Made by a program: the position numbers and the translations under genes
Assembly: GCA_964487375.1 (NCBI GenBank)
Contig: CAZAQA010000007.1
Coordinates: forward strand, 46,168 to 110,167
Length of the DNA: 64,000 nt
Direction of reading: 5' to 3'
From: an uncultured Anaerolineae bacterium
Lineage (GTDB): Bacteria; Chloroflexota; Anaerolineae; JAADDB01
Part shown: positions 1-64,000 of the stretch, piece after piece
Position numbering within the stretch: the first letter of the stretch is position 1
Layout of the letters: the number at the start of each line of letters is the position of its first letter
The notes under the pieces: model-generated
What the model was told of the DNA's origin: nothing
The model's input: only the letters and a program-made list of their open reading frames with translations
The model's database searches: none

Positions 1-511
1 CCGACCTTTCCTGGGGGAAGTGGGATTCCTTCTCATTGGACTGGGCGCTTTGCTTTCGACTTCATCGGCCATCAATGCTACCTTGTTCGGTACGGCTCGC
101 CTGGCCAAAGTTATGGCTGAGGGAGATAAACTCCCTAAGGCCTTCTCTTATACCGCGCGTACGCGTCCGGTTCCGTGGGTTAGTTTGGTGGCTATCAGTT
201 TGTTGACTGTCGGTTTTGTCAATCTGGCTGATTTGACGATTATTTCCTCTTTTGCCAGCTCCACATTCCTGCTGATCTTCGCGGCTGTCAATGCAGCCGC
301 TTATCGCTTGCGGAAAAAGATTGGATTGCAGGCCTGGACTCCCGCTCTAGGATTATTGTTGACCCTGGCTTCCTGGGGGGTGCTCTTGAGTTACCTGGCT
401 CAGCACGATATGCATGGTCTGGCCTGGCTGGCGATCTTCTACGCCAGTATCACGGCCGTCGAACTGCTCTTCAGCAGACGGGCTATTGCCGTAGTAACAA
501 GCGAGCCCTAA
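1..511 (+). CDS. Amino acid permease (APC family), C-terminal fragment; the 5' end lies outside the window
   Basis: Open frame from the window edge. Hydrophobic TM segments with APC-like motifs (LLSTSSAINATLFGTARL...). Stop at 509-511. Confidence 0.55.
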   Translation, partial: RPFLGEVGFLLIGLGALLSTSSAINATLFGTARLAKVMAEGDKLPKAFSYTARTRPVPWVSLVAISLLTVGFVNLADLTIISSFASSTFLLIFAAVNAAAYRLRKKIGLQAWTPALGLLLTLASWGVLLSYLAQHDMHGLAWLAIFYASITAVELLFSRRAIAVVTSEP

Positions 512-538
512 AGACTCACTCAACGAGGGACAATTTCC

Positions 539-2683
539 ATGACCCGTACGTTTCATGAGTATCTGGAAGAATTGTCAGAACGTGGCGACATTCGAGTGGG
601 CGTGCCCTTACCCCTGGGAGCTCACCAACATGGTGACGGGGTCAACTTTGCCCTCTTCAGCCGTCACGCGACACGCGTTTATCTGGAATTTTACGAGCGG
701 GCAGAAGACATCTCCCCAACTCGCGTGATCGAACTCGACCCCCGGTGTCATCGAAGTGGCGATGTGTGGCATGTGTGGGTACGCGGCGTTCGGCCCGGGC
801 AATTTTATGCCTATCGAGTTGATGGCCCTTACGAACCTGCTGCCGGGCACCGCTTCAATGTACACAAACTTTTGCTGGACCCTTACGCGACGGCTGTCAC
901 CCACACACGACCGTGGAATTTTGGTCACGCGCTGGGCTATGATCCCACTTCCCCGGCCGGGGACTTGAGTTTCTCTCACGAGGACGATGCCGGTGTGATG
1001 CCCAAATGTGTCTTCACCCACCAGTTCTTCGATTGGGAAGAGGACCGTCCCTTGCGTCTTTCCGGGTCGGAGATGATCATCTACGAAACGCACGTCCGAG
1101 GGCTGACTATTCACGCCAGTTCTGGGGTCGACCACCCAGGCACGTACCGTGGACTCGTCGAGAAGTTGCCTTACTTGAAAGATCTGGGTATTACAGCCAT
1201 CGAACTGATGCCGATCCAGGAGTTCAACGAGTTCGAAATCAACCGGGCAAATCCCCTCACAGGTGAGCCACTCCGAAACTATTGGGGCTATAACCCCGTG
1301 GCGTTCATGGCCCCAAAGGCTCGCTATGCCAGCGCCGGCGGCCGGGGGCATCAGAAGTTAGAATTCATGGAAATGGTCAAAGCCTGCCATCGACAAGGGA
1401 TGGAGGTCATCCTTGATGTGGTGTTCAACCATACGGCCGAAGGCAATGAATGGGGCCCGACCCTATGCTGGCGCGGCATCGAAAACAGCATCTACTACAT
1501 CCTGGCCGAGGATAAGCGTTATTATAAGAATTTCACCGGTACCGGGAACACCTTCAACGCCAATCATCCGGTCGTGCGAGATTATATTCTGGACACGTTG
1601 CGCTATTGGGTAATGGAGATGCACGTGGATGGCTTCCGGTTTGACTTGGCGGCCGTGCTGGGCCGGGACGAGGCTGGTCAGCTCCTGCATAATGCCCCCT
1701 TGCTAGAGCGAATTGCCGAAGATCCCATCCTACGCGAGGTGAAAATCATTGCGGAAGCGTGGGACGCAGCAGGGGCCTATGAGGTGGGAAGCTTCGCTCA
1801 GAGTCGCTGGGCTGAGTGGAACGGACGGTATCGGGATGATGTGCGTCGTTTCTGGCGAGGAGATGAGGGGATGTTGGGACTTTTCGCCTATCGCATTTGT
1901 GGAAGTTCGGACCTCTACCAGCGTTCGGGCAAGGGGCCGGAGTGCAGCGTCAACTACATCACCTCGCATGATGGCTTTACACTCAACGACCTGGTGAGCT
2001 ATCGCTTCAAGCATAATGAGGCCAACGGGGAAGACAACCGTGATGGCACGGACGAGAATTTCAGTGACAATTACGGTGTTGAGGGCCCCACCAACGACCC
2101 CAACATCGAGTCTGTACGCAAGCGTCAGATAAAAAACTTTTTGCTCACATTGCTCATCTCTCGTGGTGTCCCTATGATTCTGGGAGGAGATGAATTCCGC
2201 CGTACGCAACGAGGGAATAACAACGCTTACTGTCAAGACAACGACGTCAGTTGGTACGACTGGACATACCTGGAAATGCATCATGAAATCTATCGTTTCA
2301 CTAAGGGCATGATCGCCTTGCGCAAAGCGCACCCTGTCTTACGCAAAGGGACCTTTTACACAGATGCGGACATCAGCTGGTTCAGTCCCAATGGTGATCC
2401 CCCCGACTGGTTCGACCCATCTAAGAAGCGGCTGGCCTGTCATATTTTCGGCGAAGAAGGGGAACCTGACCTGTATTTGATGTTCAATGCCCATACGGAT
2501 GGCGTGACCTTTCGTTTGCCTGCTCTCCCGAAAGGGAAAGTTTGGCACCTGGTTGCTGATACGGCACATACTCCACCAACCGACATCCATGCAAGCCGCG
2601 AAGGCCCTCGGTTGGCCGACCAGCAGCACTATCGATTGGAGGGGCGGAGTAGTGTGATATTGGAAGCTATCGAACAGGAGTAG
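539..2683 (+). CDS. glgX: Glycogen debranching enzyme GlgX (GH13 isoamylase-type)
   Basis: 714 aa. GH13 catalytic motifs are present (GFRFDLAAVL, EAWDAAG, YITSHDGFTL, GGDEFRRTQRGNNNAY), and the N-terminus is typical of GlgX/TreX. Confidence 0.85.
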   Translation: MTRTFHEYLEELSERGDIRVGVPLPLGAHQHGDGVNFALFSRHATRVYLEFYERAEDISPTRVIELDPRCHRSGDVWHVWVRGVRPGQFYAYRVDGPYEPAAGHRFNVHKLLLDPYATAVTHTRPWNFGHALGYDPTSPAGDLSFSHEDDAGVMPKCVFTHQFFDWEEDRPLRLSGSEMIIYETHVRGLTIHASSGVDHPGTYRGLVEKLPYLKDLGITAIELMPIQEFNEFEINRANPLTGEPLRNYWGYNPVAFMAPKARYASAGGRGHQKLEFMEMVKACHRQGMEVILDVVFNHTAEGNEWGPTLCWRGIENSIYYILAEDKRYYKNFTGTGNTFNANHPVVRDYILDTLRYWVMEMHVDGFRFDLAAVLGRDEAGQLLHNAPLLERIAEDPILREVKIIAEAWDAAGAYEVGSFAQSRWAEWNGRYRDDVRRFWRGDEGMLGLFAYRICGSSDLYQRSGKGPECSVNYITSHDGFTLNDLVSYRFKHNEANGEDNRDGTDENFSDNYGVEGPTNDPNIESVRKRQIKNFLLTLLISRGVPMILGGDEFRRTQRGNNNAYCQDNDVSWYDWTYLEMHHEIYRFTKGMIALRKAHPVLRKGTFYTDADISWFSPNGDPPDWFDPSKKRLACHIFGEEGEPDLYLMFNAHTDGVTFRLPALPKGKVWHLVADTAHTPPTDIHASREGPRLADQQHYRLEGRSSVILEAIEQE

Positions 2684-2865
2684 TACTCGGTCAAGAGTCA
2701 CCTGATAGTAAAAGTGACCCCGCTAACGGGTCGGGGCTTGCCGAATTCATTCGCCTGTACGGCCACGGGTAGACGAAGGCAGTGCCTCCGCCTACCCGTT
2801 CTTGGGGGGCCTGGTTGGGAAAATTCATGGTTTATCCATCACTCCATGATTGACCAAGTGGTAGG
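2681..2865. repeat. MITE-like dispersed repeat, copy 1 of 3 (about 185 bp); sits between glgX and glgP
   Basis: Near-identical to 47743-47930 and 52790-52962. Begins TAGTACTCGGTCAAGAGTCACCTGA and ends ATGATTGACCAAGTGGTAGG. Contains a conserved internal hairpin GGGTAGACGAAGG...CCTTCGTCTACCC. Confidence 0.5.
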
Positions 2866-2874
2866 AGGAATGTC

Positions 2875-5001
2875 ATGCTTAAACAGGAAGCATTTCCGGA
2901 ATTGCCGGAACGCATCAAGGGGCTTCGCCGCCTCTCGTACAACTTATGGTGGTCGTGGAATGCACCTGCGCGTGCCTTGTTCCGCATGATCGATCCGAAC
3001 CGTTGGCGTGAAAGCGGATACAACCCTATATTGATGTTGAGCCGTATGCCCCAGGAAATGATCGAACATCTGGCACGGGACACGGAGTTCTTGGTCCACT
3101 ATGATGCTGTCATGGGTCAGTTTGAAGCGGCCATTGATGAGGGTACAGGATGGTTCACAGCTCGATACGGAAAGGCACCGGGACCTATCGCCTACTTGTG
3201 TGCTGAATATGGCCTGCACACCTCCTTACCGGTGTACGCGGGAGGTTTAGGAATTCTAGCCGGGGATTATCTCAAGGAGTGCAGCGACTTGGCCATTCCT
3301 GTCGTTGCTGTGGGGTTGATTTATTCTGACGGCTATGTGCGTCAGCGCATCCGAGAGGATGGATGGCAAGAAGACGTTGAAGAGACGCTAGATCGTACAT
3401 ATGATCCGATCGAACCCGTACTCGACGCGGGAGGGAGACAACAGATCGTCCGGGTTCCCCTTTTCGATCCTCCTGTGTATGTGGCTGTGTGGCGAGTCCA
3501 TGTGGGCCGGGTTCCTCTTTACCTGTTGGACACGGATATCGAAGAGAACCAACCCTGGAATCGGGCCATTGCCCAACGGCTCTACGCCAGCAACCCCGAA
3601 CAGCGGTTGCGTCAGGAGATCGTCTTGGGTATTGGAGGGATGAGGGTATTGGACGCTTTGGGCATTCAGGCTGCGGCCATTCATTTGAACGAGGGGCACC
3701 CCGCGTTAGCCGTATTGGAACGTATTCGCACAGAAGTCGCTCAAGGGAAGTCTTTCGAAGAAGCACAGCATCTGGTGAAAGCGACCACTATTTTCACGAC
3801 TCACACCCCTGTCCCGGCCGGGACGGATATTTTCCCTTTCCAACTTATGGAGAAGTACTTTTCGGCCTATTTGGATGAACTCGGCACAGAGCGTGACACG
3901 TTCTTACAATTAGGTGTCGACCCCAAGGAACCCAACGCGGGGTTCAACATGACGGTTTTTGCCCTGCGCATGTCCGCCTTCCGTAATGGCGTCAGCAAGC
4001 GTCATGGGGAAGTCGCACGCAAGATGTGGGCTCATCTCTGGCCGGACAAATCGCTCGAGCAGGTCCCTATTGACAGCATCACGAATGGCGTGCACCTGGC
4101 GACATGGATTGACCCGTCCCACTTGCAGCCTTTGCTGAATGCCCACATCGGTCCGGCCTGGCTGACAGACCAGGATCGTCCTGGTGTCTGGGAGCTTGTA
4201 CGGGACATCCCGGACGACCTTCTCTGGAACGCCCATCAAGAAAACAAAGTCGCCCTGCTGACACAAATCGCGGAACGAGCGCGTGAACGCTGGCAACGAG
4301 ACAAAGTACCCCCTGGCAGTATCATTGCTTTCGGCGCGCTGCTGGATCCCGACGTTCTAACCATTGGGTTTGCGCGACGCATGACAGGCTATAAGCGCCC
4401 CACGCTCTTGTTCCACAATCTGGAACGTCTGCGCAAACTTGTGACAAATCCGGTGCGTCCTGCCCAGATCATTTTTGCGGGCAAGGCTCATCCGGCAGAC
4501 ACAGAAGGGAAGCGTCTGATTCAAACTATCTTCCGTCTCGCTGAGGCCCCAGAATTTGCGGGACGTATCGCCTTTGTCGAGAATTACGATCAGCGTCTGG
4601 CGGAATATATGGTTCACGGTGTAGACGTTTGGCTGAACAATCCACTTCCACCTTTGGAGGCTAGCGGAACCAGCGGCATGAAGGCGTCCGTGAATGGAAC
4701 TCCGCACCTCTCCATTCTGGATGGTTGGTGGATAGAGGGGTACAATGGAGAGAATGGATGGGCTTTTGGAGATGAGGCGAGCTCAGAAGACCGGGACGCC
4801 AGTGATGCAGAGGCAATTTATCGACTTTTAGAGGATGACATCATTCCCAAATACTATGAGCGATCCGATGAAGGCATCCCTCTCGGTTTCGTCGCTATGA
4901 TGAAAAAGGCCATTCAGGGCGTGGCTCCATATTTTAGTACCCGGCGGATGGCCAGAGAATATGTGCAAAAATTCTATTTGGATGCACTTAAACTATCATA
5001 G
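2875..5001 (+). CDS. glgP: Alpha-glucan (glycogen/maltodextrin) phosphorylase, GT35 short form
   Basis: 708 aa. N-terminal DUF3417-like region (LSYNLWWSWN) followed by GT35 phosphorylase motifs (EASGTSGMKASVNG). RBS AGGAGGAA precedes the ATG. Confidence 0.85.
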   Translation: MLKQEAFPELPERIKGLRRLSYNLWWSWNAPARALFRMIDPNRWRESGYNPILMLSRMPQEMIEHLARDTEFLVHYDAVMGQFEAAIDEGTGWFTARYGKAPGPIAYLCAEYGLHTSLPVYAGGLGILAGDYLKECSDLAIPVVAVGLIYSDGYVRQRIREDGWQEDVEETLDRTYDPIEPVLDAGGRQQIVRVPLFDPPVYVAVWRVHVGRVPLYLLDTDIEENQPWNRAIAQRLYASNPEQRLRQEIVLGIGGMRVLDALGIQAAAIHLNEGHPALAVLERIRTEVAQGKSFEEAQHLVKATTIFTTHTPVPAGTDIFPFQLMEKYFSAYLDELGTERDTFLQLGVDPKEPNAGFNMTVFALRMSAFRNGVSKRHGEVARKMWAHLWPDKSLEQVPIDSITNGVHLATWIDPSHLQPLLNAHIGPAWLTDQDRPGVWELVRDIPDDLLWNAHQENKVALLTQIAERARERWQRDKVPPGSIIAFGALLDPDVLTIGFARRMTGYKRPTLLFHNLERLRKLVTNPVRPAQIIFAGKAHPADTEGKRLIQTIFRLAEAPEFAGRIAFVENYDQRLAEYMVHGVDVWLNNPLPPLEASGTSGMKASVNGTPHLSILDGWWIEGYNGENGWAFGDEASSEDRDASDAEAIYRLLEDDIIPKYYERSDEGIPLGFVAMMKKAIQGVAPYFSTRRMAREYVQKFYLDALKLS

Positions 5002-5013
5002 GGGGTTTACGCA

Positions 5014-6720
5014 ATGCGACGCCAACATCGTCTGATTCTCGATTCTATCTTGCTAGGCGTGGTTGGAGCGTTGGCAGCACAGGTTTTCATGTTCTTCCTT
5101 CATTGGTCTCAACAGATTTTCCTCGTTGGGCTTGCGGGGTATCATCCTCCTGGACTCCCCGCGGAGGGGGGAGTTCTGAGACAAGTCATTGGGGCACACG
5201 GCTTGCTCCTTATCCCTGTGGCAACGACACTGGGCGGGCTCATTTCAGGACTCCTGGTATATACGTTTGCGCCCGAAGCCGAAGGACATGGGACGGACAC
5301 GGCAGTTAAGGCATTCCATCAGACTGGTGGGTTTATTCGGCATCGGGTCGCGCCGTTGAAGACCATCGCCTCTGCTGTGACCATTGGTTCCGGTGGAGCA
5401 GCGGGCCGTGAAGGCCCGACGGCCCTTATTGCCGCAGGTGTGGGGTCCAGCTATGCAACCTTGCTCAAGCGTTCGGAGAGGGATAGGCGCTTATTGGTGC
5501 TCATCGGCATGGCTTCAGGACTATCGGCGATCTTTCGATCGCCCATTGGAACGGCCTTCTTTGCCATTGAAGTCCTTTACGGGGATATGGAATTTGAGGC
5601 GGCAGCGTTGCTCTACACGTTGTTGGGCTCGATTGTGGCTTATACCATCAATGGACTATTTGTGGGCTGGAAACCCCTTTTCTTGGTGCCTTTTCTACCC
5701 ATTCCGCGCTTTGAAGATTATCTTTGGTATGCTGTGTTGGGCATTATCGCCGGGCTTATAGCGACGATTTTGCCCACAGCTTTCTACGGCACCCGCGACC
5801 TCTTCCACAAGATCCCGATCCCACCACATGTTAAACCGGCTCTGGGCGGTCTGGGTGTAGGCCTGCTGGCTATCGGGCTGCCCCAGATCTTGGGGGGGGG
5901 CTACGGCTGGATTCAGGAGGCCATGGACGGCCGTCTGACACTGGAACTGGTCGGTGTTCTCATCTTTGCCAAGATGATAGCCTTTGCTCTGACCGTCTCG
6001 TCCGGAGGGTCGGGAGGCGTCTTCGCACCCAGCCTTTTCGTGGGAGCGATGGTGGGGGGGACAGTCGCCCAGTTTTTCCACCTGCCATCGGCTCCCTACG
6101 TGATTGCAGGAATGGCCGCTGTTTTTGGAGGGGCTGCTCGCGTTCCCATCGCTACCCTTTTTATGGTCACTGAGATGACGGGGGGGTATCATCTGTTCGC
6201 TGCTGCCGCTTTGGCCGTGACCTTAAGTTACTTCGTTCAGGTATTGCTTTCCTCACCGCTCAAGTATAAGAGCCTGTATGAGGCTCAAGTGTCCACCCGG
6301 GCGGATTCTCCCGCTCACTTTGAAGACCATGTGGAGATGGCCTTGCGTATTCTCAGACAACATAAAATCGCCATGCCGGACGGTGCCACGCGCATGGACC
6401 TGCGGGCCGTGCTTGCTTCCGGCGTTCCCTTGGACTTGCCGGACGGCAAGCGAGTGGTTATGGGGCGTGTGGACAAACGAAGCCCATACGTGCATCAGCC
6501 TGTTGAGAAGCTTCTGGCGGATATTCCTCCCCAGGAAGGCGAGGTAGTTGTGGTTTTCCGCAACGGTCATACCCTATTCCCGTCGAAAGGCATGCGTTTG
6601 GAGGTTGACGATTTGGTGCTCCTCATTCTGCCGCAGGAAACCTGGGCTCGTGTGGCCACCTACTTTACTCCGCTGACGCCGCCCTCGCCGGATGGCACCG
6701 CTCCCAGGAGAACGCCCTGA
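5014..6720 (+). CDS. ClC-family voltage-gated chloride channel with C-terminal TrkA-C-like domain
   Basis: 568 aa. ClC selectivity motifs are present (GSGGAAGREGPT, GGSGGVFAPSLFVG), and there is a C-terminal soluble domain. Confidence 0.8.
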   Translation: MRRQHRLILDSILLGVVGALAAQVFMFFLHWSQQIFLVGLAGYHPPGLPAEGGVLRQVIGAHGLLLIPVATTLGGLISGLLVYTFAPEAEGHGTDTAVKAFHQTGGFIRHRVAPLKTIASAVTIGSGGAAGREGPTALIAAGVGSSYATLLKRSERDRRLLVLIGMASGLSAIFRSPIGTAFFAIEVLYGDMEFEAAALLYTLLGSIVAYTINGLFVGWKPLFLVPFLPIPRFEDYLWYAVLGIIAGLIATILPTAFYGTRDLFHKIPIPPHVKPALGGLGVGLLAIGLPQILGGGYGWIQEAMDGRLTLELVGVLIFAKMIAFALTVSSGGSGGVFAPSLFVGAMVGGTVAQFFHLPSAPYVIAGMAAVFGGAARVPIATLFMVTEMTGGYHLFAAAALAVTLSYFVQVLLSSPLKYKSLYEAQVSTRADSPAHFEDHVEMALRILRQHKIAMPDGATRMDLRAVLASGVPLDLPDGKRVVMGRVDKRSPYVHQPVEKLLADIPPQEGEVVVVFRNGHTLFPSKGMRLEVDDLVLLILPQETWARVATYFTPLTPPSPDGTAPRRTP

Positions 6721-6741
6721 GCGGACAGGCGATCTTGCAAA

Positions 6742-6775
6742 GGCGGGTAGGACGCCCTACCCGCCTCATTTGATT
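6742..6775. terminator. Putative bidirectional intrinsic terminator between the convergent ClC and DUF362 genes
   Basis: 10-bp GC stem GGCGGGTAGG / CCTACCCGCC with a 4-nt loop, followed by T-rich TCATTTGATTCTATT. Confidence 0.45.
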
Positions 6776-7936
6776 CTATTCTCGCCCCTCATGACGATGT
6801 AGGAGCCCTTTTATCCTTTTGGGCGTGTCTACTTCGGACGCGGTCAGGATCTCTCGTATCCGGGCCGTAACCCGTGCATCTTGCCACCGCAACTGGTTGG
6901 CGATAAGACGATGGGGACGAAAGGTACGCCGGATCTCATCCGGATCGACATTACCCTGGATGTGCATCCGTTGTATATCCCCCTGACCTAACCCGGCCAT
7001 ATGAGCGTAGTACAGATACCCTACCTTTTCCAGCGGGTAGCCCATGGCATCAGCCGTAAACGCATCCGCGGCCAGCGCATCCCGGCTGGCCACAGCAATA
7101 TGCCAGGGGACAGGCGATCCGCTTGTGGGGCCGTCTCCTTCCATGCCCTCCCACCCATCTATGATGCTAATGTGTGGACGAAGGCCTTGATAAGCCATAA
7201 TGAAGAGATTGAGATGAAGCACGGGATAGCTTTGGTGCATGCGGAATTTGTCGCTACGGGGTTCGCGCGCCATGAAGGCAAAGCGGGGCCATTCGAACAA
7301 GGGGAGCGCTTGCAGGCGAGCGGGTAAACGGTCATAACTTTGGCGTGCCCACTTGAGCGCGCGTACGAAGGGGGAACGGAGCGGCCGCCCGTTGCGGAGA
7401 GCGTGCAAAGGAGGTGGGGTTAGAGCAAAGCGGCTGATCAACGTTCCCATGATGACGTTTTTCAGCGAAAGTGTGACGATAACGAAATCGTGGGTCTTTG
7501 GGGGGCCGACGGAAATGACCAGGCTTGCATCCAGGACAGGCCGCGCAACTTGTAAAGTCATGGGACGCAGATCATGACGGTAGGCACGCATGGATACGGG
7601 CTCGGCCCGGTTCAGATCCAGGAGTGAGACATTTTTATAATGAGCAACTAAATCCACGTAGCCCATGCGGTGATAGGCCAGCCAGGTGTTCTGGGTGGCT
7701 GTCCCTTCCCCGATCACAATCGGGGCCCGAGTGTATGATCGGACTACATCGAGCACTGCTCGGAGAGCGTCCGGATGTGTATCGGCCAGAGGGTGAGTGG
7801 TGGACACCAGGTTGGGCTTGATGAACACCTGGTGATGTTGCGCCCAATCCACCCTTGTAGCGATACTCTCCGCGGCGCGGCGAACGGTCGTATACCGATC
7901 GCTCATGCGATAGAGGAACACGGCAGGTTTTGTCAT
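6776..7936 (-). CDS. DUF362 domain protein
   Basis: The ORF was trimmed to the ATG at 7936 (MTKPAVF...), because the upstream part of the six-frame ORF overlaps rodA. DUF362-like motifs are present (VFIKPNL, IGEGTA, SVGPPKTHDFVIVTLSLKNVIMG). Confidence 0.6.
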   Translation of the reverse strand: MTKPAVFLYRMSDRYTTVRRAAESIATRVDWAQHHQVFIKPNLVSTTHPLADTHPDALRAVLDVVRSYTRAPIVIGEGTATQNTWLAYHRMGYVDLVAHYKNVSLLDLNRAEPVSMRAYRHDLRPMTLQVARPVLDASLVISVGPPKTHDFVIVTLSLKNVIMGTLISRFALTPPPLHALRNGRPLRSPFVRALKWARQSYDRLPARLQALPLFEWPRFAFMAREPRSDKFRMHQSYPVLHLNLFIMAYQGLRPHISIIDGWEGMEGDGPTSGSPVPWHIAVASRDALAADAFTADAMGYPLEKVGYLYYAHMAGLGQGDIQRMHIQGNVDPDEIRRTFRPHRLIANQLRWQDARVTARIREILTASEVDTPKRIKGLLHRHEGRE

Positions 7937-7941
7937 CAAAA

Positions 7942-9033
7942 CTATGACTCCAACGGCGTCCGATAGGCATGAACGGATTGGGCCAGGCCAATAAGGACCA
8001 GGGTGGTGACCAGGTGACTTCCCCCATAGCTGATGAAGGGGAGCGGGATGCCGGTCACAGGAAGCAATCCCACATTCATACCGATGTTGACGAAGACCTG
8101 AAAGAAGAGCATCATAGCCACACCTGCTGCCAATAGGCGCCCGAACAAATCGCGGGCTCCCAGGCTGATACGTATCAGCCTGTAAATGACGAAAAGGAAG
8201 AGCAGAATAACGAGTACCCCTCCCAGAAAACCCAACTCTTCCGCGATGACTGGGAAGATAAAATCCGTGTGGCGTACTCGCAAGAAGTGAAGTTGGCTCT
8301 GCGTGCCTAGCTTGTACCCTTTCCCGACCAACCCTCCCGAACCGACGGCGATAAGTGCCTGGCGCACGTTGTAAACTGCTTGTGGATCGGTGCTGGGATT
8401 CAGAAAGATGAGGACACGTTGACGCATATACTCGTCCAGGGATGCCCAAATCACAGGGAACGAGATCAAGCCTATTGCAGTAAGACCAACTATGTAACGC
8501 CAGGGCAGACCGGCGAGAAAAATGAGGCCAGCAGCGAGAAAGAGGATGCTGATCGTTGTTCCCAAGTCGGGTTGGATGTAAATCAGGGCCAGGGGGGGGA
8601 TGAGGAGAATAACGTACTGAGCCAGCGTGCCCAAGCGGTTCATCAGAAGTCGATGTTCTGCCAGGTATTGACTGAGGACGACCAACAACAAGCCTTTCGT
8701 CAATTCGGAAGGTTGGACTTCAACAGAGCCAAGCGTTAGCCAACGTTGAGCACCTCCTCGAGTCTTGCCTCCGGCATCTACCAGCATTAGAAGGGCAAGT
8801 CCCAGGACATACGAAGGCCATTGGAGGGGGCTGAGAAGACGATAATCAAAACTGGCAACGGCAAACAAAAGAATAACGCCCATCGCCGCAAAGATCAAGT
8901 GGCGACGAGCGTATCCTTCCAGGCCAGGTGAGTTGACAGTAGCACTGTCGATCATGGCCGCTCCCAGAAAAATCAGCGCTCCCACCGCAAGCAAGAGCGG
9001 CCAATCGAGACGCTTCCAGGCTTTCAAACTCAT
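7942..9033 (-). CDS. rodA: FtsW/RodA/SpoVE family peptidoglycan glycosyltransferase (probable RodA)
   Basis: 363 aa polytopic membrane protein with SEDS-family motifs. Immediately downstream of minE. Confidence 0.75.
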   Translation of the reverse strand: MSLKAWKRLDWPLLLAVGALIFLGAAMIDSATVNSPGLEGYARRHLIFAAMGVILLFAVASFDYRLLSPLQWPSYVLGLALLMLVDAGGKTRGGAQRWLTLGSVEVQPSELTKGLLLVVLSQYLAEHRLLMNRLGTLAQYVILLIPPLALIYIQPDLGTTISILFLAAGLIFLAGLPWRYIVGLTAIGLISFPVIWASLDEYMRQRVLIFLNPSTDPQAVYNVRQALIAVGSGGLVGKGYKLGTQSQLHFLRVRHTDFIFPVIAEELGFLGGVLVILLFLFVIYRLIRISLGARDLFGRLLAAGVAMMLFFQVFVNIGMNVGLLPVTGIPLPFISYGGSHLVTTLVLIGLAQSVHAYRTPLES

Positions 9034-9064
9034 TTAATGGCTGACGACTCCCGGCATTCAGGCT

Positions 9065-9316
9065 TCATGCTCCCCGTCGCAAGGGAATATGAGCATCTAG
9101 GCGAACATCACGTCCCACTCGCGACAATTCGATCTCGACATTTTCAGGATCGATGTCGAGATACTGAGAGACAGTACGAATGACGTCTTGCCGCATGCGC
9201 CGTAATTTCCCGGGTGAAACGCGAGCTCTATCCTGGGCTAGCACCTGCTGCAAGCGTCCTTTAGCCACGTGGCTGCTGCCACGCTCACGGTTGAGAAGAC
9301 GGTTGACTAGGCTCAT
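9065..9316 (-). CDS. minE: Cell division topological specificity factor MinE
   Basis: 83 aa. N-terminal MSLVNRLLNRERGSSHVAKGRLQQVLAQDR is typical of MinE. RBS GGAGGA lies upstream. Confidence 0.8.
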   Translation of the reverse strand: MSLVNRLLNRERGSSHVAKGRLQQVLAQDRARVSPGKLRRMRQDVIRTVSQYLDIDPENVEIELSRVGRDVRLDAHIPLRRGA

Positions 9317-9365
9317 GGTGTTCCTCCAGCAGTCGATGTTGACAATGATGTTGGCGTTGCTGGCC

Positions 9366-9400
9366 TGTTACTTTATTATACCATGCTATGTCAACAACGC
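9366..9400 (-). promoter_or_regulatory. Candidate promoter for minE, with an extended -10 element
   Basis: On the minus strand: TTGACA, then TGGTATAAT (extended -10), about 50 nt upstream of the minE ATG. The -35/-10 spacing is suboptimal. Confidence 0.3.
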
Positions 9401-9784
9401 CAAACTGCCGGAATGCTCCAAAAGAACTCGTCCACACGAAAGCACCCTACAACGCACTTGCAGGTTCAGAAATGAACCTGATGATCCCTGCAGTTGAAAG
9501 GCTGTAGACCTCGCTTGTCAGAGGCTCCTGTGGGGGCCGGTGAACGCACCGGCCGTACCATGCGATGTCGTTGTGCGAGGTACGGGTGCTTTCTGCTCGA
9601 GAACGGTGCCTTATTTTCCAAAATTGTGTATAATACGCGCGAGTGAGGAATGCTTCCCGGTTCCGTAAGTAGACGGACAAGGAGATCGTGAATCTGGGTA
9701 GCAAGCGATCTCGCTTGAAAAACAGCACATATGAGGATCTTGCAGACCAAATTCATAATCAAATTTCCGATTAGGAGGAGGCCC

Positions 9785-10108
9785 GTGACACAAACGTCTG
9801 CCCTAGCGAAGGTTCACTCTCTGGCCAACATGGTGGCCTATCAAGAAGGTGCTATTGTCAGTCGCACGTTGATCAACAAAACCACCGGCACTGTGACTCT
9901 GTTCGCGTTCGATGCTGGCCAGAGCCTGACGGAGCACACTTCTCCTTACGATGCCCTGGTGTACATTTTGGACGGGGGCGCAGATATCACCGTCGATGGA
10001 GAGGTGTGTCGGGTGCATTCCGGCGAAAGTCTCCTTCTGCCCGCAAATCACCCTCACGCTTTGCGCGCGAGTGAACGCTTCAAGATGCTTCTGATCATGA
10101 TTCGATGA
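9785..10108 (+). CDS. Cupin domain protein
   Basis: Start assigned to the GTG that follows AGGAGGAGG. Cupin motifs are present (GAIVSRTL, FAFDAGQSLTEHTSPYDALVYILDGGADI, HSGESLLLPANHPHAL). Confidence 0.6.
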   Translation: MTQTSALAKVHSLANMVAYQEGAIVSRTLINKTTGTVTLFAFDAGQSLTEHTSPYDALVYILDGGADITVDGEVCRVHSGESLLLPANHPHALRASERFKMLLIMIR

Positions 10109-10139
10109 CTCCAACGTCTGCCTTAAAGGACGGGGAAGC

Positions 10140-13124
10140 GTGAGGCGAACTCAGGCGGTCATCTTTGTCGGAGGGGGCATTCTGGCGACGGTCGGGGGAG
10201 AAGGACTCCTCTCCCTGGCCCGCGTTCACGCTCGCTTGCCCTTCCTCCCTTATCGAGAACCCGTGCACTGGCTGCCTGGGGCCATTTCTCTCTTGCTTGG
10301 TCTTACCCTCTTGGCCAAGCCGGTCGCATTTTCTCAAGGTAAAAGGGAACATACAGCGTATACAGGGACTCGATTTTGGGCCGCGCTCGGCCTTGTTCTC
10401 ATCGTCACTGCAGCGACACGGCTCTATCGCATTATGGAGATTCCCCCCGGTCTTTGGTTGGACGAAACTGACATTGCTAAACAAGCACTGGAAATTGTCC
10501 GTGGAGCCCGGCCCTATCCCTGGCACGTTGCCCGCCTGGAGATTCCCTGGCTGTACCATTATTATGTAGCTGCCTTCTATGCTTTCCTGGGCCCCGGATA
10601 TCTAACCGTCAAACTCCCTCATCTGGTCGTGAGCATTCTCACCGGAGGAAGTCTTTACCTCCTGGCCCGTGAGCTCCTGGATGAGCCCTTTGCCTTGATC
10701 GCGGCCTTGCTTTGGGCCACCATGCGTTGGTCCGTCAACATGAGCCGATGGGGACACGCCAACGCGATGGCCTTATTTTGGTATGTCACCGTTCTCTGGC
10801 TGCTCTGGCGAGGAATGAAGCAAAAACGATGGGGCTACTGGTTAGCCGGCGGAGTCGCCCTCGGCTTGAGCCAATACAATTACCAGGCTGCGCGTTCTCT
10901 TGTCCTCTTGGTTCTGCTGTTTCTCCTTTATCAGGGTTTGCATTCGAGAGGAAAATTACACTCCGCCCGTTTTCAGATTCTGGCCTTTTTCGGCCTTTTC
11001 ATCCTGATTTACGCGCCCCTGGGCTATACATACGTGCATCAACCTCGACTCTTTTTGGCTCGCAGTGAAGCCATCAGCATCTTCAATCCTCTGTTCACCC
11101 GTGACCCCTGGATCACATTGAAAGCAAATGTGGGCAAGTACTTAGGGATGTTTTTTTATGTGGGGGATCCCAACGGGCGCCACAATATCCCCGGCTGGCC
11201 CGTCGTCGATCCGGTGACCGGCCTCCTGCTCGTCGTCGGCCTGGCGCGCATGATACGTGCCCCTGCCCGCCCCCGACACGTTCTCCTTTTTTTGTGGATT
11301 GGTGCTTTCCTCACGGCAGGGATCTTGACCACAGAAGCCCCAAATACCTTTCGCGTCTATGGCATAACTCCGGCCCTGGCCCTGATCGCGGCCCTGGGTT
11401 TGAGTGATCTGACGACCTCCTTTCCTTCTCCCCGTCTTCTTCACAAAAAAGGATTGCCGCTTTTTCTCCTTCTGGTGGCCGCCTACCTTAACCTGCATGC
11501 GTATTTTGCTATCCAGGCAGATCATCCATCTGTTGTTGGCATGTTCAATGTGGGGCCGACTAAAGTGGGCCAGTACATCGCTACACTTCCTCCGGATGTC
11601 ACCATTTACCTGGATCGGGAGTTTTGGGCCTTTTCTCCTATCGACGTCATCAATCCAGGTCGCTCTCTTATCCGCCTGAAAACGCCCGATCATATCCCTC
11701 CTCCACCAAAACAGCGAGGGGCGGTGGTATACATTCTTGGTCGTTACGGTCGCTTCCTTCTTCCTTACTTACAACGGCTCTACCCTCGAGCCCGGGTCGC
11801 CACAGGCTATGGCCCTAATCATCACTTCGTTTATGCGGCCGTACAGGTATCGGCAAAGGAAATCGCCCGTCGCGGGTTGCGAGTTGTTTCCGGTTCCTCC
11901 GCCGGCCAGATTCTCTTTCCGGAGGATGTCAAAGATGATCCTCTCATACTCGACGGAGGGCTAATGCTGCCCAGACCCGGGCGTTACGGTCTGCGCGTTG
12001 ACGGAGCCAGAGAGCTGGAATTGGGCATCGGCCGAGAGCTGGCTTTAACTCAGCCAGATATGCCCGTCACTCTGACACTTCCGGCCGGCCTAGTGCCAGT
12101 TCACCTGACGATTGCCCCGCGCAAAGGCTTGAGCCCCCACATCCTCTGGCGCCCTCCAGGGGCTCACGTCTGGCAGAAGGTTCCCGCTGAACGCTGGTAC
12201 CCTCTGGCCGTGCCGCCTGGTGGCCTGCTGGCTCAATGGTATGAAGGCGGTGGCCTTCGTTCGCGTCCGGTTACTTTGAGCCATGCGCCAATCCTCTACG
12301 CGGACAACGCTGGAAACCTGGCCACATCGGCCATGCGTTGGACCGGGTATATCTATATCGGACGTCCGGGCACTTACCGCTTTGGCCTCTCCTCCGATGA
12401 TGGCTCCCGCCTTTGGATTGACGGGCGTTTGCGGGTCGATAACTGGGGACTTCACGGGCCTGGCTGGGTCGACGCTCCTGCAACCCTGAGCAGGGGATGG
12501 CATCCACTCCGTATCGACTACATCGACAACGGGGGCAGCCACTGGTTCGAGTGGCGATGGGCACCTCCAGGCCAACGTCCTGGGCCGGTGCCGCCCGCTG
12601 TTCTCGCCTGGGATAGCGCCCAGGTTTCACAAGCCCTGACCCATCCTCCCGAGCCTCAACCGGGACTCCCTGTGTTCGATGCAAAAGGACACCCTCTCGG
12701 CCAGGTCCCCATTGCAGTTTTCCAACTGCGAGATCCAAAATTCAATCGGCCGGTGGCCAACGCGAATTTTCAGAAGTGGCCTCTGAAATTGGGGACGACC
12801 ATGTACGATCAAGGCATCGGCGTGTATGGCCCCGGTGAGCTCGAGTTTCGTCTGGGTGGACATTATCAACTCTTCCGGGGGAAGGTGGGCGTCGATACGG
12901 ATACGTACGGCGATGCTCATACCCAGGTACAGATTATCGGGGACGGGCGGGTGTTGTGGGATAGCGGTGAAATCCACCCTTGGGATACTCCCAAGACATT
13001 CCGCGTGGACGTGAAGGGTGTCAAGATCCTGGTCCTCAAGCAGATAGAGGCTGGCCATTTTCAAGGGCGCGGAGATGGGGTGGATTGGGTGAACGTGCGC
13101 TTGCTGCTTCAAGAAGCTCCCTGA
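10140..13124 (+). CDS. GT-C fold membrane glycosyltransferase (PMT/ArnT-like, GT39/GT83) fused to PA14 and NPCBM carbohydrate-binding domains
   Basis: 994 aa. N-terminal polytopic domain (~560 aa) with the first-loop DE motif (LWLDETDIA). PA14 signature (GTYRFGLSSDDGSRLWIDGRLRVDNWG). C-terminal NPCBM-like domain (MYDQGIGVYGPGELEFRL...DGVDWVNVRL). GTG start. Confidence 0.7.
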   Translation: MRRTQAVIFVGGGILATVGGEGLLSLARVHARLPFLPYREPVHWLPGAISLLLGLTLLAKPVAFSQGKREHTAYTGTRFWAALGLVLIVTAATRLYRIMEIPPGLWLDETDIAKQALEIVRGARPYPWHVARLEIPWLYHYYVAAFYAFLGPGYLTVKLPHLVVSILTGGSLYLLARELLDEPFALIAALLWATMRWSVNMSRWGHANAMALFWYVTVLWLLWRGMKQKRWGYWLAGGVALGLSQYNYQAARSLVLLVLLFLLYQGLHSRGKLHSARFQILAFFGLFILIYAPLGYTYVHQPRLFLARSEAISIFNPLFTRDPWITLKANVGKYLGMFFYVGDPNGRHNIPGWPVVDPVTGLLLVVGLARMIRAPARPRHVLLFLWIGAFLTAGILTTEAPNTFRVYGITPALALIAALGLSDLTTSFPSPRLLHKKGLPLFLLLVAAYLNLHAYFAIQADHPSVVGMFNVGPTKVGQYIATLPPDVTIYLDREFWAFSPIDVINPGRSLIRLKTPDHIPPPPKQRGAVVYILGRYGRFLLPYLQRLYPRARVATGYGPNHHFVYAAVQVSAKEIARRGLRVVSGSSAGQILFPEDVKDDPLILDGGLMLPRPGRYGLRVDGARELELGIGRELALTQPDMPVTLTLPAGLVPVHLTIAPRKGLSPHILWRPPGAHVWQKVPAERWYPLAVPPGGLLAQWYEGGGLRSRPVTLSHAPILYADNAGNLATSAMRWTGYIYIGRPGTYRFGLSSDDGSRLWIDGRLRVDNWGLHGPGWVDAPATLSRGWHPLRIDYIDNGGSHWFEWRWAPPGQRPGPVPPAVLAWDSAQVSQALTHPPEPQPGLPVFDAKGHPLGQVPIAVFQLRDPKFNRPVANANFQKWPLKLGTTMYDQGIGVYGPGELEFRLGGHYQLFRGKVGVDTDTYGDAHTQVQIIGDGRVLWDSGEIHPWDTPKTFRVDVKGVKILVLKQIEAGHFQGRGDGVDWVNVRLLLQEAP

Positions 13125-13231
13125 CGACCAGACGTCGAACGCCGTCTGCTTACGATACTGTGGGCAGTCTTGTGACGAATTAGGGAGCGTCCAAAGCCCG
13201 GTCGATGACAGGGAAAGTAGTACAAGAATGG

Positions 13232-14455
13232 TTATTTGGGGCGTTGTGCCGGGCGGTTTCGGCGTCGAGATACCGGAGCGGCGTGTCCGCGATGGGAAGA
13301 CTTGTTTTGTCCTCTAGGTTTTCCAGAAGGCGTCAGACGGATACCTTCCAAACGCCGCCGTTCCAGACGACGGCCCAAAAGATGCTCGATGGCCCGTACC
13401 ATACTGTAATCGTTGCCAGTCACGAACGTGAGGGCCAGCCCGCCTTTGTTGGCCCGTCCGGTCCGCCCAATCCGATGGATGTAAGCATCGACATTGTCGG
13501 GCATATCATAATTGATGACATGGGTGATGTCCGGAACGTCGATGCCGCGAGCCGCCACGTCAGTAGCGACAAGAATGTCGTGTCGGCCCTGGCGAAAACT
13601 GCGGATGGCCCGCTGCCTCTGATTTTGGCTCATATTGCCTTGCAGGGCCGTTGCCCGGTGGCCGGCGTGTTTCAGATCCCGGGCCAGGTGTTCCGCCTGC
13701 CGCTTGGTGCGTGTGAAGATCAGCACCCTGCCAGTGGCCGTTTGTTCCAGCCAGGCCAGAAGCAGCCTTGTCTTTGCCCGGTGTTCTACCGGATAGATGG
13801 CATGGGCCACTGTATGGGCAGGCGCTTTTGGGCCTATCTGGACAGTGATCGGATCTGTCAACATCTCCTGGGCCAGCCTGCGAATGTCTTCCGGCATGGT
13901 TGCCGAGAGGAAAAGGGTCTGGTGTTTGCGAGGTAGCGCCCGCAGGATGCGGCGGATATCGGGCAGAAACCCCATGTCACACATCCGGTCCGCCTCGTCC
14001 AGAACCACTGTGGCCACTTTTTGAAGGCGAATGCTGGAATCTCCCATCAAATCCAGCAATCGTCCGGGACAGGCGACGACGACGTCCACCCCCCGGCGGA
14101 GCGCCTGTACCTGAGCGGCCCTGCTGACTCCGCCATAAACAGTGATGCTGCGCACGCCGGTGAATCGCCCCAAATCACGAATGGCTTCATGGGTTTGTTC
14201 CGCCAACTCTCGCGTTGGGGCCAGAATCAGAACCCGCGGGAGACCGTTGCTGCGGGTTTGGAGCAGGTGCTGGAGCAAAGGGAGTACGAAAGCCGCTGTC
14301 TTACCGGTGCCGGTCTGGGCCAGCCCTATGACGTCATGCCCTTCTAAAATGGGAGGAATAGCTCTCGTCTGGATAGGAGTTGGGATCGTGTAGCCTGCGA
14401 CATCGATTCCGCGCATGATGCGCGCGTCTAGAGGGAAATTTGCAAATGTGTTCAT
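13232..14455 (-). CDS. DEAD-box ATP-dependent RNA helicase
   Basis: 407 aa. Q motif, GTGKT (motif I), DEAD-box context, SAT, HRIGRTGR. Arg-rich C-terminal tail. Confidence 0.85.
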   Translation of the reverse strand: MNTFANFPLDARIMRGIDVAGYTIPTPIQTRAIPPILEGHDVIGLAQTGTGKTAAFVLPLLQHLLQTRSNGLPRVLILAPTRELAEQTHEAIRDLGRFTGVRSITVYGGVSRAAQVQALRRGVDVVVACPGRLLDLMGDSSIRLQKVATVVLDEADRMCDMGFLPDIRRILRALPRKHQTLFLSATMPEDIRRLAQEMLTDPITVQIGPKAPAHTVAHAIYPVEHRAKTRLLLAWLEQTATGRVLIFTRTKRQAEHLARDLKHAGHRATALQGNMSQNQRQRAIRSFRQGRHDILVATDVAARGIDVPDITHVINYDMPDNVDAYIHRIGRTGRANKGGLALTFVTGNDYSMVRAIEHLLGRRLERRRLEGIRLTPSGKPRGQNKSSHRGHAAPVSRRRNRPAQRPK

Positions 14456-14982
14456 CGAGAATGCTCCTTGGCATTATCACTGCAATGAGCCAAGTCGCAC
14501 TCTCAGCTCTCAAATTGCAGAAATCGTATAGAATTGTGTGAGGTCGAACCCCAGTAACCATTCAGGTGACCATGGCCTCTTGCCCCTCCGTCGACCTGAA
14601 TGGCGACCACACATAAAACACGCCCTTTTTGGGCACCTGCAAAGTGTACCTCAGCCACCACATGCTGTCAAATCGACGCCGGTGGAAAGTTGTCATCTTC
14701 CAGTATGGTGTTCGGAGAATTCTAAACTTGGCTCAGTCGCGTATCACCTCCTCAGGACTGTGGCCAACGTTTCGTCCTGACGACGCCCGTTTTGTCCTGG
14801 GGGCACTCTTGCTTATAATCTTTGTACCCGTTGGTTCTCCTAAATGTATTGAAATGGCTATTCTGAGCAAGTCGTTTTGCCAAAGGACCCGGCGGCGGAC
14901 GGCGGGTCCTTCCGCGATCTGCACAGCGGTGATTGTCGCTGCTTACTGGCATCACTTTGTTTGAGTACGATGAGGAGATAGG

Positions 14983-16743
14983 ATGAAAGCCCAAGAGAAT
15001 GCTGTCTCAGCCATTCACCCATCACGCCCTCGGGAGACCATTCGGCTCACTTTCCCTGATGGACGCGTCTTCGAAGGTCCGCCTCACACGCCTCTGGAAG
15101 CTTTTATCCGGGTTGCTTACAGCGATGTGCGTGTGCCCATCGTGGCTGCCGTCGTCGATGGGATATTGCGAGAACTTACGTATGTGCCGACTCGAGACAT
15201 GAATGTTACTCCGGTCGACTTGACCACGGCCGACGGCATACGGATCTACCGGCGCTCTCTCCTTCTTCTTCTCATCGCTGCCTTTCGGGATCTGTTCCCA
15301 GAGGCGCGCCTGGTTGTTGAACATTCTCTGACCTTTGGCGGCTACTACTGTGAGGTGGAGAGGCGAGGACCCTTGACTGAGGAGGAACTTCGGCGCCTTG
15401 AAGACCGAATGTGGGAGATCGTCCACGCTGACGAGCCTATCATCCGTAAGGAAGTCCCGTTAGAAGAGGCCCTACGTCTCTTCACGGAACGTGGAGATGA
15501 AGACAAGGTGCGCCTCTTCCGATTTCGCCAGAAAGATTATGTGACTCTCTACTGGTTGGGCGACACAGTGGATTATTTGCATGGATATATGGTCCCTTCC
15601 ACAGGTTATATTGGCATTTTTGGCCTGATCTCCTACCCGCCGGGGTTTGTCCTTCGTTTCCCTCATCGTCATGACCCCCTGAAGCTGCAACCTGTAACCC
15701 ATCTTCCCCGGCTGGTGTCGGTATTTCGTCAGCATGGTCGTTGGATGGAGCTCATGAAGGTCACCGATGTCGGCGGCTTGAACGAGCGCATTCATGATGG
15801 GCACATCCGGGAACTCATTCTTATTGCGGAGACTTTACACGAGCAGGGGCTTGCAGACATCACTCATCAAATTGCCGGACAAAAAGATGTACGCATCGTC
15901 CTCATCGCCGGTCCCTCCTCTTCGGGAAAGACGACATTCAGTAAGCGTCTTTCCGTCCAACTCCTGGCTTCGGGGCTACGACCTTTTGCTATCAGCATGG
16001 ACGATTACTTCGTCAACCGTGAAGATACACCACTGGACGAGCATGGAAACTATGATTTCGATTCCCCTGAGGCGCTGGACATCGATCTGCTCAATGAGCA
16101 CCTTCAGGCTTTGCTCAAGGGGGACGAAGTGACCCTCCCTCGGTTCAATTTCATCACCGGACGGCGAGAAAAGGGCCCCACAGTTCGTTTATACCCCGAC
16201 CAAATTATCATCATGGAGGGCATCCATGGGCTGAATCCCATAGTAGCCCAAAATGTACCTCATGAACGGACGTTCCGTATCTACGTGTCTGCTCTGACTG
16301 TCCTCAATCTGGATCGGCATAATCGTATCTCGACAACGGATACCCGACTGATTCGTCGCATTGTGCGCGACGCCCGTACCCGTGGTCGTGATGCGGAAGG
16401 TACCATTCTCATGTGGGGAAATGTCCGTCGGGCAGAACGACTCTACATCTTCCCTTACCAGGAACACGCGGACGTGATGTTCAACTCGGCCTTGATCTAT
16501 GAATCGGCCATTCTTAGGCCCTATGCGGAACCGCTTCTGCTGCAAGTCACTCCTACTTCTCCAGCTTATATGGAGGCCAAACGTCTGCTCAGTTTTCTTC
16601 GTTGGTTCTTACCGCATCGAGATGGGACCGGAATTCCCAACGACTCGATCCTGCGAGAATTCATTGGCGGCTCCATTCTGGAAGAGTTTAACATCGGCGT
16701 AGAAATTGCCAGGGAACATACCTGGCACAAAGTGGATTCTTAA
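14983..16743 (+). CDS. TGS-domain / uridine kinase (PRK) family nucleoside kinase-like protein
   Basis: 586 aa. The N-terminus resembles the ThrRS TGS domain. A central P-loop (IAGPSSSGKTTFSKRL) and a uridine-kinase-like fold follow. Confidence 0.65.
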   Translation: MKAQENAVSAIHPSRPRETIRLTFPDGRVFEGPPHTPLEAFIRVAYSDVRVPIVAAVVDGILRELTYVPTRDMNVTPVDLTTADGIRIYRRSLLLLLIAAFRDLFPEARLVVEHSLTFGGYYCEVERRGPLTEEELRRLEDRMWEIVHADEPIIRKEVPLEEALRLFTERGDEDKVRLFRFRQKDYVTLYWLGDTVDYLHGYMVPSTGYIGIFGLISYPPGFVLRFPHRHDPLKLQPVTHLPRLVSVFRQHGRWMELMKVTDVGGLNERIHDGHIRELILIAETLHEQGLADITHQIAGQKDVRIVLIAGPSSSGKTTFSKRLSVQLLASGLRPFAISMDDYFVNREDTPLDEHGNYDFDSPEALDIDLLNEHLQALLKGDEVTLPRFNFITGRREKGPTVRLYPDQIIIMEGIHGLNPIVAQNVPHERTFRIYVSALTVLNLDRHNRISTTDTRLIRRIVRDARTRGRDAEGTILMWGNVRRAERLYIFPYQEHADVMFNSALIYESAILRPYAEPLLLQVTPTSPAYMEAKRLLSFLRWFLPHRDGTGIPNDSILREFIGGSILEEFNIGVEIAREHTWHKVDS

Positions 16744-16808
16744 GGAAATGATCGAGGGCAGAGAATCTATCCCTCCGACATGTACAAGGCTAAAGGAGCG
16801 AAGAGGCT

Positions 16809-18164
16809 ATGACGACCATCGACCCCTCTGTGCTGGAGCCAAACCCCCAGCGTCACGTCTATATGGAAATCCTGGCAGCCGCTTTGAGAGCGGTGAATCC
16901 GGGTACGTGCATCCGTCAGAAGGTGGAGCGGTCGGCCCAATATTTGCGCGCCGGGGGGAGATTTTACAACCTGGACGACATCGACCACATTTATGTCGTC
17001 GGAGGAGGAAAAGCCGCCGCGGCGATGGCTCAGGCCTTGGAAGAGGTCCTTCAGGATCGTCTGACAGATGGCATCGTGGTCGTCAAAGATGGGTATCGGC
17101 TGGAGACAGCCCGAGTTCGGGTATGGGAGGCCGGGCACCCGGTGCCAGACGAACGGAGCATGCAAGGAGCACGCATGGTGGTCGAGATGGCCAGGCAGGC
17201 TGGAGAACGGGATCTGGTCATCGTGCTTATATCTGGCGGAGGATCTTCACTGCTTGTCTATCCCGCGGATGGATTGACACTGGAAGATATCCAGGGAGCC
17301 ACCGAGTTGCTCCTTCGGTCTGGCGCCACCATCAACGAAATGAACGCCGTTCGAAAGCATTGCTCTCAGATCAAGGGAGGCCAACTAGCTCGGCACATTG
17401 CACCGGCTCGAGCTCAGGGGTTGATCGTTTCCGACGTCATCGGCAATCCTCTGGATGTGATTGCTTCCGGCCCCCTGACGCCCGATCCAACGACGTTCGC
17501 CGACGCCTGGGCTGTCATTGAAAAATACGGGCTTGTGGACAAATTACCCCCTCGGGTTGCTGCCCATCTGCAGTCTGGGCTGTCCGGCGATGTCCCGGAG
17601 ACCCCCAAGCCGGGAGATGCAATCTTCGAAAACGTCCACGTGGTCATTGTGGGAGACAATGCCCGTGCCGCGGAGGCTGCAGAGCGGGCCGCGTTAACTC
17701 GCGGCTATAATGCCATGCTTTTGACCACGTTCCTGGAAGGTGAGGCCCGTGAGGTTGCTCGTGTTGTCACCGCTTTGGGGAAAGAGCTGTACCGTAATAA
17801 CCGTCCCCTGCCACTCCCCGCCTGCCTGATCCTGGGCGGAGAGACCACCGTCACCGTACGAGGTCGGGGCAAAGGGGGACGCAATCAAGAACTGGCCCTT
17901 TCCGCGGCCGTCTCTCTGGAGGGATGGGACAAGATCACCGTCATTACCCTGGGCACAGACGGGACGGATGGCCCGACTGACGCTGCCGGCGGGGTTGTGG
18001 ATGGGAATACAGTCCAACGAGCGCGTGATGCTGGGCTGGACCCTTTGGCTCATTTGAACAACAATGATGCCTACCCTCTTCTCAAGGCCACGCACGACCT
18101 CCTTATCACCGGGCCGACCAACACGAATGTTAACGATTTGGTCTTTGTATTTGTGGAAGAGTGA
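16809..18164 (+). CDS. Glycerate kinase (MOFRL/GckA family, glycerate 2-kinase)
   Basis: 451 aa with DUF4147 plus MOFRL architecture (VVGGGKAAAAMA, GGETTVTVRGRGKGGRNQE). Confidence 0.8.
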   Translation: MTTIDPSVLEPNPQRHVYMEILAAALRAVNPGTCIRQKVERSAQYLRAGGRFYNLDDIDHIYVVGGGKAAAAMAQALEEVLQDRLTDGIVVVKDGYRLETARVRVWEAGHPVPDERSMQGARMVVEMARQAGERDLVIVLISGGGSSLLVYPADGLTLEDIQGATELLLRSGATINEMNAVRKHCSQIKGGQLARHIAPARAQGLIVSDVIGNPLDVIASGPLTPDPTTFADAWAVIEKYGLVDKLPPRVAAHLQSGLSGDVPETPKPGDAIFENVHVVIVGDNARAAEAAERAALTRGYNAMLLTTFLEGEAREVARVVTALGKELYRNNRPLPLPACLILGGETTVTVRGRGKGGRNQELALSAAVSLEGWDKITVITLGTDGTDGPTDAAGGVVDGNTVQRARDAGLDPLAHLNNNDAYPLLKATHDLLITGPTNTNVNDLVFVFVEE

Positions 18165-18176
18165 AAGGGGCTCTCT

Positions 18177-18782
18177 ATGGCCTTTTCTGTCACCGATGAA
18201 CGCATCATCCGCGAGCGACTACAACACATTCCGGCCGTAGGAACGGTCCCCTTGCCTCCCTCTTTGCAGCCGGCTGCTGTGCTGGTACCCCTTTTACGGC
18301 GAGGAAACGGATGGCATGTGCTCCTGACCCGCCGGGCCCAGGGGTTGAGCAATCATCGTGGGCAAGTTGCCTTTCCGGGAGGCGCTCGCGACCCTACAGA
18401 CCGGGACGCCGTCACAACAGCCTTGCGGGAGACCCGTGAGGAGTTAGGCATTCCTGCAAGGTTGATTCATGTGCTCGCGACTCTGCCAGATCAACCCGTC
18501 ATCTCAGGGTATCGGGTTACGCCAGTCGTTGCCTTGCTCCCTCCCGACATTCCTCTCCATCCTTCTCCGGTGGAGATCGCCCGGGTCTTTTTCGTCCCCT
18601 GCGACTGGCTGGCGGAACCGAAAAATTTCGAGCGTGAGGAAATACATGTTTGGCGAGGCCGGGCGTATCCTGTGCCCTTCTACCGGCCCTATAAAGGCGA
18701 AATTATTTGGGGAATGACTGCGCGTATCTTACGAACGCTTGTGGAGGTCCTTTGCTCCAGGGACACCCGTCAGCCCCCTTGA
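18177..18782 (+). CDS. NUDIX hydrolase, CoA pyrophosphatase-like
   Basis: 201 aa. Nudix box GGARDPTDRDAVTTALRETREELGI. The upstream motif resembles NudL. Confidence 0.7.
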   Translation: MAFSVTDERIIRERLQHIPAVGTVPLPPSLQPAAVLVPLLRRGNGWHVLLTRRAQGLSNHRGQVAFPGGARDPTDRDAVTTALRETREELGIPARLIHVLATLPDQPVISGYRVTPVVALLPPDIPLHPSPVEIARVFFVPCDWLAEPKNFEREEIHVWRGRAYPVPFYRPYKGEIIWGMTARILRTLVEVLCSRDTRQPP

Positions 18783-19576
18783 TGGCGAGAGATCCAGTAA
18801 AGATAGCCGACCAGGAAAATGAGGGCAAAGGAGAACCACTGGACGGCGTACCCCAGGTGCGGCCCTTCACTCAGATCCAGGACATGGACAGGACGATAGG
18901 GGAGTGATGTTTCTGGGGTTGACGCCTTTGCGGTCCATTCTACGTAAAAGGGCATCAGTGGGTAAGGGAGGACTTTCTGCAGAGAGGGAGGATCGACATA
19001 GTAGAGCGTGGCGGTATTGGACTCAGGAAGAAAGGGGCCAGAGGCATGACGTGGCGGAAGGGCTTGTTCTCCCAGAAAACCGTGTACGACTACGAGACCG
19101 GTTGGTTGATCAAATTTTCTTCGCACCGTGCGCCCCCCTTCTGCATAGGGAATCCACCCTCGGTCCACTAAGACTGCCCTCTTTTGCCCTTCCAATCGCA
19201 GAGGAGTGATCAGGTGATAGCCGGCCTGTCCTTTCCACGACTGATTCTTGAGAGCAAATTCGTGCTCAAAGTCGAAAACCCCACGAGCTTCCAGCCGATG
19301 ATAGCGCAAGTGTGCCGGTTTGATAGTGGAAGGCATGCTGTTAACCAGTAGTGGAGGTCGAGTCATTTGAGCCACTATTTGGGCATTGCGCAATCGTCTC
19401 TGTTTCAAGCGGTCTAACTGCCAGAATCCTAACCGTACCATGATGCCCACGGCCAGCAGGACCAGGAGCGTTTTCCACCAACGTCCCGGCCCTAAGATGC
19501 TTCGGAGCAGGGAGAAGGGATCTCGGCGTGAACTTCCTTTTGCTTTGTCGACATTCTCGGCGGAAGGCTCAGACAT
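18770..19576 (-). CDS. SURF1 family cytochrome oxidase biogenesis protein
   Basis: 268 aa. N-terminal TM followed by GFWQLDRL, typical of SURF1. Sits at the distal end of the cta operon. Confidence 0.75.
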   Translation of the reverse strand: MSEPSAENVDKAKGSSRRDPFSLLRSILGPGRWWKTLLVLLAVGIMVRLGFWQLDRLKQRRLRNAQIVAQMTRPPLLVNSMPSTIKPAHLRYHRLEARGVFDFEHEFALKNQSWKGQAGYHLITPLRLEGQKRAVLVDRGWIPYAEGGRTVRRKFDQPTGLVVVHGFLGEQALPPRHASGPFLPESNTATLYYVDPPSLQKVLPYPLMPFYVEWTAKASTPETSLPYRPVHVLDLSEGPHLGYAVQWFSFALIFLVGYLYWISRHQGG

Positions 19577-20474
19577 GGTGCGAGTTTCTCATCCCAGGGG
19601 CGATCATTGTTTCCTCGTTGGCCCAAACGTTCAACGGTAGCGGTTGTTTTTGTTCTTCCTCCCCGAGGAAGCGCGCCAAAAGGGCGACGATGGCCACCAA
19701 GTACATCATACCTCCCGGCACCCACATGATCGCTCCACCCAGCCGCTGATCTTGCAGCGGGGAGAGTCCCCAAAGTCGTGGCACGCGAGTGTAATATGTG
19801 TACCAGGGCGTAGATGCAAAGGCGATAGCGATGGAAAGTATCTCGTTCTGCACCAGGCCTGCTATTAATAGAGCAAGGCGCCACCCATATCCCAGGCGTG
19901 GAAAAATGCGCGGGGGGGCAGCAATGATATGCCACCAGAAGAGAAGAGCCGTGATAAAAAAGGAAATGTGCTCGGTATCGTGTATAAAGTCATTCTTCAG
20001 AGCCAGGTTGTATGCGTCCGGATCGTGCCAAAGCCAGAAAGTGGCCACGAAAAAGAAAAATGTAACGACGGGGGTCGCCAGGGTGCGCAAAAGTCTGCGG
20101 AGAGGAGCGTCACTGCCCAAAACCAGGACGAAAGCCCGGCGTTGAGCTCGTGGAAACGCGTGTAAACCGATGGGGAACGGATTCCCCAGCAAGATGAGCG
20201 GTGCGGCTACCATGATCAAGAGAAGATGCTGAATCATGTGCACAGAAAAGAGGAGTGATTGGAGAGCGTCTATGGCGGAAAGGAGGGCCGTGATGAGGAA
20301 GAACATCCCCAACGTGTAACTCAGGAGCTGCCATCCTCCAGCCAAATGAGTGGCTCCCAGACGCCGCAGGCGCAGCCATCCAACCAAGTATATCAGGAAA
20401 AGGGCGCCCAGGGTGAAAATCACCTCCGGACGCCACTCCCATGTCCATAAGGATGACATTGCGTTGTTACCCAC
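19569..20474 (-). CDS. ctaG: Cytochrome c oxidase (caa3) assembly factor CtaG
   Basis: 301 aa polytopic membrane protein resembling the Caa3_CtaG family (FSVHMIQHLLL). GTG start. Confidence 0.65.
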   Translation of the reverse strand: MGNNAMSSLWTWEWRPEVIFTLGALFLIYLVGWLRLRRLGATHLAGGWQLLSYTLGMFFLITALLSAIDALQSLLFSVHMIQHLLLIMVAAPLILLGNPFPIGLHAFPRAQRRAFVLVLGSDAPLRRLLRTLATPVVTFFFFVATFWLWHDPDAYNLALKNDFIHDTEHISFFITALLFWWHIIAAPPRIFPRLGYGWRLALLIAGLVQNEILSIAIAFASTPWYTYYTRVPRLWGLSPLQDQRLGGAIMWVPGGMMYLVAIVALLARFLGEEEQKQPLPLNVWANEETMIAPGMRNSHHV

Positions 20475-20478
20475 GATC

Positions 20479-21048
20479 CTACCTGAGCAAATAAAGCGCT
20501 GAATAGAAGAAAACCCAGACCAGATCGACGAAATGCCAGTATTTCACCGTTCCTTCGACTCCCCAATGGTGCTCTGGGGAGTAGGCTCCCCGGCGTGCGT
20601 TGAGAAAAACCAGGAAAAGCATGGCCACACCCGTCAAAACGTGGAAGGCATGCATGCCTGTCATGGAGAAGAAAACCATCCCGAACTTCCTCTGCGGGAC
20701 GATGCCAGCATGCAGCGCTTCGGGCCATTCCAGAGCTACAACCCCTAGCAGAAACATCGTACCCAGGATAGCCGTAAACAGCAAGTTCCGCAGCAAGCCT
20801 TTGCGGTGTCCTGTAGCGATCGAAGTTTCTGCTCGATAAGCGGTCAAGCTGCTGAGCAGTAAGACAAGGGTCAAAAGGAAGCCCATCTGCTGGTTCAGTT
20901 CGTGAGGGCGGTACGTGCCAAAGAGGGCAAAGCGCGTGACCAGCAGGATGATGAAAATCATGCTGTCTGAAGCGATGAAGAACCACAATCCCAGTCTGTT
21001 GATACTCAGTCGATCATAGGTGGCGTGAGTCAATTCGGATGTGGTCAT
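20479..21048 (-). CDS. ctaE: Cytochrome c oxidase subunit III
   Basis: 189 aa. Subunit III motifs are present (MHAFHVLTGV, YWHFVDLVWVF). Confidence 0.85.
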   Translation of the reverse strand: MTTSELTHATYDRLSINRLGLWFFIASDSMIFIILLVTRFALFGTYRPHELNQQMGFLLTLVLLLSSLTAYRAETSIATGHRKGLLRNLLFTAILGTMFLLGVVALEWPEALHAGIVPQRKFGMVFFSMTGMHAFHVLTGVAMLFLVFLNARRGAYSPEHHWGVEGTVKYWHFVDLVWVFFYSALYLLR

Positions 21049-21254
21049 CAGTGGCCTCCTTCACGGCTCCAGATTTGCGAGAAATGCATGAAATATTCGG
21101 CGATGAGCCCTGCTTTGGCAAAGGCAATGACACTCAGTGGAGCCAGGGGAGAGGTCATCGTGATGGCGATGGCAAACTCTATCAGCGTTAGTATGCCCAG
21201 GCCTCCTCCGACAATCCAACCGATTCGCATCTTGCGAGCACGCTGTATCTCCAT
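21048..21254 (-). CDS. Putative small 2-TM cytochrome c oxidase subunit (subunit IV-like)
   Basis: 68 aa with two predicted TM helices. Located between ctaD and ctaE, with an ATGA overlap onto ctaE. Confidence 0.4.
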   Translation of the reverse strand: MEIQRARKMRIGWIVGGGLGILTLIEFAIAITMTSPLAPLSVIAFAKAGLIAEYFMHFSQIWSREGGH

Positions 21255-21256
21255 GA

Positions 21257-23161
21257 TTAGACCTCCTCTGTAAATTCAGACACTTCAACGGATGTGTCCA
21301 CATCCGCATTAACGGTATCACTCCCGCCGGCCGCGGATAGGCGGGCATACACCGCGCCCGGAACTCCGTAATCATAGGGAGCACCGACAACGATGGGGGG
21401 CGTCGGGAAAGCGACGCCGCGTACCGGTGAAGGAACCATCCATTCGATGCCCCGGGAACGCCAGGGGTTCAAAGGAGCGGGGGCACCTTTCACCGCACTG
21501 TGCACCAGATTGTAGACGAACAGGACAACGCTGAGGGCGACCATGTAACCGCCCAAAGTCATTAGTTCATGGTAACCTGTGATGCCTAGAGCCGGGTCGT
21601 AGTCGGCAATACGGCGTCGCATGCCCAGGAGCCCAGCCCGGAACATGGCCAGGGTGAAGATGCCGAAGCCGATGAACATAAGCCAGAACTGAATCTTGCC
21701 CAGCCGTTTGTTATACATCCGCCCGGTCACTTTAGGATACCAGAAGTAGATGGCCGCAATGAAGGGAAAAAGAAAGCCGCCGAACATTGTGTCGTGGAAG
21801 TGGGAAACTACCCAGTAGGTGTCATGCAAAAACCGGTCCACAGGCACAACGGCCAGGAAGGGGCCAGTTAAACCACCGAGCAAGAAGACCACGATGCCCC
21901 CTAACACAAAGAGCATGGGCGTCTCGTAAGAGATTTTTGCATCCCACATGGTAGCTAGCCAACTGAAAAACTTGACGCCCGTGGGCACGGCAACCAGCAT
22001 AGTAGTGAAGGTGAAAAAGACCTGCAATTCGTTGGGCAATCCTACCGTGAACATGTGGTGTGCCCAGACGAGAAACCCCATTGCCGCGATGGCCATGCTG
22101 GAAAGGGCCACCCACTTGTACCCGAAAAGTGGTTTGCGGGTAAACACGGGTAAGATCTCGCCGATCACCCCCAGGCCGGGCAGGACAAAAATGTACACGG
22201 CCGGGTGGGAATAGAACCAGAATATGTGTTGATAAAGGACGGCGTTGCCGCCTTTTGTCGGGTCGAAGAACCCTATGCCGATCAGACGTTCGAGCAGGAC
22301 CATTAGAAAGGAGGTGGCAATGAACTGTGTACCAAAAAGCTGAATCCAGGCCGCGGCAAAGACGCCCCAAACGAAAATAGGCATGCGGAACATCGTCATG
22401 CCCGGTGCTCTCATTTTAATGACAGTAGTAATGAGATTGATCGAACCAAAGATGGACGAGAATCCCAAAACGAAGACGCCTAGATAGAAAAACTGCTTAC
22501 CGATGGCGCCGATAGCCCCCAGTGGCGGATATCCTGTCCAGCCGGTGTTGAACCCTCCAAAGGCTAGGCTAAGCAGAAGCAAGATGGCCGCCGGGACAGA
22601 AACCCAATAGGAAAGGGCATTCAGTCGCGGAAAGGCCATATCCGGCGCACCCAGCATTAATGGGAACAGATAATTGGCCATACCGGCAATACCCAGAAGA
22701 ATGGCCCCAATCATGATAATGCCGTGCAAACCCATTAGCGTGTTATAGAGATTAGGATCCAGAAACTGTAGCCCTGGTTGGGTTAACTCCAACCGGAATA
22801 TCAGGGCAAAAGTCCCGGCCACTCCGATAAGGATGAGTGAGGTTACCGCGTACTGGATGCCTATCACTTTATGATCTGTGTCAAAATTGAAATAGCGAAC
22901 CCACTGTGGGCCGGGGGGTGGTTCGTGTGGGGGATCCCCTGAGGGAGCACCACGCAGCCAGTGCCACCAGTCGGTGAATGCTCCGACCCCGGCAAGGAAG
23001 GCCAGAGTTCCTATCACGGCTCCCACAAATGTGGCCGCTGCTTCATCCCAGGCAGACAACCCCAGTCCCAGGCGGATGAGTGTGGTCAGCAGGGCTCCGA
23101 CCACGCTGCCAACGATGCCCCAAAAGAGGCCGCGTATCAACCCCAAGGAAAATAGGCGCAT
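21257..23161 (-). CDS. ctaD: Cytochrome c oxidase subunit I
   Basis: 634 aa. Heme-copper oxidase subunit I motifs throughout. Carries an N-terminal extension of about 90 aa with extra TM helices. Confidence 0.9.
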   Translation of the reverse strand: MRLFSLGLIRGLFWGIVGSVVGALLTTLIRLGLGLSAWDEAAATFVGAVIGTLAFLAGVGAFTDWWHWLRGAPSGDPPHEPPPGPQWVRYFNFDTDHKVIGIQYAVTSLILIGVAGTFALIFRLELTQPGLQFLDPNLYNTLMGLHGIIMIGAILLGIAGMANYLFPLMLGAPDMAFPRLNALSYWVSVPAAILLLLSLAFGGFNTGWTGYPPLGAIGAIGKQFFYLGVFVLGFSSIFGSINLITTVIKMRAPGMTMFRMPIFVWGVFAAAWIQLFGTQFIATSFLMVLLERLIGIGFFDPTKGGNAVLYQHIFWFYSHPAVYIFVLPGLGVIGEILPVFTRKPLFGYKWVALSSMAIAAMGFLVWAHHMFTVGLPNELQVFFTFTTMLVAVPTGVKFFSWLATMWDAKISYETPMLFVLGGIVVFLLGGLTGPFLAVVPVDRFLHDTYWVVSHFHDTMFGGFLFPFIAAIYFWYPKVTGRMYNKRLGKIQFWLMFIGFGIFTLAMFRAGLLGMRRRIADYDPALGITGYHELMTLGGYMVALSVVLFVYNLVHSAVKGAPAPLNPWRSRGIEWMVPSPVRGVAFPTPPIVVGAPYDYGVPGAVYARLSAAGGSDTVNADVDTSVEVSEFTEEV

Positions 23162-23175
23162 AGTGAATCTCCTTC

Positions 23176-24210
23176 CTATTTCAAAGTCTTGATGTAAGCG
23201 ATGATCTGGCGAATTTGTTTTTCAGAAAGTTGGCTTTTGTATGTCTTAGGCATAATGTCTTGATATCCGGCGACGATCTGCCGAGAAGGATCAACGATAG
23301 AGGTGTGCAAGTAGTTCTCATCGGCCGTAACTGTCGATCCGTCTTTCAACTTGACCTGGGAGCCATATAGTCCTTTCCAGGTGGGACCCACCGACCGACG
23401 GCCGTCAACGGAATGGCAGGAAAGACACCCAAGTTGGCCGACCAATGCCTTTCCGGCTGCAGCCTCCCCACCAGCAGCGGGGGTTCCCTGGGCAAGACCT
23501 GCTGCTGCCCCGGTTTGTTTCGTGACCCACTCCTGGAACTTGTACGCGGGCAGGATGTGCGCCGGAGCCAGCATGGCGTAGTGTCCTGCCCCGCATAGCT
23601 CGGCACAACGAACCTTATAATTTCCCAACCGATCAGGGACGTAACGAATGACGTTGACCTGGCCAGGGATGGCATCCATCTTCATGCGGAATTCGGGAAT
23701 CCAGAAGGAGTGGATGACGTCTCTGGAAGTTACCTCGAACTTAATGGGGCGGTCGATGGGAAGGACGAGCTCGCTTGATGTGATCCCGTACTCTGGGTAT
23801 TTGAAAAGCCACGCAAATTGAAAGCCGATCACCTTGACCGTCAGTTCGTTCGGTCGGGGTCGTGAGAGCGCATACATTGCTCGGACCCCCAGAATGCCCA
23901 CGCTGAAGATGACCAGAAGAGGGATAACGGTCCAGGCAATTTCCAGACGGGTATTTCCGAATAGAGGACGACCATCAGTTGTGTCCCCTGGAGGACGACG
24001 GAAGACGATGAGACTGTACACAAGAAAGACGACAATGAGAGAAAAGATGAACGCCGCAATGGCAAAAATAAGTCGAAGCAAAAAATCGACTTCACTTCCC
24101 TGCTGGCTGGCCAGAACAGGGGTCAAATCGGCTGTCCAGAAGAAGAGGACGAGGGGAATGGAGAGCAAGATGGTCAAACCGATAGGGACCAGAATATTAC
24201 CGCGTTTCAT
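23176..24210 (-). CDS. ctaC: Cytochrome c oxidase subunit II with fused C-terminal cytochrome c domain (caa3-type)
   Basis: 344 aa. CuA site (CAELCGAGH) and a C-terminal CLSCH heme c motif. RBS GGAGGAGG. Confidence 0.85.
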   Translation of the reverse strand: MKRGNILVPIGLTILLSIPLVLFFWTADLTPVLASQQGSEVDFLLRLIFAIAAFIFSLIVVFLVYSLIVFRRPPGDTTDGRPLFGNTRLEIAWTVIPLLVIFSVGILGVRAMYALSRPRPNELTVKVIGFQFAWLFKYPEYGITSSELVLPIDRPIKFEVTSRDVIHSFWIPEFRMKMDAIPGQVNVIRYVPDRLGNYKVRCAELCGAGHYAMLAPAHILPAYKFQEWVTKQTGAAAGLAQGTPAAGGEAAAGKALVGQLGCLSCHSVDGRRSVGPTWKGLYGSQVKLKDGSTVTADENYLHTSIVDPSRQIVAGYQDIMPKTYKSQLSEKQIRQIIAYIKTLK

Positions 24211-24342
24211 CTAGACGTTACCTCCTCCGGTCAGTGGTGTGGTGGTTCCGCATGACCTGCACTCGAAGTTCCATTTGTCCCGATGGCTAACAGCGAGGTA
24301 TGATACAAACCCGCTCTTGATTACATATAAGATGGCGATAGT

Positions 24343-24371
24343 CTAGTCCTTTTGGGGAAGGCTGTCAAGTT
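24343..24371 (-). promoter_or_regulatory. Candidate sigma70-type promoter for the cta operon
   Basis: On the minus strand: TTGACA, a 17-nt spacer, then TAGACT, about 130 nt upstream of the ctaC ATG. Confidence 0.3.
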
Positions 24372-24462
24372 TTGCTAGCATGGTGTTGCAAAATTCCCCG
24401 GGCAGGCGGAACTGGGCCGGACTTTTCTCAGCAGGGAAGAGGAAGCATGGTTTTGACGGTAT

Positions 24463-26130
24463 TCAACGTAAGACACTCCATAACCACCACAAGCTCAGTA
24501 TCATCCCCCCCAGAAAGCCGGGCATTACCAACCAAGTCATGAGGGGCCAGGGCCAGGAGAAATCCAAGGAAGGGAGAAGGCTTCCTAGACCAATGATGAG
24601 TGCGGCCAGCAAGATGCTCAGGGAAAGACGACGGGCCATCTTGCTCACCTGGAGCATGTACTCGCGGTCCGTTTCTGTTCGCACATGCAGCGCCCATTGG
24701 CCCTGCTCCAACTGCATAAGCAGGGGGCGCATGTATTCCGGCGTTTCCAGGATCAGGCTGCCCCACTGGCTGGCCAATACTCCCAGGCGTCGAACGATGG
24801 CACTCGGACGCCGTGACTGGCGCAAGAAGTGGCGCACGTAAGGGTCCGCGATGGCGAAAAAGTCGAAATCGGGGTACAGTGTAAAAGTCAACCCCTCCCA
24901 CATCATCAGGGTTTTTCCCAATAGCCACAAGTCCGGAGGGAGCCCAAGGTGATGCCGGTACATAATCGGCAAAAGGTCGGCAATGACTTCTCTTGCCCGG
25001 ATGTATTTCAAAGGGAGTCCGTAATAGCGGGTGAGAATGCGCTCGATGTCGCGACGCAGGCGCGCGCGATCTACAGCTACTTGGACGGCACTCATATGGA
25101 TAAGCTGCTCGACGATACCATCGGAGTCCATCAAGACGGAAACGATGAAAAGTCGGATTAGATCTTCCCGCACACGGGCGCTGAGGTATCCGACCATGCC
25201 GAAGTCCATCATCCCCAGGACATTATCCTGCAACACATAAAAATTACCGGGGTGGGGGTCGGCGTGGAAAAATCCGTCTACCAGAGCTTGCTTCACAATC
25301 ATGTTGGTCGCGTTGAGGACGACCTGTTTGGGATCCAGCCCTGCCACGCGTAGGGCCTCTATGTCATCGATTTTCACCCCGTGCAGGCGTTCCAGGACGA
25401 GTACCCGTTCGGATGTATGATCCCAAAAAACTTTGGGGACGTACACGCTCTTGAGTTCGGCCATGGTTTGGCGGAACCGATCCGCGTTGCGGCCTTCACG
25501 GACATAGTCCAGTTCCCCTTTGAGCAGGAAAGCAAAATCCTCGGCCACATCTGCCAGGTTGTACAATTCTCCCAACGTCGTGCGCTCCTGGGCTAACGTC
25601 GCCAGGTCTTTGATAATTTCTAGGTCGATTTCGATAGTCTGCCGAATGCCAGGACGCTGTACTTTGACCACTACGTCTGTGCCATCGGCAAGCGTCGCTG
25701 CGTAGACTTGCCCCAACGAAGCCGAACCGATCGGAATGGTGTTAAACGAGGCGAAGATAGTCTCGAGTTGTTTGCCGTAGGCCTTTTCCAAAACAGGACG
25801 TATTTGTGTCCACGGTACTGGAGGTACTGTGTCCTGAAGTCGATTCAGTTCGGCAATGAACGCCGGAGGGACCAGGTCGGGACGGGTACTGAGGATTTGC
25901 CCTAACTTGATGAACGTTGGTCCTAATTCTTCCAGAGCCAAGCGAAAATGCTGAGGCAGCGTTTGAGGTGGGGGAGGAGCCTGGCGTCGCAAACGCATAG
26001 GCCAAGCCACGAGTTCCGTGAGCCCGAGCTCCTCGATGACCATCCAGAAGCCATGTCGGGCCAGAATTCGGACAATCTCTCGATAACGGTTCAGATGTCG
26101 CACCCGACGTGCAGGTCTCAGGACATCCAT
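24463..26130 (-). CDS. ubiB: ABC1/UbiB family protein kinase
   Basis: 555 aa with ADCK/UbiB kinase-like motifs and C-terminal TM helices. Confidence 0.8.
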
Positions 26131-26278
26131 TATCTCCCCCGTCCAGACAACACCACTTCAGACTAGCACAAGTGGGTAGAAATTGGGAAGTCGGAACCCG
26201 GGGGAATAGGATTCAAGGAGAAGATGGTGTCGAATCGGCCTGACCCCTTGTCGCCTTGGAAAGCCAGGTGCGGGGAAG

Positions 26279-26965
26279 TTATGGGTCTCCGTCGTCTCCC
26301 TCTGACGGCAAGTTTCCCGGGTCGAAGAGGTATCCTCGACGGTAAACGGTGCGGATATGTTGAGGGTTTCGGGGATCCTCTTCAATTTTGGCGCGTAGAA
26401 GGTGGATGTGGACATCCAGGGCGCGCATGTCCTCCACGTATTCCGTGTGCCAGACGGCTTGCACGAGGGTACGCCGGGTGGTGATTTCACCTGGGTGCCG
26501 CATTAGTTCCGTCATGATGATCTGTTCCCGAGGAGTAAGATGACATGTACCGTGTGGAGTGTAAAACGTACGTGTGCGCCGATCAAGGCGGAAGTTTCCA
26601 GCTACGATAACGTCTTTCTCTCGGATCCTTAGGGCCGCTGCGATCCGCTGGCGGAAAATGCGCTTGTTGAATGGCTTGCGGATATATGCGTCTGCTTTGG
26701 GAAGCTCCTCTGTTGGCTCCTCTCCGCCGACAATGAGCAAGACAGCTTGCCCGGGAGCGGCCCGACGCAATCGTACCAGAAGACGTTCCGGGTCCCCTTC
26801 CAAGCTGGTCAAGTCGACACACATGACATCAGGTGGATGCTCACGCGCTGCGCTGATCGCTTCACGGCCAGAGGTAACCAGTTCAATGTCCCGGTCAGCA
26901 CGCCAATAGCGCTTGACGCGAGCTAACTCTTTGGGATCTGCTGTGAGGTAAAGAATGCGCCTCAT
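26279..26965 (-). CDS. OmpR-family winged-helix response regulator (orphan, atypical receiver)
   Basis: Start assigned to the ATG that follows GAGGAA. Receiver domain with phospho-acceptor Asp (CVDL) and Lys (IRKPF), but lacking the usual acidic pair and Thr. C-terminal OmpR wHTH (RTVYRRGYLF). Confidence 0.65.
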   Translation of the reverse strand: MRRILYLTADPKELARVKRYWRADRDIELVTSGREAISAAREHPPDVMCVDLTSLEGDPERLLVRLRRAAPGQAVLLIVGGEEPTEELPKADAYIRKPFNKRIFRQRIAAALRIREKDVIVAGNFRLDRRTRTFYTPHGTCHLTPREQIIMTELMRHPGEITTRRTLVQAVWHTEYVEDMRALDVHIHLLRAKIEEDPRNPQHIRTVYRRGYLFDPGNLPSEGDDGDP

Positions 26966-27112
26966 CCGGGATTCCTCGGAGATTCGTTCATCACCCACCA
27001 ATGTATTCGGGAATCTTCACCCATGTGTGGGCAAAGACTGAAAAAAGCAGGTGCTGAAAACCGGTCGGGCCGCCATTGGGCCAGGATACAAGTGCCCGTC
27101 ATGGAGCGGAAT

Positions 27113-28081
27113 TCAGCAGAGCCCTGTGAGCTTGCCTAACTGGGCCATCTTTTCCTCGTCTAGAATCCTGGTCTGCCACTGCTCATGCGGGCCGGAAAGC
27201 TCGCCTGTAAGGAAGCGTTGAACGATTTCCTCTTCTGACGGGGGGTGCAAGAAGAGAGCCGGCAAGGCCTCAGGGACGAGTGAACGGGGCCGCTGTCGCA
27301 AGTGCGCCGCATGTTCTTGCCAGACCTCAGGCTGGATGCGTTTGAAGTCGATGTCATTGCTGCCCATCGCAAAAGTCCACGTTTCACCAAAGCTGGTGAT
27401 AAATCCTTTGTACCAGACTGTATGAGAAAAGCGTTGCCGCAAAAAGGTTATGGCGAGCAGTCCTTCGTACTGGGGGGGGCCCGGGTCAGGGCCATGTGTC
27501 ACCACGATCCCCCCTTTGTCCAGGACGCCGGGAATAGCGTCGAAGACACGTTCGAACAGGTGAAGGGTTTCCGGCATCAAGTCTACCAGGTCGACTACGA
27601 TGACGTCGAAATGCTCGGAGGTGTTCCGGAGATAGTCGCGAGCATCCTCTATACGGAGACTCAAGCGTGGATTGTCAAGCACGCCCTCTTGCATATGGGC
27701 AAGATATTTGCGGCATACCTGCACGACCACGTCGTCCAAGTCGACCAGGGTGACGTGATCAACCTGATCATGTCGAAACAATTCGCGCGCGGCCAAGCCA
27801 TCTCCGCCCCCTAAAATGAGTACATGCTCGGGATGCGGGTGGGCCAGCAGAGCCGGGAGGACGAGGTGTTCGTGGTAGATGTATTCGTCTGCTTCCGCCA
27901 ACTGCATCCAGCCATCCAGGAAAAGGCAGGTCCCGAGGACGTCAGCATCGCCAATGGCGATCGTCTGATAAGGAGAAGTGCCCCGGTAGCGCCAGGTGCG
28001 TATCGGGGTGACCACCCACCTGCCCCCGTGCGAGGTTTCGATGACGGCCCCTTGATAAACAGGCTTATGTATTGGCGACAA
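27113..28081 (-). CDS. speE: Spermidine synthase / polyamine aminopropyltransferase
   Basis: 322 aa. Motifs VLILGGGDGLAARE and VTLVDLD. C-terminal extension of about 60 aa. Confidence 0.8.
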   Translation of the reverse strand: MSPIHKPVYQGAVIETSHGGRWVVTPIRTWRYRGTSPYQTIAIGDADVLGTCLFLDGWMQLAEADEYIYHEHLVLPALLAHPHPEHVLILGGGDGLAARELFRHDQVDHVTLVDLDDVVVQVCRKYLAHMQEGVLDNPRLSLRIEDARDYLRNTSEHFDVIVVDLVDLMPETLHLFERVFDAIPGVLDKGGIVVTHGPDPGPPQYEGLLAITFLRQRFSHTVWYKGFITSFGETWTFAMGSNDIDFKRIQPEVWQEHAAHLRQRPRSLVPEALPALFLHPPSEEEIVQRFLTGELSGPHEQWQTRILDEEKMAQLGKLTGLC

Positions 28082-28484
28082 GGGCGCCTCCTGTGAAGTG
28101 CATTCCCCTTTCCATGACCGTCGTTTCCATGTGTGCCGTCTTCAACTGCTTTGCGAGGACCTCCAGTGCTTTTTCGGGGTTTCCGCTGCAGGCAAAAACA
28201 TCAACGGCCGCGTACCCGTGTTCCGGCCATGTGTGGACGGAGAGATGCGATTCTGCCAGCAACGCGACCAGGGTCACTCCGTGCGGGGAAAACTCGTGGA
28301 CGAGCACGTCCAGCACACTCAAGTGACCAGCCTCACAGGCAATCAGAACACTCTCTCGCAAGTATGTCGGATCGTCCAGGACTCGCGAATCTCCTGACCA
28401 CACTTCAGCGATCAGGTGACGCCCCAGAGCAATGTGCTCGGCCGTCCCCTGAAGCTCCCCTAGAGAAGTGAGTCGCTTCTCCAT
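28065..28484 (-). CDS. speH: S-adenosylmethionine decarboxylase proenzyme (class 1, SpeH-type)
   Basis: Trimmed to the ATG after AAGGAGG. ESHLSVHTWPE processing/active motif. Overlaps speE by 17 nt. Confidence 0.75.
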   Translation of the reverse strand: MEKRLTSLGELQGTAEHIALGRHLIAEVWSGDSRVLDDPTYLRESVLIACEAGHLSVLDVLVHEFSPHGVTLVALLAESHLSVHTWPEHGYAAVDVFACSGNPEKALEVLAKQLKTAHMETTVMERGMHFTGGALVANT

Positions 28485-29212
28485 AAAAGAGCCTCCTTTT
28501 TTTCTGTACCCACAGCACAGGTGATGGTATGCCTGCCTGTGTGCCAGGCAAACGGCCGAGGGGGCTCTCCGGCAGCCTATGGCATTGCCCAAACCGAAGA
28601 CCATCGGACCTGCTTTCATCCACAAATAGCCTTCCGGGTCACTTGGGCATATGTTTCGCCGCTTTCACCCCCCTTTTAACTTTAACCTCCATGAAATCCC
28701 CCTGATCCATCGATTTCACTATAACATAGGATGTCCGGCCGGGCAAGGCGGTTATCGCTAGGGGGAGGCTGTCTCCATGACCTCGAGCTCGCCGAAGAGA
28801 TTGTGCAACGCGTGGATGTTGTCTGGGGATGGTCAATTACCTTCTTATTTGATTCCTCAGGATGAGACATTAAGGTCAACAGGCCACCGGCGAGACCGGT
28901 GGCCTGAGCTCTCCCCGCGATGCCGTGTGCCAAGTGGTCCTGAACCTGCTCACGCAGGTGGGAGGCTCGGGCTGATCTCCCGCCTTGCCCGACGGCTATC
29001 GCGTTCCACCAGCACACTCGCTTCCCTAAATTTTGGTGTTGGCTCAGGACCTCGCAGGGCATCACGCACACCGCAGGGTCTAGTTGAATATACCATAGCT
29101 TCAGGGCGGGCGCAAAATAGGCCTATCGGGGGATGTACGCCGGTGTGCCAACGGGGTATGCTATGGATAGTATGCACACTCTCGACACAGAATCACACGT
29201 GCGGGGGCAAAT

Positions 29213-29241
29213 TTGAACGTTGCGGGCAAAATTTGGATAAT
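29213..29241 (+). promoter_or_regulatory. Candidate sigma70 promoter for the giant secreted-protein gene
   Basis: TTGAAC (29213-29218), a 17-nt spacer, then GATAAT (29236-29241). Overlaps an imperfect direct repeat GCGGGGGCAAATTTGAAC / GCGGGCAAAATTTGGAT. Confidence 0.35.
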
Positions 29242-29311
29242 GCCTGAACATAGGCCAGCCATGCTGCATTGTTCAGTTGTACAAAAACCCTGCGCTCAGG
29301 GGAGGAATGTA

Positions 29312-32300
29312 ATGTCTAGAAGGATACCATGGTGGGGCTTCGCGGGGATCCTGTTGATTGTCGCCTTTCTGTTGGTCTCGTTCTCTCAGATGCCCGTTAA
29401 TGCCGATCTCACAGCTACAGGGTGGAAATTGTCCTACACAGGCCAAAATAACTGGCTGAAGGACGTTCAATTTGTGAGCTCAACCATCGGTTATGCTGTT
29501 GGTGAGTCAAAAATCCCTCTTTGGTTTGGACAAGGGGCCAGGTATCGCGGCTCTATCCTGCGCACATTTGATGGCGGCGAGACGTGGGAAGAGATGTACA
29601 CCCAGGATAGCGCCAAGTTCGAATTGCGGGCCATGCGGGGTCTGCATATGATCTCCCCTCAGGAAGGGTGGGCGGTGGGCGACTTGGGCCGCATCTTGCA
29701 TACTCGTGATGGCTGGCAAACATGGGAGGTGCAATCCTCCGGACATAGCAAGCCTCAATTTGATGTCTTTGTCTCTCCTGACGGACGGTTGGGCTGGATT
29801 GGCACCAGTCCGAACGCCGGTCACTTGTTGCGGACGACCAACGGTGGACAAACGTGGATATCAGGTATGGGCAACCCGGCTCCTTGGGGAGCATCTACCG
29901 AAAGTATGGACTGGTTGTTTGTGAACGGCGTTTGGTACGGCTATGCTATTGGTTCTGTGAGCACGGGAGGCCTTTTCGTCCGCTCTGTCGACGGAGGGCG
30001 TTCCTGGATTCGCACTACTCCCGCCTTGGCCGACGTCCACGTTCATCAAGTGGACTTCGTAGATCCTGACCATGGGTGGGTTGCAGCCAACGACGGCCGG
30101 ATCTATAGGACAGAAGACGGCGGAGAGACCTGGCAATATTCCCAGATGGACAAGAATGTGCACGTGATGGATGTTCAGTTCCTCGATCGTTTTCATGGCT
30201 ATGCGGTCGGCGCGCGGTGTCCCTATCCTCCCAACTATTGGTTCCAATGTACAGATTCACCAGACGGAACGGGGCGGCGGATCTCTGCCCAGGTGGTCTT
30301 TTTGACAACCGATGACGGTGGGCGGAGCTGGAAGAGTCAGACGCTACCGGGGGACAGCGTGCCAGTGGCGCTCGATGTTCTGGACCCGAATCACATATGG
30401 ATTGTCGGTGAGCGCGGCATGGTGCTTCGTTACACAAGTGATGCGCCTCTTCCGACGCCGACGGCTTCAGCCGTCACACCGGTTACGCCGACCCTCACAC
30501 CGACTGCAACGGCTACCCCCACGCCAACTCCCAGTGCGACCCCTACCGGCCTTGTTGGCTCGGGAACCCTGGTGCTGCAGGAAGGAGTCAACGGGTACAA
30601 CGGCGTGCAGGACACGTATATCGAACGCTGGTGGCCGTATGGGTATAAAAATTTTGGCAAGGACCCCATCATCGCCATTCGCGGTGAGGATAAGCATGGG
30701 GTCACCCTGGAAGGCCTTTTGCGCTTCGACCTTCACCTTTTGCCTCGGTATGCCATTATACAGCGAGCGGAATTGCGCCTGTATTCCGGTGCGGCGAACA
30801 GGGAATCTCCTGAATTGTTCCGCGCTTATATGTTACGCCGCCCCTGGGACGAGACCATCGCCACGTTTTACACGGCCTCCCGCCGGGAAAGCTGGGAAAC
30901 CCCCGGCGCACTGGGCTCAAGTGACCGGGATCCCTCCCCTGTGGGGGAATCTATCGTCGATAGACCTTACACCTGGCTTAGTATTGATGTCACCTCTGCT
31001 GTCGGCAAGTGGGTACGAGGGGAAGTCCCCAATGATGGCTTGGTGGTGCAGGCTTTCGCCATCCCCGGTCATCCGGCTGTTCATCATAATTTCATTAGCA
31101 GTGAGGATCGGCATGTGAACCTGAGGCCACAACTCGTCATCAAGTATTCGATCGCTACCCCCACGCCGACACCTTCACCGACGCCGACGGCCACCTTTAC
31201 TCCCACGCCGACGCCGACTTCGACTCCCCGGACAACGCCAACGCCGGTGTATTCTAAGCCTCTCACTTTGCATTTGCAGGAAGGGCGGGATGGATATCAA
31301 GGAGTGAAGGATACGTACATCAGCCGTTGGTTCAGGAAAGTGAACTACGGTTTGGACCCGGTTTTGGCCCTACGCACAGAGGACGCCATCGGGCCCACCC
31401 ATGAAGTACTTCTTTATTTCCCCTTACCAAAGGCCATCCCACCTCGGGCCGAGATCCTCAAAGCCACATTGAAATTGTATTCGGGGGCGCGTAATCGGAA
31501 TGCCGCCATCTTGTTACGGGCGTATTTACTCTTGCGGTCTTGGAAAGACACGGATGCAACATGGTATGACGCCATGGCCGGAACCCCCTGGGAAAAACCG
31601 GGGGCGTTCGGTACCAGTGACCGCGTGTCTCAGGCCGTTGGAGAGGTTGTTTTCGACAAGACTCACGCTTGGGTCAATATGGATGTGACAGCAGCGGTTG
31701 CCCGTTGGGTGCGCGATCCGAACAGCAACCGGGGCTTGCTCTTGCAAGGGTTCAAATTGGGCACTCAGGTAGAGCATCGGTTTTTGAGCAGTCAGTATCC
31801 TAACATCGAACTTCGTCCCTTGCTGGAAATCACCTATCGTGTTCCTGTGGAGCCGACAGCGACGCCGACGCCTACACGTACGCCCACAGCAACGCCATTT
31901 CCGAGCGATACTCCCACACCGACGCCGACTCCCACCTTCGATCCTCTGATCTCGCCGTTGCCGACGCCAACCCCGACGTTGACATCAACCCCGACCTGGA
32001 CGCCGACGCCTTCCCCGACCTTCACGCCCACGTCAACCTCCACGCCAACTGTGGTTTACTATACTGCACCTATCACCAAGAAGCTGCAACTGGGGGTTGA
32101 TGGATATACGGGCATGAGAGACACGTACATCAGTCGCTGGTACAGAAATCGAAATTTCGGTCGCGAACCTGTCTTGGGGGTGCGTACAGAGGACACTTTC
32201 GGGGTCACTCACGAAGCACTCCTGTATTTCCCCCTCGCTGACGTTTTGCCGTCCCATGCCCGTGTATTGAGCGCTCGGCTCAAGCTGTATTCGGGTGCTC

Positions 32301-34408
32301 GCAACCGCCGTGCTCCCATTATTCTGAGAGCCTACATGTTGCGGCGTGCCTGGGATGAGGAAACGGCTACCTGGGTTCGGGCTGACACAACGTCTTCCTG
32401 GGCAACGGCAGGGGCCCAAGGGGACGGGGATCGCTATCTGACCCCCATCGGGGAAACTACCTTCAATCGAGTGTACACCTGGGTCTCCATTGACGTTACC
32501 GAGGCGGTGCAGCGCTGGCTGGAAGGAAAGGATGCAAACGACGGCCTTATCATCCAGGGTTTCAAAGTAGCCGGCGGTTCTCAGGTACAGCACAACTTCC
32601 TGAGCAGCGAGTACCCTGACCCGCGGTTGCGCCCGATCCTGGAGATCACATATCAGGAACAGACGACGACACCTCCCACAATGACCCCTACGCCAACGCC
32701 AACCGTGCAGTCGACGGCGACCTGGACTCCACGCCCAAGCCCGACGCGCGGAATCCGTCCGACACCTCTTCCGCCTGCGCCGACGGCCACCCCTCTTCCC
32801 ACTCGTCCTATTCGTCCAGGTGTGGACGGCTGGGAAGCGGTGCGCCATCCAGGCGTCTACATGGCCTACGATTATTCTGGACACAATCCGCAAGTTTACG
32901 GTACGGTGGGCTCCCTGGCTTCTTTCCATTGGTCAGCGCTGGAGAAGCAAAAGGACCGGTATGATTTTAGCGATATTGATCGGTGGTTAACTCGGCTGGC
33001 CAGTGATGGCCTGAAAGGCGCTTTCTTTGTTGATCTCTTCGACGGCGGTTGCTATGGAGATCGCTCTTTGCCTCAGTATCTTATCAATGACCCTCAAGCC
33101 GTCCTCCGGCGCAATCTGGGCTACGTTTGTCCACAGTCGGGACGAACGTGGAAGGCCATTCCCAACTACATGAGTCCTGTCTTGCAGGAACGGTATCGGC
33201 TCCTTATTTACAAACTGGGCGCACATTACAAGAATGATCCCCGAGTAGAATTTATTGCAGTAGGCACGGGGATTTATGGAGAAACACGAGCGGCAGCGGA
33301 AACAGCTGACCTGAATGCCTTGAAAGCGGCCGGTCTCACCAGCGACCTGTGGGTCGATTTTGTCAAGAAGGTTGGAGCCTGGTACCGCGACGCGTTTTCT
33401 GATGCCCAGGGCCATTTGCTCAAGCCCGTTCTCCAACAATCAGCGCCGGTGACGTTCTCGCCTCGTGAGCGCCGCGAAATCAATCAGCACGCGTTGCAAT
33501 TGGGTATGGGCATTTCCCTGAACTTGATGTATCCAGACGGTGAGGGGGTGCTCTTCAAGAACAATCCTGCCTGTCCGTACTGCTCTTGGTATGATTTCCC
33601 TATGCTCTATTGGGACATCATGCCGACGGCATGGGAGGCCTATAAACAGCAGACATGCACGCCTGAACAAATCTGGTGGGGGGTATACAATATTCTCAAT
33701 AAACATCCCGTGTACCTGCGAGTGGCATGGCCTCTCATCCGCACCAACAACGGAACCCCACGATGGGAGAATCTGGCTCCTTTCAAGTGGGCGGCGCCTT
33801 TCCTGGGCGTGAAAGCAGCGAACGCCCCTGCCGCCTGGGTGGCTTTGCGTGAACATCGCGACCCCTGGCGGCCGTTGACCTGCATGGGCATCGATGCTCC
33901 GGCTCAACATCAGAATCCGCAATGGGGAAACTACGGCTTTTTCATGGACCAGCGCGACGACTTGCCGGGAGGACGGACTGTACCGGAGACAAACGACCCG
34001 AAGGTAACACGTATGGCCAGCAATACACATCCGTACAATCCTGCCCTTCCACCAGGGAAGGAAGCTTGGACGGTCCGTCGGACGGACGAGCGTACAGGGA
34101 ATCGTTACATGTTCTTCGATGTTACCCGAGATTACTTGAGCGGTGTTCATTCAGCGACAGTGAAAGTCACGTACTGGGATCACGGAACGGACACCTGGAG
34201 CCTGTACTATCGGGACGCACAAGGCCGGGTTGTCCGGGCAGGCCTTGTGCGCAAGACGAATAGTGGCCGCTGGAAGACGGCTGTTTTCCAACTGGCTCGC
34301 GCACGTTGGGATAATTCTCTCCCTGAAGGCACAGGCGGGGCAGACTTCTATCTGGACAGCAATAACGACGGAGATGAGTGGATTCACTTCGTAGAGGTGC
34401 TGAAGTGA
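29312..34408 (+). CDS. Giant secreted multidomain protein: BNR/Asp-box beta-propeller, 3 x DNRLRE/CBM96-like domains, and a glycoside-hydrolase-like TIM-barrel domain, joined by Thr/Pro linkers
   Basis: Start at the ATG after GGAGGAA. Signal peptide. Asp-box repeats (TNGGQTW, VDGGRSW, EDGGETW, DDGGRSW). Three ~200-aa repeats with a DTYISRW...LRAYMLRR.WDE..ATW pattern. PTPTPT linkers. C-terminal W..LEK..DRYDF..ID GH42-like region. Confidence 0.7.
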   Translation: MSRRIPWWGFAGILLIVAFLLVSFSQMPVNADLTATGWKLSYTGQNNWLKDVQFVSSTIGYAVGESKIPLWFGQGARYRGSILRTFDGGETWEEMYTQDSAKFELRAMRGLHMISPQEGWAVGDLGRILHTRDGWQTWEVQSSGHSKPQFDVFVSPDGRLGWIGTSPNAGHLLRTTNGGQTWISGMGNPAPWGASTESMDWLFVNGVWYGYAIGSVSTGGLFVRSVDGGRSWIRTTPALADVHVHQVDFVDPDHGWVAANDGRIYRTEDGGETWQYSQMDKNVHVMDVQFLDRFHGYAVGARCPYPPNYWFQCTDSPDGTGRRISAQVVFLTTDDGGRSWKSQTLPGDSVPVALDVLDPNHIWIVGERGMVLRYTSDAPLPTPTASAVTPVTPTLTPTATATPTPTPSATPTGLVGSGTLVLQEGVNGYNGVQDTYIERWWPYGYKNFGKDPIIAIRGEDKHGVTLEGLLRFDLHLLPRYAIIQRAELRLYSGAANRESPELFRAYMLRRPWDETIATFYTASRRESWETPGALGSSDRDPSPVGESIVDRPYTWLSIDVTSAVGKWVRGEVPNDGLVVQAFAIPGHPAVHHNFISSEDRHVNLRPQLVIKYSIATPTPTPSPTPTATFTPTPTPTSTPRTTPTPVYSKPLTLHLQEGRDGYQGVKDTYISRWFRKVNYGLDPVLALRTEDAIGPTHEVLLYFPLPKAIPPRAEILKATLKLYSGARNRNAAILLRAYLLLRSWKDTDATWYDAMAGTPWEKPGAFGTSDRVSQAVGEVVFDKTHAWVNMDVTAAVARWVRDPNSNRGLLLQGFKLGTQVEHRFLSSQYPNIELRPLLEITYRVPVEPTATPTPTRTPTATPFPSDTPTPTPTPTFDPLISPLPTPTPTLTSTPTWTPTPSPTFTPTSTSTPTVVYYTAPITKKLQLGVDGYTGMRDTYISRWYRNRNFGREPVLGVRTEDTFGVTHEALLYFPLADVLPSHARVLSARLKLYSGARNRRAPIILRAYMLRRAWDEETATWVRADTTSSWATAGAQGDGDRYLTPIGETTFNRVYTWVSIDVTEAVQRWLEGKDANDGLIIQGFKVAGGSQVQHNFLSSEYPDPRLRPILEITYQEQTTTPPTMTPTPTPTVQSTATWTPRPSPTRGIRPTPLPPAPTATPLPTRPIRPGVDGWEAVRHPGVYMAYDYSGHNPQVYGTVGSLASFHWSALEKQKDRYDFSDIDRWLTRLASDGLKGAFFVDLFDGGCYGDRSLPQYLINDPQAVLRRNLGYVCPQSGRTWKAIPNYMSPVLQERYRLLIYKLGAHYKNDPRVEFIAVGTGIYGETRAAAETADLNALKAAGLTSDLWVDFVKKVGAWYRDAFSDAQGHLLKPVLQQSAPVTFSPRERREINQHALQLGMGISLNLMYPDGEGVLFKNNPACPYCSWYDFPMLYWDIMPTAWEAYKQQTCTPEQIWWGVYNILNKHPVYLRVAWPLIRTNNGTPRWENLAPFKWAAPFLGVKAANAPAAWVALREHRDPWRPLTCMGIDAPAQHQNPQWGNYGFFMDQRDDLPGGRTVPETNDPKVTRMASNTHPYNPALPPGKEAWTVRRTDERTGNRYMFFDVTRDYLSGVHSATVKVTYWDHGTDTWSLYYRDAQGRVVRAGLVRKTNSGRWKTAVFQLARARWDNSLPEGTGGADFYLDSNNDGDEWIHFVEVLK

Positions 34409-34440
34409 TTGGAGCTTTGGATGTGTTATCCTCTGACCCT

Positions 34441-34479
34441 GGCCAGGAGCGAGGCGGGAAGTGTACTTCACTCCTGGCC
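34441..34479. terminator. Hairpin between the convergent giant-protein gene and the PstS-like gene (possible terminator)
   Basis: GGCCAGGAG, a 21-nt loop, CTCCTGGCC. The downstream T-tract is weak. Confidence 0.3.
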
Positions 34480-35250
34480 TTACTTCCAAAAAGATTGCAG
34501 TGAAACGGCGTCAGGACTGAAAAGGGCGAAAACCTCACGCTTCAAAGGGTAAACGCCAGTCTGGAGGTTGCTTTCTGTGGGTAGGATGCCGTTCACCGCC
34601 ACCACGCGAACACGCGAGTTTACAAGGCGCCAACTCACATAGCCGATTGCTCCGTCATGTCGGGCAACATAAGTGACGACATCCTGGGCTGTGGCCATGA
34701 CAACCGCGGTCAATGCTACCGGCTCTTTTCCCATTACTTTGTGCTCGAAAGCTGCCCGGGTTCCCGACCCCTTCTCTCGGCTGACCAGGCGAAGTGGGAT
34801 ATGAGCACCACCTAGAGCGCTCCAGGTCAAATACCGTCCGGAGAAGATATGGCGCAGAAGGTCCAGGTCAAGGGTTGCAAGCTGTACTCCCGGGTGAACA
34901 ATGATGGCGATAGCATCCTGGCCCAGGGAATCGGTGAGGTAGCCGGCCGGTGGCCCTTGGGGCAACCACGATGCGAGAGCGACATCCGCCCGCCCGGCCT
35001 GCAACAGGTGTAATCCGATGGTCGTGTCCGTGGGCGTGTAGAATAGCTCGACGGGAGGAACGTGACGTTGGGCTCGGATTCGGGCCTTTTGTACCCATGG
35101 AGCCATATCACTGGAGCCTACCACTTGAACGGTTTGGGGCAAAGGGGGCGCGGGCGCGGGAACCGGTCGCGAGAGACAGCCGGCAGCTAAGATCCAGAGG
35201 GCCATCCCAATGATTCCAACGCCCACCCGGCTGATTTTAGAGGAACGCAT
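34480..35250 (-). CDS. PstS-like phosphate-binding periplasmic lipoprotein (PBP superfamily)
   Basis: 256 aa. Lipoprotein signal (LAAGCLS). PstS-like SREKGSGTR motif. No pstCAB genes adjacent. Confidence 0.55.
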   Translation of the reverse strand: MRSSKISRVGVGIIGMALWILAAGCLSRPVPAPAPPLPQTVQVVGSSDMAPWVQKARIRAQRHVPPVELFYTPTDTTIGLHLLQAGRADVALASWLPQGPPAGYLTDSLGQDAIAIIVHPGVQLATLDLDLLRHIFSGRYLTWSALGGAHIPLRLVSREKGSGTRAAFEHKVMGKEPVALTAVVMATAQDVVTYVARHDGAIGYVSWRLVNSRVRVVAVNGILPTESNLQTGVYPLKREVFALFSPDAVSLQSFWK

Positions 35251-35271
35251 GGCAAGTGCTTTTGGGCTTTC

Positions 35272-36072
35272 TCATGTGAACAAAAGGACGGCCAATCCAA
35301 AGAGGGCACAGTACAAGGCGAAGACGTAGAGACTGTGGCGCTTGAGATAGCGCAGTAAGGAGTGGATGGCTAGAAAGCCGCTGGCTGCTGCCGCCACAAA
35401 GCCGATAAGCAACATCGTTGTGGGCTCAACGGTCGCGCTGCCTCCTGAGAGGTGCTTCAGTTGCAAGAGTCCGGCACCGAAAATGATGGGAATGCCGAGC
35501 AAAAAAGAGAAGCGAGCTGCACTTTCCCGGGTTAATCCCCGGGTGAGACCCGTGGCGATGGTTGTGCCGGAACGGGAGATGCCGGGCGTAATGGCGATAG
35601 CTTGCCCAATGCCGATGATGAGTCCGTCCAGTAGGGTGATGTGATCGATGGATCGAATCCTTTGACCAACGAGCTCACTGGCCACAAGAATGAGGGCGGT
35701 GACCAGGAGAAAACCCGCGGCCGCGTGCGGGGAGTGAAATAAGGCTTCGAACTGTTTTTGCAGGAGTGCTCCGGCCAGAGCACCAGGAATGGTCCCGATA
35801 GCAATGGCCCAGGCCGCACGTGCCCCAGGCACTTCGAGGGTGCGCTGTACCAGACTGAGCACGGCAGCCCGGATGTAATAGACGACATCGTGCCAGAAAT
35901 AAATCAAGACGGCCAGCAACGTCCCCCAATGGACCATCGTGTCGAAAGTTAGGCTGGCAGCAGGCCATCCCAACAGCCAGGGAATGATGACTAGATGACC
36001 GGAGCTGCTTACCGGTAAGAACTCTGTCAGTCCCTGTAAAACGCCCAGGACCAAGGCTTGAATTGCTGACAT
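35272..36072 (-). CDS. uppP: Undecaprenyl-diphosphatase
   Basis: 266 aa. N-terminal LQGLTEFLPVSSSGHL is typical of BacA/UppP. Confidence 0.85.
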   Translation of the reverse strand: MSAIQALVLGVLQGLTEFLPVSSSGHLVIIPWLLGWPAASLTFDTMVHWGTLLAVLIYFWHDVVYYIRAAVLSLVQRTLEVPGARAAWAIAIGTIPGALAGALLQKQFEALFHSPHAAAGFLLVTALILVASELVGQRIRSIDHITLLDGLIIGIGQAIAITPGISRSGTTIATGLTRGLTRESAARFSFLLGIPIIFGAGLLQLKHLSGGSATVEPTTMLLIGFVAAAASGFLAIHSLLRYLKRHSLYVFALYCALFGLAVLLFT

Positions 36073-36136
36073 GAGTGTTCCTCCTGATGCGTGGAATGGA
36101 TTGGGTGGCGGATGCCCAGGAGAAGTATCTCCGCGA

Positions 36137-37129
36137 TTATGCCACCCCTCGTTTCTCCCGGTCGTAATTCTTACCCAAAAATGCGGGCTCTCTTGCCCAA
36201 CGGAATCCGGGTATCATCACCAGGATAGTAGCAATGTATGGCAGCATTAGCAAAAATTGGTAGGGAATACCAATGCCTGTCACCTGAGCACGGAAAGCCA
36301 GGACTTCGATGCCGGCGAAGAAGAGGGAGGCCAAAACGATCGTATGAGGGGCCCAGCCGCCGAAAAACGTGAGGGCGATGGAGAGCCACCCCCGTCCGCG
36401 CACAATGTCTTCGGTGAACGTGCCCGTGTAGGCCATGGGTAAATAGGCACCAGCCAACCCCATCAGCATTCCACCGACGATTGATGCCGCGTAGCGATAC
36501 AGCGCCACGTTTACTCCCAGACTATCGGCGGCCAGAGGATTTTCCCCTACCGAGCGGAGTTCCAGTCCCAGTCCGGTCCGGTAAAGGAGGTACCACAACA
36601 GGATTGAGATTAAGATGGAGACGTAGACAAACATGTTCTGGCGGAAAAAGACCACGCCCAGGATGGGGATATCGGCCAATCCCGGAATTGGGACGTCAGG
36701 CAATGTCTGGATCAGGGGAGGCTTCAAGGTAACCCCTACTGCGAATTTATAAATGAGAGTCGAAAGCCCGGCAGTGGCAAAAAAGAGGGCCAATCCAATG
36801 ACGAATTGATTCATTTTCAACGTGGTCGTGAAATAGGCTAGAAAGAAGCCTACGAGACCGCCGGCCAACATGGCCAACACAGCCCCATAAAAGAGACTGC
36901 CGGTGTAGTATGCTCCCAGAAAGCCGATGACTGCACTTACAAGCATGATCCCTTCTTGAGCCACGCTGAACACGCCAGCTCGTCCGCCCAGCATCGTCCC
37001 CTGGGCAGCGAGTACGTAGGGGACCAGGGTCAGGATAACCAGGCGCGCCAGGGTGATAATCTGTTCGTTGATATGCATGGTGCTACCGCCTCCCCACCAC
37101 ATCGGATAAGAGTACGAAAATAACGACAA
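36137..37129 (-). CDS. ABC transporter permease (BMP/nucleoside-type)
   Basis: 330 aa polytopic permease. Last gene of the BMP transporter operon. Confidence 0.75.
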   Translation of the reverse strand: MSLFSYSYPMWWGGGSTMHINEQIITLARLVILTLVPYVLAAQGTMLGGRAGVFSVAQEGIMLVSAVIGFLGAYYTGSLFYGAVLAMLAGGLVGFFLAYFTTTLKMNQFVIGLALFFATAGLSTLIYKFAVGVTLKPPLIQTLPDVPIPGLADIPILGVVFFRQNMFVYVSILISILLWYLLYRTGLGLELRSVGENPLAADSLGVNVALYRYAASIVGGMLMGLAGAYLPMAYTGTFTEDIVRGRGWLSIALTFFGGWAPHTIVLASLFFAGIEVLAFRAQVTGIGIPYQFLLMLPYIATILVMIPGFRWAREPAFLGKNYDREKRGVA

Positions 37130-38126
37130 GAGCCTCGACGATGATGACCATCTCTCCTGGAATCATCATGGTGCGCTGCATGGCACTGGCCCCCACCTCG
37201 AGAATGGCGATGAAGAAGGCCACAAAGGGGACAGCCAGGATGTTCCCTTTGGCCATGAGCCCAGAGATGATCCCCAGGTTCATGTAGTTGGACTGAAGGC
37301 CCTCGATCAGACGATGGTGAACGCCTGCCACTTCGATACCGCCAGAGAGTCCACCCAGAGCGCCTCCCAATACCAGGGCCAGCACGGAAAGCTTGCGCAC
37401 GTCGATGCCGTAGACATAGGCCGCTCGCGGGTTCGCTCCCGTAGCGATCAGCTCGTAGCCACCGATCGTCCGGGATGTGTAGACATACACCAGGGCGGCC
37501 ACCAGGATTGTGAGCAAGAAGCCACTATGCAACGGCGGGCGGGCAATGAGGTCGGGGAGCATTCCTCCCCGGCCGATGGGAATGGTCGTCGGATGTCCTG
37601 CCGCGGGGTCTGGCCAGAATTCAGTGGCCACGTAGTTGATCAAACTGAAGGAGATGAAATTCATAAGCACAGTCGTGAGCACCTCATTGATGCGAAATCG
37701 GTACAGGAGCCAGCCGGGGATGGCTGCCCACAGCGCGCCAGTGGCGATGGACGCGAGCAGTACAAGAGGGAGGAGAACAAGCAGTGGGAGTCCGGCGAAG
37801 ACGATTCCTACAACCGCCGCGCCGATAGCTCCAGCGATAAGCTGGCCCTCCCCTCCGATGTTGAACTTGCCAGCCGCGAGAGGAATGGTAAAAGCCAGCG
37901 CCTGGAGGGTCAGTGGAACGAATTTCGTTAACGTTTGGATGAATCCGAAGGGAGTGCGGAACGAAGTTAACAGGATCGTTTCGTATGCCTGGAGCACGTT
38001 GAATCCCATGGCGGCGATAAAAATGCCGGCAGCCACGAAAGAGGCGACAATGGCTACCCCGTAAGGCAACAGCGCTTGCACGACGGGAGACAGAGCTCGT
38101 GGTTTGGGCAGTACGTGTTCACTCAA
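37083..38126 (-). CDS. ABC transporter permease (BMP/nucleoside-type); start approximate
   Basis: The six-frame ORF runs back into the ATPase gene, so it was trimmed to the TTG that follows GGAGGAAGGAGG (LSEHVLPKP...). Polytopic permease. Confidence 0.65.
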   Translation of the reverse strand: MSEHVLPKPRALSPVVQALLPYGVAIVASFVAAGIFIAAMGFNVLQAYETILLTSFRTPFGFIQTLTKFVPLTLQALAFTIPLAAGKFNIGGEGQLIAGAIGAAVVGIVFAGLPLLVLLPLVLLASIATGALWAAIPGWLLYRFRINEVLTTVLMNFISFSLINYVATEFWPDPAAGHPTTIPIGRGGMLPDLIARPPLHSGFLLTILVAALVYVYTSRTIGGYELIATGANPRAAYVYGIDVRKLSVLALVLGGALGGLSGGIEVAGVHHRLIEGLQSNYMNLGIISGLMAKGNILAVPFVAFFIAILEVGASAMQRTMMIPGEMVIIVEALVVIFVLLSDVVGRR

Positions 38127-38175
38127 GGTATTTGGACCTCCTTCCTCCAAAGGTGTCACGGCCTCACGGGGGAGA

Positions 38176-39741
38176 TTACTCCACAACACCAGCCATCCAT
38201 TGGCCAACCAGGTATTTGTCAAAATGCTCTCGATCAAGGACGCCCAGGATACGTCCTTCATAAATGGCACCGAGCCGGTCGCTGAGCAAGAGCAGCTCAT
38301 CCAGATCTTCTGAGATGAGCAAGATGGCGATGCCCTTGGCTCGTAACTCCATGAGCTTTTGGTAGACGAACTCCATCGAAGGGATGTCCAGTCCTCGGGT
38401 GGGATTGTGTGCGACCAGGACCCGAAGTGGGTGGGAGAAAGCCCGAGCCAACATAAGTCTTTGAATGTTCCCCCCAGATAGGTTGGCTGCCATGTCGTCC
38501 GGACCGGTGGTGCGGATGCGGTACTCACGAATCAGGTCCCAGGCCACGCTGAAAATTGTTTTCCAATCGAGGAAAGCTCCGCGCCGATAGGAAGGCTGGC
38601 GGTGGTAACCGAGTATCAAGTTGTGGGCGACACTCGCATTGGGCAGAAAGCCGTCGCCGAGTCGGTCTTCGGGGATGTAGGCGACACCATGGGCGAGGAT
38701 CTCTCTTGTTTTGCCCTCCGTGACCTCAAGGCCATTGACAACCGCGCGGCCTTTGGCCGGAGGACGAAGACCTAATAAGCTCTCCACAAGTTCTCGCTGC
38801 CCATTTCCTGCTACCCCTGCAATTCCGAAGATCTCCCCACCGTACACCTCGAAAGTGCAGTCGTCGACTGCCGGGGTCCCGTCATCCGCCAGAACACGTA
38901 GGCCTTCCACCTGGATGAATGCTCTCTCCGAATCGGCGATCGAGGAATTTGACATGGAGGTCGTTTCCAGGCGACCGGTGAAAAGGAAACTGTGGTTGAT
39001 GTCCAGTTGTTCGCCGACCATGGCCTTGACCAGCGTTTTCTCGTCCGTCTGAGAGAGGACCTGGGTGAACACATTGTGGCCATCTCTCAGAACGGTCACA
39101 CGATCGCATACGGCCATGACTTCACGGATTTTGTGGGTGATGAAGACCACACTCAGCCCTTTCTCGACCATCAGTTGCAAGGAATGGAACAGAGCGTCCA
39201 CTTCTTGAGGGGTCAAATTCGTGGTGGGCTCGTCCAGGATCAATACCCGAACACCTCGATATAAAATCTTGAGGATCTCCACGCGCTGCCGCACACCCAC
39301 TGGCAAATCCTCCACACGTGCCTCAGGATCCACATCCAGACCGAACTGCTCGGCCACCTGACGAAGATGAATCATGGCTTCTTCCAGACGGCTGATGCGC
39401 TCGAGTTTGGGGAGTGTTCCCAACACGACGTTTTCCGCTACCGTAAAGGGTGGAATTTGAAGGAAGTGTTGGTGAACCATGCCAATGCCATGGGTGAGGG
39501 CATCTTTAGGGGAGCGAATGTGAATGCTCTGGCCCTGGACAGTAATATGTCCGGCATCGGGGCGGTACAAGCCGTAAAGGATGTTCATCAGTGTTGTCTT
39601 GCCCGCGCCATTTCCTCCCAGCAGTCCGTGTATTTCTCCTCTTCTCAGTTCAAAGTGTACATCCTCCAGAGCAACGACATCGCCGAATGTTTTGCGAATG
39701 CCTTCCATAGTAACCAGCATAGAAGCAAGGGGTGTATCCAT
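38176..39741 (-). CDS. ABC transporter ATP-binding protein with two fused ABC domains (sugar/nucleoside type)
   Basis: 521 aa. Two Walker A motifs (GGNGAGKTT, GVAGNGQRE) and two signature motifs. Confidence 0.85.
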   Translation of the reverse strand: MDTPLASMLVTMEGIRKTFGDVVALEDVHFELRRGEIHGLLGGNGAGKTTLMNILYGLYRPDAGHITVQGQSIHIRSPKDALTHGIGMVHQHFLQIPPFTVAENVVLGTLPKLERISRLEEAMIHLRQVAEQFGLDVDPEARVEDLPVGVRQRVEILKILYRGVRVLILDEPTTNLTPQEVDALFHSLQLMVEKGLSVVFITHKIREVMAVCDRVTVLRDGHNVFTQVLSQTDEKTLVKAMVGEQLDINHSFLFTGRLETTSMSNSSIADSERAFIQVEGLRVLADDGTPAVDDCTFEVYGGEIFGIAGVAGNGQRELVESLLGLRPPAKGRAVVNGLEVTEGKTREILAHGVAYIPEDRLGDGFLPNASVAHNLILGYHRQPSYRRGAFLDWKTIFSVAWDLIREYRIRTTGPDDMAANLSGGNIQRLMLARAFSHPLRVLVAHNPTRGLDIPSMEFVYQKLMELRAKGIAILLISEDLDELLLLSDRLGAIYEGRILGVLDREHFDKYLVGQWMAGVVE

Positions 39742-39809
39742 CGTTCAAGTGGCCTCGGCAGAGAAATGGCGCCCCACCGACACTCTGACGTCGGTGGGGC
39801 GAAGCTCTC

Positions 39810-40814
39810 TCATTTAATCGGCGTTGTGTCCTTAACGACTTTGATCTTGCCGGCCTTTAAGTCCTTCAGAATTTGTTCCATTTCCTTGTTCAGATCGGCC
39901 GACACGTTGTGGACAGGAATCTGGATAGTGGTCCCTGTATCCCACCCCATGGGGTAGTACCCACCTGCTTGGCCGTTCTGAATGTTCTTGACAATGTCTT
40001 TGAGAGGCCGACTGTAGTCATACAGTGCAGCCGTCAGGTAATTGTCTGGGCCAAATTCCGATTTGTCAGAGTACTTGGCGGTGATCCACACTTTGTTGGG
40101 AGCTGCCTTTGCTGCTTCGAATACGCCCAACATGCCCAGATTCAGTGACCCCATGATGACGTCCACCCCGTCTGAGATCATGGCGTCCGCCAGCTCTCGA
40201 CCTTTAGTGGGGTCGTTGAAATCTCCGACCCAGACGGGCTTTAACTCTACACTTTTGCCGCTTGCCTTGATCCCTTGCTGAGCCGCGTGGACCTCAGCAT
40301 AGGAAAAAGGCAGGGTGAGCCCGCCAATGTAGCCGACCTTCCCCGTTTTGGATACCTTGGCCGCCAAATAGCCGAGGGGGTAGAAGGGCAGGTGCAGATT
40401 GCGGTCCATGACCCACAGATTTGCCGGAGGATTCTTGGCCGGCGCGTCTGATTCGGCGACGAAGTGGACTTTCGGATACTCTTTGGCCATCTTCACCGTC
40501 TGATTGAAGAACTGACCACCGTGGGTCCAAATAATATTGTACCCTTGGTCTATGTATTCCCGCATCACTCGTTCGACATCCGGGACGGCCACTTTTTCGG
40601 AGTACCCGATCTTGAGTCCTATATCCTTGTTGACAGCTTTCAGGGCCATGTAGCCCAGGGTGTTGTAATCCGCATCGGTGATGACACCCGGAAAGATCGC
40701 CGCCACTTTGTACGTCTTTTTGCCCCCGGTCTGAGGTTGCAGAGCTGAACACTGGGCAAAAACAAGAGCAACGATCAACAGTAAAAGGGTGAGTAAATAG
40801 GTCCGACGGCGCAT
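39810..40814 (-). CDS. BMP family ABC transporter substrate-binding lipoprotein (PnrA/Med-like)
   Basis: 334 aa with signal peptide plus Cys. BMP-family pattern is present. Confidence 0.8.
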   Translation of the reverse strand: MRRRTYLLTLLLLIVALVFAQCSALQPQTGGKKTYKVAAIFPGVITDADYNTLGYMALKAVNKDIGLKIGYSEKVAVPDVERVMREYIDQGYNIIWTHGGQFFNQTVKMAKEYPKVHFVAESDAPAKNPPANLWVMDRNLHLPFYPLGYLAAKVSKTGKVGYIGGLTLPFSYAEVHAAQQGIKASGKSVELKPVWVGDFNDPTKGRELADAMISDGVDVIMGSLNLGMLGVFEAAKAAPNKVWITAKYSDKSEFGPDNYLTAALYDYSRPLKDIVKNIQNGQAGGYYPMGWDTGTTIQIPVHNVSADLNKEMEQILKDLKAGKIKVVKDTTPIK

Positions 40815-40911
40815 GGTGTCTCCTCCTTGTACGGTGATACCCGGTTAAGTGTTGGGGGATGGGTGCAGTACGTCCTCCGTTGTCCGGGATTTGGGATAGA
40901 GGCTTTCGACC

Positions 40912-40940
40912 GACTGGCGCTAGTATAGCAGCATTCGGAG
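40912..40940 (-). promoter_or_regulatory. Candidate sigma70 promoter for the BMP ABC transporter operon
   Basis: On the minus strand: TTGACA, a 17-nt spacer, then TATACT, about 90 nt upstream of the substrate-binding-protein ATG. Confidence 0.4.
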
Positions 40941-41129
40941 ATGCTGTCAACCGAAAATCTTGAGCTTTTTTCACGGGGAAGCGGACCGACAATGAGGTCG
41001 GGTGGACGAGAGAAGGCCTCTCTCCACCCTTCTCCAGACAATAGACCACTGACTTTTCGTGGGATGATGGGCTGTGGGGCCTGTCCCTTGTCCAAATGGG
41101 CGGCCCTTTCTGATCCCCGCGACCTTTCT

Positions 41130-41330
41130 CTATTCTTGCGTCGTCACGTCTCGGTCCGGCTCGATCGTGGCAACCCAGGGCTCGCGTTTGATCACGTCAA
41201 TGACGTCTTGAGAGGCCTCGACGGCCAACCCGGGAATTAGCTTGAACACCCGGATGACGTGCCCCCCTAGAGCCTCAATGCGCTCACGGTGGACTTCCGG
41301 CTCCCCCCGGACTCGTATGATGATCCGCAC
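41130..41330 (-). CDS. Small standalone protein resembling a subtilase propeptide (inhibitor I9-like)
   Basis: Trimmed to the GTG after GGAGGA. GGHVIRVFKLIPGLAVEASQDVIDVIKREPWVATIEPDRDV matches the I9 propeptide pattern. A hairpin at 41353-41378 probably terminates the upstream gene. Confidence 0.4.
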   Translation of the reverse strand: MRIIIRVRGEPEVHRERIEALGGHVIRVFKLIPGLAVEASQDVIDVIKREPWVATIEPDRDVTTQE

Positions 41331-41393
41331 TTGATCCTCCGCAAAAGGGGTGTTGGAGCAAAGAACTCCCTGCTCCAACGCCCCGCTATTCCT

Positions 41394-41951
41394 CTACACA
41401 GAAGACTTTCCGCCGCCTGATTCCAGCCGTTTCCAACCGCCGACAATGGCCACGGTCAGGATGGCTGCAATAATGAGCTCAGCAATAGCTTGTGGAATGA
41501 TGGAGGGAATGGCCGCAACTGGGAGAAGTTTGACCAGGACGGCCATGCCCAGCACTAATACCGTGTTGGTCAGAGTGCCCAGCACGCCGGCAATAGCAAG
41601 TGCTGGAATTTCACCAAACGCCCGCCTGCTCCCGACATAGGCGTAGAAAGCGACCACGCCAATCCAAATGCGAGGGAATACGGACACCAGCGGATTCTTG
41701 AACAAGGGCGAGGTCGCCTGCAAGAAGCTAAACAACCCGAAGATGGTGCCAATGAGCGCCCCGACCAACGGCCCTTCCATTACGCCGCCCAAAATGGCGG
41801 GAACGTGCATGATGGTTGCATTTCCCGAAATGTTAGGCACCGGGATGAAGCCGATGCGAGTGACTCCTAACAGGATGGCAAGAGCGGCCATGATGCCCGT
41901 GACGACGATTTTACGAATCGAGAGTACTGATTGATTGACTGATTGCTCCAT
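41394..41951 (-). CDS. ECF transporter S component (substrate-specific; specificity unknown)
   Basis: 185 aa. About six TM helices with small-residue-rich helices typical of ECF S components. In the same operon as ecfT and ecfAA'. Confidence 0.5.
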   Translation of the reverse strand: MEQSVNQSVLSIRKIVVTGIMAALAILLGVTRIGFIPVPNISGNATIMHVPAILGGVMEGPLVGALIGTIFGLFSFLQATSPLFKNPLVSVFPRIWIGVVAFYAYVGSRRAFGEIPALAIAGVLGTLTNTVLVLGMAVLVKLLPVAAIPSIIPQAIAELIIAAILTVAIVGGWKRLESGGGKSSV

Positions 41952-42066
41952 GATAACCTCCTGGTGGACCTTCGCTTGCTGTACACGTTTGGGGGATGGA
42001 TGACATGATCGCCACGTGTACGACTCTCCTTTCGGTTATCACCTCCTTTCGCGGTACTGCAAACAC

Positions 42067-43023
42067 TTATTTAACCGCAGGGACTCCGTGCAAAGAAGTG
42101 GCCTCTCGCGCCGCACGCACGATGGCCGCGGCCAACACGTCGGCCGCGGCGGCGACAATGGCCGTCAGGCGCCCCTTTTTCCCCCCGGTCGAAAGGGCAA
42201 ACACTGTATCCCCATCCAACTCCGTGTGTACGGGCCGAATGGCTCGCGCCAACCCGTCATGGGCCGCACTCGCGAGCGCGGTCAGTTGAGCCTGGTCCAG
42301 ATGCGCATCTGTGGCCACAACGGCCAGAGTCGTATTCGTCCCCATCATGCCTAAGATCGTCTGGCCCAGGTTGCCTCGTACCGCTTCGGCCGTATTGAGG
42401 AATCCTCCAACCACTGGCTTGCGCGTGCCGGCGATAATCGTACCGCTGGCGGGGTCCACCACGTCGCCCAAGGCGTTGACCGCGACGAGTGCACCGACGG
42501 TGATGCCCTTCCCAATTTTCACGCTTGCGCTGCCCAGTCCGCCCTTCATCATGTAGCGTGGTCCCAACAACTTGCCCACAGTAGCCCCTGTGCCCGCGCC
42601 CACATTGCCCATGACTACAGGTTCATCCGTGGCCGACTCACAGGCCCGATAGCCGGCGTCCCCGTCTGGGTAGGCCTTGGGATCCCCTATCATCAGGTCG
42701 AAGAGGACGGCAGCGGGGACGATGGGCACCCGACCAAACCCCGTGTCGAACCCGTAATCCCGTTCCACGAGCCAGCGCATAACCCCATCGGCTGCAGCTA
42801 AGCCGAACGCGGATCCCCCGGTCAGAAGGATGGCATGAACGGCCTGGACGGTTTTCTCCGGGCGTAGCAGGTCGGTCTCGCGAGTGCCCGGCGCCAGTCC
42901 ACGCACGTCAACGCCGGCACGAGCGCCTTGAGGTGTCAGCACGACGGTACAACCGGTTGCCCGTTCGAGATCCGTGTAATGTCCTACCAGTAAGTTGGGA
43001 ACTGCTGTCAAGGTCTCATTCAT
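42067..43023 (-). CDS. P1/S58 family peptidase (DmpA-like L-aminopeptidase)
   Basis: 318 aa. The DmpA/ArgJ-like fold pattern is present, including the GTNTTLAVVATDA self-processing region. Confidence 0.75.
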   Translation of the reverse strand: MNETLTAVPNLLVGHYTDLERATGCTVVLTPQGARAGVDVRGLAPGTRETDLLRPEKTVQAVHAILLTGGSAFGLAAADGVMRWLVERDYGFDTGFGRVPIVPAAVLFDLMIGDPKAYPDGDAGYRACESATDEPVVMGNVGAGTGATVGKLLGPRYMMKGGLGSASVKIGKGITVGALVAVNALGDVVDPASGTIIAGTRKPVVGGFLNTAEAVRGNLGQTILGMMGTNTTLAVVATDAHLDQAQLTALASAAHDGLARAIRPVHTELDGDTVFALSTGGKKGRLTAIVAAAADVLAAAIVRAAREATSLHGVPAVK

Positions 43024-43061
43024 GTGCCATCACTCGATTGCCCGACGCCCGAGAGCAGGTA

Positions 43062-44288
43062 TCAGGCGTTGGGTATTAGATATCGCATCGCCGCAACGAT
43101 GTAGATTTTTGCCGCCTCTACCAACTGTGCGATCTCCACGTACTCGTCCACGTGGTGGGGGATGTAGATGTCGCCGGGGCCGCAGGTGACAATGGGCACA
43201 CCTGCTTGCGTGTATAATATTGTACCATCGGTCGTGCCCGGTACGCCACCGTACACCGGCTCCCTCCCGGCCACGTCATGGGTAGCCGCGGCCAGAGCCT
43301 GAACGACGGGCTCATCGCGAGGAGTGTCCGTGGGAGGTCGGGCGTCAATAACGTCGAAGGTGAACTGAATCCGTGACTCCTCTTCCTGCAGTTGGGCGGA
43401 GATAGCTTTCAAGTCGTTGAGGGTCACATCCACATCCTGCCCGGGAATCATGCGAATGTCGAGCACGGCACGGGCCACCTCGGGGATGACATTGTTGGTG
43501 CCGTGTTCGTCCAAAGGAGCGTGGATGTGGGTGGGGCTCAGGCTGGGAGTGCCCAGGAACTCGTGTTCCCCATAGCGTTGTGGGTATTCCTTTTCCAATT
43601 CGTGGACTCCGGCGATGAAGCGGGAGAGATAGGTGATGGGGTTCACGCCGGTATAGGGCATGGCCCCATGGGCCATGATACCCTTCACCGTTACATCCAC
43701 CCACATGACGCCTTTCTGGGCAATGCAGAGTCGGTTGTCCTCCGGCTCACAGACAATGGCCGCACTGACGGTATCGGCCCAGCCGCGGCGCACAAAGTCC
43801 TTGATGCCCAACATCAGGCCCTCTTCGTCTGCAATGGCGCCCAAGAGGATATCTCCTCTCAGACGGATGCCGCTATCGACAATGGCCTTGATGGCGGCCA
43901 TGGCTGCAGCCAGGCCACTTTTCATGTCGTTGGCCCCGCGACCGTAGATGCGACCGTCGACAATCTCTGCACCGAAGGGATCATATGTCCAGGCATCTCG
44001 ATTGCCTTCGGTCACCACGTCCGTGTGCCCTTCGAACATAAGGCGTTTGTCCGCCCTGGTGCCGGGAAGGATAGCAATGACGTTGGGACGGCCCGGCGCT
44101 GCCCATTCGAAGTGGGTTTCCAGGCCCATCTCTTGGCAACGGTCTTCGATCCAGCGGGCTGCCGGCGTCTCTACGTCGGTTTTACCCGGTCGCGGAACGG
44201 TGTCAAAGCGTACCAGTTCCTGAGTCCAGCGGACGAGGAGCTCCTCATCCAGGTGGGAGAGCGCCTTCTTTTCCAATTCTGTGAGCAT
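43062..44288 (-). CDS. M20 family metallopeptidase (ArgE/DapE-like deacylase)
   Basis: 408 aa. Metal-binding motifs HTDVV, GANDMKSG and IADEEG. Confidence 0.8.
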   Translation of the reverse strand: MLTELEKKALSHLDEELLVRWTQELVRFDTVPRPGKTDVETPAARWIEDRCQEMGLETHFEWAAPGRPNVIAILPGTRADKRLMFEGHTDVVTEGNRDAWTYDPFGAEIVDGRIYGRGANDMKSGLAAAMAAIKAIVDSGIRLRGDILLGAIADEEGLMLGIKDFVRRGWADTVSAAIVCEPEDNRLCIAQKGVMWVDVTVKGIMAHGAMPYTGVNPITYLSRFIAGVHELEKEYPQRYGEHEFLGTPSLSPTHIHAPLDEHGTNNVIPEVARAVLDIRMIPGQDVDVTLNDLKAISAQLQEEESRIQFTFDVIDARPPTDTPRDEPVVQALAAATHDVAGREPVYGGVPGTTDGTILYTQAGVPIVTCGPGDIYIPHHVDEYVEIAQLVEAAKIYIVAAMRYLIPNA

Positions 44289-44355
44289 GATGAACCTCGT
44301 CTCATATAGGGATTTGACATTGCTCAGAGGACGATCACCGACTCGGTGGTCGTCC

Positions 44356-45213
44356 TCACCAGGGCCAAGGGGTGAGCAGCACCAGTGCTGCCAGGAAAAA
44401 GGCGATGATCAACCCCACATAGTCCACGCGGGTACTGCGCAGTTCTGTGAAGTGGGTGCGTCCCCGTCCCCCCACATAACATCGCGCTTCCATGGCCAGA
44501 ATAAGGTCCTCCGCGCGCTGAAACGCGCCCATGAACAGAGGAACCAGTACCGGCAACAGGGCCTTTGTCTGCTGGATGAATTTCAGCCTGCCCCGTTGAC
44601 CGAGGTCCGCACCACGGGAAACCTGGGCCTTCATGATACGTTCCAACTCTTCAGCGAAGGTGGGAACGAAGCGCAGGGCAATGGTGATGATCAGGGCAAG
44701 TTCGTGAGCGGGAAAGTTGAAACGTTCCTGCAGGGGGGTAAACAGCCGCTCGATGCCGTGGGCAAGCTCGGTCGTGGTGGTGGTCAGAGTCAGCAGGCTG
44801 GTCAGCATGAGCAGCTCCACGAAGCGGGCTGCGGAGACCAGCGCTAATTTGATGCTGCACGTGGTGACATGGATGAACCACGCGTCCAGCAGGTGGACAC
44901 AGGTTCCCACGGCCCCGCTGGCGAAGCCCTCCGTATAAAAAGCCATCTGTAGAGCCATCAAAACGATGAGGAAGGGCAAGGCGGGCTTGAGGCCGCTGAG
45001 AGCGTAGCGCACTGGCACATGACCGATGACCAGGAGGCCCCCCAAAAGAATCAGCAAGATCACGTTACCCACGTACGTGGCCGTGAATGTGATGGCAGCG
45101 ACCAGAATAGTGAATGCAAGCAGTTTAAAGCGTGGGTCCATGCGATGAACGGGTGACGCTACCGGCAGGTACTGCCCGATGGTGACGTTTCGCAAAAGTT
45201 CGAATTCGTCCAT
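44356..45213 (-). CDS. ecfT: Energy-coupling factor transporter transmembrane protein EcfT
   Basis: 285 aa. CbiQ/EcfT family. Confidence 0.8.
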   Translation of the reverse strand: MDEFELLRNVTIGQYLPVASPVHRMDPRFKLLAFTILVAAITFTATYVGNVILLILLGGLLVIGHVPVRYALSGLKPALPFLIVLMALQMAFYTEGFASGAVGTCVHLLDAWFIHVTTCSIKLALVSAARFVELLMLTSLLTLTTTTTELAHGIERLFTPLQERFNFPAHELALIITIALRFVPTFAEELERIMKAQVSRGADLGQRGRLKFIQQTKALLPVLVPLFMGAFQRAEDLILAMEARCYVGGRGRTHFTELRSTRVDYVGLIIAFFLAALVLLTPWPW

Positions 45214-45327
45214 AGATTATCCCTGCGCTTTTCGGTTATCCAGTCATCTCCGCCTAAGATGAAAGCGGGCAAGGGGGCGTTTGCTATTGAAAAGACGGAA
45301 CGGGATCGTCGCTCATCTGGGCCCGTC

Positions 45328-47133
45328 CTAAGTCGACTGAGGACGGCGCTGCAATAGGATCGCACTGATTTGCTCGACGGCTTCCTCCACAGTCAGACAA
45401 TCACGGCGGACAGGGAAACCGACATCGGCCAGAGCGTGCATGGCCTGGGTTACCTGGGGAATTCCTAGATGAAGATCGTAAAGCACTTTCGGTCGGGCAA
45501 AGAGCTGCCGTGGCGTCCCTGACGTAATTGTGCGACCATCGGCTTGTACAAAGGCTCGGTCGGCCAATCGGGCTACGTCCTCCATATTGTGCGACGCGAT
45601 GACCAGCGTGAGTTCCCATTCTTGTTTTAAGCGCCTGATCAACTTGAGGAGTTGCTTATGGCCGGCCGGATCCATGCCGGCCGTAGGCTCGTCAAGGACG
45701 AGCACCTCTGGACGCAGAGCAAGCACGCCAGCCAGGGCGGCCCGACGCTTCTCTCCACCACTGAGGGAGAAGGTATAACGGTCCTTGTACGTCTCGAAAT
45801 CCAGCCCGACGATATTCATGGCTTCACGCACCCGGTCTCGCACCTCTTCGTGATTCATCCCGAGCTGTCGCGGGCCAAAAGCTACGTCATCCCCTACGTA
45901 GCGTTCGAAAAGCTGCGCCTCGGGAAACTGGAAGACCAGTCCTACCCGACGACGGAGGGCGCGCAGGTCTACGCTAGGATCGGCGAGGTCATAATCTAGA
46001 ACGCGCATTCTTCCCCCATGGGGCCGAAGAAGGCCGTTGATGTGCTGAATGAATGTGCTCTTGCCACTCCCCGTGTGACCGAGAAGCGCGACGGTCTCTT
46101 GGGTTTCTGCGTCGAAATCCAGACCCTTGAGGGCATGAACCGCCAGAGGAGTACCACGCATGTAGTAATGTTGCAAGGCACGTGCCTCGATGGCCAGAGG
46201 CTTCGGTGAAGGGGTCATCGGCGTGTATTCTGTAGGCAAGGGCGGAAGATTCTCATCAAAAGGAGTTCGTTCGTGAGCAGGTGGGGGAAAGGTCCCTGTG
46301 AGCGCATAGACCAGTTCGGGGACGGTCAGCACATCTTGAGGAATGTCGGGCTTGGCCACGCGCAGGCGTTGGGCCAGATCGGTAATGGGGGGAATGTCCA
46401 GGTCCAGCTCGCGCAGGCGTTTTGCCTGGGCGAAAACCTCCCGCGGGGTCCCCTGCAGGGCGATTTGGCCCTGGTGGAGGACAACTACCCGGTCTGCGAG
46501 GGTAGCTTCTTCCATGAAGTGGGTGATGGCGACGATGGTCACCCCTTCCTCTTTGTTCAATCTGCGGGCAATGCTGAGCACGTCCCGTCTTCCTAACGGG
46601 TCCAACAGGGCCGTGCTTTCATCCAGAACAAGCACCTCCGGCTTCATGGCGATGATGCCGGCGATGGCGATCCGCTGTTTTTGTCCCCCGCTGAGGAGGT
46701 GGGGGGGGCGATGGCGGAAGGCTTGCATGCCTACCACATCCAGGGCCCAGCCCACCCGTCGGCGCAGCTCTTGATGGGGGACGCCCAGATTTTCGGGACC
46801 GAAGGCGACATCCTCCTCGACCACCGTGGCGACGATCTGATTATCCGGGTTTTGGAAGACCATGCCCACGGTTGAACGCACGTCCAGTCGATGGGACGCC
46901 TCTCGAGTGTTCCATGATTTCACCCATACGTCACCTTTGCTGGGCAGAAGAAGGCCGTTGAGATGCTTGGCGAGGGTGCTCTTACCACTTCCGTTGTGGC
47001 CGAGAATGACTACATACTCTCCAGGCGAAATGTCAAGGCTGATACCGCGCAACGCTTCGACCGGGGTGGAGGTTCCGGCGTTATAGGTATGCCAAACGTC
47101 GTCCAGACGAATGATGGGATCCATGAATGGCAT
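45328..47133 (-). CDS. ecfA: ECF transporter ATPase with fused EcfA1-EcfA2 domains
   Basis: Start assigned to the ATG giving MPFMDPIIRLDDV.... Two ABC domains (GHNGSGKST, GHTGSGKST), two signature motifs, and a Q-helix typical of EcfA. Confidence 0.8.
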   Translation of the reverse strand: MPFMDPIIRLDDVWHTYNAGTSTPVEALRGISLDISPGEYVVILGHNGSGKSTLAKHLNGLLLPSKGDVWVKSWNTREASHRLDVRSTVGMVFQNPDNQIVATVVEEDVAFGPENLGVPHQELRRRVGWALDVVGMQAFRHRPPHLLSGGQKQRIAIAGIIAMKPEVLVLDESTALLDPLGRRDVLSIARRLNKEEGVTIVAITHFMEEATLADRVVVLHQGQIALQGTPREVFAQAKRLRELDLDIPPITDLAQRLRVAKPDIPQDVLTVPELVYALTGTFPPPAHERTPFDENLPPLPTEYTPMTPSPKPLAIEARALQHYYMRGTPLAVHALKGLDFDAETQETVALLGHTGSGKSTFIQHINGLLRPHGGRMRVLDYDLADPSVDLRALRRRVGLVFQFPEAQLFERYVGDDVAFGPRQLGMNHEEVRDRVREAMNIVGLDFETYKDRYTFSLSGGEKRRAALAGVLALRPEVLVLDEPTAGMDPAGHKQLLKLIRRLKQEWELTLVIASHNMEDVARLADRAFVQADGRTITSGTPRQLFARPKVLYDLHLGIPQVTQAMHALADVGFPVRRDCLTVEEAVEQISAILLQRRPQST

Positions 47134-47742
47134 CACACTTCGTTCAGGGTTGTACGAACGTGCCTGTTGGCTTGGTGGGGGATGGGCACGCATTGTGTTA
47201 GCGCCTATTCTAGGGAAATACAGTCACTGTGTCAAATCGATATGTCAGACATCTCGACTTATTTGCGCGAGGCTGGACGGGTGGATGTCACTATTCTTTT
47301 GGGATGTCGCTCAGATGGGGACAGGTTCCTTGTCTCAAAAAATTCCGTCTCCGGAGGCAGCAGCCATAACGGGTAGGTGTTCATTGATTTGTGCAACATA
47401 ATGTCCGAACGGATTGTCTCCTCTCTTAAACGAACATGTCGAGTTTGGTCTTGTGTGAATATGTGGCTGTCGGTTTCCCCAGGCGTTGCAACTTGCGTCC
47501 AAGAAAAACCAGCAAGCGTCCGGTGATATGGAGCATCCGGTGCATCTGGACCATGGTCCACCCGCGTGTGTCCACACCCGCCTGTTGGAGCATGCGTTGC
47601 TGCGCGGCCTCCCTGAGCCGGTCTTTTCGAAGTTCGGCATAGTAATAATAGTGAACGTCATTGATGAAAAGCATTTCCCTCTCTCCTTGTGCCTTAATAC
47701 GAACCATCCATTATGCCTACCCTGACCATGCTCTAAGATGGT

Positions 47743-47930
47743 CTAGTACTCGGTCAAGAGTCACCTGAGAGTAAAAGTCCCCCGCTAAAGGATCGGGAAT
47801 TGCCGAATTCATTCGCCTGTACGGCCACGGGTAGACGAAGGTAGTGCCTTCGCCTGCCTGTTCTTGGGGGCCCTGTTTCAGGAAAGTCTCCATGGTTTAT
47901 CCTTCACTCCGTGATTGACCCAGTACTAGG
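47743..47930. repeat. MITE-like dispersed repeat, copy 2 of 3 (188 bp), with near-perfect terminal inverted repeats
   Basis: 5' end CCTAGTACTCGGTCAA; 3' end TTGACCCAGTACTAGG (reverse complement). The internal sequence is colinear with copies 1 and 3. Confidence 0.5.
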
Positions 47931-47989
47931 ACCAGGGCAGTGATCATACGGCCAACAGGTCGACCGGACCAGTGCTTCGCAGTTCAGGC

Positions 47990-48616
47990 TCAGAACAGGT
48001 TATCCGGCATGTCTCCTACGAAATAAGGCAAGTCTGCGTGCCCGAGCTGTTGGCGAACTGCATGAGCCTCGCCTGTGTGGAAGAAGTAATGGTAGGTAGT
48101 GCGCAGGACCTTGGTGCCTACGCTTTCGTCCGAGCGGACAAATCCCTGAGCCACCAGTGCTTCGGCCCTCTCTTTCGTGATGATCCCAAACACAGCACTT
48201 TTTAGTATCTCTGCTCCAGCACTCACGTCCTGTGTTAGATGTGTCCACAACTGTTCCTCTGTCAGTGTCGTCAGAAATCTGTCAGCGGCTTGGGTGATGT
48301 CATGCCACGCATCCCACATATCGGCCAGGGGAGGCGTCGAGGCTGGCTGGCCAAATCCCACCAATTTGTTCACGTTGGGCCAAGGCACTTCGCCTTGAGC
48401 AAAATAGACAAAATAGAACTGCTCCTGGGCTGCCATATGGCCGACCATCCAACTGATGCAGTTCATCGGCATGAGGCGACGACGTGCGTCTTCATCAGAT
48501 AAGCCTTCCAGACAGCGCACGAACTCACGGCGGGCGAAGCGGAGTTGTCTCACGAGGGGGTGGGGGACACTGATTCCAGTATATGTCTGTAAGTACTCGG
48601 CCTTTGTTCTAGGCAT
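47990..48616 (-). CDS. DinB/YfiT-like (DinB_2, DUF664) family protein
   Basis: About 208 aa with the DinB_2 metal-binding His pattern. The start is preceded by a tandem 15-nt duplication that includes the RBS. Confidence 0.6.
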   Translation of the reverse strand: MPRTKAEYLQTYTGISVPHPLVRQLRFARREFVRCLEGLSDEDARRRLMPMNCISWMVGHMAAQEQFYFVYFAQGEVPWPNVNKLVGFGQPASTPPLADMWDAWHDITQAADRFLTTLTEEQLWTHLTQDVSAGAEILKSAVFGIITKERAEALVAQGFVRSDESVGTKVLRTTYHYFFHTGEAHAVRQQLGHADLPYFVGDMPDNLF

Positions 48617-48779
48617 TCCTTCATTCCTTTCTCTATTCACCTTTCTCTATTCACTGGTTCAACTACGCATCAACTTGAGTGGAGGAGACGAAACCCACTC
48701 GATTCAACTTGATTTCATTATAGAAGGGCGGACTTAATGGAGACTAAACAGAATACCTGCTAAAGGGTGAGATGTGGCA

Positions 48780-51700
48780 TTAAACGGTTAAGTTGCAACG
48801 GTGTGCGAGATTTGTTTGCATTGCCGCGATATGTAAGAAGGTGTGTCGGAGAGCTTCATCTGTGAGATGCTCGGCAACATGGTGGATGATTTGGTGGGCA
48901 GTGACTAACTGTGCTTGGGCTTCTTGATGACGCCCTGCATTGACGTACAACGTGGCTAGTTGGGCGCGTCCTTGCCACCGAAGAGGTTGATAGTGAATTC
49001 CATCTGCCAATTGCACTGCGGCTTCCAATTCGTTGATGGCGTTGACCGTGCGCTTTAACCGAGATAGCGCTGAAGCGCTTAGTGAGCGATACTGGGCCAA
49101 GTACTTGCTTGCCGTAGCCGATTTCGCCAGCGCCAATCCCTCTTCCACTAGCGGAAACACAGCGGCTGGTTGGTTGAGGGCCAGATGACATGATGCTCGG
49201 GCGTGAAGGATGCGCAAGCGCCAGCGCCACGCGTGGAAACCAAAGCTGCCCGCTTTAATTCTGGCCTCGATGCCATCCAGCATTTCCATGGCCTGGCGCG
49301 GTTCTCCCATGTACAGCACATCAAGGCAGACATTGAGCCGGGCGCTCACTTCCGGTGGACCTTTGCCCCACTCTTGGGCCAGGGCAACCCCTTCTTGGTC
49401 CAGGTGCAGGGCCTGTTCAAAGGCCCCTAACTCACGATGAAGCCAGCCCAGCATATTGGGAATTTGGGCGATGAGGTATCCGTCGCCAACGGTCTCCGCC
49501 TCCACCTGGCTACGCTGGAATGCTCTCATCGCTTCTTGGTATTCACCATATCCGCCGTAAGCACGCCCCAGCAGGTTCCACGAGTAGGCCATGGACATTT
49601 TGTCTTCGAGCTCGGTCAGAGGTTGTAGTGCCCGCTTTATAGTAGTGATGGCCTGGGCAAACTCACCACGCTGGGTGTGGAGGAAGCCTGTTTCATTGAG
49701 GACGCAGGCTGCCAAGTGAACATCACTCAACTCGTCACTGAGGGTTTGCGCTCGGGTGATAGTGTCCAGGGCCTGATTTAGCAGTCCCTGGCCTTCGTAG
49801 ATCTCGGTGAGTAGTAACAGGTTTTGGGCGACTAACGCGTTGTCACCTGCCTGTTCGGCCGCGGATAATGCAGCGTAGACGTAGCCGGTGGTCACTTTGT
49901 GCTGTCGGTTGGCAAGCTGGGCTCGCGTGAACAGAAAGCGCGCTCGCCGAACGTTATCTTCGTGCATTTCCGCCAGGTGGATTCCTTGTTTTAGCGCTGC
50001 TGTCGCTCGAGCCGCGTGGTCTAGAAGCATAAAGGCCCGACTCAACCCTTCGTAGGCGTCCATCTCTTGCGCCGCCCCTTCGGCTAGGACTAAGGCTCGT
50101 TCATAGTGTTGTACAGCCTCTTGCAAAGCATAAGTGCGGAGGGCTTTTTCGCCTGCCAACAGCCAATAGACTCGAGCCCGGTTGGTGTCCCGAGCCCGTT
50201 CGAAATGGTAGGCCAAAAGTGCTGGCCGCTCTTTGGTCGATTGTTCCAAGGTTTTTGCAATTTGGCCATGATACATGACCCGACGCGTCTCGCTAAGGTC
50301 GTTGTAGACGACTTCGCGGATTTTGGAGTGACCAAAGTCGTAGCCTTCATCTATCTCTTGCCACAATTCTCGTTGCAGCAGGCTCTCCACGATCTCCAAT
50401 AGATCCAACGGATTCTGGCCAGTGATGGCTTGCAGGGTGGAGAAATCGAAATTCTGGCCAAACACAGCCATCCAACCCAATACCTGTCGCTCCAACGGCG
50501 CCACTTGCTGTAAGCGTCCTCGCACCGATGCTTGAATAGCTTCTGGCAAGGTGATATGAAGGGGTAAGTTCATGGCCGGCGCGGTTTCCTCTAGTTTTCC
50601 CTGTTCTTGCAATGCCTGAAGAATGGACACGAGGAAAAAGGGATTGCCGCTTGTTTCGTCATGAAGCCATTCACACCAGGTAAGAGGTACGACTTCTTGG
50701 GCTACCAGCAGTTCTTTGATATCAGCACTTGAAAGGCGGTCCAGAGTGATAAAAGTTGTGTGCGGCTCGCACTGGAGATGATGAACTAGCGCGGCCAAGT
50801 GCACATTTGCGGCCGCTTCCTCCTGGCGATAGGTGCAAACCAGCAATATCCTTTCAGCGGCGGCGCGTCGAGCCAGGTGGTGGAGAAATTGGAGTGTTGC
50901 CGTATCGGCCCAATGAATATCGTCGACATTGAGCATGAGACCATGTCCTCTAGCCATGGTTGACAACAGGTACACGATGGCCTGGAAAAGGCGTCCCTGC
51001 TGGCTTTTGGTCTGGATGGCGGAGGCGGTGGTCTGGTTTGTAGCAGCGATCTCCGGCGCCAAGGTCACGATTTCTCTCAACCAGGCTGCGGGCAACTCGG
51101 CAATTTTCTCCGGCCACACTGCGTTGATGTGCTGCACTAAATCAATGATGGGTTGGTAGGGGATGGTTTGCTCTACTTGGTAACTCCGGGCGAAGAGGAT
51201 GGTGAGGCCGCTGTTGCCGGCGAACACCGCTGCTTCCCGCATCAAGCGGCTTTTGCCAATGCCTGGCTCACCGCTTAGAAAGACCACGCCACCATGACCC
51301 TGGTTAACCAGGGCAGTTATCTGACTGTATTCGCGCGCTCGGCCCACAAATGGGGTTGGCCTGAGCAGATGGACACTAGCAGGTATCTGCTCAGGGCGTG
51401 GGTAGAGCTTGTCTCTGTCAACACTTGCTACCTGATGACGTTGAATTTGGTGAAAGAGTTCAGTCGTCTGTTGCGCCGGTTTGACGCCTATCTTTTCCCA
51501 CATCACTCGACGCACCTGGTTGTAGAGCTCCAGAGCCTCGGGCTGTTCACCAGTGCAGTAGAGGTACAGCATCAGTTGGCGATAGGTGGACTCGCGGGTG
51601 CTTTCGACTCCAAGACTTTGTCGACACAATCCGATCGCGTGGCGGTATTGCCCCCGACGTGCGTAGCCCTGCGCGAGGTCGGCCAACAAATTCAGGTACT

Positions 51701-52193
51701 GTTCCCGTAGCTGCTCGCGTGGGCCCAGCGCCCACTCTGCATAAGGATCATCCTCCATAAAGTCGCCTTGGTAAAGCTGCCGCGCCTTGTCCAGGGCGTC
51801 AATACGAAGGGCCAAGTCGGCTGTTTTTTGCGCCATATCAAGATAGTGGCTAAAGGCGTCAGCGTCGATCCAATAATCGCTGTTGGGATCGAACAGATAA
51901 CCTTCATCACACTTGACGATGTAATCGGAGGGAGCACGTGGCGGCAAGTCGGGCTGTAGCACGCGTCGTGCCTGTCCCACCGTCACCCAGAGATTATTGC
52001 GGGCCCTTTTGGGCACGAGATTAGGCCAGAGATACTCAATGAGCCGATCCGTCGAAACAAGATGTCCTCGTTTTGTGAGGAGAATTTTGAAGAGTTGCCT
52101 GCTTTTTGACGTCGGCCAGACGTTAGAAGAGATCGTTTCTCCGCCGCGCCACATGTGAAAGGGCCCCAGTGTTTGAATGCGGATATTCGGCAT
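48780..52193 (-). CDS. AfsR/SARP-family large regulator: OmpR-type wHTH, BTAD, STAND/NB-ARC-like ATPase, TPR repeats
   Basis: Trimmed to the ATG giving MPNIRIQTLGPF.... SARP DNA-binding and BTAD region. P-loop GEPGIGKSRL. Long C-terminal TPR-like array. Confidence 0.7.
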   Translation of the reverse strand: MPNIRIQTLGPFHMWRGGETISSNVWPTSKSRQLFKILLTKRGHLVSTDRLIEYLWPNLVPKRARNNLWVTVGQARRVLQPDLPPRAPSDYIVKCDEGYLFDPNSDYWIDADAFSHYLDMAQKTADLALRIDALDKARQLYQGDFMEDDPYAEWALGPREQLREQYLNLLADLAQGYARRGQYRHAIGLCRQSLGVESTRESTYRQLMLYLYCTGEQPEALELYNQVRRVMWEKIGVKPAQQTTELFHQIQRHQVASVDRDKLYPRPEQIPASVHLLRPTPFVGRAREYSQITALVNQGHGGVVFLSGEPGIGKSRLMREAAVFAGNSGLTILFARSYQVEQTIPYQPIIDLVQHINAVWPEKIAELPAAWLREIVTLAPEIAATNQTTASAIQTKSQQGRLFQAIVYLLSTMARGHGLMLNVDDIHWADTATLQFLHHLARRAAAERILLVCTYRQEEAAANVHLAALVHHLQCEPHTTFITLDRLSSADIKELLVAQEVVPLTWCEWLHDETSGNPFFLVSILQALQEQGKLEETAPAMNLPLHITLPEAIQASVRGRLQQVAPLERQVLGWMAVFGQNFDFSTLQAITGQNPLDLLEIVESLLQRELWQEIDEGYDFGHSKIREVVYNDLSETRRVMYHGQIAKTLEQSTKERPALLAYHFERARDTNRARVYWLLAGEKALRTYALQEAVQHYERALVLAEGAAQEMDAYEGLSRAFMLLDHAARATAALKQGIHLAEMHEDNVRRARFLFTRAQLANRQHKVTTGYVYAALSAAEQAGDNALVAQNLLLLTEIYEGQGLLNQALDTITRAQTLSDELSDVHLAACVLNETGFLHTQRGEFAQAITTIKRALQPLTELEDKMSMAYSWNLLGRAYGGYGEYQEAMRAFQRSQVEAETVGDGYLIAQIPNMLGWLHRELGAFEQALHLDQEGVALAQEWGKGPPEVSARLNVCLDVLYMGEPRQAMEMLDGIEARIKAGSFGFHAWRWRLRILHARASCHLALNQPAAVFPLVEEGLALAKSATASKYLAQYRSLSASALSRLKRTVNAINELEAAVQLADGIHYQPLRWQGRAQLATLYVNAGRHQEAQAQLVTAHQIIHHVAEHLTDEALRHTFLHIAAMQTNLAHRCNLTV

Positions 52194-52789
52194 AATCCTT
52201 TCTCTTTGATGTCCGTATTGCTCACATAGTCGCATGGAATGAACTCGCCGTTGGGCCGTGGGACGCTCGAAAGCACCTTGCATCAATGCACAGGTACAAG
52301 GGAACGCATGCAGGACTTGATACTGAGAAAATACGCCAAATATGCGCGAGGATGTGTTGGGATGTGGGGCCTTACATCGAGAGGATCGGTATCCTGGCGC
52401 GTCCCAATGTGGAAACAGTATAGCTTCTGTGCAGGGAAAGGGCAAATCCCTGTAGTTCGATCTGGTTTTCCGTCAATCGCCCTTCTCACCTGCGGGCTGA
52501 GCCTAGCAAGTGGCCATAGCTTCAAAACCGTACAAAATGCTTCCAGCTATCCTGGCTGCCAATTCCTTTTGATTTGTGCCTATTCTTTTTCCCTGTTTCC
52601 TTCATGGCCTTGTTTTCCATGGATTGGAAACGCGAACTCACACGCTCACGCTTCCCTCTCACACCTGTACACAGGAACCGTTCTGGAGGCATGAGGAATG
52701 AGAGGCTACGTGACCAGCGGTCGACGAAAATGATAATTCGAAGAGAAGGACCACTGAGCGGCCTCGTGGACGGGTTACTACAAGGGAGT

Positions 52790-52962
52790 CCTAGTACTCG
52801 GTCAAGAGTCACCTGATGGTAAAAGTGACCCCGCTAAAGGGTCGGAGGCTGCCGAATCCATTCGCCCGGACGGCCACGGGTAGACGAAGGCATTGCTTCG
52901 TCTACCCCGGTTCAGGAAAGTCCATGGCTTATCCATCACTCCATGATTGACCAAATCCTAGC
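52790..52962. repeat. MITE-like dispersed repeat, copy 3 of 3 (about 173 bp); carries the most intact internal hairpin
   Basis: Starts CCTAGTACTCGGTCAAGAGTCACCTGA. Perfect 12-bp hairpin GGGTAGACGAAG/CTTCGTCTACCC. Same orientation as copy 2. Confidence 0.5.
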
Positions 52963-52999
52963 CTTTCACCGGAGAAAGTGCATACCTCTTTATTCTTGC

Positions 53000-54523
53000 T
53001 CACACGTCGTAAAGCATGTCCAGGTATCGCCGGAGCAGGTCGTCCACCATGCCGCGGAATGGAATGGAAGCTGCCATTCCGTACACGGGTGCCATCCCGC
53101 CCTTTTCTCCCGGATGCTCACGCACGTACTCAACAGATTCCCGCAAGTCAAAGAGGAAACGCTCGGTGACGCCGGGTTGCGCGTGCCGGAGCGTCAGGGC
53201 GAGGTGTAGCGCCGGGGGCGATTGCAGTCCGTTCAGGCTCCATCCCCGCCTCGCCATGGCATCCAGCACCCGGTAGATATCGACTTCGTCGGACGTGAAG
53301 GCGATAATCCAGAGGGGCTTCCCCAGAATGCGCAGGCCAGGAATCTCCTCAATGCCGCGCTTGACCCGCTCCGCGGCTTCCAGGATCAGTCGGGTGGCTT
53401 GCAGGTACCCCTTCGCACCCATTTTCACCATGACCGCCCAGCAGACGGCGATGAGTCCGCCGGGACGGCTCCCGGCTATGGAAGGCGAGGCATATAGCCC
53501 GCCCGGCCAGTCGGTGGCGGTGAAATACTGGTACCGGCGCAGTTCCGGCGTTCTGTAAAGTACCACCGACGTCCCTTTGGCCGCGTAACCGTACTTGTGG
53601 GTGTCTACGGACATGGAAGTCACGCCAGGGAGCCGAAAATCGAAGACCGGCACGGGGTAGCCCAGCTTTTCCGCCCAGGGCAGGACGAACCCGCCAAGGC
53701 AGGCATCCGTGTGGAACCCAATGCCTCGTTCGTGGGCCAGTTCTGACATCTCCGGGATCGGGTCGATGACGCCGTGGGGATATCCTGGCGCCGAGCCTAC
53801 CAGAGCGATGGTGTTGTGCGTGATCGCCTTCTCCATGGCCTCCACGTCCGCTCGGAAATCGGGGCCCACCGGTGTCCGGACCGCCTTGATGCCGAAGTAC
53901 TGAGCGGCTTTGTCGAATGCCGGGTGAGCCGTTACCGGCAGCACGATCTCCGGTTTGGTGACCCTTCTCTCCGCCCGGGCCCAATCCCGATAGGCTTTCA
54001 TGGCCATGAGGATGCTCTCCGTGCCGCCGGAGGTCACTGCACCGCACACGCGGGCTTTCGGGTCTATGCGTTGCGCTTCACGGGCATTGAGCATGTTCGC
54101 TGTCATGGAGACGATCTCGGCTTCGTACTTAACGGTGCTGGGCCAGAGGTCGGCGTGGAGGGGATTACTCTGGGAGTTCAGGGCGTAGACCCGGTTGATG
54201 AACTCCACGTGTTCCGGGCCGCCGTGGTAGACCGCCCCGGACGCGTATCCATCCCGCCAGCGCTTCTCTTCTGGCTCGTCGAGGCGCTGCATCAGAGCCA
54301 GTATCTCGTCGGTGCCCATTCCTTCCTGAGGAAGTTCCACGAACTCCGGAGTCTTGCCCCGGTACGGCTTCAGGTCTTCTTCCAAGTCTTTCAGAAGCGC
54401 GTCGTATTCCTTCTCCAGCCGATCTCTCACGCCGGGAAGTTTCCTCATGCCTTTTTCCAACGTACGCGCCACCGGGCGGGGCAGTCGTCCCCCCAAGGCG
54501 TTCAGCAATTTCGTCACGTCCAT
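53000..54523 (-). CDS. PLP-dependent group II decarboxylase-fold enzyme, sphingosine-1-phosphate lyase-like
   Basis: 507 aa. PLP-lysine region [20 protein letters not shown] matches the SPL signature. TSGGTESIL. Confidence 0.75.
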
Positions 54524-54696
54524 CTTTCCCTCCTAATCGGGCCTTCGATTTGCTTCGAAAGCTCAAAATCGCTTCAGGGGACATTCCCGACGTTTCTGAA
54601 GCGATCCGCTACTTGCCCGTTGGGGTTGACGTAGACCGATACGGTTTTGGGGATTCCTGGGGACCCAGAAGGTCGCCAGGAATTGCTTCGCCCTCC

Positions 54697-56292
54697 TCAA
54701 TCCCCGAACCGGTTTATCTTGCGGTACAGAGCCTGGTTTCGCTTGTAGATCTCGACGAAAGCATTGAAGAGGTCGTCGTAGACGGTTTTGGTGCCCGGAT
54801 CGGGGGAGAATGTTTGCTCAATCTCCACATATTTGGAATAGCTTTCCAGTGTAGTCAGATTCAGCGCTAACCCGGCCAGCACTCCCAACCCTCGCAATCC
54901 CGCGGCCTGAGGGTCCTTGACCTGTCGGATGGGACGCTGGAGGACGTCGGCGAATATCTGGCACCACACATCGGATCGGCCGCCTCCGCCGATGATGTTG
55001 ATGGGCCCGAAACGACGCTTGACAAATTTCTCCACGTACATCAGGAGCCAACGAGTATTCAGCGCCACTCCCTCGAAGACTGCTCGTACCAGGTCCGCGC
55101 GGGAAATACCCAGGGACAGGTTGTAGAATCCGCCCCGTAAGGTCGGATCGTCTACAGGCGTCCTCTCGCCATAGAGCCAGGGTGTAAAAATGACGCCGCC
55201 GCTGCCGGGAGACGCTTTGGCGGCCATTTCGTCCAAGCGCCGGTAGGCGTTCGCCGGGGCGCGACCAGTGCCCAGAATGTCATCGCCGTAGAACACCTTG
55301 TCTCGGAGGAAGGTGAGGGCGACCCCAGAGGTTTCCTGTTCGTTCGCCACGAAGTACCTTCCCGGGATGGACGACGGCATGGAGGCCATGTTATGGAACA
55401 GGTCGGTCTTCTTGTACGGCACATGGCAGGTGAGCCACGAGGACGTGCCGACATAAATGTGCGGCTCGAAGTCCTTTACCGCCCCGGAACCGAGAACAGG
55501 AGCCTGCACGTCCGGAGCTCCCATGGACACGGGCAGACCTGTCGGCAGATCCATTGCTTCGGCCGCCTCTGGCCGCAGTTCCCCGAGGATGCGGGTCGTA
55601 GGGTAAAGGTCGGGCAGCTTCTCTCGCTCGATTCCTGCCATTCTGAGCAGACGTGGGTGGTAGCGGATATCGTTGATGTCGCGGTTGTCCGTGAGCCAGT
55701 GCAGACCAACGGTAGCATAGTCGGAGGCCATCTTGCCCGTCAGGAGGAAGTTCAGGTAGTCCTTCGGCTCCAGGAACTTGTACGCCTGTCGGTACACCTC
55801 CGGGCGTTTGTTCTTGATGAAGAGAATGTGGGCGATAGAGTCCTTGCCGGAGTGGGTCGGAATGCCACCCGTAAGTCGTATCCACGTCCAGATTTTGTCC
55901 AGCCCGTACCCTTCCACCTTGATCAGGCCGCCGGTGATCTCCTTCACGTAGGGCGCCCCGCGGGTGTCCATCCAGATGATGGCGTTCCCCAATGGCTTCC
56001 CGTCCCGGTCCACGGCCACGGTTCCGGACCAGTGGACGCTGACGGAGAGGGCGACCACCTGCTCTCGTGGTGTTTTGGTTTCGTGGAGCAGTCGCCGTGT
56101 GGTGGATGTGACTACCTTCCACCAGTCCGCCGTGTCCTGCTCCGCGCCCCCTCCGGGGATAAAGTAGGTGGGCGTGGCGTCGGATTCCTCCGTGTACGCC
56201 ACGATCTTGCCGTTTGGAGTCACGAGGCCGACTTTACAGGCGGTGGTACCAAGATCGACAGCCAACACAAGGGGTTTATTCTGTACGGACAT
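54697..56292 (-). CDS. FGGY family carbohydrate/polyol kinase
   Basis: Start at the ATG after GGAAGGAG. FGGY N-terminal (AVDLGTT) and C-terminal domains. Confidence 0.75.
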   Translation of the reverse strand: MSVQNKPLVLAVDLGTTACKVGLVTPNGKIVAYTEESDATPTYFIPGGGAEQDTADWWKVVTSTTRRLLHETKTPREQVVALSVSVHWSGTVAVDRDGKPLGNAIIWMDTRGAPYVKEITGGLIKVEGYGLDKIWTWIRLTGGIPTHSGKDSIAHILFIKNKRPEVYRQAYKFLEPKDYLNFLLTGKMASDYATVGLHWLTDNRDINDIRYHPRLLRMAGIEREKLPDLYPTTRILGELRPEAAEAMDLPTGLPVSMGAPDVQAPVLGSGAVKDFEPHIYVGTSSWLTCHVPYKKTDLFHNMASMPSSIPGRYFVANEQETSGVALTFLRDKVFYGDDILGTGRAPANAYRRLDEMAAKASPGSGGVIFTPWLYGERTPVDDPTLRGGFYNLSLGISRADLVRAVFEGVALNTRWLLMYVEKFVKRRFGPINIIGGGGRSDVWCQIFADVLQRPIRQVKDPQAAGLRGLGVLAGLALNLTTLESYSKYVEIEQTFSPDPGTKTVYDDLFNAFVEIYKRNQALYRKINRFGD

Positions 56293-56628
56293 CTCATCTT
56301 CTCCTTCCACCTGTGAGGGCATGGCTCATCCACGTCCTTGCCGCCGTGGTCATCTTGGCTGGCGAGGCCTCTGGGTGGCAAGCGGTTCCTGGAGATTATA
56401 ACGTTCCAGTGCGAGGAAACGCAACCCACCGGATCGCGTCCCAAGAGACCCGACTGACCCGGTCTCCGACATGGGACCCTCGGCCTTGAACCCCGCCAAA
56501 TGGCCTATGTGCTGCCCCGTCAAATAGCCCTTGTTTTCCCCGCGAGTCATGCTACATTGGATAGAAAGGGCCGATGTACGCCCGACCGCAGATGATGGTC
56601 AACAATTCTCCACAACTGAGGTGAACAA

Positions 56629-57132
56629 ATGGCAAAATCGTACAAGAAGAAGCGACGTCGGAGCTCCTCTCACCGACGGGAGCGGAGATCGTCGCCCCTG
56701 TGGGCCTGGCTGCTTCTCGTGGGAGGCTCATTGGCAACCATTGTGCTGATCGTGTTGGCTGTGCGTTACGCCAGTGGCGCTACGGGTGGAACGTACTATC
56801 CACCGACAGACACCGCAGGTCACGCGGAAACGTCTCCGCCCTCTCACATCCTCGAGCGTCCGCTGCCTCTGGCCACGTTCAAACACATGCTGGAACATGC
56901 GGACGGGAGCGGGCCGCCTGGGGTTATCATCAGCTATAACTGCGATGACTACGACTGCCAGCCGGACTTCGTCGACCGTTTGCGGGCCATTGCCGAGGAC
57001 TACCCCGACTTCGTCTACCTGGCTCCATTCCCCGGCATGACCGCGAAGCTCGCGGTCACGAGGCGGGGAAAACAAGTAATCCTGGACGAGTTCGACGAGC
57101 AGCGGATTCGGAACTTTATCGAGGGGGGATAG
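56629..57132 (+). CDS. DUF3105-like membrane-anchored protein
   Basis: 167 aa. Basic N-terminus plus one TM helix, and a C-terminal soluble domain. Family assignment is from recall only. Confidence 0.4.
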   Translation: MAKSYKKKRRRSSSHRRERRSSPLWAWLLLVGGSLATIVLIVLAVRYASGATGGTYYPPTDTAGHAETSPPSHILERPLPLATFKHMLEHADGSGPPGVIISYNCDDYDCQPDFVDRLRAIAEDYPDFVYLAPFPGMTAKLAVTRRGKQVILDEFDEQRIRNFIEGG

Positions 57133-57185
57133 TAGCACCACCCCGAGGTGTTTACAAAAGAACAGGTTCAGGGGTCACAGGGGAG

Positions 57186-57899
57186 ATGACTACAACAGGA
57201 GCACGCGTGGTGACAGCATTGGACAGTATCAGCCATTGGGTGGCGGCCCACTGGCTGGCCCTGGTCAACACAGCTTGGGGCATACTCGTGACGGTACCCT
57301 GGCTGGCCCCTGTGGCCATGCACAGCGGGTGGACGCGATTGGCCAACGCCATTTACTTCACGTACAGCTTCTTGTGCCACCAGTACGCCAATCGCTCTTT
57401 TTTCCTCTTTGGCCCCAAGGTGATGTACGCGCACACGGAACTGCTCCCCTACGCAGCCAATATCGGCACCTGGTGGGGCTTACGCGCGTTTCGGGGTGCG
57501 CCTGGGCTAGGGTACAAGGTCGCCTGGTCCGACCGCATGGTCTGGATGTATGGGAGCATTTTTGCAGCAGGACTTTTGTTCGCGTTGGTGCGCAGGAAGG
57601 TGCGTCCCCTTCCCTGGCTCGCCTTCGTTCTGCTCCTTGCTCCCCTGGCCCTGGATGGGGGCACCCACTTCATCAGCGACCTGTTTGGCGTGGGACAGGG
57701 ATTTCGATACACCAACGGGTGGCTGGCCGTTCTGACAGGGAACGCGTTGCCCGCGTATTTTTATGTCGGCAACGCCCCGGGATCCTTCAACTTTCTGATG
57801 CGATTCATTACCGGTGTCATCTCCGGTCTGGCCATCGTGTGGTTTGTGTATCCCCGCTTGCAACGAGCTCTTGGTTTGGCAGGACAAAGTGCAAGGTGA
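57186..57899 (+). CDS. DUF2085 family integral membrane protein
   Basis: 237 aa polytopic membrane protein with the CHQ motif region (FLCHQYANRSF). Confidence 0.5.
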   Translation: MTTTGARVVTALDSISHWVAAHWLALVNTAWGILVTVPWLAPVAMHSGWTRLANAIYFTYSFLCHQYANRSFFLFGPKVMYAHTELLPYAANIGTWWGLRAFRGAPGLGYKVAWSDRMVWMYGSIFAAGLLFALVRRKVRPLPWLAFVLLLAPLALDGGTHFISDLFGVGQGFRYTNGWLAVLTGNALPAYFYVGNAPGSFNFLMRFITGVISGLAIVWFVYPRLQRALGLAGQSAR

Positions 57900-58197
57900 G
57901 CCAGAGGTCGCTTGTAACAGCCGCAGGTCTCCTCTATACTCCGAAAGGGCATTGCAGGAACGCGCGCAGCATGGCCTCATCTGCTCACTACAGAAAAGAC
58001 GTGTGCTATGATTCTCTTTCGGGTTGGTCGGTGTGGGAACCTGCAAAGTAGGATACGTATAGGCCATTCGGCGGGGGAAAGGCCGCGCTGAATGGCGGTT
58101 GTAGCAAAGGGGTGAAGGTGTCATAATAAAACCAGAAAAGTGCGTTTTGTTTTGTGCCCATCGCGAGGGGCTTCAAGCTGGAGGAAGGAACAGATCT

Positions 58198-58641
58198 ATG
58201 AAGAGACGTCATCTGGTCATGCTTATCAGCACACTAGTTTTGATCGGTACGGTGACCGCGTGCGCGGGCGGGAGTGAACGGAAGCCCCCGACGGCTCGGG
58301 ATTCCCAGAAGAACGCGGACGGTTATGTGGACATTTCTGTGGACCGGCTGGCCCAAATGTTGGAGGACAAAAACGTTGTGCTCGTCAACGTTCACATCCC
58401 TTACGAGGGAGAGATTCCTGGCACCGATCTCTTCATCCCGTTCAACGCCATTGCAGACAATCTGGACAAGTTGCCTGATAAGAACGCACGGATCGTGCTT
58501 TACTGCCGCAGTGGCTCAATGAGCACGGTTGCAGCCAGGACCCTGGCTTCGCTGGGGTACACGAATGTCTATGAACTAGACGGCGGCTTCAATGCCTGGA
58601 AGGCCAGTGGCCGACCTCTTGTCGGGCAACAATCACAGTAA
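58198..58641 (+). CDS. Rhodanese-domain lipoprotein (sulfurtransferase-like)
   Basis: Start at the ATG after GGAGGAAGGA. Lipobox (VTACAGG). Active-site loop CRSGSMS. Confidence 0.7.
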   Translation: MKRRHLVMLISTLVLIGTVTACAGGSERKPPTARDSQKNADGYVDISVDRLAQMLEDKNVVLVNVHIPYEGEIPGTDLFIPFNAIADNLDKLPDKNARIVLYCRSGSMSTVAARTLASLGYTNVYELDGGFNAWKASGRPLVGQQSQ

Positions 58642-58676
58642 GGGCGGCCCGCAGAGCGCCCTCAGGAGGAATGAAT

Positions 58677-59078
58677 ATGGAATACACACAGTACGGTATC
58701 CGGATCAAGGTCAATATGTCCTACGAACAAGCTGTCGAGAAGGTGACAGCCGCGCTTAAGCAGGAAGGCTTCGGCATCCTGACCACCATTGACGTGAAGG
58801 AAACGCTGAAAAAGAAGTTAGACGTGGACTTTCGCAAATACGTCATCCTGGGCGCGTGTAATCCGCCTTTGGCCTATCGCGCCTTAACTGCGGAGCAGGA
58901 GATCGGTTTGCTGCTCCCCTGCAATGTCATCATTTACGAAGGGGCTGGGGTCACCATCGTGGCCGCGGCTGATCCTATTCCCATGATGGGCATCGTTGGG
59001 AATGAGGCACTGAATGAAGTGGCGCGAGAAGCGCGAACACGCCTGGTGCGCGCCCTGAGTGCGGTTGAGGGACGATAG
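58677..59078 (+). CDS. DUF302 domain protein
   Basis: About 133 aa. DUF302-like pattern ([24 protein letters not shown]). Confidence 0.55.
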
Positions 59079-59128
59079 ACGAGACTCGTTCATTGTTTTA
59101 TTGTCCATCACCCGGAGAGGAGGTCACC

Positions 59129-61327
59129 ATGCACGAGAAGCACACCCATGATCCTGGACATGAGGAACATGTCCACCCCGCGGGTCACAGCCATGGATCC
59201 GTGGATCACAACGAACATACATCCCACGTTACACACGCCGAGCACAGCAAGCACGGCGACCATGAAAGCCACCAGACACACGCCGAACACGGCAGCCACG
59301 AAGGGCATGGAGAACATGGAGGGCACGAGGGGCACGAAGGGCATGAAGAGCATGGCGGTCACCACAGCCATCACGCCCATATGGTGGCCGACTTCCGCCG
59401 TCGCTTCTTCATCGCCCTGGTATTGACCATCCCTATCATACTCACGGCGCCCCTCGTTCAGCGCGTCTTTGGCTTTACCTTGTCGCTTCCGGGTGACCCC
59501 TGGACGCGCTGGGTGCTCTCCTCCATTGTCTTCTTCTACGGCGGCTGGCCATTCCTCAAAGGCTTCGTGGACGAGATGCGTCAGCGTCAACCGGGCATGA
59601 TGACGTTGATTGCGCTGGCCATCACCGTGGCTTACGTCTACTCCAGCGCGGTCGTCTTCGGCCTAAAGGGGAAAGTCTTTTTCTGGGAACTGGCCAGCCT
59701 GATCGTGGTCATGCTCTTGGGCCACTGGATCGAGATGCGTTCTATCCTGGGCGCGTCACGAGCCCTGGAAGAACTGGTCAAACTCTTGCCTGCAGAAGCT
59801 CACCTTGTGTTACCCGACGGTGCGGAGAAGGACGTGCCCGTCAGTGAGCTCAAACCCAACGACCGAGTGCGCGTCCGCCCTGGGGAGCAAATCCCCGTGG
59901 ACGGCGTGGTGGTCGAAGGCGCGTCCAACGTCAACGAAGCCATGCTCACCGGTGAGTCCAAGCCGGTGTCCAAAGGGGTGGGCGACCAGGTCATCGGTGG
60001 GGCGCTCAACGGCGAAGGGTCGCTGGTTATCGAGGTGCAGCGCACGGGCAAGGACACCTACCTGGCTCAGGTTATCGACCTGGTACGTCAGGCCCAGGAG
60101 ACCCGCTCTCGTACTCAGGACCTGGCCAACCGCGCTGCACTCTGGTTGACGATTATCGCCATCACCGTAGGAGCGGGAACGTTTGTTATCTGGCTGGCGC
60201 TGGGTAAGGATCTGGCCTTCGCGCTGGAACGGACGGTTACCGTGATGGTTATCGCCTGCCCTCACGCGCTAGGCCTGGCCGTACCCCTAGTAGTGGCCGT
60301 CTCCACGTCTCTCTCGGCGCAGAACGGCCTGCTCATTCGCGACCGCAGCGCGTTCGAACGAGGCAAGGACGTGAACGCCGTCATTTTCGACAAGACAGGC
60401 ACCCTCACGGAGGGACGCTTCGGTGTCACCGACGCCATCTCCCTCGGCGAGCGAGACGAGGACGACGTCCTGCGCCTGGCTGCATCTCTGGAGTGGGCCT
60501 CAGAACATCCCATCGCGCGCGGTATTGTGGAGAGCGCCCAGACGCGAGGCATGCGTCCCGTTCCTGTAGCAGATTTTCGTGCCCTCCCTGGCAAGGGCGT
60601 GGAGGGACACATCGACGGGCATCTCTATCGTGTGGTCAGTCCTGGCTATCTCACCGAGAACGGATTGGATGTCAAAGATGCACGTGTGGTTGAAGCCGCA
60701 GCCCAGGGCAAGACTGTGGTCTTCCTGCTGGAAGGGAACAAGGTTATCGGTGCCATCGGCCTGGCCGACATCGTCCGTCCTGAGTCCATTGAGGCGGTGA
60801 AGCGACTCAAGGATATGGGGGTGCAGGTCATGATGCTGACAGGGGATAGCAGGCAGGTAGCTGCCTGGGTGGCCCAGGAAATCGGCCTGGATGAGTTCTT
60901 TGCCGAGGTACTGCCCCACGAGAAGGCGGCGAAGGTGAAGGAAGTACAATCCCGCGGCATGATTGTGGCCATGGTGGGTGACGGTGTGAACGATGCTCCG
61001 GCACTGGTTCAGGCAGACGTGGGCATTGCCATCGGCGCAGGCACAGACGTGGCTGTGGAAGCCGCGGACATCGTGCTGGTGCGCAATGATCCACGAGACG
61101 TGGTCGCCGTGGTTCGCCTGTCCAAGGCTACCTACCGCAAGATGCAGGAGAATCTTCTCTGGGCTACGGGCTATAATGCTCTGGCCATTCCGTTGGCCGC
61201 GGGTATCTTATATCCGGTAGGGATTCTGCTTTCGCCCGCGTTTGGCGCCCTGCTCATGTCTCTCTCTACCGTCATCGTGGCCGTGAACGCCCAGCGTTTG
61301 TGGAGTTTCAAGCGCCAGGCAGTGTAA
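59129..61327 (+). CDS. copB: Heavy-metal P1B-type ATPase, CopB-like (CPH motif; His-rich N-terminus)
   Basis: Start at the ATG after GGAGAGGAGG. About 80-aa His-rich N-terminal tail. TM CPH motif (IACPHALG). DKTGT and GDGVNDAP motifs. Confidence 0.8.
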
Positions 61328-61435
61328 CGTCATACCTTTGGGCGAAGGCGGACAAGCATACCGACTGATTAGCACCAGGGGGAGCACCGCCATGCTGTGT
61401 TCCCCCTGCTCTCAAGGGGAAAGAAGGCTTATGGC

Positions 61436-64000
61436 ATGAACATACACAAAGATACAATCCTGATCACGGGTACCAGCGGACGGCTCGGTTATCCCGTGGC
61501 CCAGAAGTTAGCATTATCCTACAACGTTGTTGGCTTTGACCGCCGTGCCCCCTCCCATCCTCCTCCCACTGCGGAATGTTTGTACGTGGACCTCGTTTCA
61601 GAAGAAAGCGTCCGTCGTGGATTGCAAGCCATTTTGGATCTTCACGGCAACCATTTTACGTCGGTTATCCATCTTGCCGCGTACTACGATTTCTCAGGTA
61701 TGCCCAGTCCCCTTTATGACCAGGTGACCGTTCAGGGCACAGCGCGACTGCTTGAACTGTTACACGAATTAGGCTTTCAAGTGGACCAGTTCATCTTCTC
61801 CAGTACCGAGTTAGTGCACGCACCCTCCCGCCCTGGCGAACGTATCACGGAGGATTTTCCTCTCCGCCCCGCCTGGCTTTATCCCGAGTCCAAAGTCAAG
61901 ACCGAACGCGTCATCCACAACTTGCGGGGGGACATTCCCGCGGTTATCCTGCGCATTGGGGGAGTCTATGATGACTTGTGCGACTCCATTCCCCTTGCCC
62001 AGCAGATTCAGCGCATTTACGAACAGGATATCACCGCGTACTTATTCCCGGGCGATCTCTCCGCGGGCCGTCAAGCATTTGTGCATCTGGACGATGTAGT
62101 TGATGCCATTCTGCTTGCAGTGGAGCGGCGTAAGGAACTGCCGCCAGAATCGGTCTTCCTCATTGGCGAGGAGGACTCTCTCAGTTATGGTGAGCTGCAG
62201 GAGATGTTCGGTGAACTTGTCCACGGTGTTGCCTGGCGAACATTTTCCATTCCCAAATCGTTGGCCAAGGTTGGGGCCTGGTTGCAGGACAGATTGCCTC
62301 TGAACCGCCCCCCTTTTATCAAACCATGGATGATCGACTTGGCCGATGACAACTTCGAGGTGGATATCACGCGCGCTCGCACCCTCCTGGGATGGGAGCC
62401 CAAACATTCCCTGCGCGAGACGCTGCCCAAGATGGTGCTGGCCCTCAAAGCCGATCCCTTTGCTTGGTACCGCGAAAACGGATTGAAGCGACCACTGTGG
62501 CTTGAGGAACTGGCTCCGTCCAAAGAGTTGGCCGACGAGATGGTCCCCCAGGAGCTGATGCGGCTGGGAGAAGAAGTGCAGCAGGTTATTGCTTCTCCCG
62601 CCAAGGGCGTGTCCAGCCCGGCACAGGAGCACGCGGAGATGCACAGCCATGATATGGTCATGTCTCCGCCTAATGAGGCCGAGGCTGAACTACGCGCTCA
62701 CGAAGCTGAGCTGGAACGGTTGCGCGTGTTGCAGGCGCGGCTGGAACGTGCTTACGAGCGCGAGGTAGTCGCACAGCGTGAGGAAGACGCGCTCGCCCAT
62801 CGCTTGATGGAGAGCGACCCGCGACGCCACGTGGAAGTCATGAAGATGAAGCAGAAGCACCGCCAGTTGGCCCTCGAACTACCTCGCGTCCTATTGCAGT
62901 ACGAAGCCCAGGTCTATCAGGCGCTGCTGAAAGCGTGGCAGGTAGCCAGTGTCCGCTGGCCCGACACTAGCACCATGATGGCGAACATGGTGGGCATGGC
63001 ACGCTGGTCCCAGATCCCTCTCCTCGTGCTGGGTGCTTGGCTCATTTCCAGTCCGTTCATTATGGGATATAAGACGCCTGGGTCCGTGTGGAGTGATGTT
63101 ATCAGTGGTGTGCTGGTTATGGTGCTGGCTTTACTGGCCTTTCGCACGGGTCGGGCCTTGTTTGCCTGGGGAAGCGCGTTTGTAGGGCTGTGGCTGGCCC
63201 TTTCCCCCCTCATCTTCTGGACGCCAAGCGCGGCCGCGTATGGCAACGACACCCTGGTGGGAATGCTGGTCATCACCTTTGCCGTGCTCATTCCCATGAT
63301 GATGAAGATGCCGGGACCTGAAGTGCCTCTAGGGTGGTCGTACAATCCTTCCAGTTGGATGCAGCGGGCACCCATCCTTGCCCTGGCTATGGTGAGTTTC
63401 CTCATGTCCCGCTACATGGCAGCGTTTCAGTTAGGGCATATCTCCTGGGCCTGGGATCCCGTCTTTGCAAAGGGGACCGTACAGGTACTCACGTCCGATG
63501 TGTCCAAAGCCTTTCCCATTTCGGATGCCGGGCTGGGCGCGTTCACCTACCTGGTGGAATTGCTCTCGGGGTTCATGGGGGATGCGCGGCGCTGGCGCAC
63601 CATGCCCTGGATGGTGGCCCTGTTCGGCTTCATGGTCGTGCCTCTAGGCATAGTAAGTGTGATTCTGGTCACGTTGCAACCTGTGGCTGTGGGCGCATGG
63701 TGCTTGTGGTGTCTTCTCTCCGCCTTTTTCATGCTTATCATGGTAGCGCTGTCGCTGGATGAGGTGATTGCCATGCTTCAATATCTGCTGCAAGCGCGAC
63801 GCGCGGGCAAGTCGGTCTGGCACACCTTCTGGCTGGGTGGTGACGCTCTAGGCGATTATCTCACACCTCAGCGGCCCACGAGACCTGCTCGTTTCGGTGA
63901 AATGTTCTGGGGGATGCGCGTTCCCTGGAATCTGCTGGTTGTTGCGGGCCTGGGGGTCTGGTTGATGATGTCGCCTTCCATCTTCGGAACAGGAGGGGTA
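61436..64000 (+). CDS. NAD-dependent epimerase/dehydratase domain fused to a coiled-coil linker and a C-terminal SPW-repeat-like/CxxC polytopic membrane domain; 3'-truncated at the window end
   Basis: Open frame of 855 codons with no stop before position 64000, so it is missing from the six-frame track. Rossmann GxxGxxG motif (ITGTSGRLGYPV). Heptad-rich AEAELRAHEAELERLRVLQARLERAYE. TM helices containing SP motifs (LISSPFIMGY, LALSPLIFW, MMSPSIFG) and CLWC. Confidence 0.6.
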   Translation, partial: MNIHKDTILITGTSGRLGYPVAQKLALSYNVVGFDRRAPSHPPPTAECLYVDLVSEESVRRGLQAILDLHGNHFTSVIHLAAYYDFSGMPSPLYDQVTVQGTARLLELLHELGFQVDQFIFSSTELVHAPSRPGERITEDFPLRPAWLYPESKVKTERVIHNLRGDIPAVILRIGGVYDDLCDSIPLAQQIQRIYEQDITAYLFPGDLSAGRQAFVHLDDVVDAILLAVERRKELPPESVFLIGEEDSLSYGELQEMFGELVHGVAWRTFSIPKSLAKVGAWLQDRLPLNRPPFIKPWMIDLADDNFEVDITRARTLLGWEPKHSLRETLPKMVLALKADPFAWYRENGLKRPLWLEELAPSKELADEMVPQELMRLGEEVQQVIASPAKGVSSPAQEHAEMHSHDMVMSPPNEAEAELRAHEAELERLRVLQARLERAYEREVVAQREEDALAHRLMESDPRRHVEVMKMKQKHRQLALELPRVLLQYEAQVYQALLKAWQVASVRWPDTSTMMANMVGMARWSQIPLLVLGAWLISSPFIMGYKTPGSVWSDVISGVLVMVLALLAFRTGRALFAWGSAFVGLWLALSPLIFWTPSAAAYGNDTLVGMLVITFAVLIPMMMKMPGPEVPLGWSYNPSSWMQRAPILALAMVSFLMSRYMAAFQLGHISWAWDPVFAKGTVQVLTSDVSKAFPISDAGLGAFTYLVELLSGFMGDARRWRTMPWMVALFGFMVVPLGIVSVILVTLQPVAVGAWCLWCLLSAFFMLIMVALSLDEVIAMLQYLLQARRAGKSVWHTFWLGGDALGDYLTPQRPTRPARFGEMFWGMRVPWNLLVVAGLGVWLMMSPSIFGTGGV

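What the first reader, a model, noticed from the sequence alone, without database searches (positions are those of the whole stretch)
2681..2865. Three-copy ~180-bp MITE-like repeat family with terminal inverted repeats and a conserved internal hairpin
Copies lie at 2681-2865 (glgX/glgP spacer), 47743-47930 and 52790-52962. They are about 90% identical and colinear. Copy 2 has near-perfect 16-bp terminal inverted repeats: CCTAGTACTCGGTCAA at the 5' end, and TTGACCCAGTACTAGG at the 3' end. All copies share an internal hairpin (GGGTAGACGAAGG-loop-CCTTCGTCTACCC) that is perfect in copy 3 and mutated, without compensation, in copies 1 and 2. That pattern favours a decaying non-autonomous transposable element over a selected structured RNA. 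Copy 1 starts exactly at the glgX stop codon and ends at the glgP RBS, so it sits inside an operon spacer and could affect glgP expression.
Basis: seen in the sequence. Interest (0 to 1): 0.6.

Follow-up and report, generated by a model that had tools for sequence, protein, structure and literature searches.

The report
Small non-coding transposon (MITE) family
The three ~170-base repeats are real and are copies of a miniature, non-coding "cut-and-paste" transposon (a MITE) in an uncultured deep-sea iron-mat bacterium, one of which landed exactly between two glycogen genes without destroying either signal; this is an ordinary kind of bacterial repeat, only a new family of it.

Summary
Three colinear copies, all on the + strand, lie at 2680-2864, 47743-47929 and 52791-52961. 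They are 86-89% identical, all intergenic, and far beyond chance.

Two new results support a transposon.
- Each copy has an 11-nt terminal inverted repeat (TACTCGGTCAA / TTGACCnAGTA) and is flanked by a 4-nt direct repeat. The repeat is GTAG/GTAG at copy 1 and CTAG/CTAG at copies 2 and 3.
- A fourth copy, on another contig from the same site (L016), also has CTAG/CTAG flanks, plus a 99-nt extra internal segment.

Removing copy 1 and one GTAG rebuilds a compact glgX-glgP junction, GAG-TAG-GAGG-N6-ATG. The nearest relative (GlgX 80% identical) has a 66-nt spacer without the element.

There is no Rfam match, no conserved promoter or terminator, and no usable coding capacity. The central hairpin varies mostly by transitions, which give a mix of G·U and A·C on either strand. 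Copy 4 has one fully compensated U-A to G-C pair.

I found no autonomous IS or transposase. Total copy number is unknown, because the genome is not in the searchable DNA collections.

Verdict: a new family of bacterial MITE that targets (C/G)TAG, mobilised either IS5-style (4-bp duplication) or IS630-style (TA within CTAG). Interest is low.

The parts
2680..2683 (+). Copy 1, left 4-nt direct repeat GTAG. Its TAG is the glgX stop codon.
2684..2860 (+). Copy 1, element proper (177 nt) in the glgX-glgP spacer. Inverted-repeat arms at 2684-2694 (TACTCGGTCAA) and 2850-2860 (TTGACCAAGTG). Central hairpin at 2765-2799 with two A·C mismatches on the + strand.
2861..2864 (+). Copy 1, right 4-nt direct repeat GTAG. 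Its last G starts the glgP Shine-Dalgarno GGAGG (2864-2868); the ATG is at 2875.
47743..47746 (+). Copy 2, left direct repeat CTAG
47747..47925 (+). Copy 2, element proper (179 nt). It lies between the 3' end of a DinB/MST-like gene (47990-48640, -) and a small minus-strand ORF. Inverted-repeat arms at 47747-47757 and 47915-47925 (10/11). Central hairpin at 47827-47861. Gene callers made a spurious 58-aa ORF (47717-47893, -) from it.
47926..47929 (+). Copy 2, right direct repeat CTAG
52791..52794 (+). Copy 3, left direct repeat CTAG
52795..52957 (+). Copy 3, element proper (163 nt, lacking about 15 nt after the hairpin). It lies 38 nt beyond the stop of a PLP-decarboxylase-like gene (53000-54523, -) and upstream of a BTAD/AAA/TPR regulator gene (-). 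Inverted-repeat arms at 52795-52805 and 52947-52957 (8/11). Perfect 12-bp hairpin at 52878-52907.
52958..52961 (+). Copy 3, right direct repeat CTAG

Best explanation
These are copies of a miniature inverted-repeat transposable element (MITE). It is a 163-179-nt non-coding DNA transposon, with a 279-nt long form, and it cannot move by itself.

Inferred mechanism: a DDE-type transposase, encoded elsewhere in the genome and not found here, binds the 11-nt terminal inverted repeats (TACTCGGTCAA ... TTGACCnAGTA). It excises the element and inserts it by staggered cuts at a (C/G)TAG target. Gap repair then duplicates either the 4-nt target (IS5-style) or, less parsimoniously, the central TA of CTAG (IS630-style).

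Shown directly:
- the inverted repeats
- the locus-specific flanking direct repeats
- dispersal to four unrelated intergenic sites
- the lack of coding capacity

The copies differ by 8-14%, so the family is old, and recent activity is not shown.

Copy 1 inserted exactly where the glgX stop codon overlapped the glgP ribosome-binding site. The duplicated GTAG regenerated the stop codon on the left and the RBS on the right. Both genes therefore stayed intact, now 191 nt apart.

Inferred only: copy 1 is co-transcribed with glgX-glgP, because no + strand terminator-like site was found in it. Its terminal stem could modulate coupling or mRNA stability.
For: - Repeat family. There are three window copies, with 0 matches in shuffled windows. 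A fourth copy lies at L016 8451-8173 (-), in a different gene neighbourhood.
- Ends. The 11-nt inverted repeat matches 8-10 of 11. Four-nt direct repeats abut it in 4 of 4 copies: GTAG/GTAG, then CTAG/CTAG three times. The one locus with a different left flank has the same different right flank. CTAG is rare in this window, at 0.26 of expectation.
- Empty-site reconstruction. For copy 1 it gives ...CAGGAGTAGGAGGAATGTCATG, with the stop codon overlapping GGAGG 6 nt before the ATG.
- Nearest relative. Its GlgX is 80% identical, and it has glgX-66 nt-glgP without the element.
- Location and flanks. All copies are intergenic and lie in either orientation relative to neighbouring genes. Flanking sequences are unrelated.
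- Size classes. The long and short forms differ by a 99-nt internal segment bounded by AAGAGTCA / AACAGTCT. Correia elements also have two size classes (PMC2229807).
- Assembly behaviour. Short-read Logan contigs end 31-39 nt inside the repeat at copies 1 and 3, as expected for a multi-copy repeat.
- Not a known RNA. There is no Rfam family even at E<=10, and no shared promoter or terminator.
- No real protein. The only ORFs called in the element (58 and 79 aa) match nothing but each other among 5.8 billion and 1.84 billion proteins; the only other hits were weak (E 1e-9 to 2e-4), two of the three multi-stretch matches to much longer proteins, and were not followed up.
- Precedents. IS630 inserts at TA within CTAG (cited in PMC2170065). 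The IS5-related MITEPsy1 duplicates 4-nt CTAG/YTAA (PMC3189936). The general bacterial MITE definition is in PMC2229807.
Against: - No autonomous IS or transposase with these ends was found. No transposase Pfam domain occurs in any large ORF of the window or the fetched loci.
- Only four copies are documented. Exact-pattern scans of the genome, metagenome and viral collections added none. This probably means the genome is not in those collections.
- All versions of the three loci from the Lo'ihi samples retrieved here (5 sources for copy 1, 6 for copy 3, 3 for copy 2) carry the element, so no filled/empty polymorphism was seen.
- Because CTAG is a palindrome, the duplication length (2 or 4 nt) rests on copy 1 alone. 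The TAG at both ends could in principle be read as part of the element.
- The element is not A+T-rich (53-55% GC against 56% for the window), unlike most classical bacterial MITEs.
- One compensated base pair in the hairpin of copy 4 hints at some constraint on structure.
Confidence: 0.85

Rival explanations
1. A family of structured small RNA genes or cis-regulatory RNA elements. On this reading the sequence is kept for the fold of its transcript, and the repeats are paralogous RNA genes rather than insertions.
For: - Copies 2, 3 and 4 fold better than shuffled controls, with z = -4.4, -3.5 and -4.7.
- A 12-16-bp central hairpin is present in all copies. Copy 4 has one compensated U-A to G-C change, and copy 2 has three G·U pairs on the + strand.
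- All three window copies are on the + strand.
Against: - The flanking direct repeats and the clean empty-site reconstruction are not expected for RNA genes.
- There is no Rfam match even at E<=10.
- There is no conserved promoter or terminator, and upstream flanks are unrelated.
- Copy 1 folds no better than shuffles (z = -1.7 alone, +0.2 in its mRNA context).
- A 15-nt deletion and a 99-nt insertion are tolerated.
- The hairpin changes give A·C on the + strand in copies 1, 2 and 4, and C·A on the - strand in copy 2. Neither strand is consistently favoured.
- Only 1 of 46 predicted pairs shows a double change. Inverted repeats alone explain the good folding.
Confidence: 0.06
2. Each copy is the independently decayed remnant of a full-length insertion sequence, deleted in place. 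It would not be a family that spread as a miniature element.
For: Internal deletion is how MITEs arise. Copy 4 keeps 99 nt that the other copies lack.
Against: Copies 1-3 share the same internal junction (GAGTCA|CCTGA) and the same colinear interior. Three independent deletions would not reproduce this. No transposase-like coding remnant is present.
Confidence: 0.04
3. A REP/REPIN-like or IS200/IS605-derived palindromic element. These are mobilised by a Y1 (HUH) transposase that recognises the hairpin, not the ends.
For: A conserved G+C-rich hairpin lies in the middle of the element. The copies are intergenic.
Against: Those elements have no terminal inverted repeats and make no target duplication (my knowledge of the IS200/IS605 and REP/RAYT families). 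Here both are present. No RAYT or TnpA(Y1) gene was seen in the fetched DNA.
Confidence: 0.02

Closest known systems
Bacterial MITEs in general (Correia/NEMIS of Neisseria, RUP of S. pneumoniae, ERIC; review PMC2229807)
   Same: - Small and non-coding.
- Terminal inverted repeats, and TA at the termini (TACTCGG...AGTA in copies 2 and 4).
- Target-site duplication.
- Intergenic, including inside operons.
- Transcripts predicted to fold into a long stem-loop.
- Two size classes differing by an internal segment, as in the 107/155-bp Correia forms.
   Different: - No sequence similarity to any of them.
- Not A+T-rich.
- The target is (C/G)TAG rather than plain TA.
- The host is an uncultured bacterium from Lo'ihi iron mats.
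- Only four copies are documented, and the copy number is unknown.
- No IHF site, promoter or RNase III processing has been shown.
MITEPsy1 of Pseudomonas syringae (IS5-family derived; PMC3189936)
   Same: It has a 4-nt duplication of CTAG (or YTAA), is a short non-coding element with terminal inverted repeats, and is mobilised in trans by an IS transposase.
   Different: MITEPsy1 is 100 nt long with 18-nt repeats GGAAGGTCTGAAAAAGCC, which are unrelated to TACTCGGTCAA. Its parent (ISPsy2) is known and its transposition was trapped experimentally. Here the parent is unknown and mobility is only inferred.
IS630/Tc1-mariner elements and their MITEs (IS630, ISY100, RUP; PMC2170065, PMC2229807)
   Same: IS630 prefers TA inside 5'-CTAG-3' and duplicates the TA. 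If the G and C next to the TA are counted as element ends, copies 2 and 4 fit this exactly (C-TA-GTACT...AGTAC-TA-G).
   Different: Copy 1 then needs two changes in its right end instead of one. No IS630-type transposase (HTH + DDE) was found, and the inverted repeats were not compared with any IS630 member.

Membership tests
Bacterial MITE (definition as in PMC2229807) | Small size (about 100-300 bp) and no protein-coding capacity | tested here: met
   The copies are 163, 177 and 179 nt, and the long form is 279 nt. Stops occur in most frames, and the frames shift between copies. The 58- and 79-aa ORFs called in the element match only each other.
Bacterial MITE (definition as in PMC2229807) | Terminal inverted repeats | tested here: met
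   TACTCGGTCAA pairs with the reverse complement of TTGACCnAGTA. The match is 10/11 in copies 2 and 4, 9/11 in copy 1 and 8/11 in copy 3.
Bacterial MITE (definition as in PMC2229807) | Target-site duplication flanking each copy | tested here: met
   The flanks are GTAG/GTAG for copy 1 and CTAG/CTAG for copies 2-4. Whether the duplication is 4 nt or 2 nt (TA) rests on copy 1 alone.
Bacterial MITE (definition as in PMC2229807) | Multiple dispersed copies in one genome | tested here: inconclusive
   Four loci are known: three within about 81 kb of contiguous sequence, and one on another contig of similar composition. Assemblies break inside the repeat. The genome-wide count is not obtainable, because the DNA collections do not hold this genome.
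Bacterial MITE (definition as in PMC2229807) | Cognate autonomous IS or transposase with matching inverted repeats | not testable with these tools
   There is no further match to the terminal-repeat sequence and no transposase domain in the window or loci L001-L025. The rest of the genome could not be searched.
Bacterial MITE (definition as in PMC2229807) | Evidence of mobility: filled versus empty sites in related genomes | tested here: inconclusive
   All versions of the three loci from the metagenome sources retrieved here (3 to 6 per locus) are filled and identical. The nearest relative (80% GlgX identity) has a 66-nt unrelated spacer without the element. This is consistent with insertion, but the relative is too distant to give a precise empty site.
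Bacterial MITE (definition as in PMC2229807) | A+T-rich relative to the host | tested here: not met
   The element is 53-55% GC and the window is 56%. This feature is common but not obligatory; YPAL is also not A+T-rich (PMC2229807).
IS5-type mobilisation (4-nt CTAG/YTAR duplication, e.g. MITEPsy1) | 4-nt duplication of a CTAG-like target | tested here: met
   See; the precedent is in PMC3189936. The inverted repeats do not resemble those of MITEPsy1 or ISPsy2 (GGAAGGT...), so membership of that particular family is excluded.
IS630/Tc1-mariner-type mobilisation | TA duplication, with preference for CTAG, and an HTH+DDE transposase | tested here: inconclusive
   The flanks of copies 2-4 are compatible. 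Copy 1 fits less well. The transposase was not found. The precedent is in PMC2170065.
Described structured RNA families (Rfam 15) | A covariance-model match | tested here: not met
   There is no hit in copies 2, 3 or 4 at E<=10 and none in the window at gathering score. The only window hit is an unrelated 6S RNA.
REP/REPIN or IS200/IS605-derived palindromic elements | No terminal inverted repeats and no target duplication; hairpin recognised by a Y1 transposase | tested here: not met
   Inverted repeats and flanking direct repeats are both present.

The most novel reading that the evidence does not exclude
The element may be more than a decaying transposon. Its G+C-rich central hairpin could be kept by selection, as the compensated U-A to G-C pair in copy 4 hints. 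Copies co-transcribed with host genes might then act as RNA processing, stability or translation-coupling modules. Copy 1 would be the example: its terminal stem brings the glgX stop codon and the glgP ribosome-binding site back together. It would be a domesticated regulatory MITE in the manner of Correia elements, in an uncultured lineage.
Probability: 0.1. Interest if true: 0.4.

Novelty: new member of a known kind. Interest (0 to 1): 0.2.

Why it matters
- Annotation. The family explains spurious 58- and 79-aa 'hypothetical proteins' in public records. It also explains contig breaks in short-read assemblies of this organism.
- A clean example. It shows a target-site duplication rescuing both a stop codon and a ribosome-binding site when a transposon lands in an overlapping operon junction.
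- A strain marker. It could serve as a marker for this Lo'ihi iron-mat population.
- Limits. It does not change what is known about bacterial MITEs or about glycogen metabolism.

Tried and rejected
- Exact-pattern scans with invariant 18-21-mers found nothing new. Genome contigs gave 0 hits twice. Metagenome contigs gave 1 hit, which is the same locus as copy 2 (L005). Viral contigs gave 0. These collections evidently lack this genome, so the negatives say little about copy number.
- One viral scan with the 5' hairpin arm (GGCCACGGGKAGACGAAGG) hit 4 phage contigs. The hits lie in a conserved ORF motif (QPWxFGHGETKATCLWL), and the similarity ends after about 35 nt. I rejected them as coincidence.
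- A concatenated six-frame translation of the repeat, searched against 5.8 billion proteins, returned nothing. That negative is unreliable, because it missed the 58-aa ORF later found to be in the database.
- A single-frame profile then found that ORF and P0122, which led to copy 4.
- A search of P0122 against 1.84 billion representative proteins added no further copy and no transposase fragment.
- blastn of copy 2 against the annotated plasmid and phage collections gave no match.
- I searched for additional terminal repeats in the window and in six loci covering copy 4, the two nearest-relative contigs and the window's flanks (L006, L009, L010, L011, L016), allowing up to 4 mismatches, and found none.
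- Walking 10 kb upstream and 7 kb downstream of the window found no extra copy.
- Two look-ups failed because the start codons I guessed were wrong.
- The outward-facing -35-like TTGACC in each inverted repeat has no -10 partner at copy 1, and the promoter scans are negative.
- A weak minus-strand hairpin followed by TTTT inside the element was flagged only in copy 1. I did not pursue it as a terminator.
- Organism identity was not settled. The best named GlgX relatives are MAGs labelled Chloroflexi or Anaerolineae, at 73% identity. The samples are Lo'ihi Seamount iron mats.
Full report
**The observation**

A MAFFT alignment shows colinear copies whose similarity starts and stops abruptly against unrelated flanks. 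Invariant 21-25-mers from the 5' end and the middle each occur exactly three times, all on the + strand. So does a 24-mer from the 3' end, with up to 2 mismatches in copy 2. Dinucleotide-preserving shuffles gave no matches. A profile (nhmmer, --max) built from the three copies finds no further diverged copy in the 64 kb.

Identity of aligned bases is 86-89% among the window copies. Copy 3 lacks about 15 nt just 3' of the central hairpin.

- Copy 2 begins TCTAG, not CCTAG.
- The perfect hairpin arms of copy 3 are 12 nt, not 13.
- The hairpin changes are not simply uncompensated (see "Structure" below).

**Ends and flanking repeats**

Read in register, every copy has the form NTAG - TACTCGGTCAA ... 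TTGACCnAGTA - NTAG. The 11-nt inverted repeat matches 10/11 in copies 2 and 4, 9/11 in copy 1 and 8/11 in copy 3.

The abutting tetranucleotides are direct repeats:
- GTAG (2680-2683) and GTAG (2861-2864) at copy 1
- CTAG and CTAG at copy 2 (47743-47746 and 47926-47929)
- CTAG and CTAG at copy 3 (52791-52794 and 52958-52961)

CTAG is a palindrome. Copies 2 and 3 alone therefore cannot separate a 4-nt duplication from a TA duplication inside CTAG with one more base in each inverted repeat. Copy 1 can separate them. Its left flank differs (G instead of C) and its right flank differs in the same way. A 4-nt duplication predicts this. The TA model needs two substitutions in the right end instead of one.

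CTAG is strongly avoided in this window, with 64 sites, 0.26 of expectation. Four of those 64 sites are the flanks of copies 2 and 3.

**A fourth copy**

The DNA collections gave no new copy. Gene callers, however, had made a 58-aa ORF from the minus strand of copy 2. A profile of that reading frame, searched against 5.8 billion proteins, returned that ORF and one other protein, P0122 of 79 aa.

P0122 lies on an 8.5-kb contig from another Lo'ihi sample (L016). There the element occupies 8451-8173 (-), flanked by CTAG (8455-8452) and CTAG (8172-8169). The neighbourhood is unrelated to the window: a methyltransferase, a two-component system, and a BTAD regulator only 25% identical to the one in the window. 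The GC content (56.1%) and tetranucleotide usage of L016 resemble the window.

Copy 4 is 88-92% identical to the others. It carries 99 extra nucleotides after GAGTCA, bounded by AAGAGTCA / AACAGTCT. This fits either a microhomology-mediated deletion that produced the short form or a secondary insertion. The 99 nt match nothing else in hand.

**Context**

All copies are intergenic.
- Copy 1 sits between a GlgX-type debranching enzyme gene (539-2683) and an alpha-glucan phosphorylase gene (2875-5001), on their strand.
- Copy 2 lies after a DinB/MST-like gene.
- Copy 3 lies 38 nt after a PLP-decarboxylase-like gene and upstream of a BTAD/AAA/TPR regulator gene. Copies 2 and 3 are antisense to these minus-strand neighbours.

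Deleting copy 1 and one GTAG gives ...ATC GAA CAG GAG TAG GAGG AATGTC ATG. That is a stop codon overlapping a GGAGG 6 nt before the start codon, a typical tightly coupled junction. The duplication therefore rebuilt the stop codon on the left and the RBS on the right.

The closest relative in the protein database (GlgX 80% identical; L009) has glgX-66 nt-glgP. Its spacer is unrelated and carries no element.

Versions of the three loci from the Lo'ihi metagenomes and read-set assemblies retrieved here (JGI 3300023507, 3300023503, 3300009408, 3300000272; AMFO01; SRR5189948/9; each locus is covered by three to six of them) all carry identical copies. No empty-site polymorphism was seen. The Logan short-read contigs stop 31-39 nt inside the repeat at copies 1 and 3, as expected for a collapsed multi-copy repeat.

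**Structure: is it an RNA?**

Rfam 15 has no match to the element at gathering score, nor at E<=10 on copies 2, 3 and 4. The only window hit is an unrelated 6S RNA at 28908-29082 (-).

As RNA, copies 2, 3 and 4 fold better than shuffles (z = -4.4, -3.5, -4.7). Copy 1 does not (z = -1.7, and +0.2 when embedded in its mRNA context). Much of the folding signal comes from the terminal inverted repeat and the central palindrome.

RNAalifold on the four copies predicts 46 pairs, and only one shows a change on both sides. I went through the central hairpin pair by pair:

| Copy | + strand | - strand |
|---|---|---|
| 1 | two A·C mismatches | two G·U pairs |
| 2 | three G·U pairs and one A·C mismatch | three C·A mismatches and one G·U pair |
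| 3 | perfect | perfect |
| 4 | one A·C mismatch, plus a compensated U-A to G-C pair | one G·U pair |

The transitions therefore favour neither strand, as expected for unselected transition mutations. The single compensated pair needs two transversions. My rough estimate, assuming about 14 substitutions and counting the 16 hairpin pairs, is about 0.03 such events expected by chance. This is a hint of constraint. It could also reflect quasi-palindrome templated correction or descent from a sub-family. It is not proof of an RNA function.

No sigma-70-like promoter or + strand terminator is shared by the copies.

**Searches that failed**

No large ORF in the window, or in any called gene of loci L001-L025, has a transposase domain. 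No additional terminal repeat occurs in the window or in the six fetched loci I scanned for it. Plasmid and phage collections have no similar DNA.

Pattern scans of the genome and metagenome collections found only the copy 2 locus again. Even the window's own copies were not found in genome contigs, so this genome is simply not in that collection. The negatives do not bound the copy number.

A 19-nt match to four phage contigs lies in a conserved protein motif and is coincidental.

**Mechanism**

The best-supported reading is a MITE. A transposase supplied in trans recognises the 11-nt inverted repeats, and insertion at (C/G)TAG with staggered cuts yields the flanking duplication.

- Shown: the repeats, the inverted ends, the locus-specific direct repeats, the unrelated insertion sites and the absence of coding capacity.
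- Inferred: the enzyme class, the time of activity (8-14% divergence suggests an old family), and any effect on neighbouring genes.

For copy 1, co-transcription with glgX-glgP is likely, because no terminator-like site is present on the + strand. The terminal stem would place the UAG and the GGAGG at the base of one helix. Whether this preserves coupling or invites RNase III cleavage, as proposed for Correia/NEMIS elements (PMC2229807), is speculation.

**Comparison with known elements**

The element meets the working definition of bacterial MITEs in PMC2229807, except that it is not A+T-rich:
- small and non-coding
- terminal inverted repeats
- TA at the termini
- target duplication
- stem-loop transcripts
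- insertion in and between operons

Its long/short dimorphism parallels the 107/155-bp Correia forms.

A 4-nt CTAG/YTAA duplication is documented for the IS5-related MITEPsy1 (PMC3189936). TA-in-CTAG targeting is documented for IS630 (Tenzen & Ohtsubo 1991, as cited in PMC2170065).

The inverted repeats resemble neither MITEPsy1 nor anything else I could search. It is thus a new family, not a member of a named one. REPIN or IS200/IS605-type elements are excluded by the inverted repeats and duplications. That exclusion rests on my own knowledge of those families.

**Verdict**

It is a new member of a known kind, of modest interest (0.2). Its main value is for annotation and as a neat example of a duplication-rescued operon junction.

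The most novel reading still open is a selected, regulatory hairpin-bearing MITE that modulates glgX-glgP. I give it about a 10% chance.

Noticed in passing
window 28908-29082 (-): A 6S (SsrS) RNA gene: Rfam RF00013, 73.8 bits, full-length match. It is unrelated to the repeat family.
   Followed up: no
window 47717-47893 (-); L016 8205-8444 (+): Gene callers turned copy 2 into a 58-aa 'protein' (P0121, present in NCBI, JGI and MetaClust). They turned copy 4 into a 79-aa one (P0122). Among billions of proteins the two match only each other, so they are spurious ORFs created by the repeat.
   Followed up: yes
L002, L004, L008, L013, L015, L024 (Logan contigs of SRR5189948/9): Short-read contigs end 31-39 nt inside the repeat on both sides of copy 1 and on the decarboxylase side of copy 3. 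This is the assembly signature of a multi-copy repeat.
   Followed up: partly
L016 8440-8342 (-), inside copy 4: A 99-nt extra internal segment is bounded by AAGAGTCA / AACAGTCT and is absent from copies 1-3. It is either the ancestral long form or a nested insertion. It has no similarity to anything else fetched.
   Followed up: partly
L017-L020 (IMG/VR contigs): The 19-mer GGCCACGGGGAGACGAAGG, the 5' arm of the hairpin in its copy 4 version, occurs in four phage contigs. There it encodes FGHGETK within a conserved ORF motif (IENP...QPWxFGHGETKATCLWL). The similarity ends after about 35 nt, so I judged it coincidental.
   Followed up: partly
window, whole: CTAG is strongly under-represented (64 sites, 0.26 of the composition-based expectation). 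TTAA is also low (0.35). Four of the 64 CTAG sites are the flanks of copies 2 and 3.
   Followed up: no
window 47734-47746 + 47930-47934 (reconstructed target of copy 2): The reconstructed insertion site of copy 2, TGGTCTAGGACCA, is itself an imperfect palindrome centred on the target. The other three targets are not palindromic.
   Followed up: no
window 29213-34408 (+): A 1731-aa ORF has BNR/Sortilin-like and CBM96 domains. It contains Pro/Thr-rich tandem repeats at 30488-31230. It is probably a large secreted or cell-surface glycan-binding protein.
   Followed up: no
window 48780-52445 (-) and L016 2734-6321 (-): Large BTAD/AAA_16/TPR regulators (1221 and 1195 aa, 25% identical) lie within a few kb of copies 3 and 4. 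With two cases this is probably coincidence.
   Followed up: partly

Follow-up and report, generated by a model that had tools for sequence, protein, structure and literature searches.

In the sugar modules FucK/FucA, RhaB/RhaD and AraB/AraD, an FGGY-family kinase phosphorylates a terminal hydroxyl and its neighbour splits a carbon-carbon bond by (retro-)aldol chemistry. The characterised FGGY kinases act on small water-soluble sugars or polyols, and none is known to act on a lipid or an amine. A comparable two-step logic is found in eukaryotes, where sphingosine kinase (SphK1/2, Lcb4/5), an enzyme of the DAGK_cat fold, is followed by sphingosine-1-phosphate (S1P) lyase (SGPL1, Dpl1). Secreted S1P lyases (SPLs) of the intracellular pathogens Legionella (LpSpl, 4W8I) and Burkholderia pseudomallei (BPSS2021, 5K1R) cleave S1P of the host, a substrate already phosphorylated. 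The S1P lyase of Symbiobacterium thermophilum (StSPL) has served since 2010 as structural model and drug-design surrogate for human S1P lyase. Its S1P lyase activity has been demonstrated both in vitro and in blood; the StSPL group in 2011 called the enzyme's natural function unknown and stated the same of the bacterial source of the phosphorylated SPL substrate (PMC3148216).

Here we describe a pair of genes in the window (the whole 64-kb stretch of Anaerolineae DNA that was analysed) whose conservation as neighbours points to an as yet undescribed route in two steps, phosphorylation followed by cleavage, for sphingosine-like amino alcohols. The initial annotation had placed an FGGY kinase gene 173 nt upstream of a co-oriented gene for a PLP enzyme with the SPL-type lysine signature [17 protein letters not shown]. 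Both genes lie on the minus strand with a spacer of exactly 173 nt, and the signature string is present in the open reading frame 53000..54523. The features of the locus are:

54697..56292, minus strand: FGGY-family kinase gene, first of the pair; 56292 as probable start, giving 531 aa, FGGY_N and FGGY_C domains
53000..54523, minus strand: SPL-type PLP enzyme gene, second of the pair; 507 aa, best PDB match StSPL 3MAD
54524..54696, minus strand: intergenic spacer of the pair, 173 nt, structured according to sequence reading and RNA fold
56395..56424, minus strand: possible promoter of the pair, TTGCGT, 18-nt spacer, TATAAT, proposed from the sequence

The open frame of the kinase extends to an upstream ATG at 56322 (54697..56322, 541 aa). 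Its true start is likely the second ATG at 56292, because a GGAG is located 8 nt upstream and the resulting length of 531 aa equals that of the 90%-identical homologue P0001. Position 56292 is also the end coordinate given in the initial annotation.

Among enzymes of known structure, the window lyase is closest to StSPL. A phmmer search of the PDB gave 665 bits (E 6e-199) for StSPL 3MAD, followed by the SPLs of Burkholderia (440 bits), human (SGPL1, 438), yeast (Dpl1, 389) and Legionella (LpSpl, 251), whereas the decarboxylases MfnA and glutamate decarboxylase (GAD) reached 88 and 75 bits. The two pathogen enzymes are members of the same family from more distant clades. Window lyase and StSPL have the same length (507 aa) and are 63% identical over 458 aa, and both have a basic, Pro-containing N-terminus without the extension that bears the transmembrane helix in eukaryotic SPLs. 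S1P lyases (EC 4.1.2.27) are PLP enzymes of fold type I and of the group II decarboxylase-like kind. The Pfam match of the lyase is Pyridoxal_deC (PF00282), and its nearest bacterial NCBIfam models are MfnA (226 bits against a cut-off of 299) and GAD; no SPL model was found among its NCBIfam matches. The PLP-binding lysine is located in a (S/A/V)DTHK motif. In the alignment, all 13 checked cofactor and substrate residues of StSPL are identical in the window lyase, comprising the cofactor set G168, T169, H201, D274, H310, K311 and S353 (window G167, T168, H200, D273, H309, K310 and S352) and the phosphate and head-group set A103, Y105, N126, H129, K317 and Y482 (window A97, Y99, N120, H123, K316 and Y481). 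Twelve of these, all but window A97, are invariant among 20 members of the clade. The placing of Y482 in the phosphate and head-group set is as reported in the primary StSPL paper. The roles of the other residues follow a review, which also describes a narrow hydrophobic tunnel leading to the SPL active site (PMC10243590). Judged by these matches, the PLP enzyme is of SPL type and not of GAD type, and from its likeness to StSPL it is predicted to catalyse retro-aldol cleavage of a long-chain base 1-phosphate.

The first enzyme of the pair has the two-domain architecture of the FGGY family (FGGY_N, PF00370, 5e-42; FGGY_C, PF02782, 2e-24) and also its fold. An AF2 model (pLDDT 87.8), computed with an alignment built from database proteins, matched FGGY kinases in Foldseek with TM scores of 0.72-0.83, the glycerol, xylulose and gluconate kinases scoring about 0.8 at identities of 26% or less. 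Xylulose and gluconate kinases are likewise the best PDB matches. No curated FGGY equivalog in NCBIfam fits the protein: with 245 bits the best match, XylB (TIGR01312), fell short of its cut-off of 380, a second XylB equivalog (PRK15027) gave 141 against 912, GntK, LsrK and GlpK gave 214 of 649, 150 of 528 and 107 of 590 bits, and the ribulokinase, fuculokinase and rhamnulokinase models also stayed below their cut-offs. Across 26 SPL-linked orthologues, D23 (in the motif D-L-G-T), D271 and G445-447 (numbered on the 541-aa frame) never vary. E. coli GlpK and XylB share D23, D271 and two of these glycines, the position of the third being Ala in GlpK. The N-terminal phosphate loop (DxGT(S/T)), the catalytic-base Asp (position of GlpK D245) and the GGG adenosine motif are intact. 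The substrate site differs. The substrate-binding R83-E84 of GlpK and Met-His of XylB are replaced by Trp-Ser, so that the XylB motif GQMHG reads (Q/H)WSG in the SPL-linked subfamily, which also carries a specific insertion of about 20 residues that XylB lacks. Pfam gave no DAGK_cat domain match, in line with the initial annotation, which held that the kinase is not of the DAGK fold. FGGY kinases belong to the actin/hexokinase/Hsp70 ATPase superfamily; by its domains, the window kinase is at most a functional analogue of sphingosine and diacylglycerol kinases and not a member of the DAGK_cat (PF00781) family.

The two genes form a conserved operon-level module and their linkage is independent of gene order. 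An FGGY orthologue was found beside the SPL gene, on the same strand, at 71 of the 74 informative SPL-anchored genome loci (within 1 kb at 70), and an SPL gene within 1 kb of the kinase at 64 of the 71 informative kinase-anchored metagenome loci. Together, 135 of the 145 independent loci that were informative show the adjacency, which is therefore not a product of chance. The FGGY orthologues at the SPL-anchored genome loci are 46-78% identical over the full length. Among 141 loci the order is FGGY to SPL in 109 and SPL to FGGY in 31, and the hosts belong to at least six phyla (Chloroflexota, Myxococcota, Desulfobacterota, Bacteroidota, Spirochaetota and Bacillota), the Myxococcota including isolates of Archangium and Myxococcus. 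The initial annotation, which had read the genes as a possible phosphorylate-then-cleave pair for either an amino-polyol or a long-chain-base-like compound, named two results that would count against this reading, a pair not kept as neighbours elsewhere and a PLP enzyme clustering with amino-acid decarboxylases. The pair is kept and the enzyme groups with the proven S1P lyases, so that the reading is supported.

StSPL itself has this kinase as its neighbour. In S. thermophilum IAM 14863 an FGGY gene (539 aa, 51% identical to the window kinase) starts 5 nt after the StSPL gene (BAD40259), an arrangement shared by its relatives (L161-L163). The two loci differ in gene order and gap (SPL to FGGY with 5 nt in Symbiobacterium, FGGY to SPL with 173 nt in the window) and in host, Bacillota as opposed to Chloroflexota/Anaerolineae. 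A PF06475 “glycolipid-binding” gene follows the S. thermophilum pair; it was rejected as a component, being absent at all other loci. In addition, a divergent amino-sugar-type PTS/SIS/amidohydrolase operon adjoins the pair. A literature search that covered few subscription journals returned no description of the pairing, in agreement with the view of the initial annotation that it is not a textbook pathway, and neither an FGGY-SPL link nor a bacterial sphingosine kinase; STH1273 and STH1275 were not mentioned in what it covered, and the StSPL papers found are silent on the neighbouring kinase.

One locus lacking FGGY (L038) encodes a lipid kinase of the DAGK_cat/YegS type (PF00781, 2e-22), whose gene stops precisely where the SPL gene begins. 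The sphingosine-kinase fold occupies the FGGY position there. At a second locus without FGGY (L056), an SDR gene follows 9 nt downstream and a PlsC-type acyltransferase gene lies in divergent orientation. We also searched a library of representatives clustered at 50% identity for distant SPLs and looked up five matches, among which no second displacement by a DAGK-type kinase was found. P0368 (locus L176), which is bacterial and 51% identical, lacks a kinase neighbour, two others (P0419, P0428) are uninformative because they stand alone on short contigs, and two (P0420, P0476) were discarded as bacterial loci since introns and nicastrin and prefoldin neighbours mark them as eukaryotic. The kinase linkage is confined to the StSPL-like clade, at about 57% identity or more.

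When every ORF lying up to 3.5 kb from the pair at 139 loci was clustered, no universal third gene emerged, the commonest neighbour family occurring with the pair at 8 of them. PFOR, Ser/Thr kinase, HD-PAS, AhpC and KsgA neighbours were dismissed as module parts, their presence being lineage-specific synteny. FLVCR-like MFS and amidase-signature genes were retained as weak clues. The MFS transporter gene (TIGR00903), whose best PDB relative is the choline/ethanolamine transporter FLVCR2 (a weak match, E 6e-9), is the first operon gene at about 19 soil-metagenome loci and at two further loci (L040, L153), which places it in the operon of the pair at about 21 loci and in two different gene orders. 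Amidase-signature genes, from a family that includes fatty-acid amide hydrolase, are found beside the pair at five loci. At L067 a class-III aminotransferase gene and two class-II aldolase genes are inserted between kinase and lyase. Kinase paralogues without an SPL adjoin genes for RuBisCO-like proteins, a saccharopine-dehydrogenase-like gene and aminotransferase genes; as general partners, the saccharopine-dehydrogenase-like neighbour was rejected as belonging to one lineage (L106, L110, L146) and the RuBisCO-like neighbour as found in that lineage and L078. No sphingolipid genes were found within the 64-kb window.

We propose, with an even chance of being right, that the pair is a self-contained catabolic module that phosphorylates and then cleaves 2-amino-1,3-diols, long-chain sphingoid bases being the likeliest. 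In the first step the FGGY-fold kinase would transfer a phosphate from ATP to the primary C1 hydroxyl of the diol. In the second, the C2 amine would join the PLP of the SPL-type enzyme as an external aldimine, and the C2-C3 bond would be split by a retro-aldol reaction with release of an aldehyde and phosphoethanolamine. Sphingosine, sphinganine, phytosphingosine or bacterial iso-branched bases would be the most likely substrates, of environmental origin or derived from sphingolipids of the cell itself. We infer that the kinase makes the substrate of the lyase and that this substrate is long-chain. The absence of a universal transporter fits a membrane-permeant lipid. The route would follow the kinase-then-cleavage operon logic of the sugar modules; nevertheless, these employ a metal-dependent class-II aldolase that yields DHAP, whereas here a PLP lyase would act at an amine-bearing carbon and yield phosphoethanolamine. 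With the eukaryotic pathway the pair shares the lyase family and the proposed sequence of steps, but it is organised as an operon, its enzymes are without a transmembrane-anchor extension, and its kinase, should a sphingoid base be the substrate, would be functionally analogous but not homologous to the DAGK-fold sphingosine kinases, a DAGK/YegS-type enzyme being seen at the bacterial locus L038. We consider it a shade short of an even chance that the sphingoid-base kinase so far missing in bacteria is this FGGY subfamily, which would have arisen independently of the DAGK-fold kinases and would form with the StSPL-type lyase a widespread sphingolipid-mineralising module. Free-living bacteria would then mineralise environmental or endogenous sphingolipids to fatty aldehyde and phosphoethanolamine.

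The same chemistry could also serve a small soluble substrate such as serinol, threoninol or a 2-amino-2-deoxy-alditol, brought in by a transporter, with S1P cleavage by StSPL a side activity. We regard this as less likely than a long-chain base. The known FGGY substrates are all small polyols and ketoses, and the kinase fold is closest to the xylulose, gluconate and glycerol kinases and LsrK; the FLVCR-family transporter in some 21 operons, the amino-sugar-type operon next to the S. thermophilum pair, the aminotransferase and aldolase insert at L067 and the neighbours of the SPL-less kinases all point the same way. Indeed, the transporter is no less suggestive of a small cationic amino alcohol than of a lipid, and the L067 insert and the paralogue neighbours are typical of sugar-phosphate chemistry, which speaks against sphingoid bases, as do the lack of sphingolipid genes in the window and the fact that many carriers (Anaerolineae, Symbiobacterium) do not count among the known producers of sphingolipids. 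On the other side, about 120 of the 141 loci are without a transporter, the polar glycerol- and xylulose-binding residues of GlpK and XylB have given way to Trp-Ser, and a soluble 2-amino-1,3-diol that is abundant in nature is not known. Sphingoid bases are further favoured by the pairing of StSPL, a proven S1P lyase (PMC3148216), with this very kinase, by the hydrophobic narrow tunnel to the active site (PMC10243590), and by the lipid kinase in place of FGGY at L038, a single locus.

The pair might not degrade a nutrient at all: it might supply phosphoethanolamine or aldehyde for biosynthesis or envelope modification, or control internal long-chain-base phosphate in the manner of the eukaryotic SphK/SPL rheostat. 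The pair stands alone, with no aldehyde dehydrogenase or phosphoethanolamine-handling genes nearby, it is present in Myxococcota and Bacteroidota, which are sphingolipid-producing lineages, and regulators lie near it at some loci. Such a role is nonetheless improbable, as for many carriers no sphingolipid production is known and the regulators are not conserved; since its enzymology would be identical to that of a catabolic module, it differs in physiological role and not in mechanism. Far less credible is that the kinase makes a phosphorylated hydroxy-amino acid, which the PLP enzyme then decarboxylates, as with the threonine kinase PduX and the threonine-phosphate decarboxylase CobD. The Pyridoxal_deC match and the MfnA and GAD models would agree with this, but the 63% identity to a proven lyase, the conserved phosphate- and substrate-binding residues and the distance between the decarboxylase structures (88 and 75 bits) and StSPL (665 bits) argue for an SPL. 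An ordinary xylulokinase or other sugar kinase, functionally unrelated to the lyase and adjacent to it by accident or for co-regulation, is strongly disfavoured and the least probable reading. Homologues of the window kinase are named “xylulokinase” in source annotations, and xylulose and gluconate kinases are its best NCBIfam and PDB matches; its XylB and GntK scores are nevertheless far below the cut-offs, its substrate-site residues differ from those of XylB, genes for xylose isomerase or sugar transport are missing from its surroundings, and it adjoins the lyase in both gene orders, in at least six phyla and at 135 of the 145 informative loci.

The proposed phosphorylate-then-cleave module bears on StSPL itself, for whose natural role the near-constant kinase partner offers a concrete, testable answer. 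The pair predicts a new activity in the FGGY family, towards an amino alcohol and possibly a lipid. With a sphingoid base as substrate, the kinase would be a convergent, non-homologous sphingosine kinase, sphingolipid turnover would be common among abundant bacteria of soil, sediment and sludge such as Anaerolineae, Desulfobacterota and Myxococcota, and the presence of a fully active S1P lyase in the sphingolipid-free thermophile Symbiobacterium would be explained. With a soluble amino-polyol, the pair would constitute a new small-molecule catabolic route with PLP-dependent carbon-carbon cleavage. The labels “xylulokinase” and “aminotransferase class V / decarboxylase” on many named members of the two families are probably wrong or uninformative.

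A SARP/AAA/TPR protein is encoded near the pair in the window, and Ser/Thr kinases and HD-PAS proteins near it at some other loci. An Rfam scan of the whole window found no riboswitch or leader near the pair, its only match being a 6S RNA elsewhere. Within the 173-nt spacer, UUUUG follows a hairpin of 12 bp (54571..54602) whose sequence is unique in the window, and an AGGAGG stands 6 nt before the lyase start codon; the predicted RNA fold of the spacer has a dG of -66.5 kcal/mol (z = -2.8 against shuffles). The spacer is not conserved, gaps at other loci ranging from 3 to 945 nt with a median of about 70, and the hairpin might act as a partial terminator or attenuator. A consensus promoter and terminator scan gave nothing convincing on the minus strand around the pair. 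The candidate TTGCGT-18 nt-TATAAT, which sits in the 306-nt divergent intergenic region 56323..56628 and may be the promoter of the pair, was missed by that scan because its -35 hexamer matches the consensus at three of six positions.

The minus strand of the window carries two genes in the same orientation, for an FGGY kinase and, downstream of it, a PLP enzyme of the sphingosine-1-phosphate (S1P) lyase (SPL) type. The initial annotation had described this layout and regarded the two as a possible phosphorylate-then-cleave pair; order, orientation and a spacer of exactly 173 nt were all reproduced, and the lysine motif it quoted is present in the 507-aa PLP enzyme. Its end coordinate, 56292, agrees with the probable start of the kinase, which most likely lies at the second in-frame ATG because a GGAG stands 8 nt upstream of it and the closest homologues are 529-531 aa in length.

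Genes of the pair (coordinates, strand, description)
54697..56322, minus strand: FGGY kinase ORF, 541 aa; Pfam FGGY_N 5e-42, FGGY_C 2e-24
54697..56292, minus strand: likely true extent of the FGGY kinase gene
53000..54523, minus strand: SPL-type PLP enzyme ORF; AGGAGG ahead of the gene

In a search of solved structures, the window lyase matched the SPL of Symbiobacterium thermophilum (StSPL) with 665 bits (E 6e-199), followed by those of Burkholderia pseudomallei (440 bits), human (SGPL1, 438 bits), yeast (Dpl1, 389 bits) and Legionella (251 bits), and its top-ranking solved relatives were S1P lyases without exception. The nearest decarboxylase structures, MfnA and GadB, reached only 88 and 67-75 bits, respectively, which upholds the first assignment of the enzyme as SPL-type rather than glutamate-decarboxylase-type. 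Residue-by-residue alignment gave 63% identity to StSPL over 458 aa, with all 13 StSPL residues compared (A103, Y105, N126, H129, G168, T169, H201, D274, H310, K311, K317, S353 and Y482) identical in the window lyase. Of these, Y482 is an additional active-site residue. The other cofactor, phosphate and substrate residues are listed in a structural review (PMC10243590). Across 20 clade members (62-83% identity) every checked residue except A103 was invariant (12 of 13). By sequence, the window lyase falls within the StSPL clade and has nothing unusual about it. Its NCBIfam matches included no SPL model, just MfnA and GAD, each below the cut-off, which explains why public entries have imprecise names such as 'aminotransferase class V-fold' and 'decarboxylase family'.

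The kinase possesses FGGY_N and FGGY_C domains and its AlphaFold model (pLDDT 87.8, pTM 0.89) shows the FGGY fold, with Foldseek TM-scores of 0.72-0.83 against glycerol, xylulose and gluconate kinases and LsrK; identity to any solved structure is at most 26%. In 26 orthologues, no substitution affects the DLGT loop, the GGG motif or the catalytic-base Asp. The protein is a bona fide FGGY enzyme, and it does not belong to the DAGK/sphingosine-kinase family, as the initial annotation had also concluded in calling it FGGY and not DAGK-fold. Scores against the NCBIfam cut-offs (XylB 245/380 bits, GntK 214/649, LsrK 150/528, GlpK 107/590) place it outside every characterised FGGY subfamily. In the alignment, Trp-Ser (consensus QWSGT) occupies the position of Met-His in the GQMHG motif of E. 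coli XylB and of the glycerol-binding Arg83-Glu84 in E. coli GlpK. A subfamily-specific segment of ~20 residues, RLTGGxPxxSGKDSxAHIL, is missing from XylB, and TDNRD, HVPFKKTD and ANEQE are further subfamily signatures.

Conservation of the pairing was surveyed from both sides. An SPL alignment scanned over one genome per GTDB species yielded 80 loci (57-82% identity), at which kinase orthologues were found by tblastn with the window kinase as query. A full-length FGGY orthologue (46-78% identical) was present at 71 of the 74 SPL loci with enough flanking DNA, and in 70 of these 71 it lay within 1 kb of SPL on the same strand (median gap 70 nt). Carriers in this SPL-anchored survey were found among Chloroflexota (Anaerolineae, Caldilineae, Ardenticatenaceae), Archangium gephyra, Myxococcus spp., Nannocystaceae and Polyangiaceae, Desulfobacteraceae, Desulfonema, Desulfosalsimonas and Desulfobacula, Chitinophagales and Flavobacteriales, and Leptospirales and other Spirochaetota. 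Conversely, a kinase alignment scanned over JGI metagenome contigs yielded 80 loci (50-65% identity), and SPL was located within 1 kb of the kinase in 64 of the 71 informative ones. The neighbourhood conservation on which the initial annotation had made its proposal depend thus holds from either anchor. Since the linkage spans at least six phyla irrespective of gene order (FGGY to SPL in 109 loci, SPL to FGGY in 31), the genomic data provide strong evidence that kinase and lyase act together.

The association is also found in the organism from which StSPL was characterised. Native StSPL (BAD40259) was recovered via an StSPL-seeded search and cluster look-up, and in S. thermophilum IAM 14863 (AP006840.1) a 539-aa FGGY gene (about 1409232-1410851) starts 5 nt past the StSPL gene, STH1274; over its full length the product shares 51% identity with the window kinase, and it has the subfamily signature motifs. 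An StSPL-type gene is likewise followed by FGGY in three Symbiobacteriaceae relatives. The searchable literature, which omits most subscription journals, contained no mention of the StSPL neighbours STH1273 or STH1275, of an FGGY-SPL association or of a bacterial sphingosine kinase. The S. thermophilum locus (L165; L-numbers denote individual loci in other genomes or metagenome contigs) additionally encodes, downstream of StSPL-FGGY, a PF06475 'putative glycolipid-binding' protein seen in no other locus (11192-11734), and, in an upstream, divergent operon of amino-sugar type (1-7806), a sigma-54/PRD activator together with a mannose-type PTS, an amidohydrolase and a SIS-domain protein.

With the identity of both enzymes, their intact catalytic residues and the linkage of their genes established, we consider it very probable that the kinase product feeds the lyase within one pathway. 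The kinase would phosphorylate a 2-amino-1,3-diol at its primary hydroxyl, the 1-phosphate would be held by the conserved Y99/N120/H123/K316/S352 site of the lyase, an external aldimine would replace the K310 linkage and the C2-C3 bond would be cleaved. Cleavage would release phosphoethanolamine and an aldehyde, the products described for StSPL (PMC10243590).

The R group of the substrate is less certain than the shared pathway, and we give a long-chain base roughly an even chance. In favour of such a base, StSPL is active on S1P (PMC3148216), the SPL active site is described as having a narrow hydrophobic access tunnel (PMC10243590), the kinase has lost polar sugar-binding residues and a transporter is absent from most loci. 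Three SPL loci are without FGGY, and one of them, L038 (Neomarinimicrobiota), carries in its place a 310-aa DAGK_cat/YegS-type lipid kinase (7030-7962, plus strand; PF00781 2e-22; TIGR00147 93 bits, below cut-off) whose stop codon overlaps the start of SPL (7962-9470). From the sequence this looks like a non-orthologous displacement of FGGY by the fold of eukaryotic sphingosine kinase, and it argues for a long-chain base. So do the lipid-flavoured neighbours in S. thermophilum and at L056 (Caldilineaceae), the second locus without FGGY, where an SDR lies 9 nt 3' of SPL (2640-3521, plus strand) and a PlsC-type acyltransferase is divergent and upstream (46-675, minus strand); the third, L073, has no telling neighbour. 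Furthermore, mutually non-orthologous amidase-signature (PF01425) genes recur near the pair in five Chloroflexota/Myxococcota loci, compared with ~0.6 expected by chance on a rough estimate, being directly adjacent at L021:9655-11382, L081:7457-9040 and L063:4728-6224 and within 3 kb in L061 and L099. Their products could be ceramidase-like N-deacylases supplying the kinase, and their recurrence likewise favours a long-chain base.

A small soluble amino-diol or amino-polyol appears possible but rather unlikely as the substrate. In its favour, characterised FGGY kinases are not known to act on anything but small, soluble substrates. An FLVCR-family MFS transporter (TIGR00903), with the choline/ethanolamine transporter FLVCR2 as its best, weak PDB match (E 6e-9), is encoded directly ahead of the pair and co-oriented with it in ~19 soil-metagenome loci (order MFS-SPL-FGGY; e.g. 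L104:95-1309), and distant homologues (~30% identical) come first in the order MFS-FGGY-SPL at L040:2859-4097 and L153:4691-5995; this hints at an imported small amino alcohol. Sugar-phosphate-type neighbours point in the same direction. At L067 (Bacteroidota MAG; 3019-8898) one strand carries, between kinase and lyase, a class-III aminotransferase that resembles glutamate-1-semialdehyde aminomutase and, in addition, two class-II aldolase-like genes; these inserted genes may represent an alternative branch of transamination to a ketose-1-phosphate analogue followed by aldolase cleavage. A second FGGY paralogue at L078:10710-15100 adjoins a related class-III aminotransferase and a RuBisCO-like protein (best NCBIfam match MtnW-type enolase, below cut-off), and in L106, L110 and L146 an SPL-less kinase has a saccharopine-dehydrogenase-like gene on one side and a RuBisCO-like protein on the other. 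These SPL-less paralogues represent a second genomic context of the kinase subfamily. No gene beyond the pair is universal, the commonest neighbour family occurring in just 8 of 139 pair-bearing loci. A non-catabolic role with identical chemistry is improbable, and a decarboxylase or an unrelated xylulokinase, taken jointly, highly improbable.

Phosphorylation by the kinase followed by cleavage by the lyase would match the pathway logic by which eukaryotes exit sphingolipid metabolism through SphK and SPL. The logic formally matches that of FGGY-kinase-plus-aldolase modules such as FucK/FucA as well, but these use a class-II aldolase and DHAP, whereas the pair has a PLP lyase and phosphoethanolamine. 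The new element suggested by the genomic data is the partner of bacterial S1P lyase, namely an FGGY kinase coupled to it and widely conserved. The pairing predicts that FGGY kinases include a substrate class new to the family, and it predicts a natural role of StSPL. Specialists on sphingolipids or on FGGY kinases would find this surprising, and it is directly testable.

Other features of the window (coordinates, strand, description)
56424..56395, minus strand: candidate promoter TTGCGT-18-TATAAT, from sequence reading
48780-52445, minus strand: SARP/BTAD + AAA_16 + TPR regulator, 1221 aa, just downstream of the lyase
56629-61327, plus strand: likely copper/sulfur-handling cluster, divergent from the pair
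28908-29082, minus strand: 6S (SsrS) RNA gene, Rfam RF00013, 73.8 bits
29213-34408, plus strand: secreted-type protein, 1731 aa, with BNR/YCF48-like, CBM96 and disaggregatase-repeat domains

The spacer (54524-54696, minus strand) is strongly structured (dG -66.5 kcal/mol, z = -2.8), with three hairpins, one of which has a 12-bp stem (54571-54602) and is followed by UUUUG. It is unusually long for the pair and not conserved, close relatives having ~13-25 nt there; attenuation of read-through into the lyase gene is a possible role. The SARP regulator did not recur among the neighbours of the pair at other loci; its true start is probably further downstream, because the ORF begins with TTG and has a long N-terminal extension without a Pfam match. 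Judged from its closest relatives, the window belongs to a Chloroflexota genome of Anaerolineae type. No sphingolipid genes were found across the 64-kb window, in which the 6S RNA was the sole Rfam match at the gathering threshold. The remaining genes have housekeeping or transport functions (isoamylase, glycogen phosphorylase, CLC channel, cytochrome oxidase, ABC systems and the copper ATPase cluster). Encoded in the cluster at 56629-61327 are a small membrane-anchored protein that matches no Pfam domain, DUF2085, rhodanese-like and DUF302-like proteins and a P-type ATPase whose N-terminus is very rich in His.

Follow-up and report, generated by a model that had tools for sequence, protein, structure and literature searches.

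An extended SDR fused to a predicted twelve-helix SPW/VKOR-like membrane protein in an uncultured Anaerolineae bacterium

The window, a stretch of 64,000 nucleotides from the genome of an uncultured Anaerolineae bacterium, ends within a real gene. This gene joins a NAD-binding reductase, predicted to be cytoplasmic, to a 12-helix membrane protein with a VKOR-like core. The fusion is the less common state of a conserved module of two genes, one for an SDR and one for a membrane protein. The clade has lost the canonical VKOR cysteine relay, and the module tends to sit, without exclusivity, in copper/heavy-metal resistance islands. This descriptive part of the best explanation is held with high confidence. 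Taken as a whole, the best explanation is given slightly less than an even chance. It states that this is an SDR-fed, quinone-linked membrane redox module that would act at the outer face under copper or oxidative stress.

Reading Frame and Gene

The frame at 61436-64000 on the forward strand contains 855 codons and zero stops in the translation of the window. It is absent from the lists of open reading frames because it runs past the end of the window, as the original prediction had stated. The N-termini of homologs coincide with its ATG start. One homolog (P0001) is 91% identical, 940 aa long, and collinear with the frame. Judged from this protein, about 85 C-terminal residues, the remainder of the second SPW bundle, lie downstream of the window. 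A search of other genomes, which had been proposed as a check, returned 11 full-length homologs, independent of one another and drawn from assemblies in ENA, JGI, Logan, and NCBI. These are 59-91% identical, 940-1000 aa in length, and collinear over 100% of the query. The domain set of the window protein is common to more than 1,288 proteins. Thus, the fused frame is not a frameshift artefact, and the feared split into two ordinary genes was not borne out. The translation is coherent, and every domain that had been named in it is supported by Pfam. The features are listed in Table 1.

Table 1. Features of the fusion gene and of the genes upstream of it (positions in the window; aa, residues of the fusion protein).
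Feature	Position	Strand	Basis or remark
DUF3105, DUF2085, rhodanese, and DUF302 genes	56629..59078	+	Upstream of CopB
CopB-type copper-exporting P1B ATPase, CPH motif, His-rich N-terminus	59093..61327	+	TIGR01511, 635 bits against a cutoff of 397
Shine-Dalgarno-like GGGGAAAGAAGG	61416..61427	+	Read from sequence; 8 nt 5' of the ATG start
Fusion gene SDR-linker-SPW-VKOR-like-SPW, 3'-truncated, 855 of ~940 codons	61436..64000	+	Open throughout; collinear with full-length homologs
Extended SDR domain, predicted cytoplasmic, aa 1-350	61436..62485	+	Pfam Epimerase and GDP_Man_Dehyd; Foldseek
TGTSGRLG dinucleotide-binding motif, aa 11-18	61466..61489	+	T11, G12, G15, G18 at least 90% conserved
Asp35, end of beta-2	61538..61540	+	Invariant in family alignment
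SST, catalytic Ser/Thr position, aa 122-124	61799..61807	+	S123 invariant; S122, T124 at least 90% conserved
YPESK, catalytic Tyr and Lys, aa 149-153	61880..61894	+	Y149, P150, S152, K153 invariant, n=114 sequences
Cytoplasmic linker, aa 351-522, variable in family	62486..63001	+	Alignment and composition
Met/His-rich patch HAEMHSHDMVM, aa 399-409	62630..62662	+	6 of 11 residues are Met or His
Predicted antiparallel helical hairpin, aa 414-507	62675..62956	+	AF2 helices 414-460, 462-507
SPW domain 1, four TM helices, aa 523-621	63002..63298	+	Pfam SPW; AF2 helices 523-543, 548-571, 574-593, 599-621
VKOR-like four-helix core, aa 641-789	63356..63802	+	
Outer-face TM1-TM2 loop with cap helix, aa 666-696	63431..63523	+	No Cys; P675, F677, S687, S690, P694 conserved
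RRWRTMPWM, cytoplasmic TM2-TM3 loop and TM3 start, aa 718-726	63587..63613	+	Positive-inside count fits cytoplasm
CLWC, VKOR-type CxxC, outer end of TM4, aa 756-759	63701..63712	+	Conservation
Glu776, intramembrane acidic residue, TM4	63761..63763	+	132/132 representatives
SPW domain 2 start, first TM helix only	63926..64000	+	Remainder past window

The SDR Domain and the Linker

A Rossmann epimerase/dehydratase domain was correctly read at the N-terminus, where an extended SDR of about 350 aa has intact cofactor and catalytic motifs. Pfam identified Epimerase (PF01370) at aa 8-244 (E 2.5e-21, 76.6 bits against a cutoff of 20.9). It also identified GDP_Man_Dehyd end to end at aa 9-333, over profile positions 1-332 of 332. 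Foldseek comparisons of the domain with GalE, GMD, and RmlB gave target-normalised TM-scores of 0.65-0.79. The Rossmann fold with TGxxGxxG and the C-terminal substrate domain are those of an extended SDR. No signal peptide was found on the SDR, and its first Rossmann strand, beta-1, already starts at residue 7. The catalytic set S123/Y149/K153 (YxxxK) is intact and is invariant in 114 sequences. Asp35 at the end of beta-2 suggests, by comparison with SDRs in general, a preference for NAD(H) over NADP(H). The family also has an invariant motif of its own, FIKPWMIDxAxD.

The window SDR missed the equivalog cutoffs for GalE (TIGR01179, 46.7 against 262.3), HpnA (TIGR03466, 42.9 against 367.65), and RmlD (20 against 224). 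Hopanoid-associated HpnA is among its best full-length resemblances in NCBIfam, with a score far under the cutoff. Many family members have precomputed Pfam matches to 3Beta_HSD and NAD_binding_4. One homolog (P0008) bears the source name 'UDP-glucose 4-epimerase', which the same GalE score leaves unsupported.

The linker had been described as a coiled coil. The segment is predicted to form an antiparallel helical hairpin. The hairpin is specific to the clade of the window protein, and its columns (aa 414-507) are gapped in more than 50% of 116 aligned family sequences. Across the family, the linker is variable (21-247 aa) and rich in methionine and histidine, which make up 13.2% of linker residues against 5.4% of the rest of the protein. 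The patch HAEMHSHDMVM is the site of the gene junction in split orthologs, in which one protein ends in ..EHGKA (stop) and the next begins with MAKHDM...

The Membrane Domains

The SPW repeats that had been recognized in the membrane part are confirmed by Pfam (PF03779, aa 524-616, E 4e-15, 56.4 bits against a cutoff of 31.5). In the window protein, SSPF, LSPL, and MSPS can be read as instances of the S/A-P-W/F/L motif. A specific PDB relative of the first SPW domain was looked for and none was found. Full-length homologs have two SPW domains, and in P0001 the helices of the second are 831-850, 854-873, 880-900, and 905-922. An earlier count of at least five TM helices was conservative, as AF2 places nine in the window, four in the first SPW domain, four in the VKOR-like core, and the first of the second SPW domain. 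The full-length AF2 model has a pLDDT of 88.9 and a pTM of 0.82, so the arrangement of the domains is confidently predicted. The SDR comes first, without a signal peptide, and is followed by 4+4+4 TM helices with 12 lysines and arginines inside and 2 outside. In the predicted topology and domain packing, the SDR is cytoplasmic and the CxxC lies at the outer face of the membrane.

Pfam also identified VKOR (PF07884) at aa 646-773 (E 3.7e-19, 69.6 bits against a cutoff of 27.5) over 132 of 134 profile positions, and orthologs score 55-82 bits. The core is a bundle of four TM helices whose TM1-TM2 loop bears a cap helix, as in VKOR. Thus, both Pfam and the fold bear out the suggestion that the CxxC domain is like VKOR/DsbB. 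In the VKOR family, Cys43, Cys51, Ser57, Cys132, and Cys135 are listed as fully conserved, and sequences without the conserved residues were removed from the reference phylogeny (PMC4555120). The loop pair of cysteines was found in none of 137 representatives of the present clade. The loop has zero cysteines in 132 of these and a single one in the other five; the window protein has zero. The CxxC is kept in about 95% of representatives while the loop pair is gone. It is conserved in 100% of 116 family members and in 125-126 of 132 diverse representatives. Located at the outer end of VKOR helix 4, it holds the only conserved cysteines of the 12-TM module. In the loop motif VLTSxVS, S687 (127/132) and S690 (111/132) are candidate counterparts of the loop Ser/Thr of VKOR (human Ser57), although residue-level alignments of the loop with canonical VKOR were not reliable. 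R719 (132/132) and W720 (131/132) are conserved on the cytoplasmic side.

Solved VKORs are beyond the reach of the clade by sequence, even with a profile search. A weak hhalign alignment (E 0.024) places CLWC on FCIVC of human VKORC1 (C132/C135), and active-site equivalence beyond the CxxC would rest on this alignment. Two MxxM pairs, M723/M726 and M766/M769, and the residues E708/E776 are invariant in 114 close relatives. The same four methionine positions are kept in only 57%, 26%, 68%, and 61% of the 132 diverse representatives, and no column reaches 80% methionine. A thioredoxin-fold domain was not found in the window protein or in 20 scanned orthologs. Genes resembling SCO1 or the thioredoxin fold were read by eye, without Pfam, in 3 of 77 loci.

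Distribution of the Module

The clade contains 293 clusters at 50% identity (E <= 1e-30). The architecture was found in at least 535 matching stretches in species genomes and in 137 plasmids. No description of the SDR-SPW-VKOR-like-SPW architecture was found in the searchable literature, and the sole literature found on SPW proteins was one structure-prediction paper. The original prediction had called the fusion an architecture that is not commonly described, which agrees with this literature search, but the architecture is common in databases. Current annotations of these proteins conflict and partly mislead ('UDP-glucose 4-epimerase', 'NAD-dependent epimerase/dehydratase', 'vitamin K epoxide reductase family protein', and 'SPW repeat protein').

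Of 77 loci, about 40 have the SDR and membrane genes as separate neighbors, and among 94 diverse representatives 85 are membrane-only proteins. Split pairs are encoded by same-strand open reading frames, and in the clearest cases these overlap by 4-14 nt or are separated by 9-42 nt. In the closest genome relatives, at about 70% identity (L004, L006, and L024), the fusion is replaced by two genes with an overlap of 14-20 nt where the window protein has its Met/His patch. Fusions are also annotated by NCBI in finished plasmids of isolates, Rhodanobacter (848 aa), Alteromonas (824 aa), and S. meliloti (847 aa). Hosts in culture include Sinorhizobium meliloti (pSymB), Stutzerimonas stutzeri, Alteromonas macleodii MIT1002, Rhodanobacter denitrificans, Pontibacter, Marivirga, and haloarchaea.

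Other SDRs can take the place of the extended SDR. In L050, L059, L062, L071, and S. stutzeri, a PRK07109-type classical SDR comes after the membrane gene, and in Haladaptatus an NDUFA9-family SDR does so. A second, independent fusion (P0121) joins the membrane module to a classical SDR. Thus, the membrane module occurs with three unrelated SDR types, two of which are also found fused to it. The three types are mutually dissimilar (E 1.5 for the window SDR against the NDUFA9-family partner), which argues for a generic NAD(P)H-dependent step and against a specialised sugar-nucleotide reaction. At some membrane-only loci (L067 and L079), there is no SDR within 10 kb.

Gene Neighborhood

A gene for a CopB-type ATPase lies directly upstream on the same strand, and its true start is probably the ATG at 59129. 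A scan of the 108 nt between it and the fusion gene found no terminator. Clusters with the rhodanese-like and DUF302 open reading frames of the window recur in L007, L008, L024, and L026, and DUF2085 is again near the ortholog in L089. Of the 29 loci with flanks of 15 kb or more, 19 have metal genes and 15 have a P1B ATPase. Multicopper oxidase, CusA, and CusB are recurrent neighbors according to Pfam. The curated plasmid islands of Rhodanobacter, Stutzerimonas, Haladaptatus, and Alteromonas have a copper/heavy-metal context as well. Csp-like four-helix copper proteins adjoin the module in one bacterium and one archaeon.

Pfam identified the domain HMBD (PF19335) in L007, L015, L046, and L073, where it is N-terminal in the membrane subunit, and in L011, where a separate upstream open reading frame encodes it. 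A regular expression found an HMBD-like motif inside the target gene or genes in 12 of 77 loci. The HMBD motif (YTCPMHPE...GxCPxCGM) was found neither in the window protein nor in the linkers of its 114 closest relatives.

Not all neighbors are related to metals. The S. meliloti gene is next to a ZIP transporter in a region that also has catalase and DNA ligase genes, and other loci have genes for glucoamylase/GH15, glycogen phosphorylase, and G6PD. The 7.3-kb contig of an 84%-identical homolog contains no metal gene. Methyltransferases of the ICMT/PEMT type and UbiE-like methyltransferases recur near the module. Glycosyltransferases, lipid-synthesis operons, and sugar-nucleotide pathway genes do not recur in these neighborhoods. 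In Haloarchaeobius (L062), a stand-alone SPW copy is located beside the module (9995-10387). Two features say most about the module, its copper-resistance context and its lack of the VKOR loop cysteines, and neither was part of the original prediction.

Proposed Function

The protein may be a three-part membrane oxidoreductase, made up of a cytoplasmic extended SDR that probably uses NAD(H), a Met/His-rich linker, and a 12-TM SPW/VKOR-like/SPW module. Direct electron transfer from NAD(P)H to the CxxC, as the original prediction implied, is unlikely, as the two are on opposite sides of the membrane in the predicted topology. A membrane carrier such as quinone would therefore be needed. The SDR could dock on the conserved cytoplasmic face of the VKOR-like core, at R719/W720/E776 and the GWSYNPSSW motifs. 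There it would reduce a membrane quinone with NAD(P)H, and the VKOR-like core would couple quinone/quinol to the single CxxC at the outer face. The module might keep the quinone pool or the CxxC reduced. Alternatively, it might act on a small extracytoplasmic oxidant in copper/oxidative stress. Such an oxidant might be Cu(II), an aberrant disulfide, or a quinone in oxidised or epoxidised form. Since the loop-cysteine relay is lost, the module would act without a protein thiol relay. Redox sensing, which had also been suggested, found no specific support.

The mechanism from SDR to quinone to VKOR-like core to CxxC is tentative. Quinone-reducing SDRs are a minority of the superfamily, and the reduction of a CxxC from quinol is thermodynamically unfavourable with ubiquinone. 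Both points count against it, as does the range of the family, which spans ubiquinone-using Proteobacteria as well as menaquinone users. A bolder form, a thiol-relay-independent 'NADH-driven VKOR', is doubtful. In this form, the cytoplasmic SDR would charge a quinone bound in the VKOR-like core, and that quinone would then drive the single CxxC at the outer face. The result would be a trans-membrane conduit from NAD(H) to extracytoplasmic thiol/copper redox, comparable in function to DsbD/ScsB but made of other components, and it would spread horizontally in copper islands. It might interconvert Cu(II) and Cu(I), or it might repair disulfides induced by copper or quinone that has been oxidised or epoxidised.

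The neighborhood of copper exporters, multicopper oxidases, and Csp-like proteins also fits a protein that handles copper itself. The CxxC would be a Cu(I)/Ag(I) site together with the TM3/TM4 methionines and the HMBD or the Met/His linker, and the SDR would keep the thiols reduced or regulate the site. The protein could then act as chaperone, conduit, or cuprous/cupric oxidoreductase. The loss of the protein thiol relay leaves the CxxC free as a ligand site, and the MxxM pairs and E708/E776 are invariant among the close relatives. However, the methionines are not kept across the clade, and the HMBD that some orthologs carry is confined to a minority of loci and absent from the window protein. 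VKOR-fold proteins are not known to bind or transport metal, and SDRs move hydride to carbon centres rather than to metals. Copper handling of this kind is unlikely.

The resemblances of the SDR to HpnA, 3Beta_HSD, and NAD_binding_4 point to a second alternative, in which it modifies a membrane lipid or isoprenoid. The substrate would be a lipid other than quinone, for example one of the hopanoid or sterol-like kind, a fatty aldehyde, or a sugar linked to polyprenyl. The role of the SPW-VKOR-like module would be to present this substrate, and the CxxC would be structural. The recurring methyltransferases fit this reading, and VKORs of giant viruses have been proposed to act in lipid-modification modules (PMC13486548). 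Against it, all specific SDR models score far under their cutoffs, and no glycosyltransferase or lipid-synthesis operon recurs nearby. The interchange of three unrelated SDR types is hard to square with a stereospecific lipid reaction, and a CxxC kept at the catalytic position of canonical VKOR speaks for a redox role. This alternative is quite improbable.

It is very unlikely that the protein is an ordinary DsbB/VKOR disulfide-forming enzyme, which would oxidise a periplasmic DsbA-like partner and pass electrons to quinone with the SDR as a passenger. The VKOR fold, the CxxC, and the SCO1/thioredoxin-fold-like genes of three loci are consistent with such an enzyme, but the loop pair is missing in 137/137, there is no fused thioredoxin-like domain, and the linkage to an SDR is kept through fusion, adjacency, and substitution. 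An assembly or sequencing artefact, a frameshift or missing stop that merged two neighboring genes, is effectively refuted, since the same uninterrupted fusion is found in 11 assemblies from four sources and in finished plasmids and the linker stays in frame throughout with a confidently predicted hairpin, even though the junction of the two-gene relatives falls exactly at the Met/His patch.

Comparison with Known Systems

Stand-alone SPW proteins (PF03779) share with the module the four-TM bundle of two SPW repeats, whereas the window polypeptide has a VKOR-like core between two such bundles. GalE, GDP-mannose 4,6-dehydratase, RmlB/RmlD, and HpnA share with the window SDR the Rossmann domain, the C-terminal substrate domain, TGxxGxxG, and S/T-Y-K. 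Unlike them, it is under every equivalog cutoff, has FIKPWMIDxAxD, and is tethered to a membrane protein.

NAD(P)H:quinone reductases active next to VKOR or quinone sites (FSP1, NDH-2, QOR2-type SDRs, and the complex I subunit NDUFA9) offer a possible analogy, as each sets an NAD(P)H-binding protein on the cytoplasmic side against a site for membrane quinone. Among the natural partners of the membrane module, one carries an NDUFA9-family annotation. The window SDR differs in that it lacks a flavin domain and is dissimilar to that partner, and quinone reduction is putative here. A link to copper tolerance is known for NDH-2 and for copper-induced quinone reductases. DsbD/CcdA and ScsB are membrane proteins whose cysteine pairs bring reducing power from the cytoplasm to the outer face, and Scs is tied to copper tolerance. 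The likeness to the module is by analogy only. Their fold is unrelated and they are thioredoxin-fed thiol-disulfide cascades, whereas the module has a single CxxC and a NAD-binding SDR, so electrons could pass between them only by way of a quinone.

VKOR and DsbB are viewed as quinone-linked machines that need a second cysteine pair to trade electrons with thioredoxin-like proteins. The clade breaks this rule. Human VKORC1, the VKORs of Synechococcus and Mycobacterium, and plant LTO1 possess the loop pair Cys43/Cys51 that is absent across the clade. The clade also has no thioredoxin-like domain or partner, is tied to cytoplasmic SDR enzymes, places its core between two SPW four-helix bundles, and has R719, W720, and E776 as its own invariants on the cytoplasmic side. 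The relay has been dropped, and NAD-binding SDRs have been recruited at least three times independently, twice by fusion. If the SDR does feed the VKOR-like site, this would be a new route that couples cytoplasmic NAD(H) to outer-face chemistry and a natural model of thiol-independent recycling of the VKOR active site. It would also be an unrecognised, horizontally mobile part of the copper-resistance islands of bacteria and archaea. Since several hosts of the module are cultured and tractable, the hypothesis is directly testable.

Domain architecture of the fusion protein

An 855-codon open reading frame is found at 61436-64000 (+). It is stop-free over its whole length, and the original prediction that it is a real gene, absent from ORF lists only because it overruns the window end, holds. 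Its ATG lies 8 nt past GGGGAAAGAAGG, a ribosome-binding-like run. The approximately 85 residues beyond the window are the remainder of a second SPW bundle, as judged by P0001, a full-length homolog of 940 aa that is 91% identical. The epimerase/dehydratase, SPW, and VKOR/DsbB-like assignments made earlier were borne out by a Pfam domain scan, in which Epimerase (aa 8-244), SPW (aa 524-616), and VKOR (aa 646-773) all matched above gathering scores. The GDP_Man_Dehyd profile aligned end to end with aa 9-333. The CLWC pair that had been pointed out (aa 756-759, nt 63701-63712) is the VKOR-type CxxC. A frameshift or assembly artefact is a less likely explanation and was dismissed because independent fused homologs exist: 11 of them, 59-91% identical, are collinear across the entire query, and NCBI annotates such fusions on finished Rhodanobacter, Alteromonas, and Sinorhizobium plasmids.

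A confident AlphaFold2 model was built for P0001 from a 114-sequence alignment (pLDDT 88.9, pTM 0.82), and its segments are listed in the table. The SDR has no signal peptide and is placed ahead of 4+4+4 helices, and the loops carry 12 K+R inside versus 2 outside. From this, the SDR, the linker, and the RRWR loop are predicted to be cytoplasmic, and the outer face is predicted to carry the TM1-TM2 loop and the CxxC, as it does in canonical VKOR. Met and His are enriched 2.4-fold in the linker of fused proteins.

Features of the window and of the modelled homolog P0001
Feature	Position	Strand	Remarks
DinB/mycothiol-S-transferase-like protein	47990-48640	-	
BTAD/AAA/TPR (SARP/MalT-like) regulator	48780-52445	-	1221 aa
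DUF3105, DUF2085, rhodanese, and DUF302 genes	56629-59078	+	same-strand run immediately 5' of copB
CopB-type P1B-3 copper ATPase	59093-61327	+	CPH transmembrane motif; TIGR01511 635 bits (cutoff 397)
Inverted repeat CAGGGGGAGCAC...GUGUUCCCCCUG	61376-61410	+	12-bp hairpin in the spacer between copB and the fusion gene
SDR	aa 1-350		AlphaFold2 model of P0001
Poorly ordered stretch with Met/His patch HAEMHSHDMVM	patch aa 399-409		AlphaFold2 model of P0001
Long antiparallel helical hairpin	aa 414-507		AlphaFold2 model of P0001
12 TM helices (4 each in SPW1, VKOR-like core, SPW2)			AlphaFold2 model of P0001

The SDR retains the TGxxGxxG motif and has Asp35 at the end of beta-2, S123, Y149, and K153, these four residues being invariant. 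An Asp at the end of beta-2 in SDRs points to NAD(H), and Asp35 thus suggests NAD(H) as the cofactor here. Because the cofactor and catalytic motifs are intact, the SDR looks catalytically competent. It scored far under every curated equivalog cutoff (GalE, 46.7 versus 262; HpnA, 42.9 versus 368), and a fold search with the full-length model returned generic SDR matches only. By its modelled fold, it would be classed only as a generic extended SDR. Like GalE, HpnA, and RmlD, it is an extended SDR, yet it is none of those three.

A VKOR-like core without loop cysteines

Canonical VKORs are defined by five fully conserved residues, namely two cysteines and one serine of the loop and both cysteines of the CxxC, and sequences without these residues were left out of the reference VKOR phylogeny (PMC4555120). 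The loop cysteine pair is present in none of 137 diverse representatives of the family studied here (a single loop cysteine occurs in 5, and the other 132 lack any). Approximately 95% of them retain the CxxC. A thioredoxin-like domain was not found by Pfam in the fusion protein or in the scanned orthologs. Other residues are invariant across the clade. On the cytoplasmic side or toward it these are R719 (132/132), W720 (131/132), and E776 (132/132), together with R644, which occurs in all 115 representatives having a residue at that position. On the outer side P675, F677, S687, D697, and Q748 are invariant.

Neither phmmer with the VKOR region nor hmmsearch with a 20-sequence family profile found a VKOR among PDB sequences, so the assignment rests on Pfam and on the fold comparison, which for the membrane part required a membrane-only model. 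An exhaustive profile search of 1.84 billion representative proteins gave 293 clusters under a threshold of E <= 1e-30, and 827 when this was relaxed to E <= 1e-10. The core has a VKOR fold and scores above the Pfam threshold, but one defining catalytic feature, the loop cysteine pair, is missing. The proper label for it is a divergent VKOR-like clade, not a vitamin K epoxide reductase.

Fused and split forms of the module

The analysis covered 80 species-genome loci drawn from at least 535 matching stretches. Represented among them are Chloroflexota, Bacteroidota, Acidobacteriota, Gemmatimonadota, Nitrospirota, Planctomycetota, Verrucomicrobiota, Deinococcota, Myxococcota, Pseudomonadota, Nitrososphaeria, and Halobacteria. 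Some of the 80 loci have a single ORF and approximately 40 have two adjacent same-strand ORFs, the SDR (~350-420 aa) coming before the membrane protein (~480-590 aa). In the clearest split cases the two ORFs share 4-14 nt or lie 9-42 nt apart. The nearest genome relatives among the matches listed are Anaerolineae (70-75% identity), which makes a Chloroflexota origin of the window probable. In these relatives there are two genes, and the break between them falls precisely where the window has its Met/His patch. Of 94 complete representatives at 50% identity, 85 are membrane-only, 8 have an N-terminal extended SDR, and one, P0121, is fused otherwise, its C-terminal SDR being of the classical adh_short type. 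The fused gene is one of the states in which a module of two genes, for an SDR and a membrane protein, occurs.

Where the extended SDR is lacking, a different SDR is found immediately 3' of the membrane gene. This partner is a classical SDR of the PRK07109 type, ending in a TM tail, in Thermomicrobiales, in Myxococcota, in two haloarchaea, and in S. stutzeri. These SDRs, the archaeal ones included, are 50-60% identical to the Marivirga copy. The Haladaptatus SDR in this place is annotated as 'complex I NDUFA9 subunit family'. Pairwise similarity of these alternative types to the SDR of the fusion protein was not detectable. Since three SDR types are paired with the membrane module, an NAD(P)-binding SDR has been recruited repeatedly, and this recurrence strongly supports a functional coupling of the two. 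It also speaks for the SDR being a generic hydride donor rather than catalyzing a specific sugar-nucleotide reaction.

Two further observations concern the partners. On the Haladaptatus plasmid (L087, 10396-11981) a DoxX family membrane protein comes next after the SDR; in mycobacteria, DoxX and rhodanese form a thiol-stress complex, and a rhodanese gene is also present in the window's own cluster. Three Nitrososphaera/Thermoproteota loci (L035, L039, and L041) have extended SDR orthologs 67-69% identical to the SDR of P0001, and the membrane module was not found within the 3-16 kb available per locus. The partner may be elsewhere in these genomes, or the SDR may also work alone.

Genomic neighborhood and metal context

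In the window, a same-strand gene for a CopB-type copper exporter ends 108 nt before the fusion gene. The listed TTG start of copB is probably too far upstream, and ATG 59129 (MHEKH...) is the likelier start. The CopB N-terminus has approximately 90 His-rich residues with HxH/HEGH repeats. A scan of the spacer between the two genes found no terminator. The spacer hairpin folds, but the folding energy of the spacer is no better than that of shuffled sequence (z = -1.5), and a T-run is missing after the hairpin. The run from DUF3105 to DUF302, copB, and the fusion gene may be one metal/sulfur-stress operon. DUF2085 is again found upstream of the ortholog in L089. The search for a regulator upstream of the cluster gave no Pfam match, either for the small ORFs within 56168-56749 or for the alternative ones within 57236-58124. 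The BTAD/AAA/TPR regulator and the DinB-like gene, ~10 kb upstream on the opposite strand, are, as far as can be told, unrelated.

Metal-homeostasis genes were present in 19 of the 29 loci having at least 15 kb of flank, and a P1B ATPase in 15. Chance adjacency to a P1B ATPase is roughly estimated at a few percent, assuming that a genome has 1-5 of these genes. Recurrent neighbors include multicopper oxidase, CusA, and CusB. HMBD was identified by Pfam at the N-terminus of the membrane subunit in four loci (L007, L015, L046, and L073), and a regex found an HMBD-like motif inside the module gene(s) of 12 of 77 loci. Curated plasmid records give the same picture. On a Rhodanobacter denitrificans plasmid, the fusion is flanked on one side by a P-ATPase, TolC-RND, a copper-binding protein, and DUF305, and on the other by MerR/MerT/HMA and ars genes. 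On an S. stutzeri plasmid, the gene for a Csp-like copper-binding protein with four helices is followed by those for the membrane protein and the SDR, and GH15 comes next on the opposite strand. The Haladaptatus pair adjoins a P-ATPase, an HMA protein, DoxX, and plastocyanins. The metal link is not exclusive. The S. meliloti pSymB gene adjoins a ZIP transporter, with catalase and DNA ligase genes in the region, and metal genes are absent from the short contig of one close homolog.

Four genes are common to Haloarchaeobius (L062, 9472-14869) and the S. stutzeri plasmid (L086, 8384-13288). These encode a Csp1-like four-helix-bundle copper-binding protein, an SPW-VKOR-SPW protein, a PRK07109-type SDR, and a GH15 glycoside hydrolase. 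Their arrangement is not the same in the two, and GH15 also differs in orientation. The set suggests a horizontally transferred unit. Upstream of the module in L062 (9995-10387, +), a stand-alone 130-aa SPW repeat protein is encoded beside the copper-binding protein, which hints that SPW bundles may act as separate subunits.

A second theme recurs in L033, L048, L070, and L078, and in L018, L027, L044, and L073, among others. It comprises a putative glucoamylase (PF10091) or GH15, glycogen phosphorylase-like and glucose-6-phosphate dehydrogenase-like (G6PD) proteins, and a universal stress protein, some of these labels coming from reading of the sequence rather than Pfam. It may indicate a general-stress or NADPH-supply link.

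Possible function and comparison with known systems

The descriptive claims, as a whole, are held with high confidence. The original prediction also suggested an electron-transfer or redox-sensing membrane protein. Direct transfer between the NAD-binding enzyme and the CxxC is unlikely, because the two are predicted to be on opposite sides of the membrane. VKOR folds couple a CxxC to a bound quinone. In the most economical model, the cytoplasmic SDR would reduce membrane quinone with NAD(P)H, and the VKOR-like core, lacking loop cysteines, would link the quinone to the outer-face CxxC with no protein relay. The module would then serve envelope protection in copper or oxidative stress. As a whole, this mechanism is put forward tentatively, and the odds are somewhat against it.

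The main rival is that the CxxC binds or transfers copper. A conserved methionine ladder, acting as a Cu(I) conduit, was predicted under it, but the invariance of M723/M726 and M766/M769 is limited to close relatives, and across 132 diverse representatives they are 26-68% conserved. The ladder idea is therefore weakened and was downgraded. Less likely are an ordinary DsbB-like role, for a core that keeps its CxxC and has no loop pair, and a lipid-modifying role of the module.

A full-text search of the literature found no study describing the SDR-SPW-VKOR architecture, the loop-cysteine loss, or the copper linkage, in agreement with the earlier remark that this fusion is not commonly described. 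SMb20013 is named once, as a 'putative oxidoreductase' in a PhaR regulon table, and that entry is probably the neighboring Gfo/Idh/MocA gene. The module matters since it is mobile and widely distributed, has been mis-annotated, and can be tested directly in organisms that are in culture.

There are precedents for the parts of the quinone-linked mechanism. Lactococcus has copper-induced quinone reductases, and cupric reductase activity is a property of NDH-2. Copper tolerance also involves two thiol systems, Scs and DsbD, and FSP1 is an NAD(P)H-dependent vitamin K reductase that works alongside VKOR.
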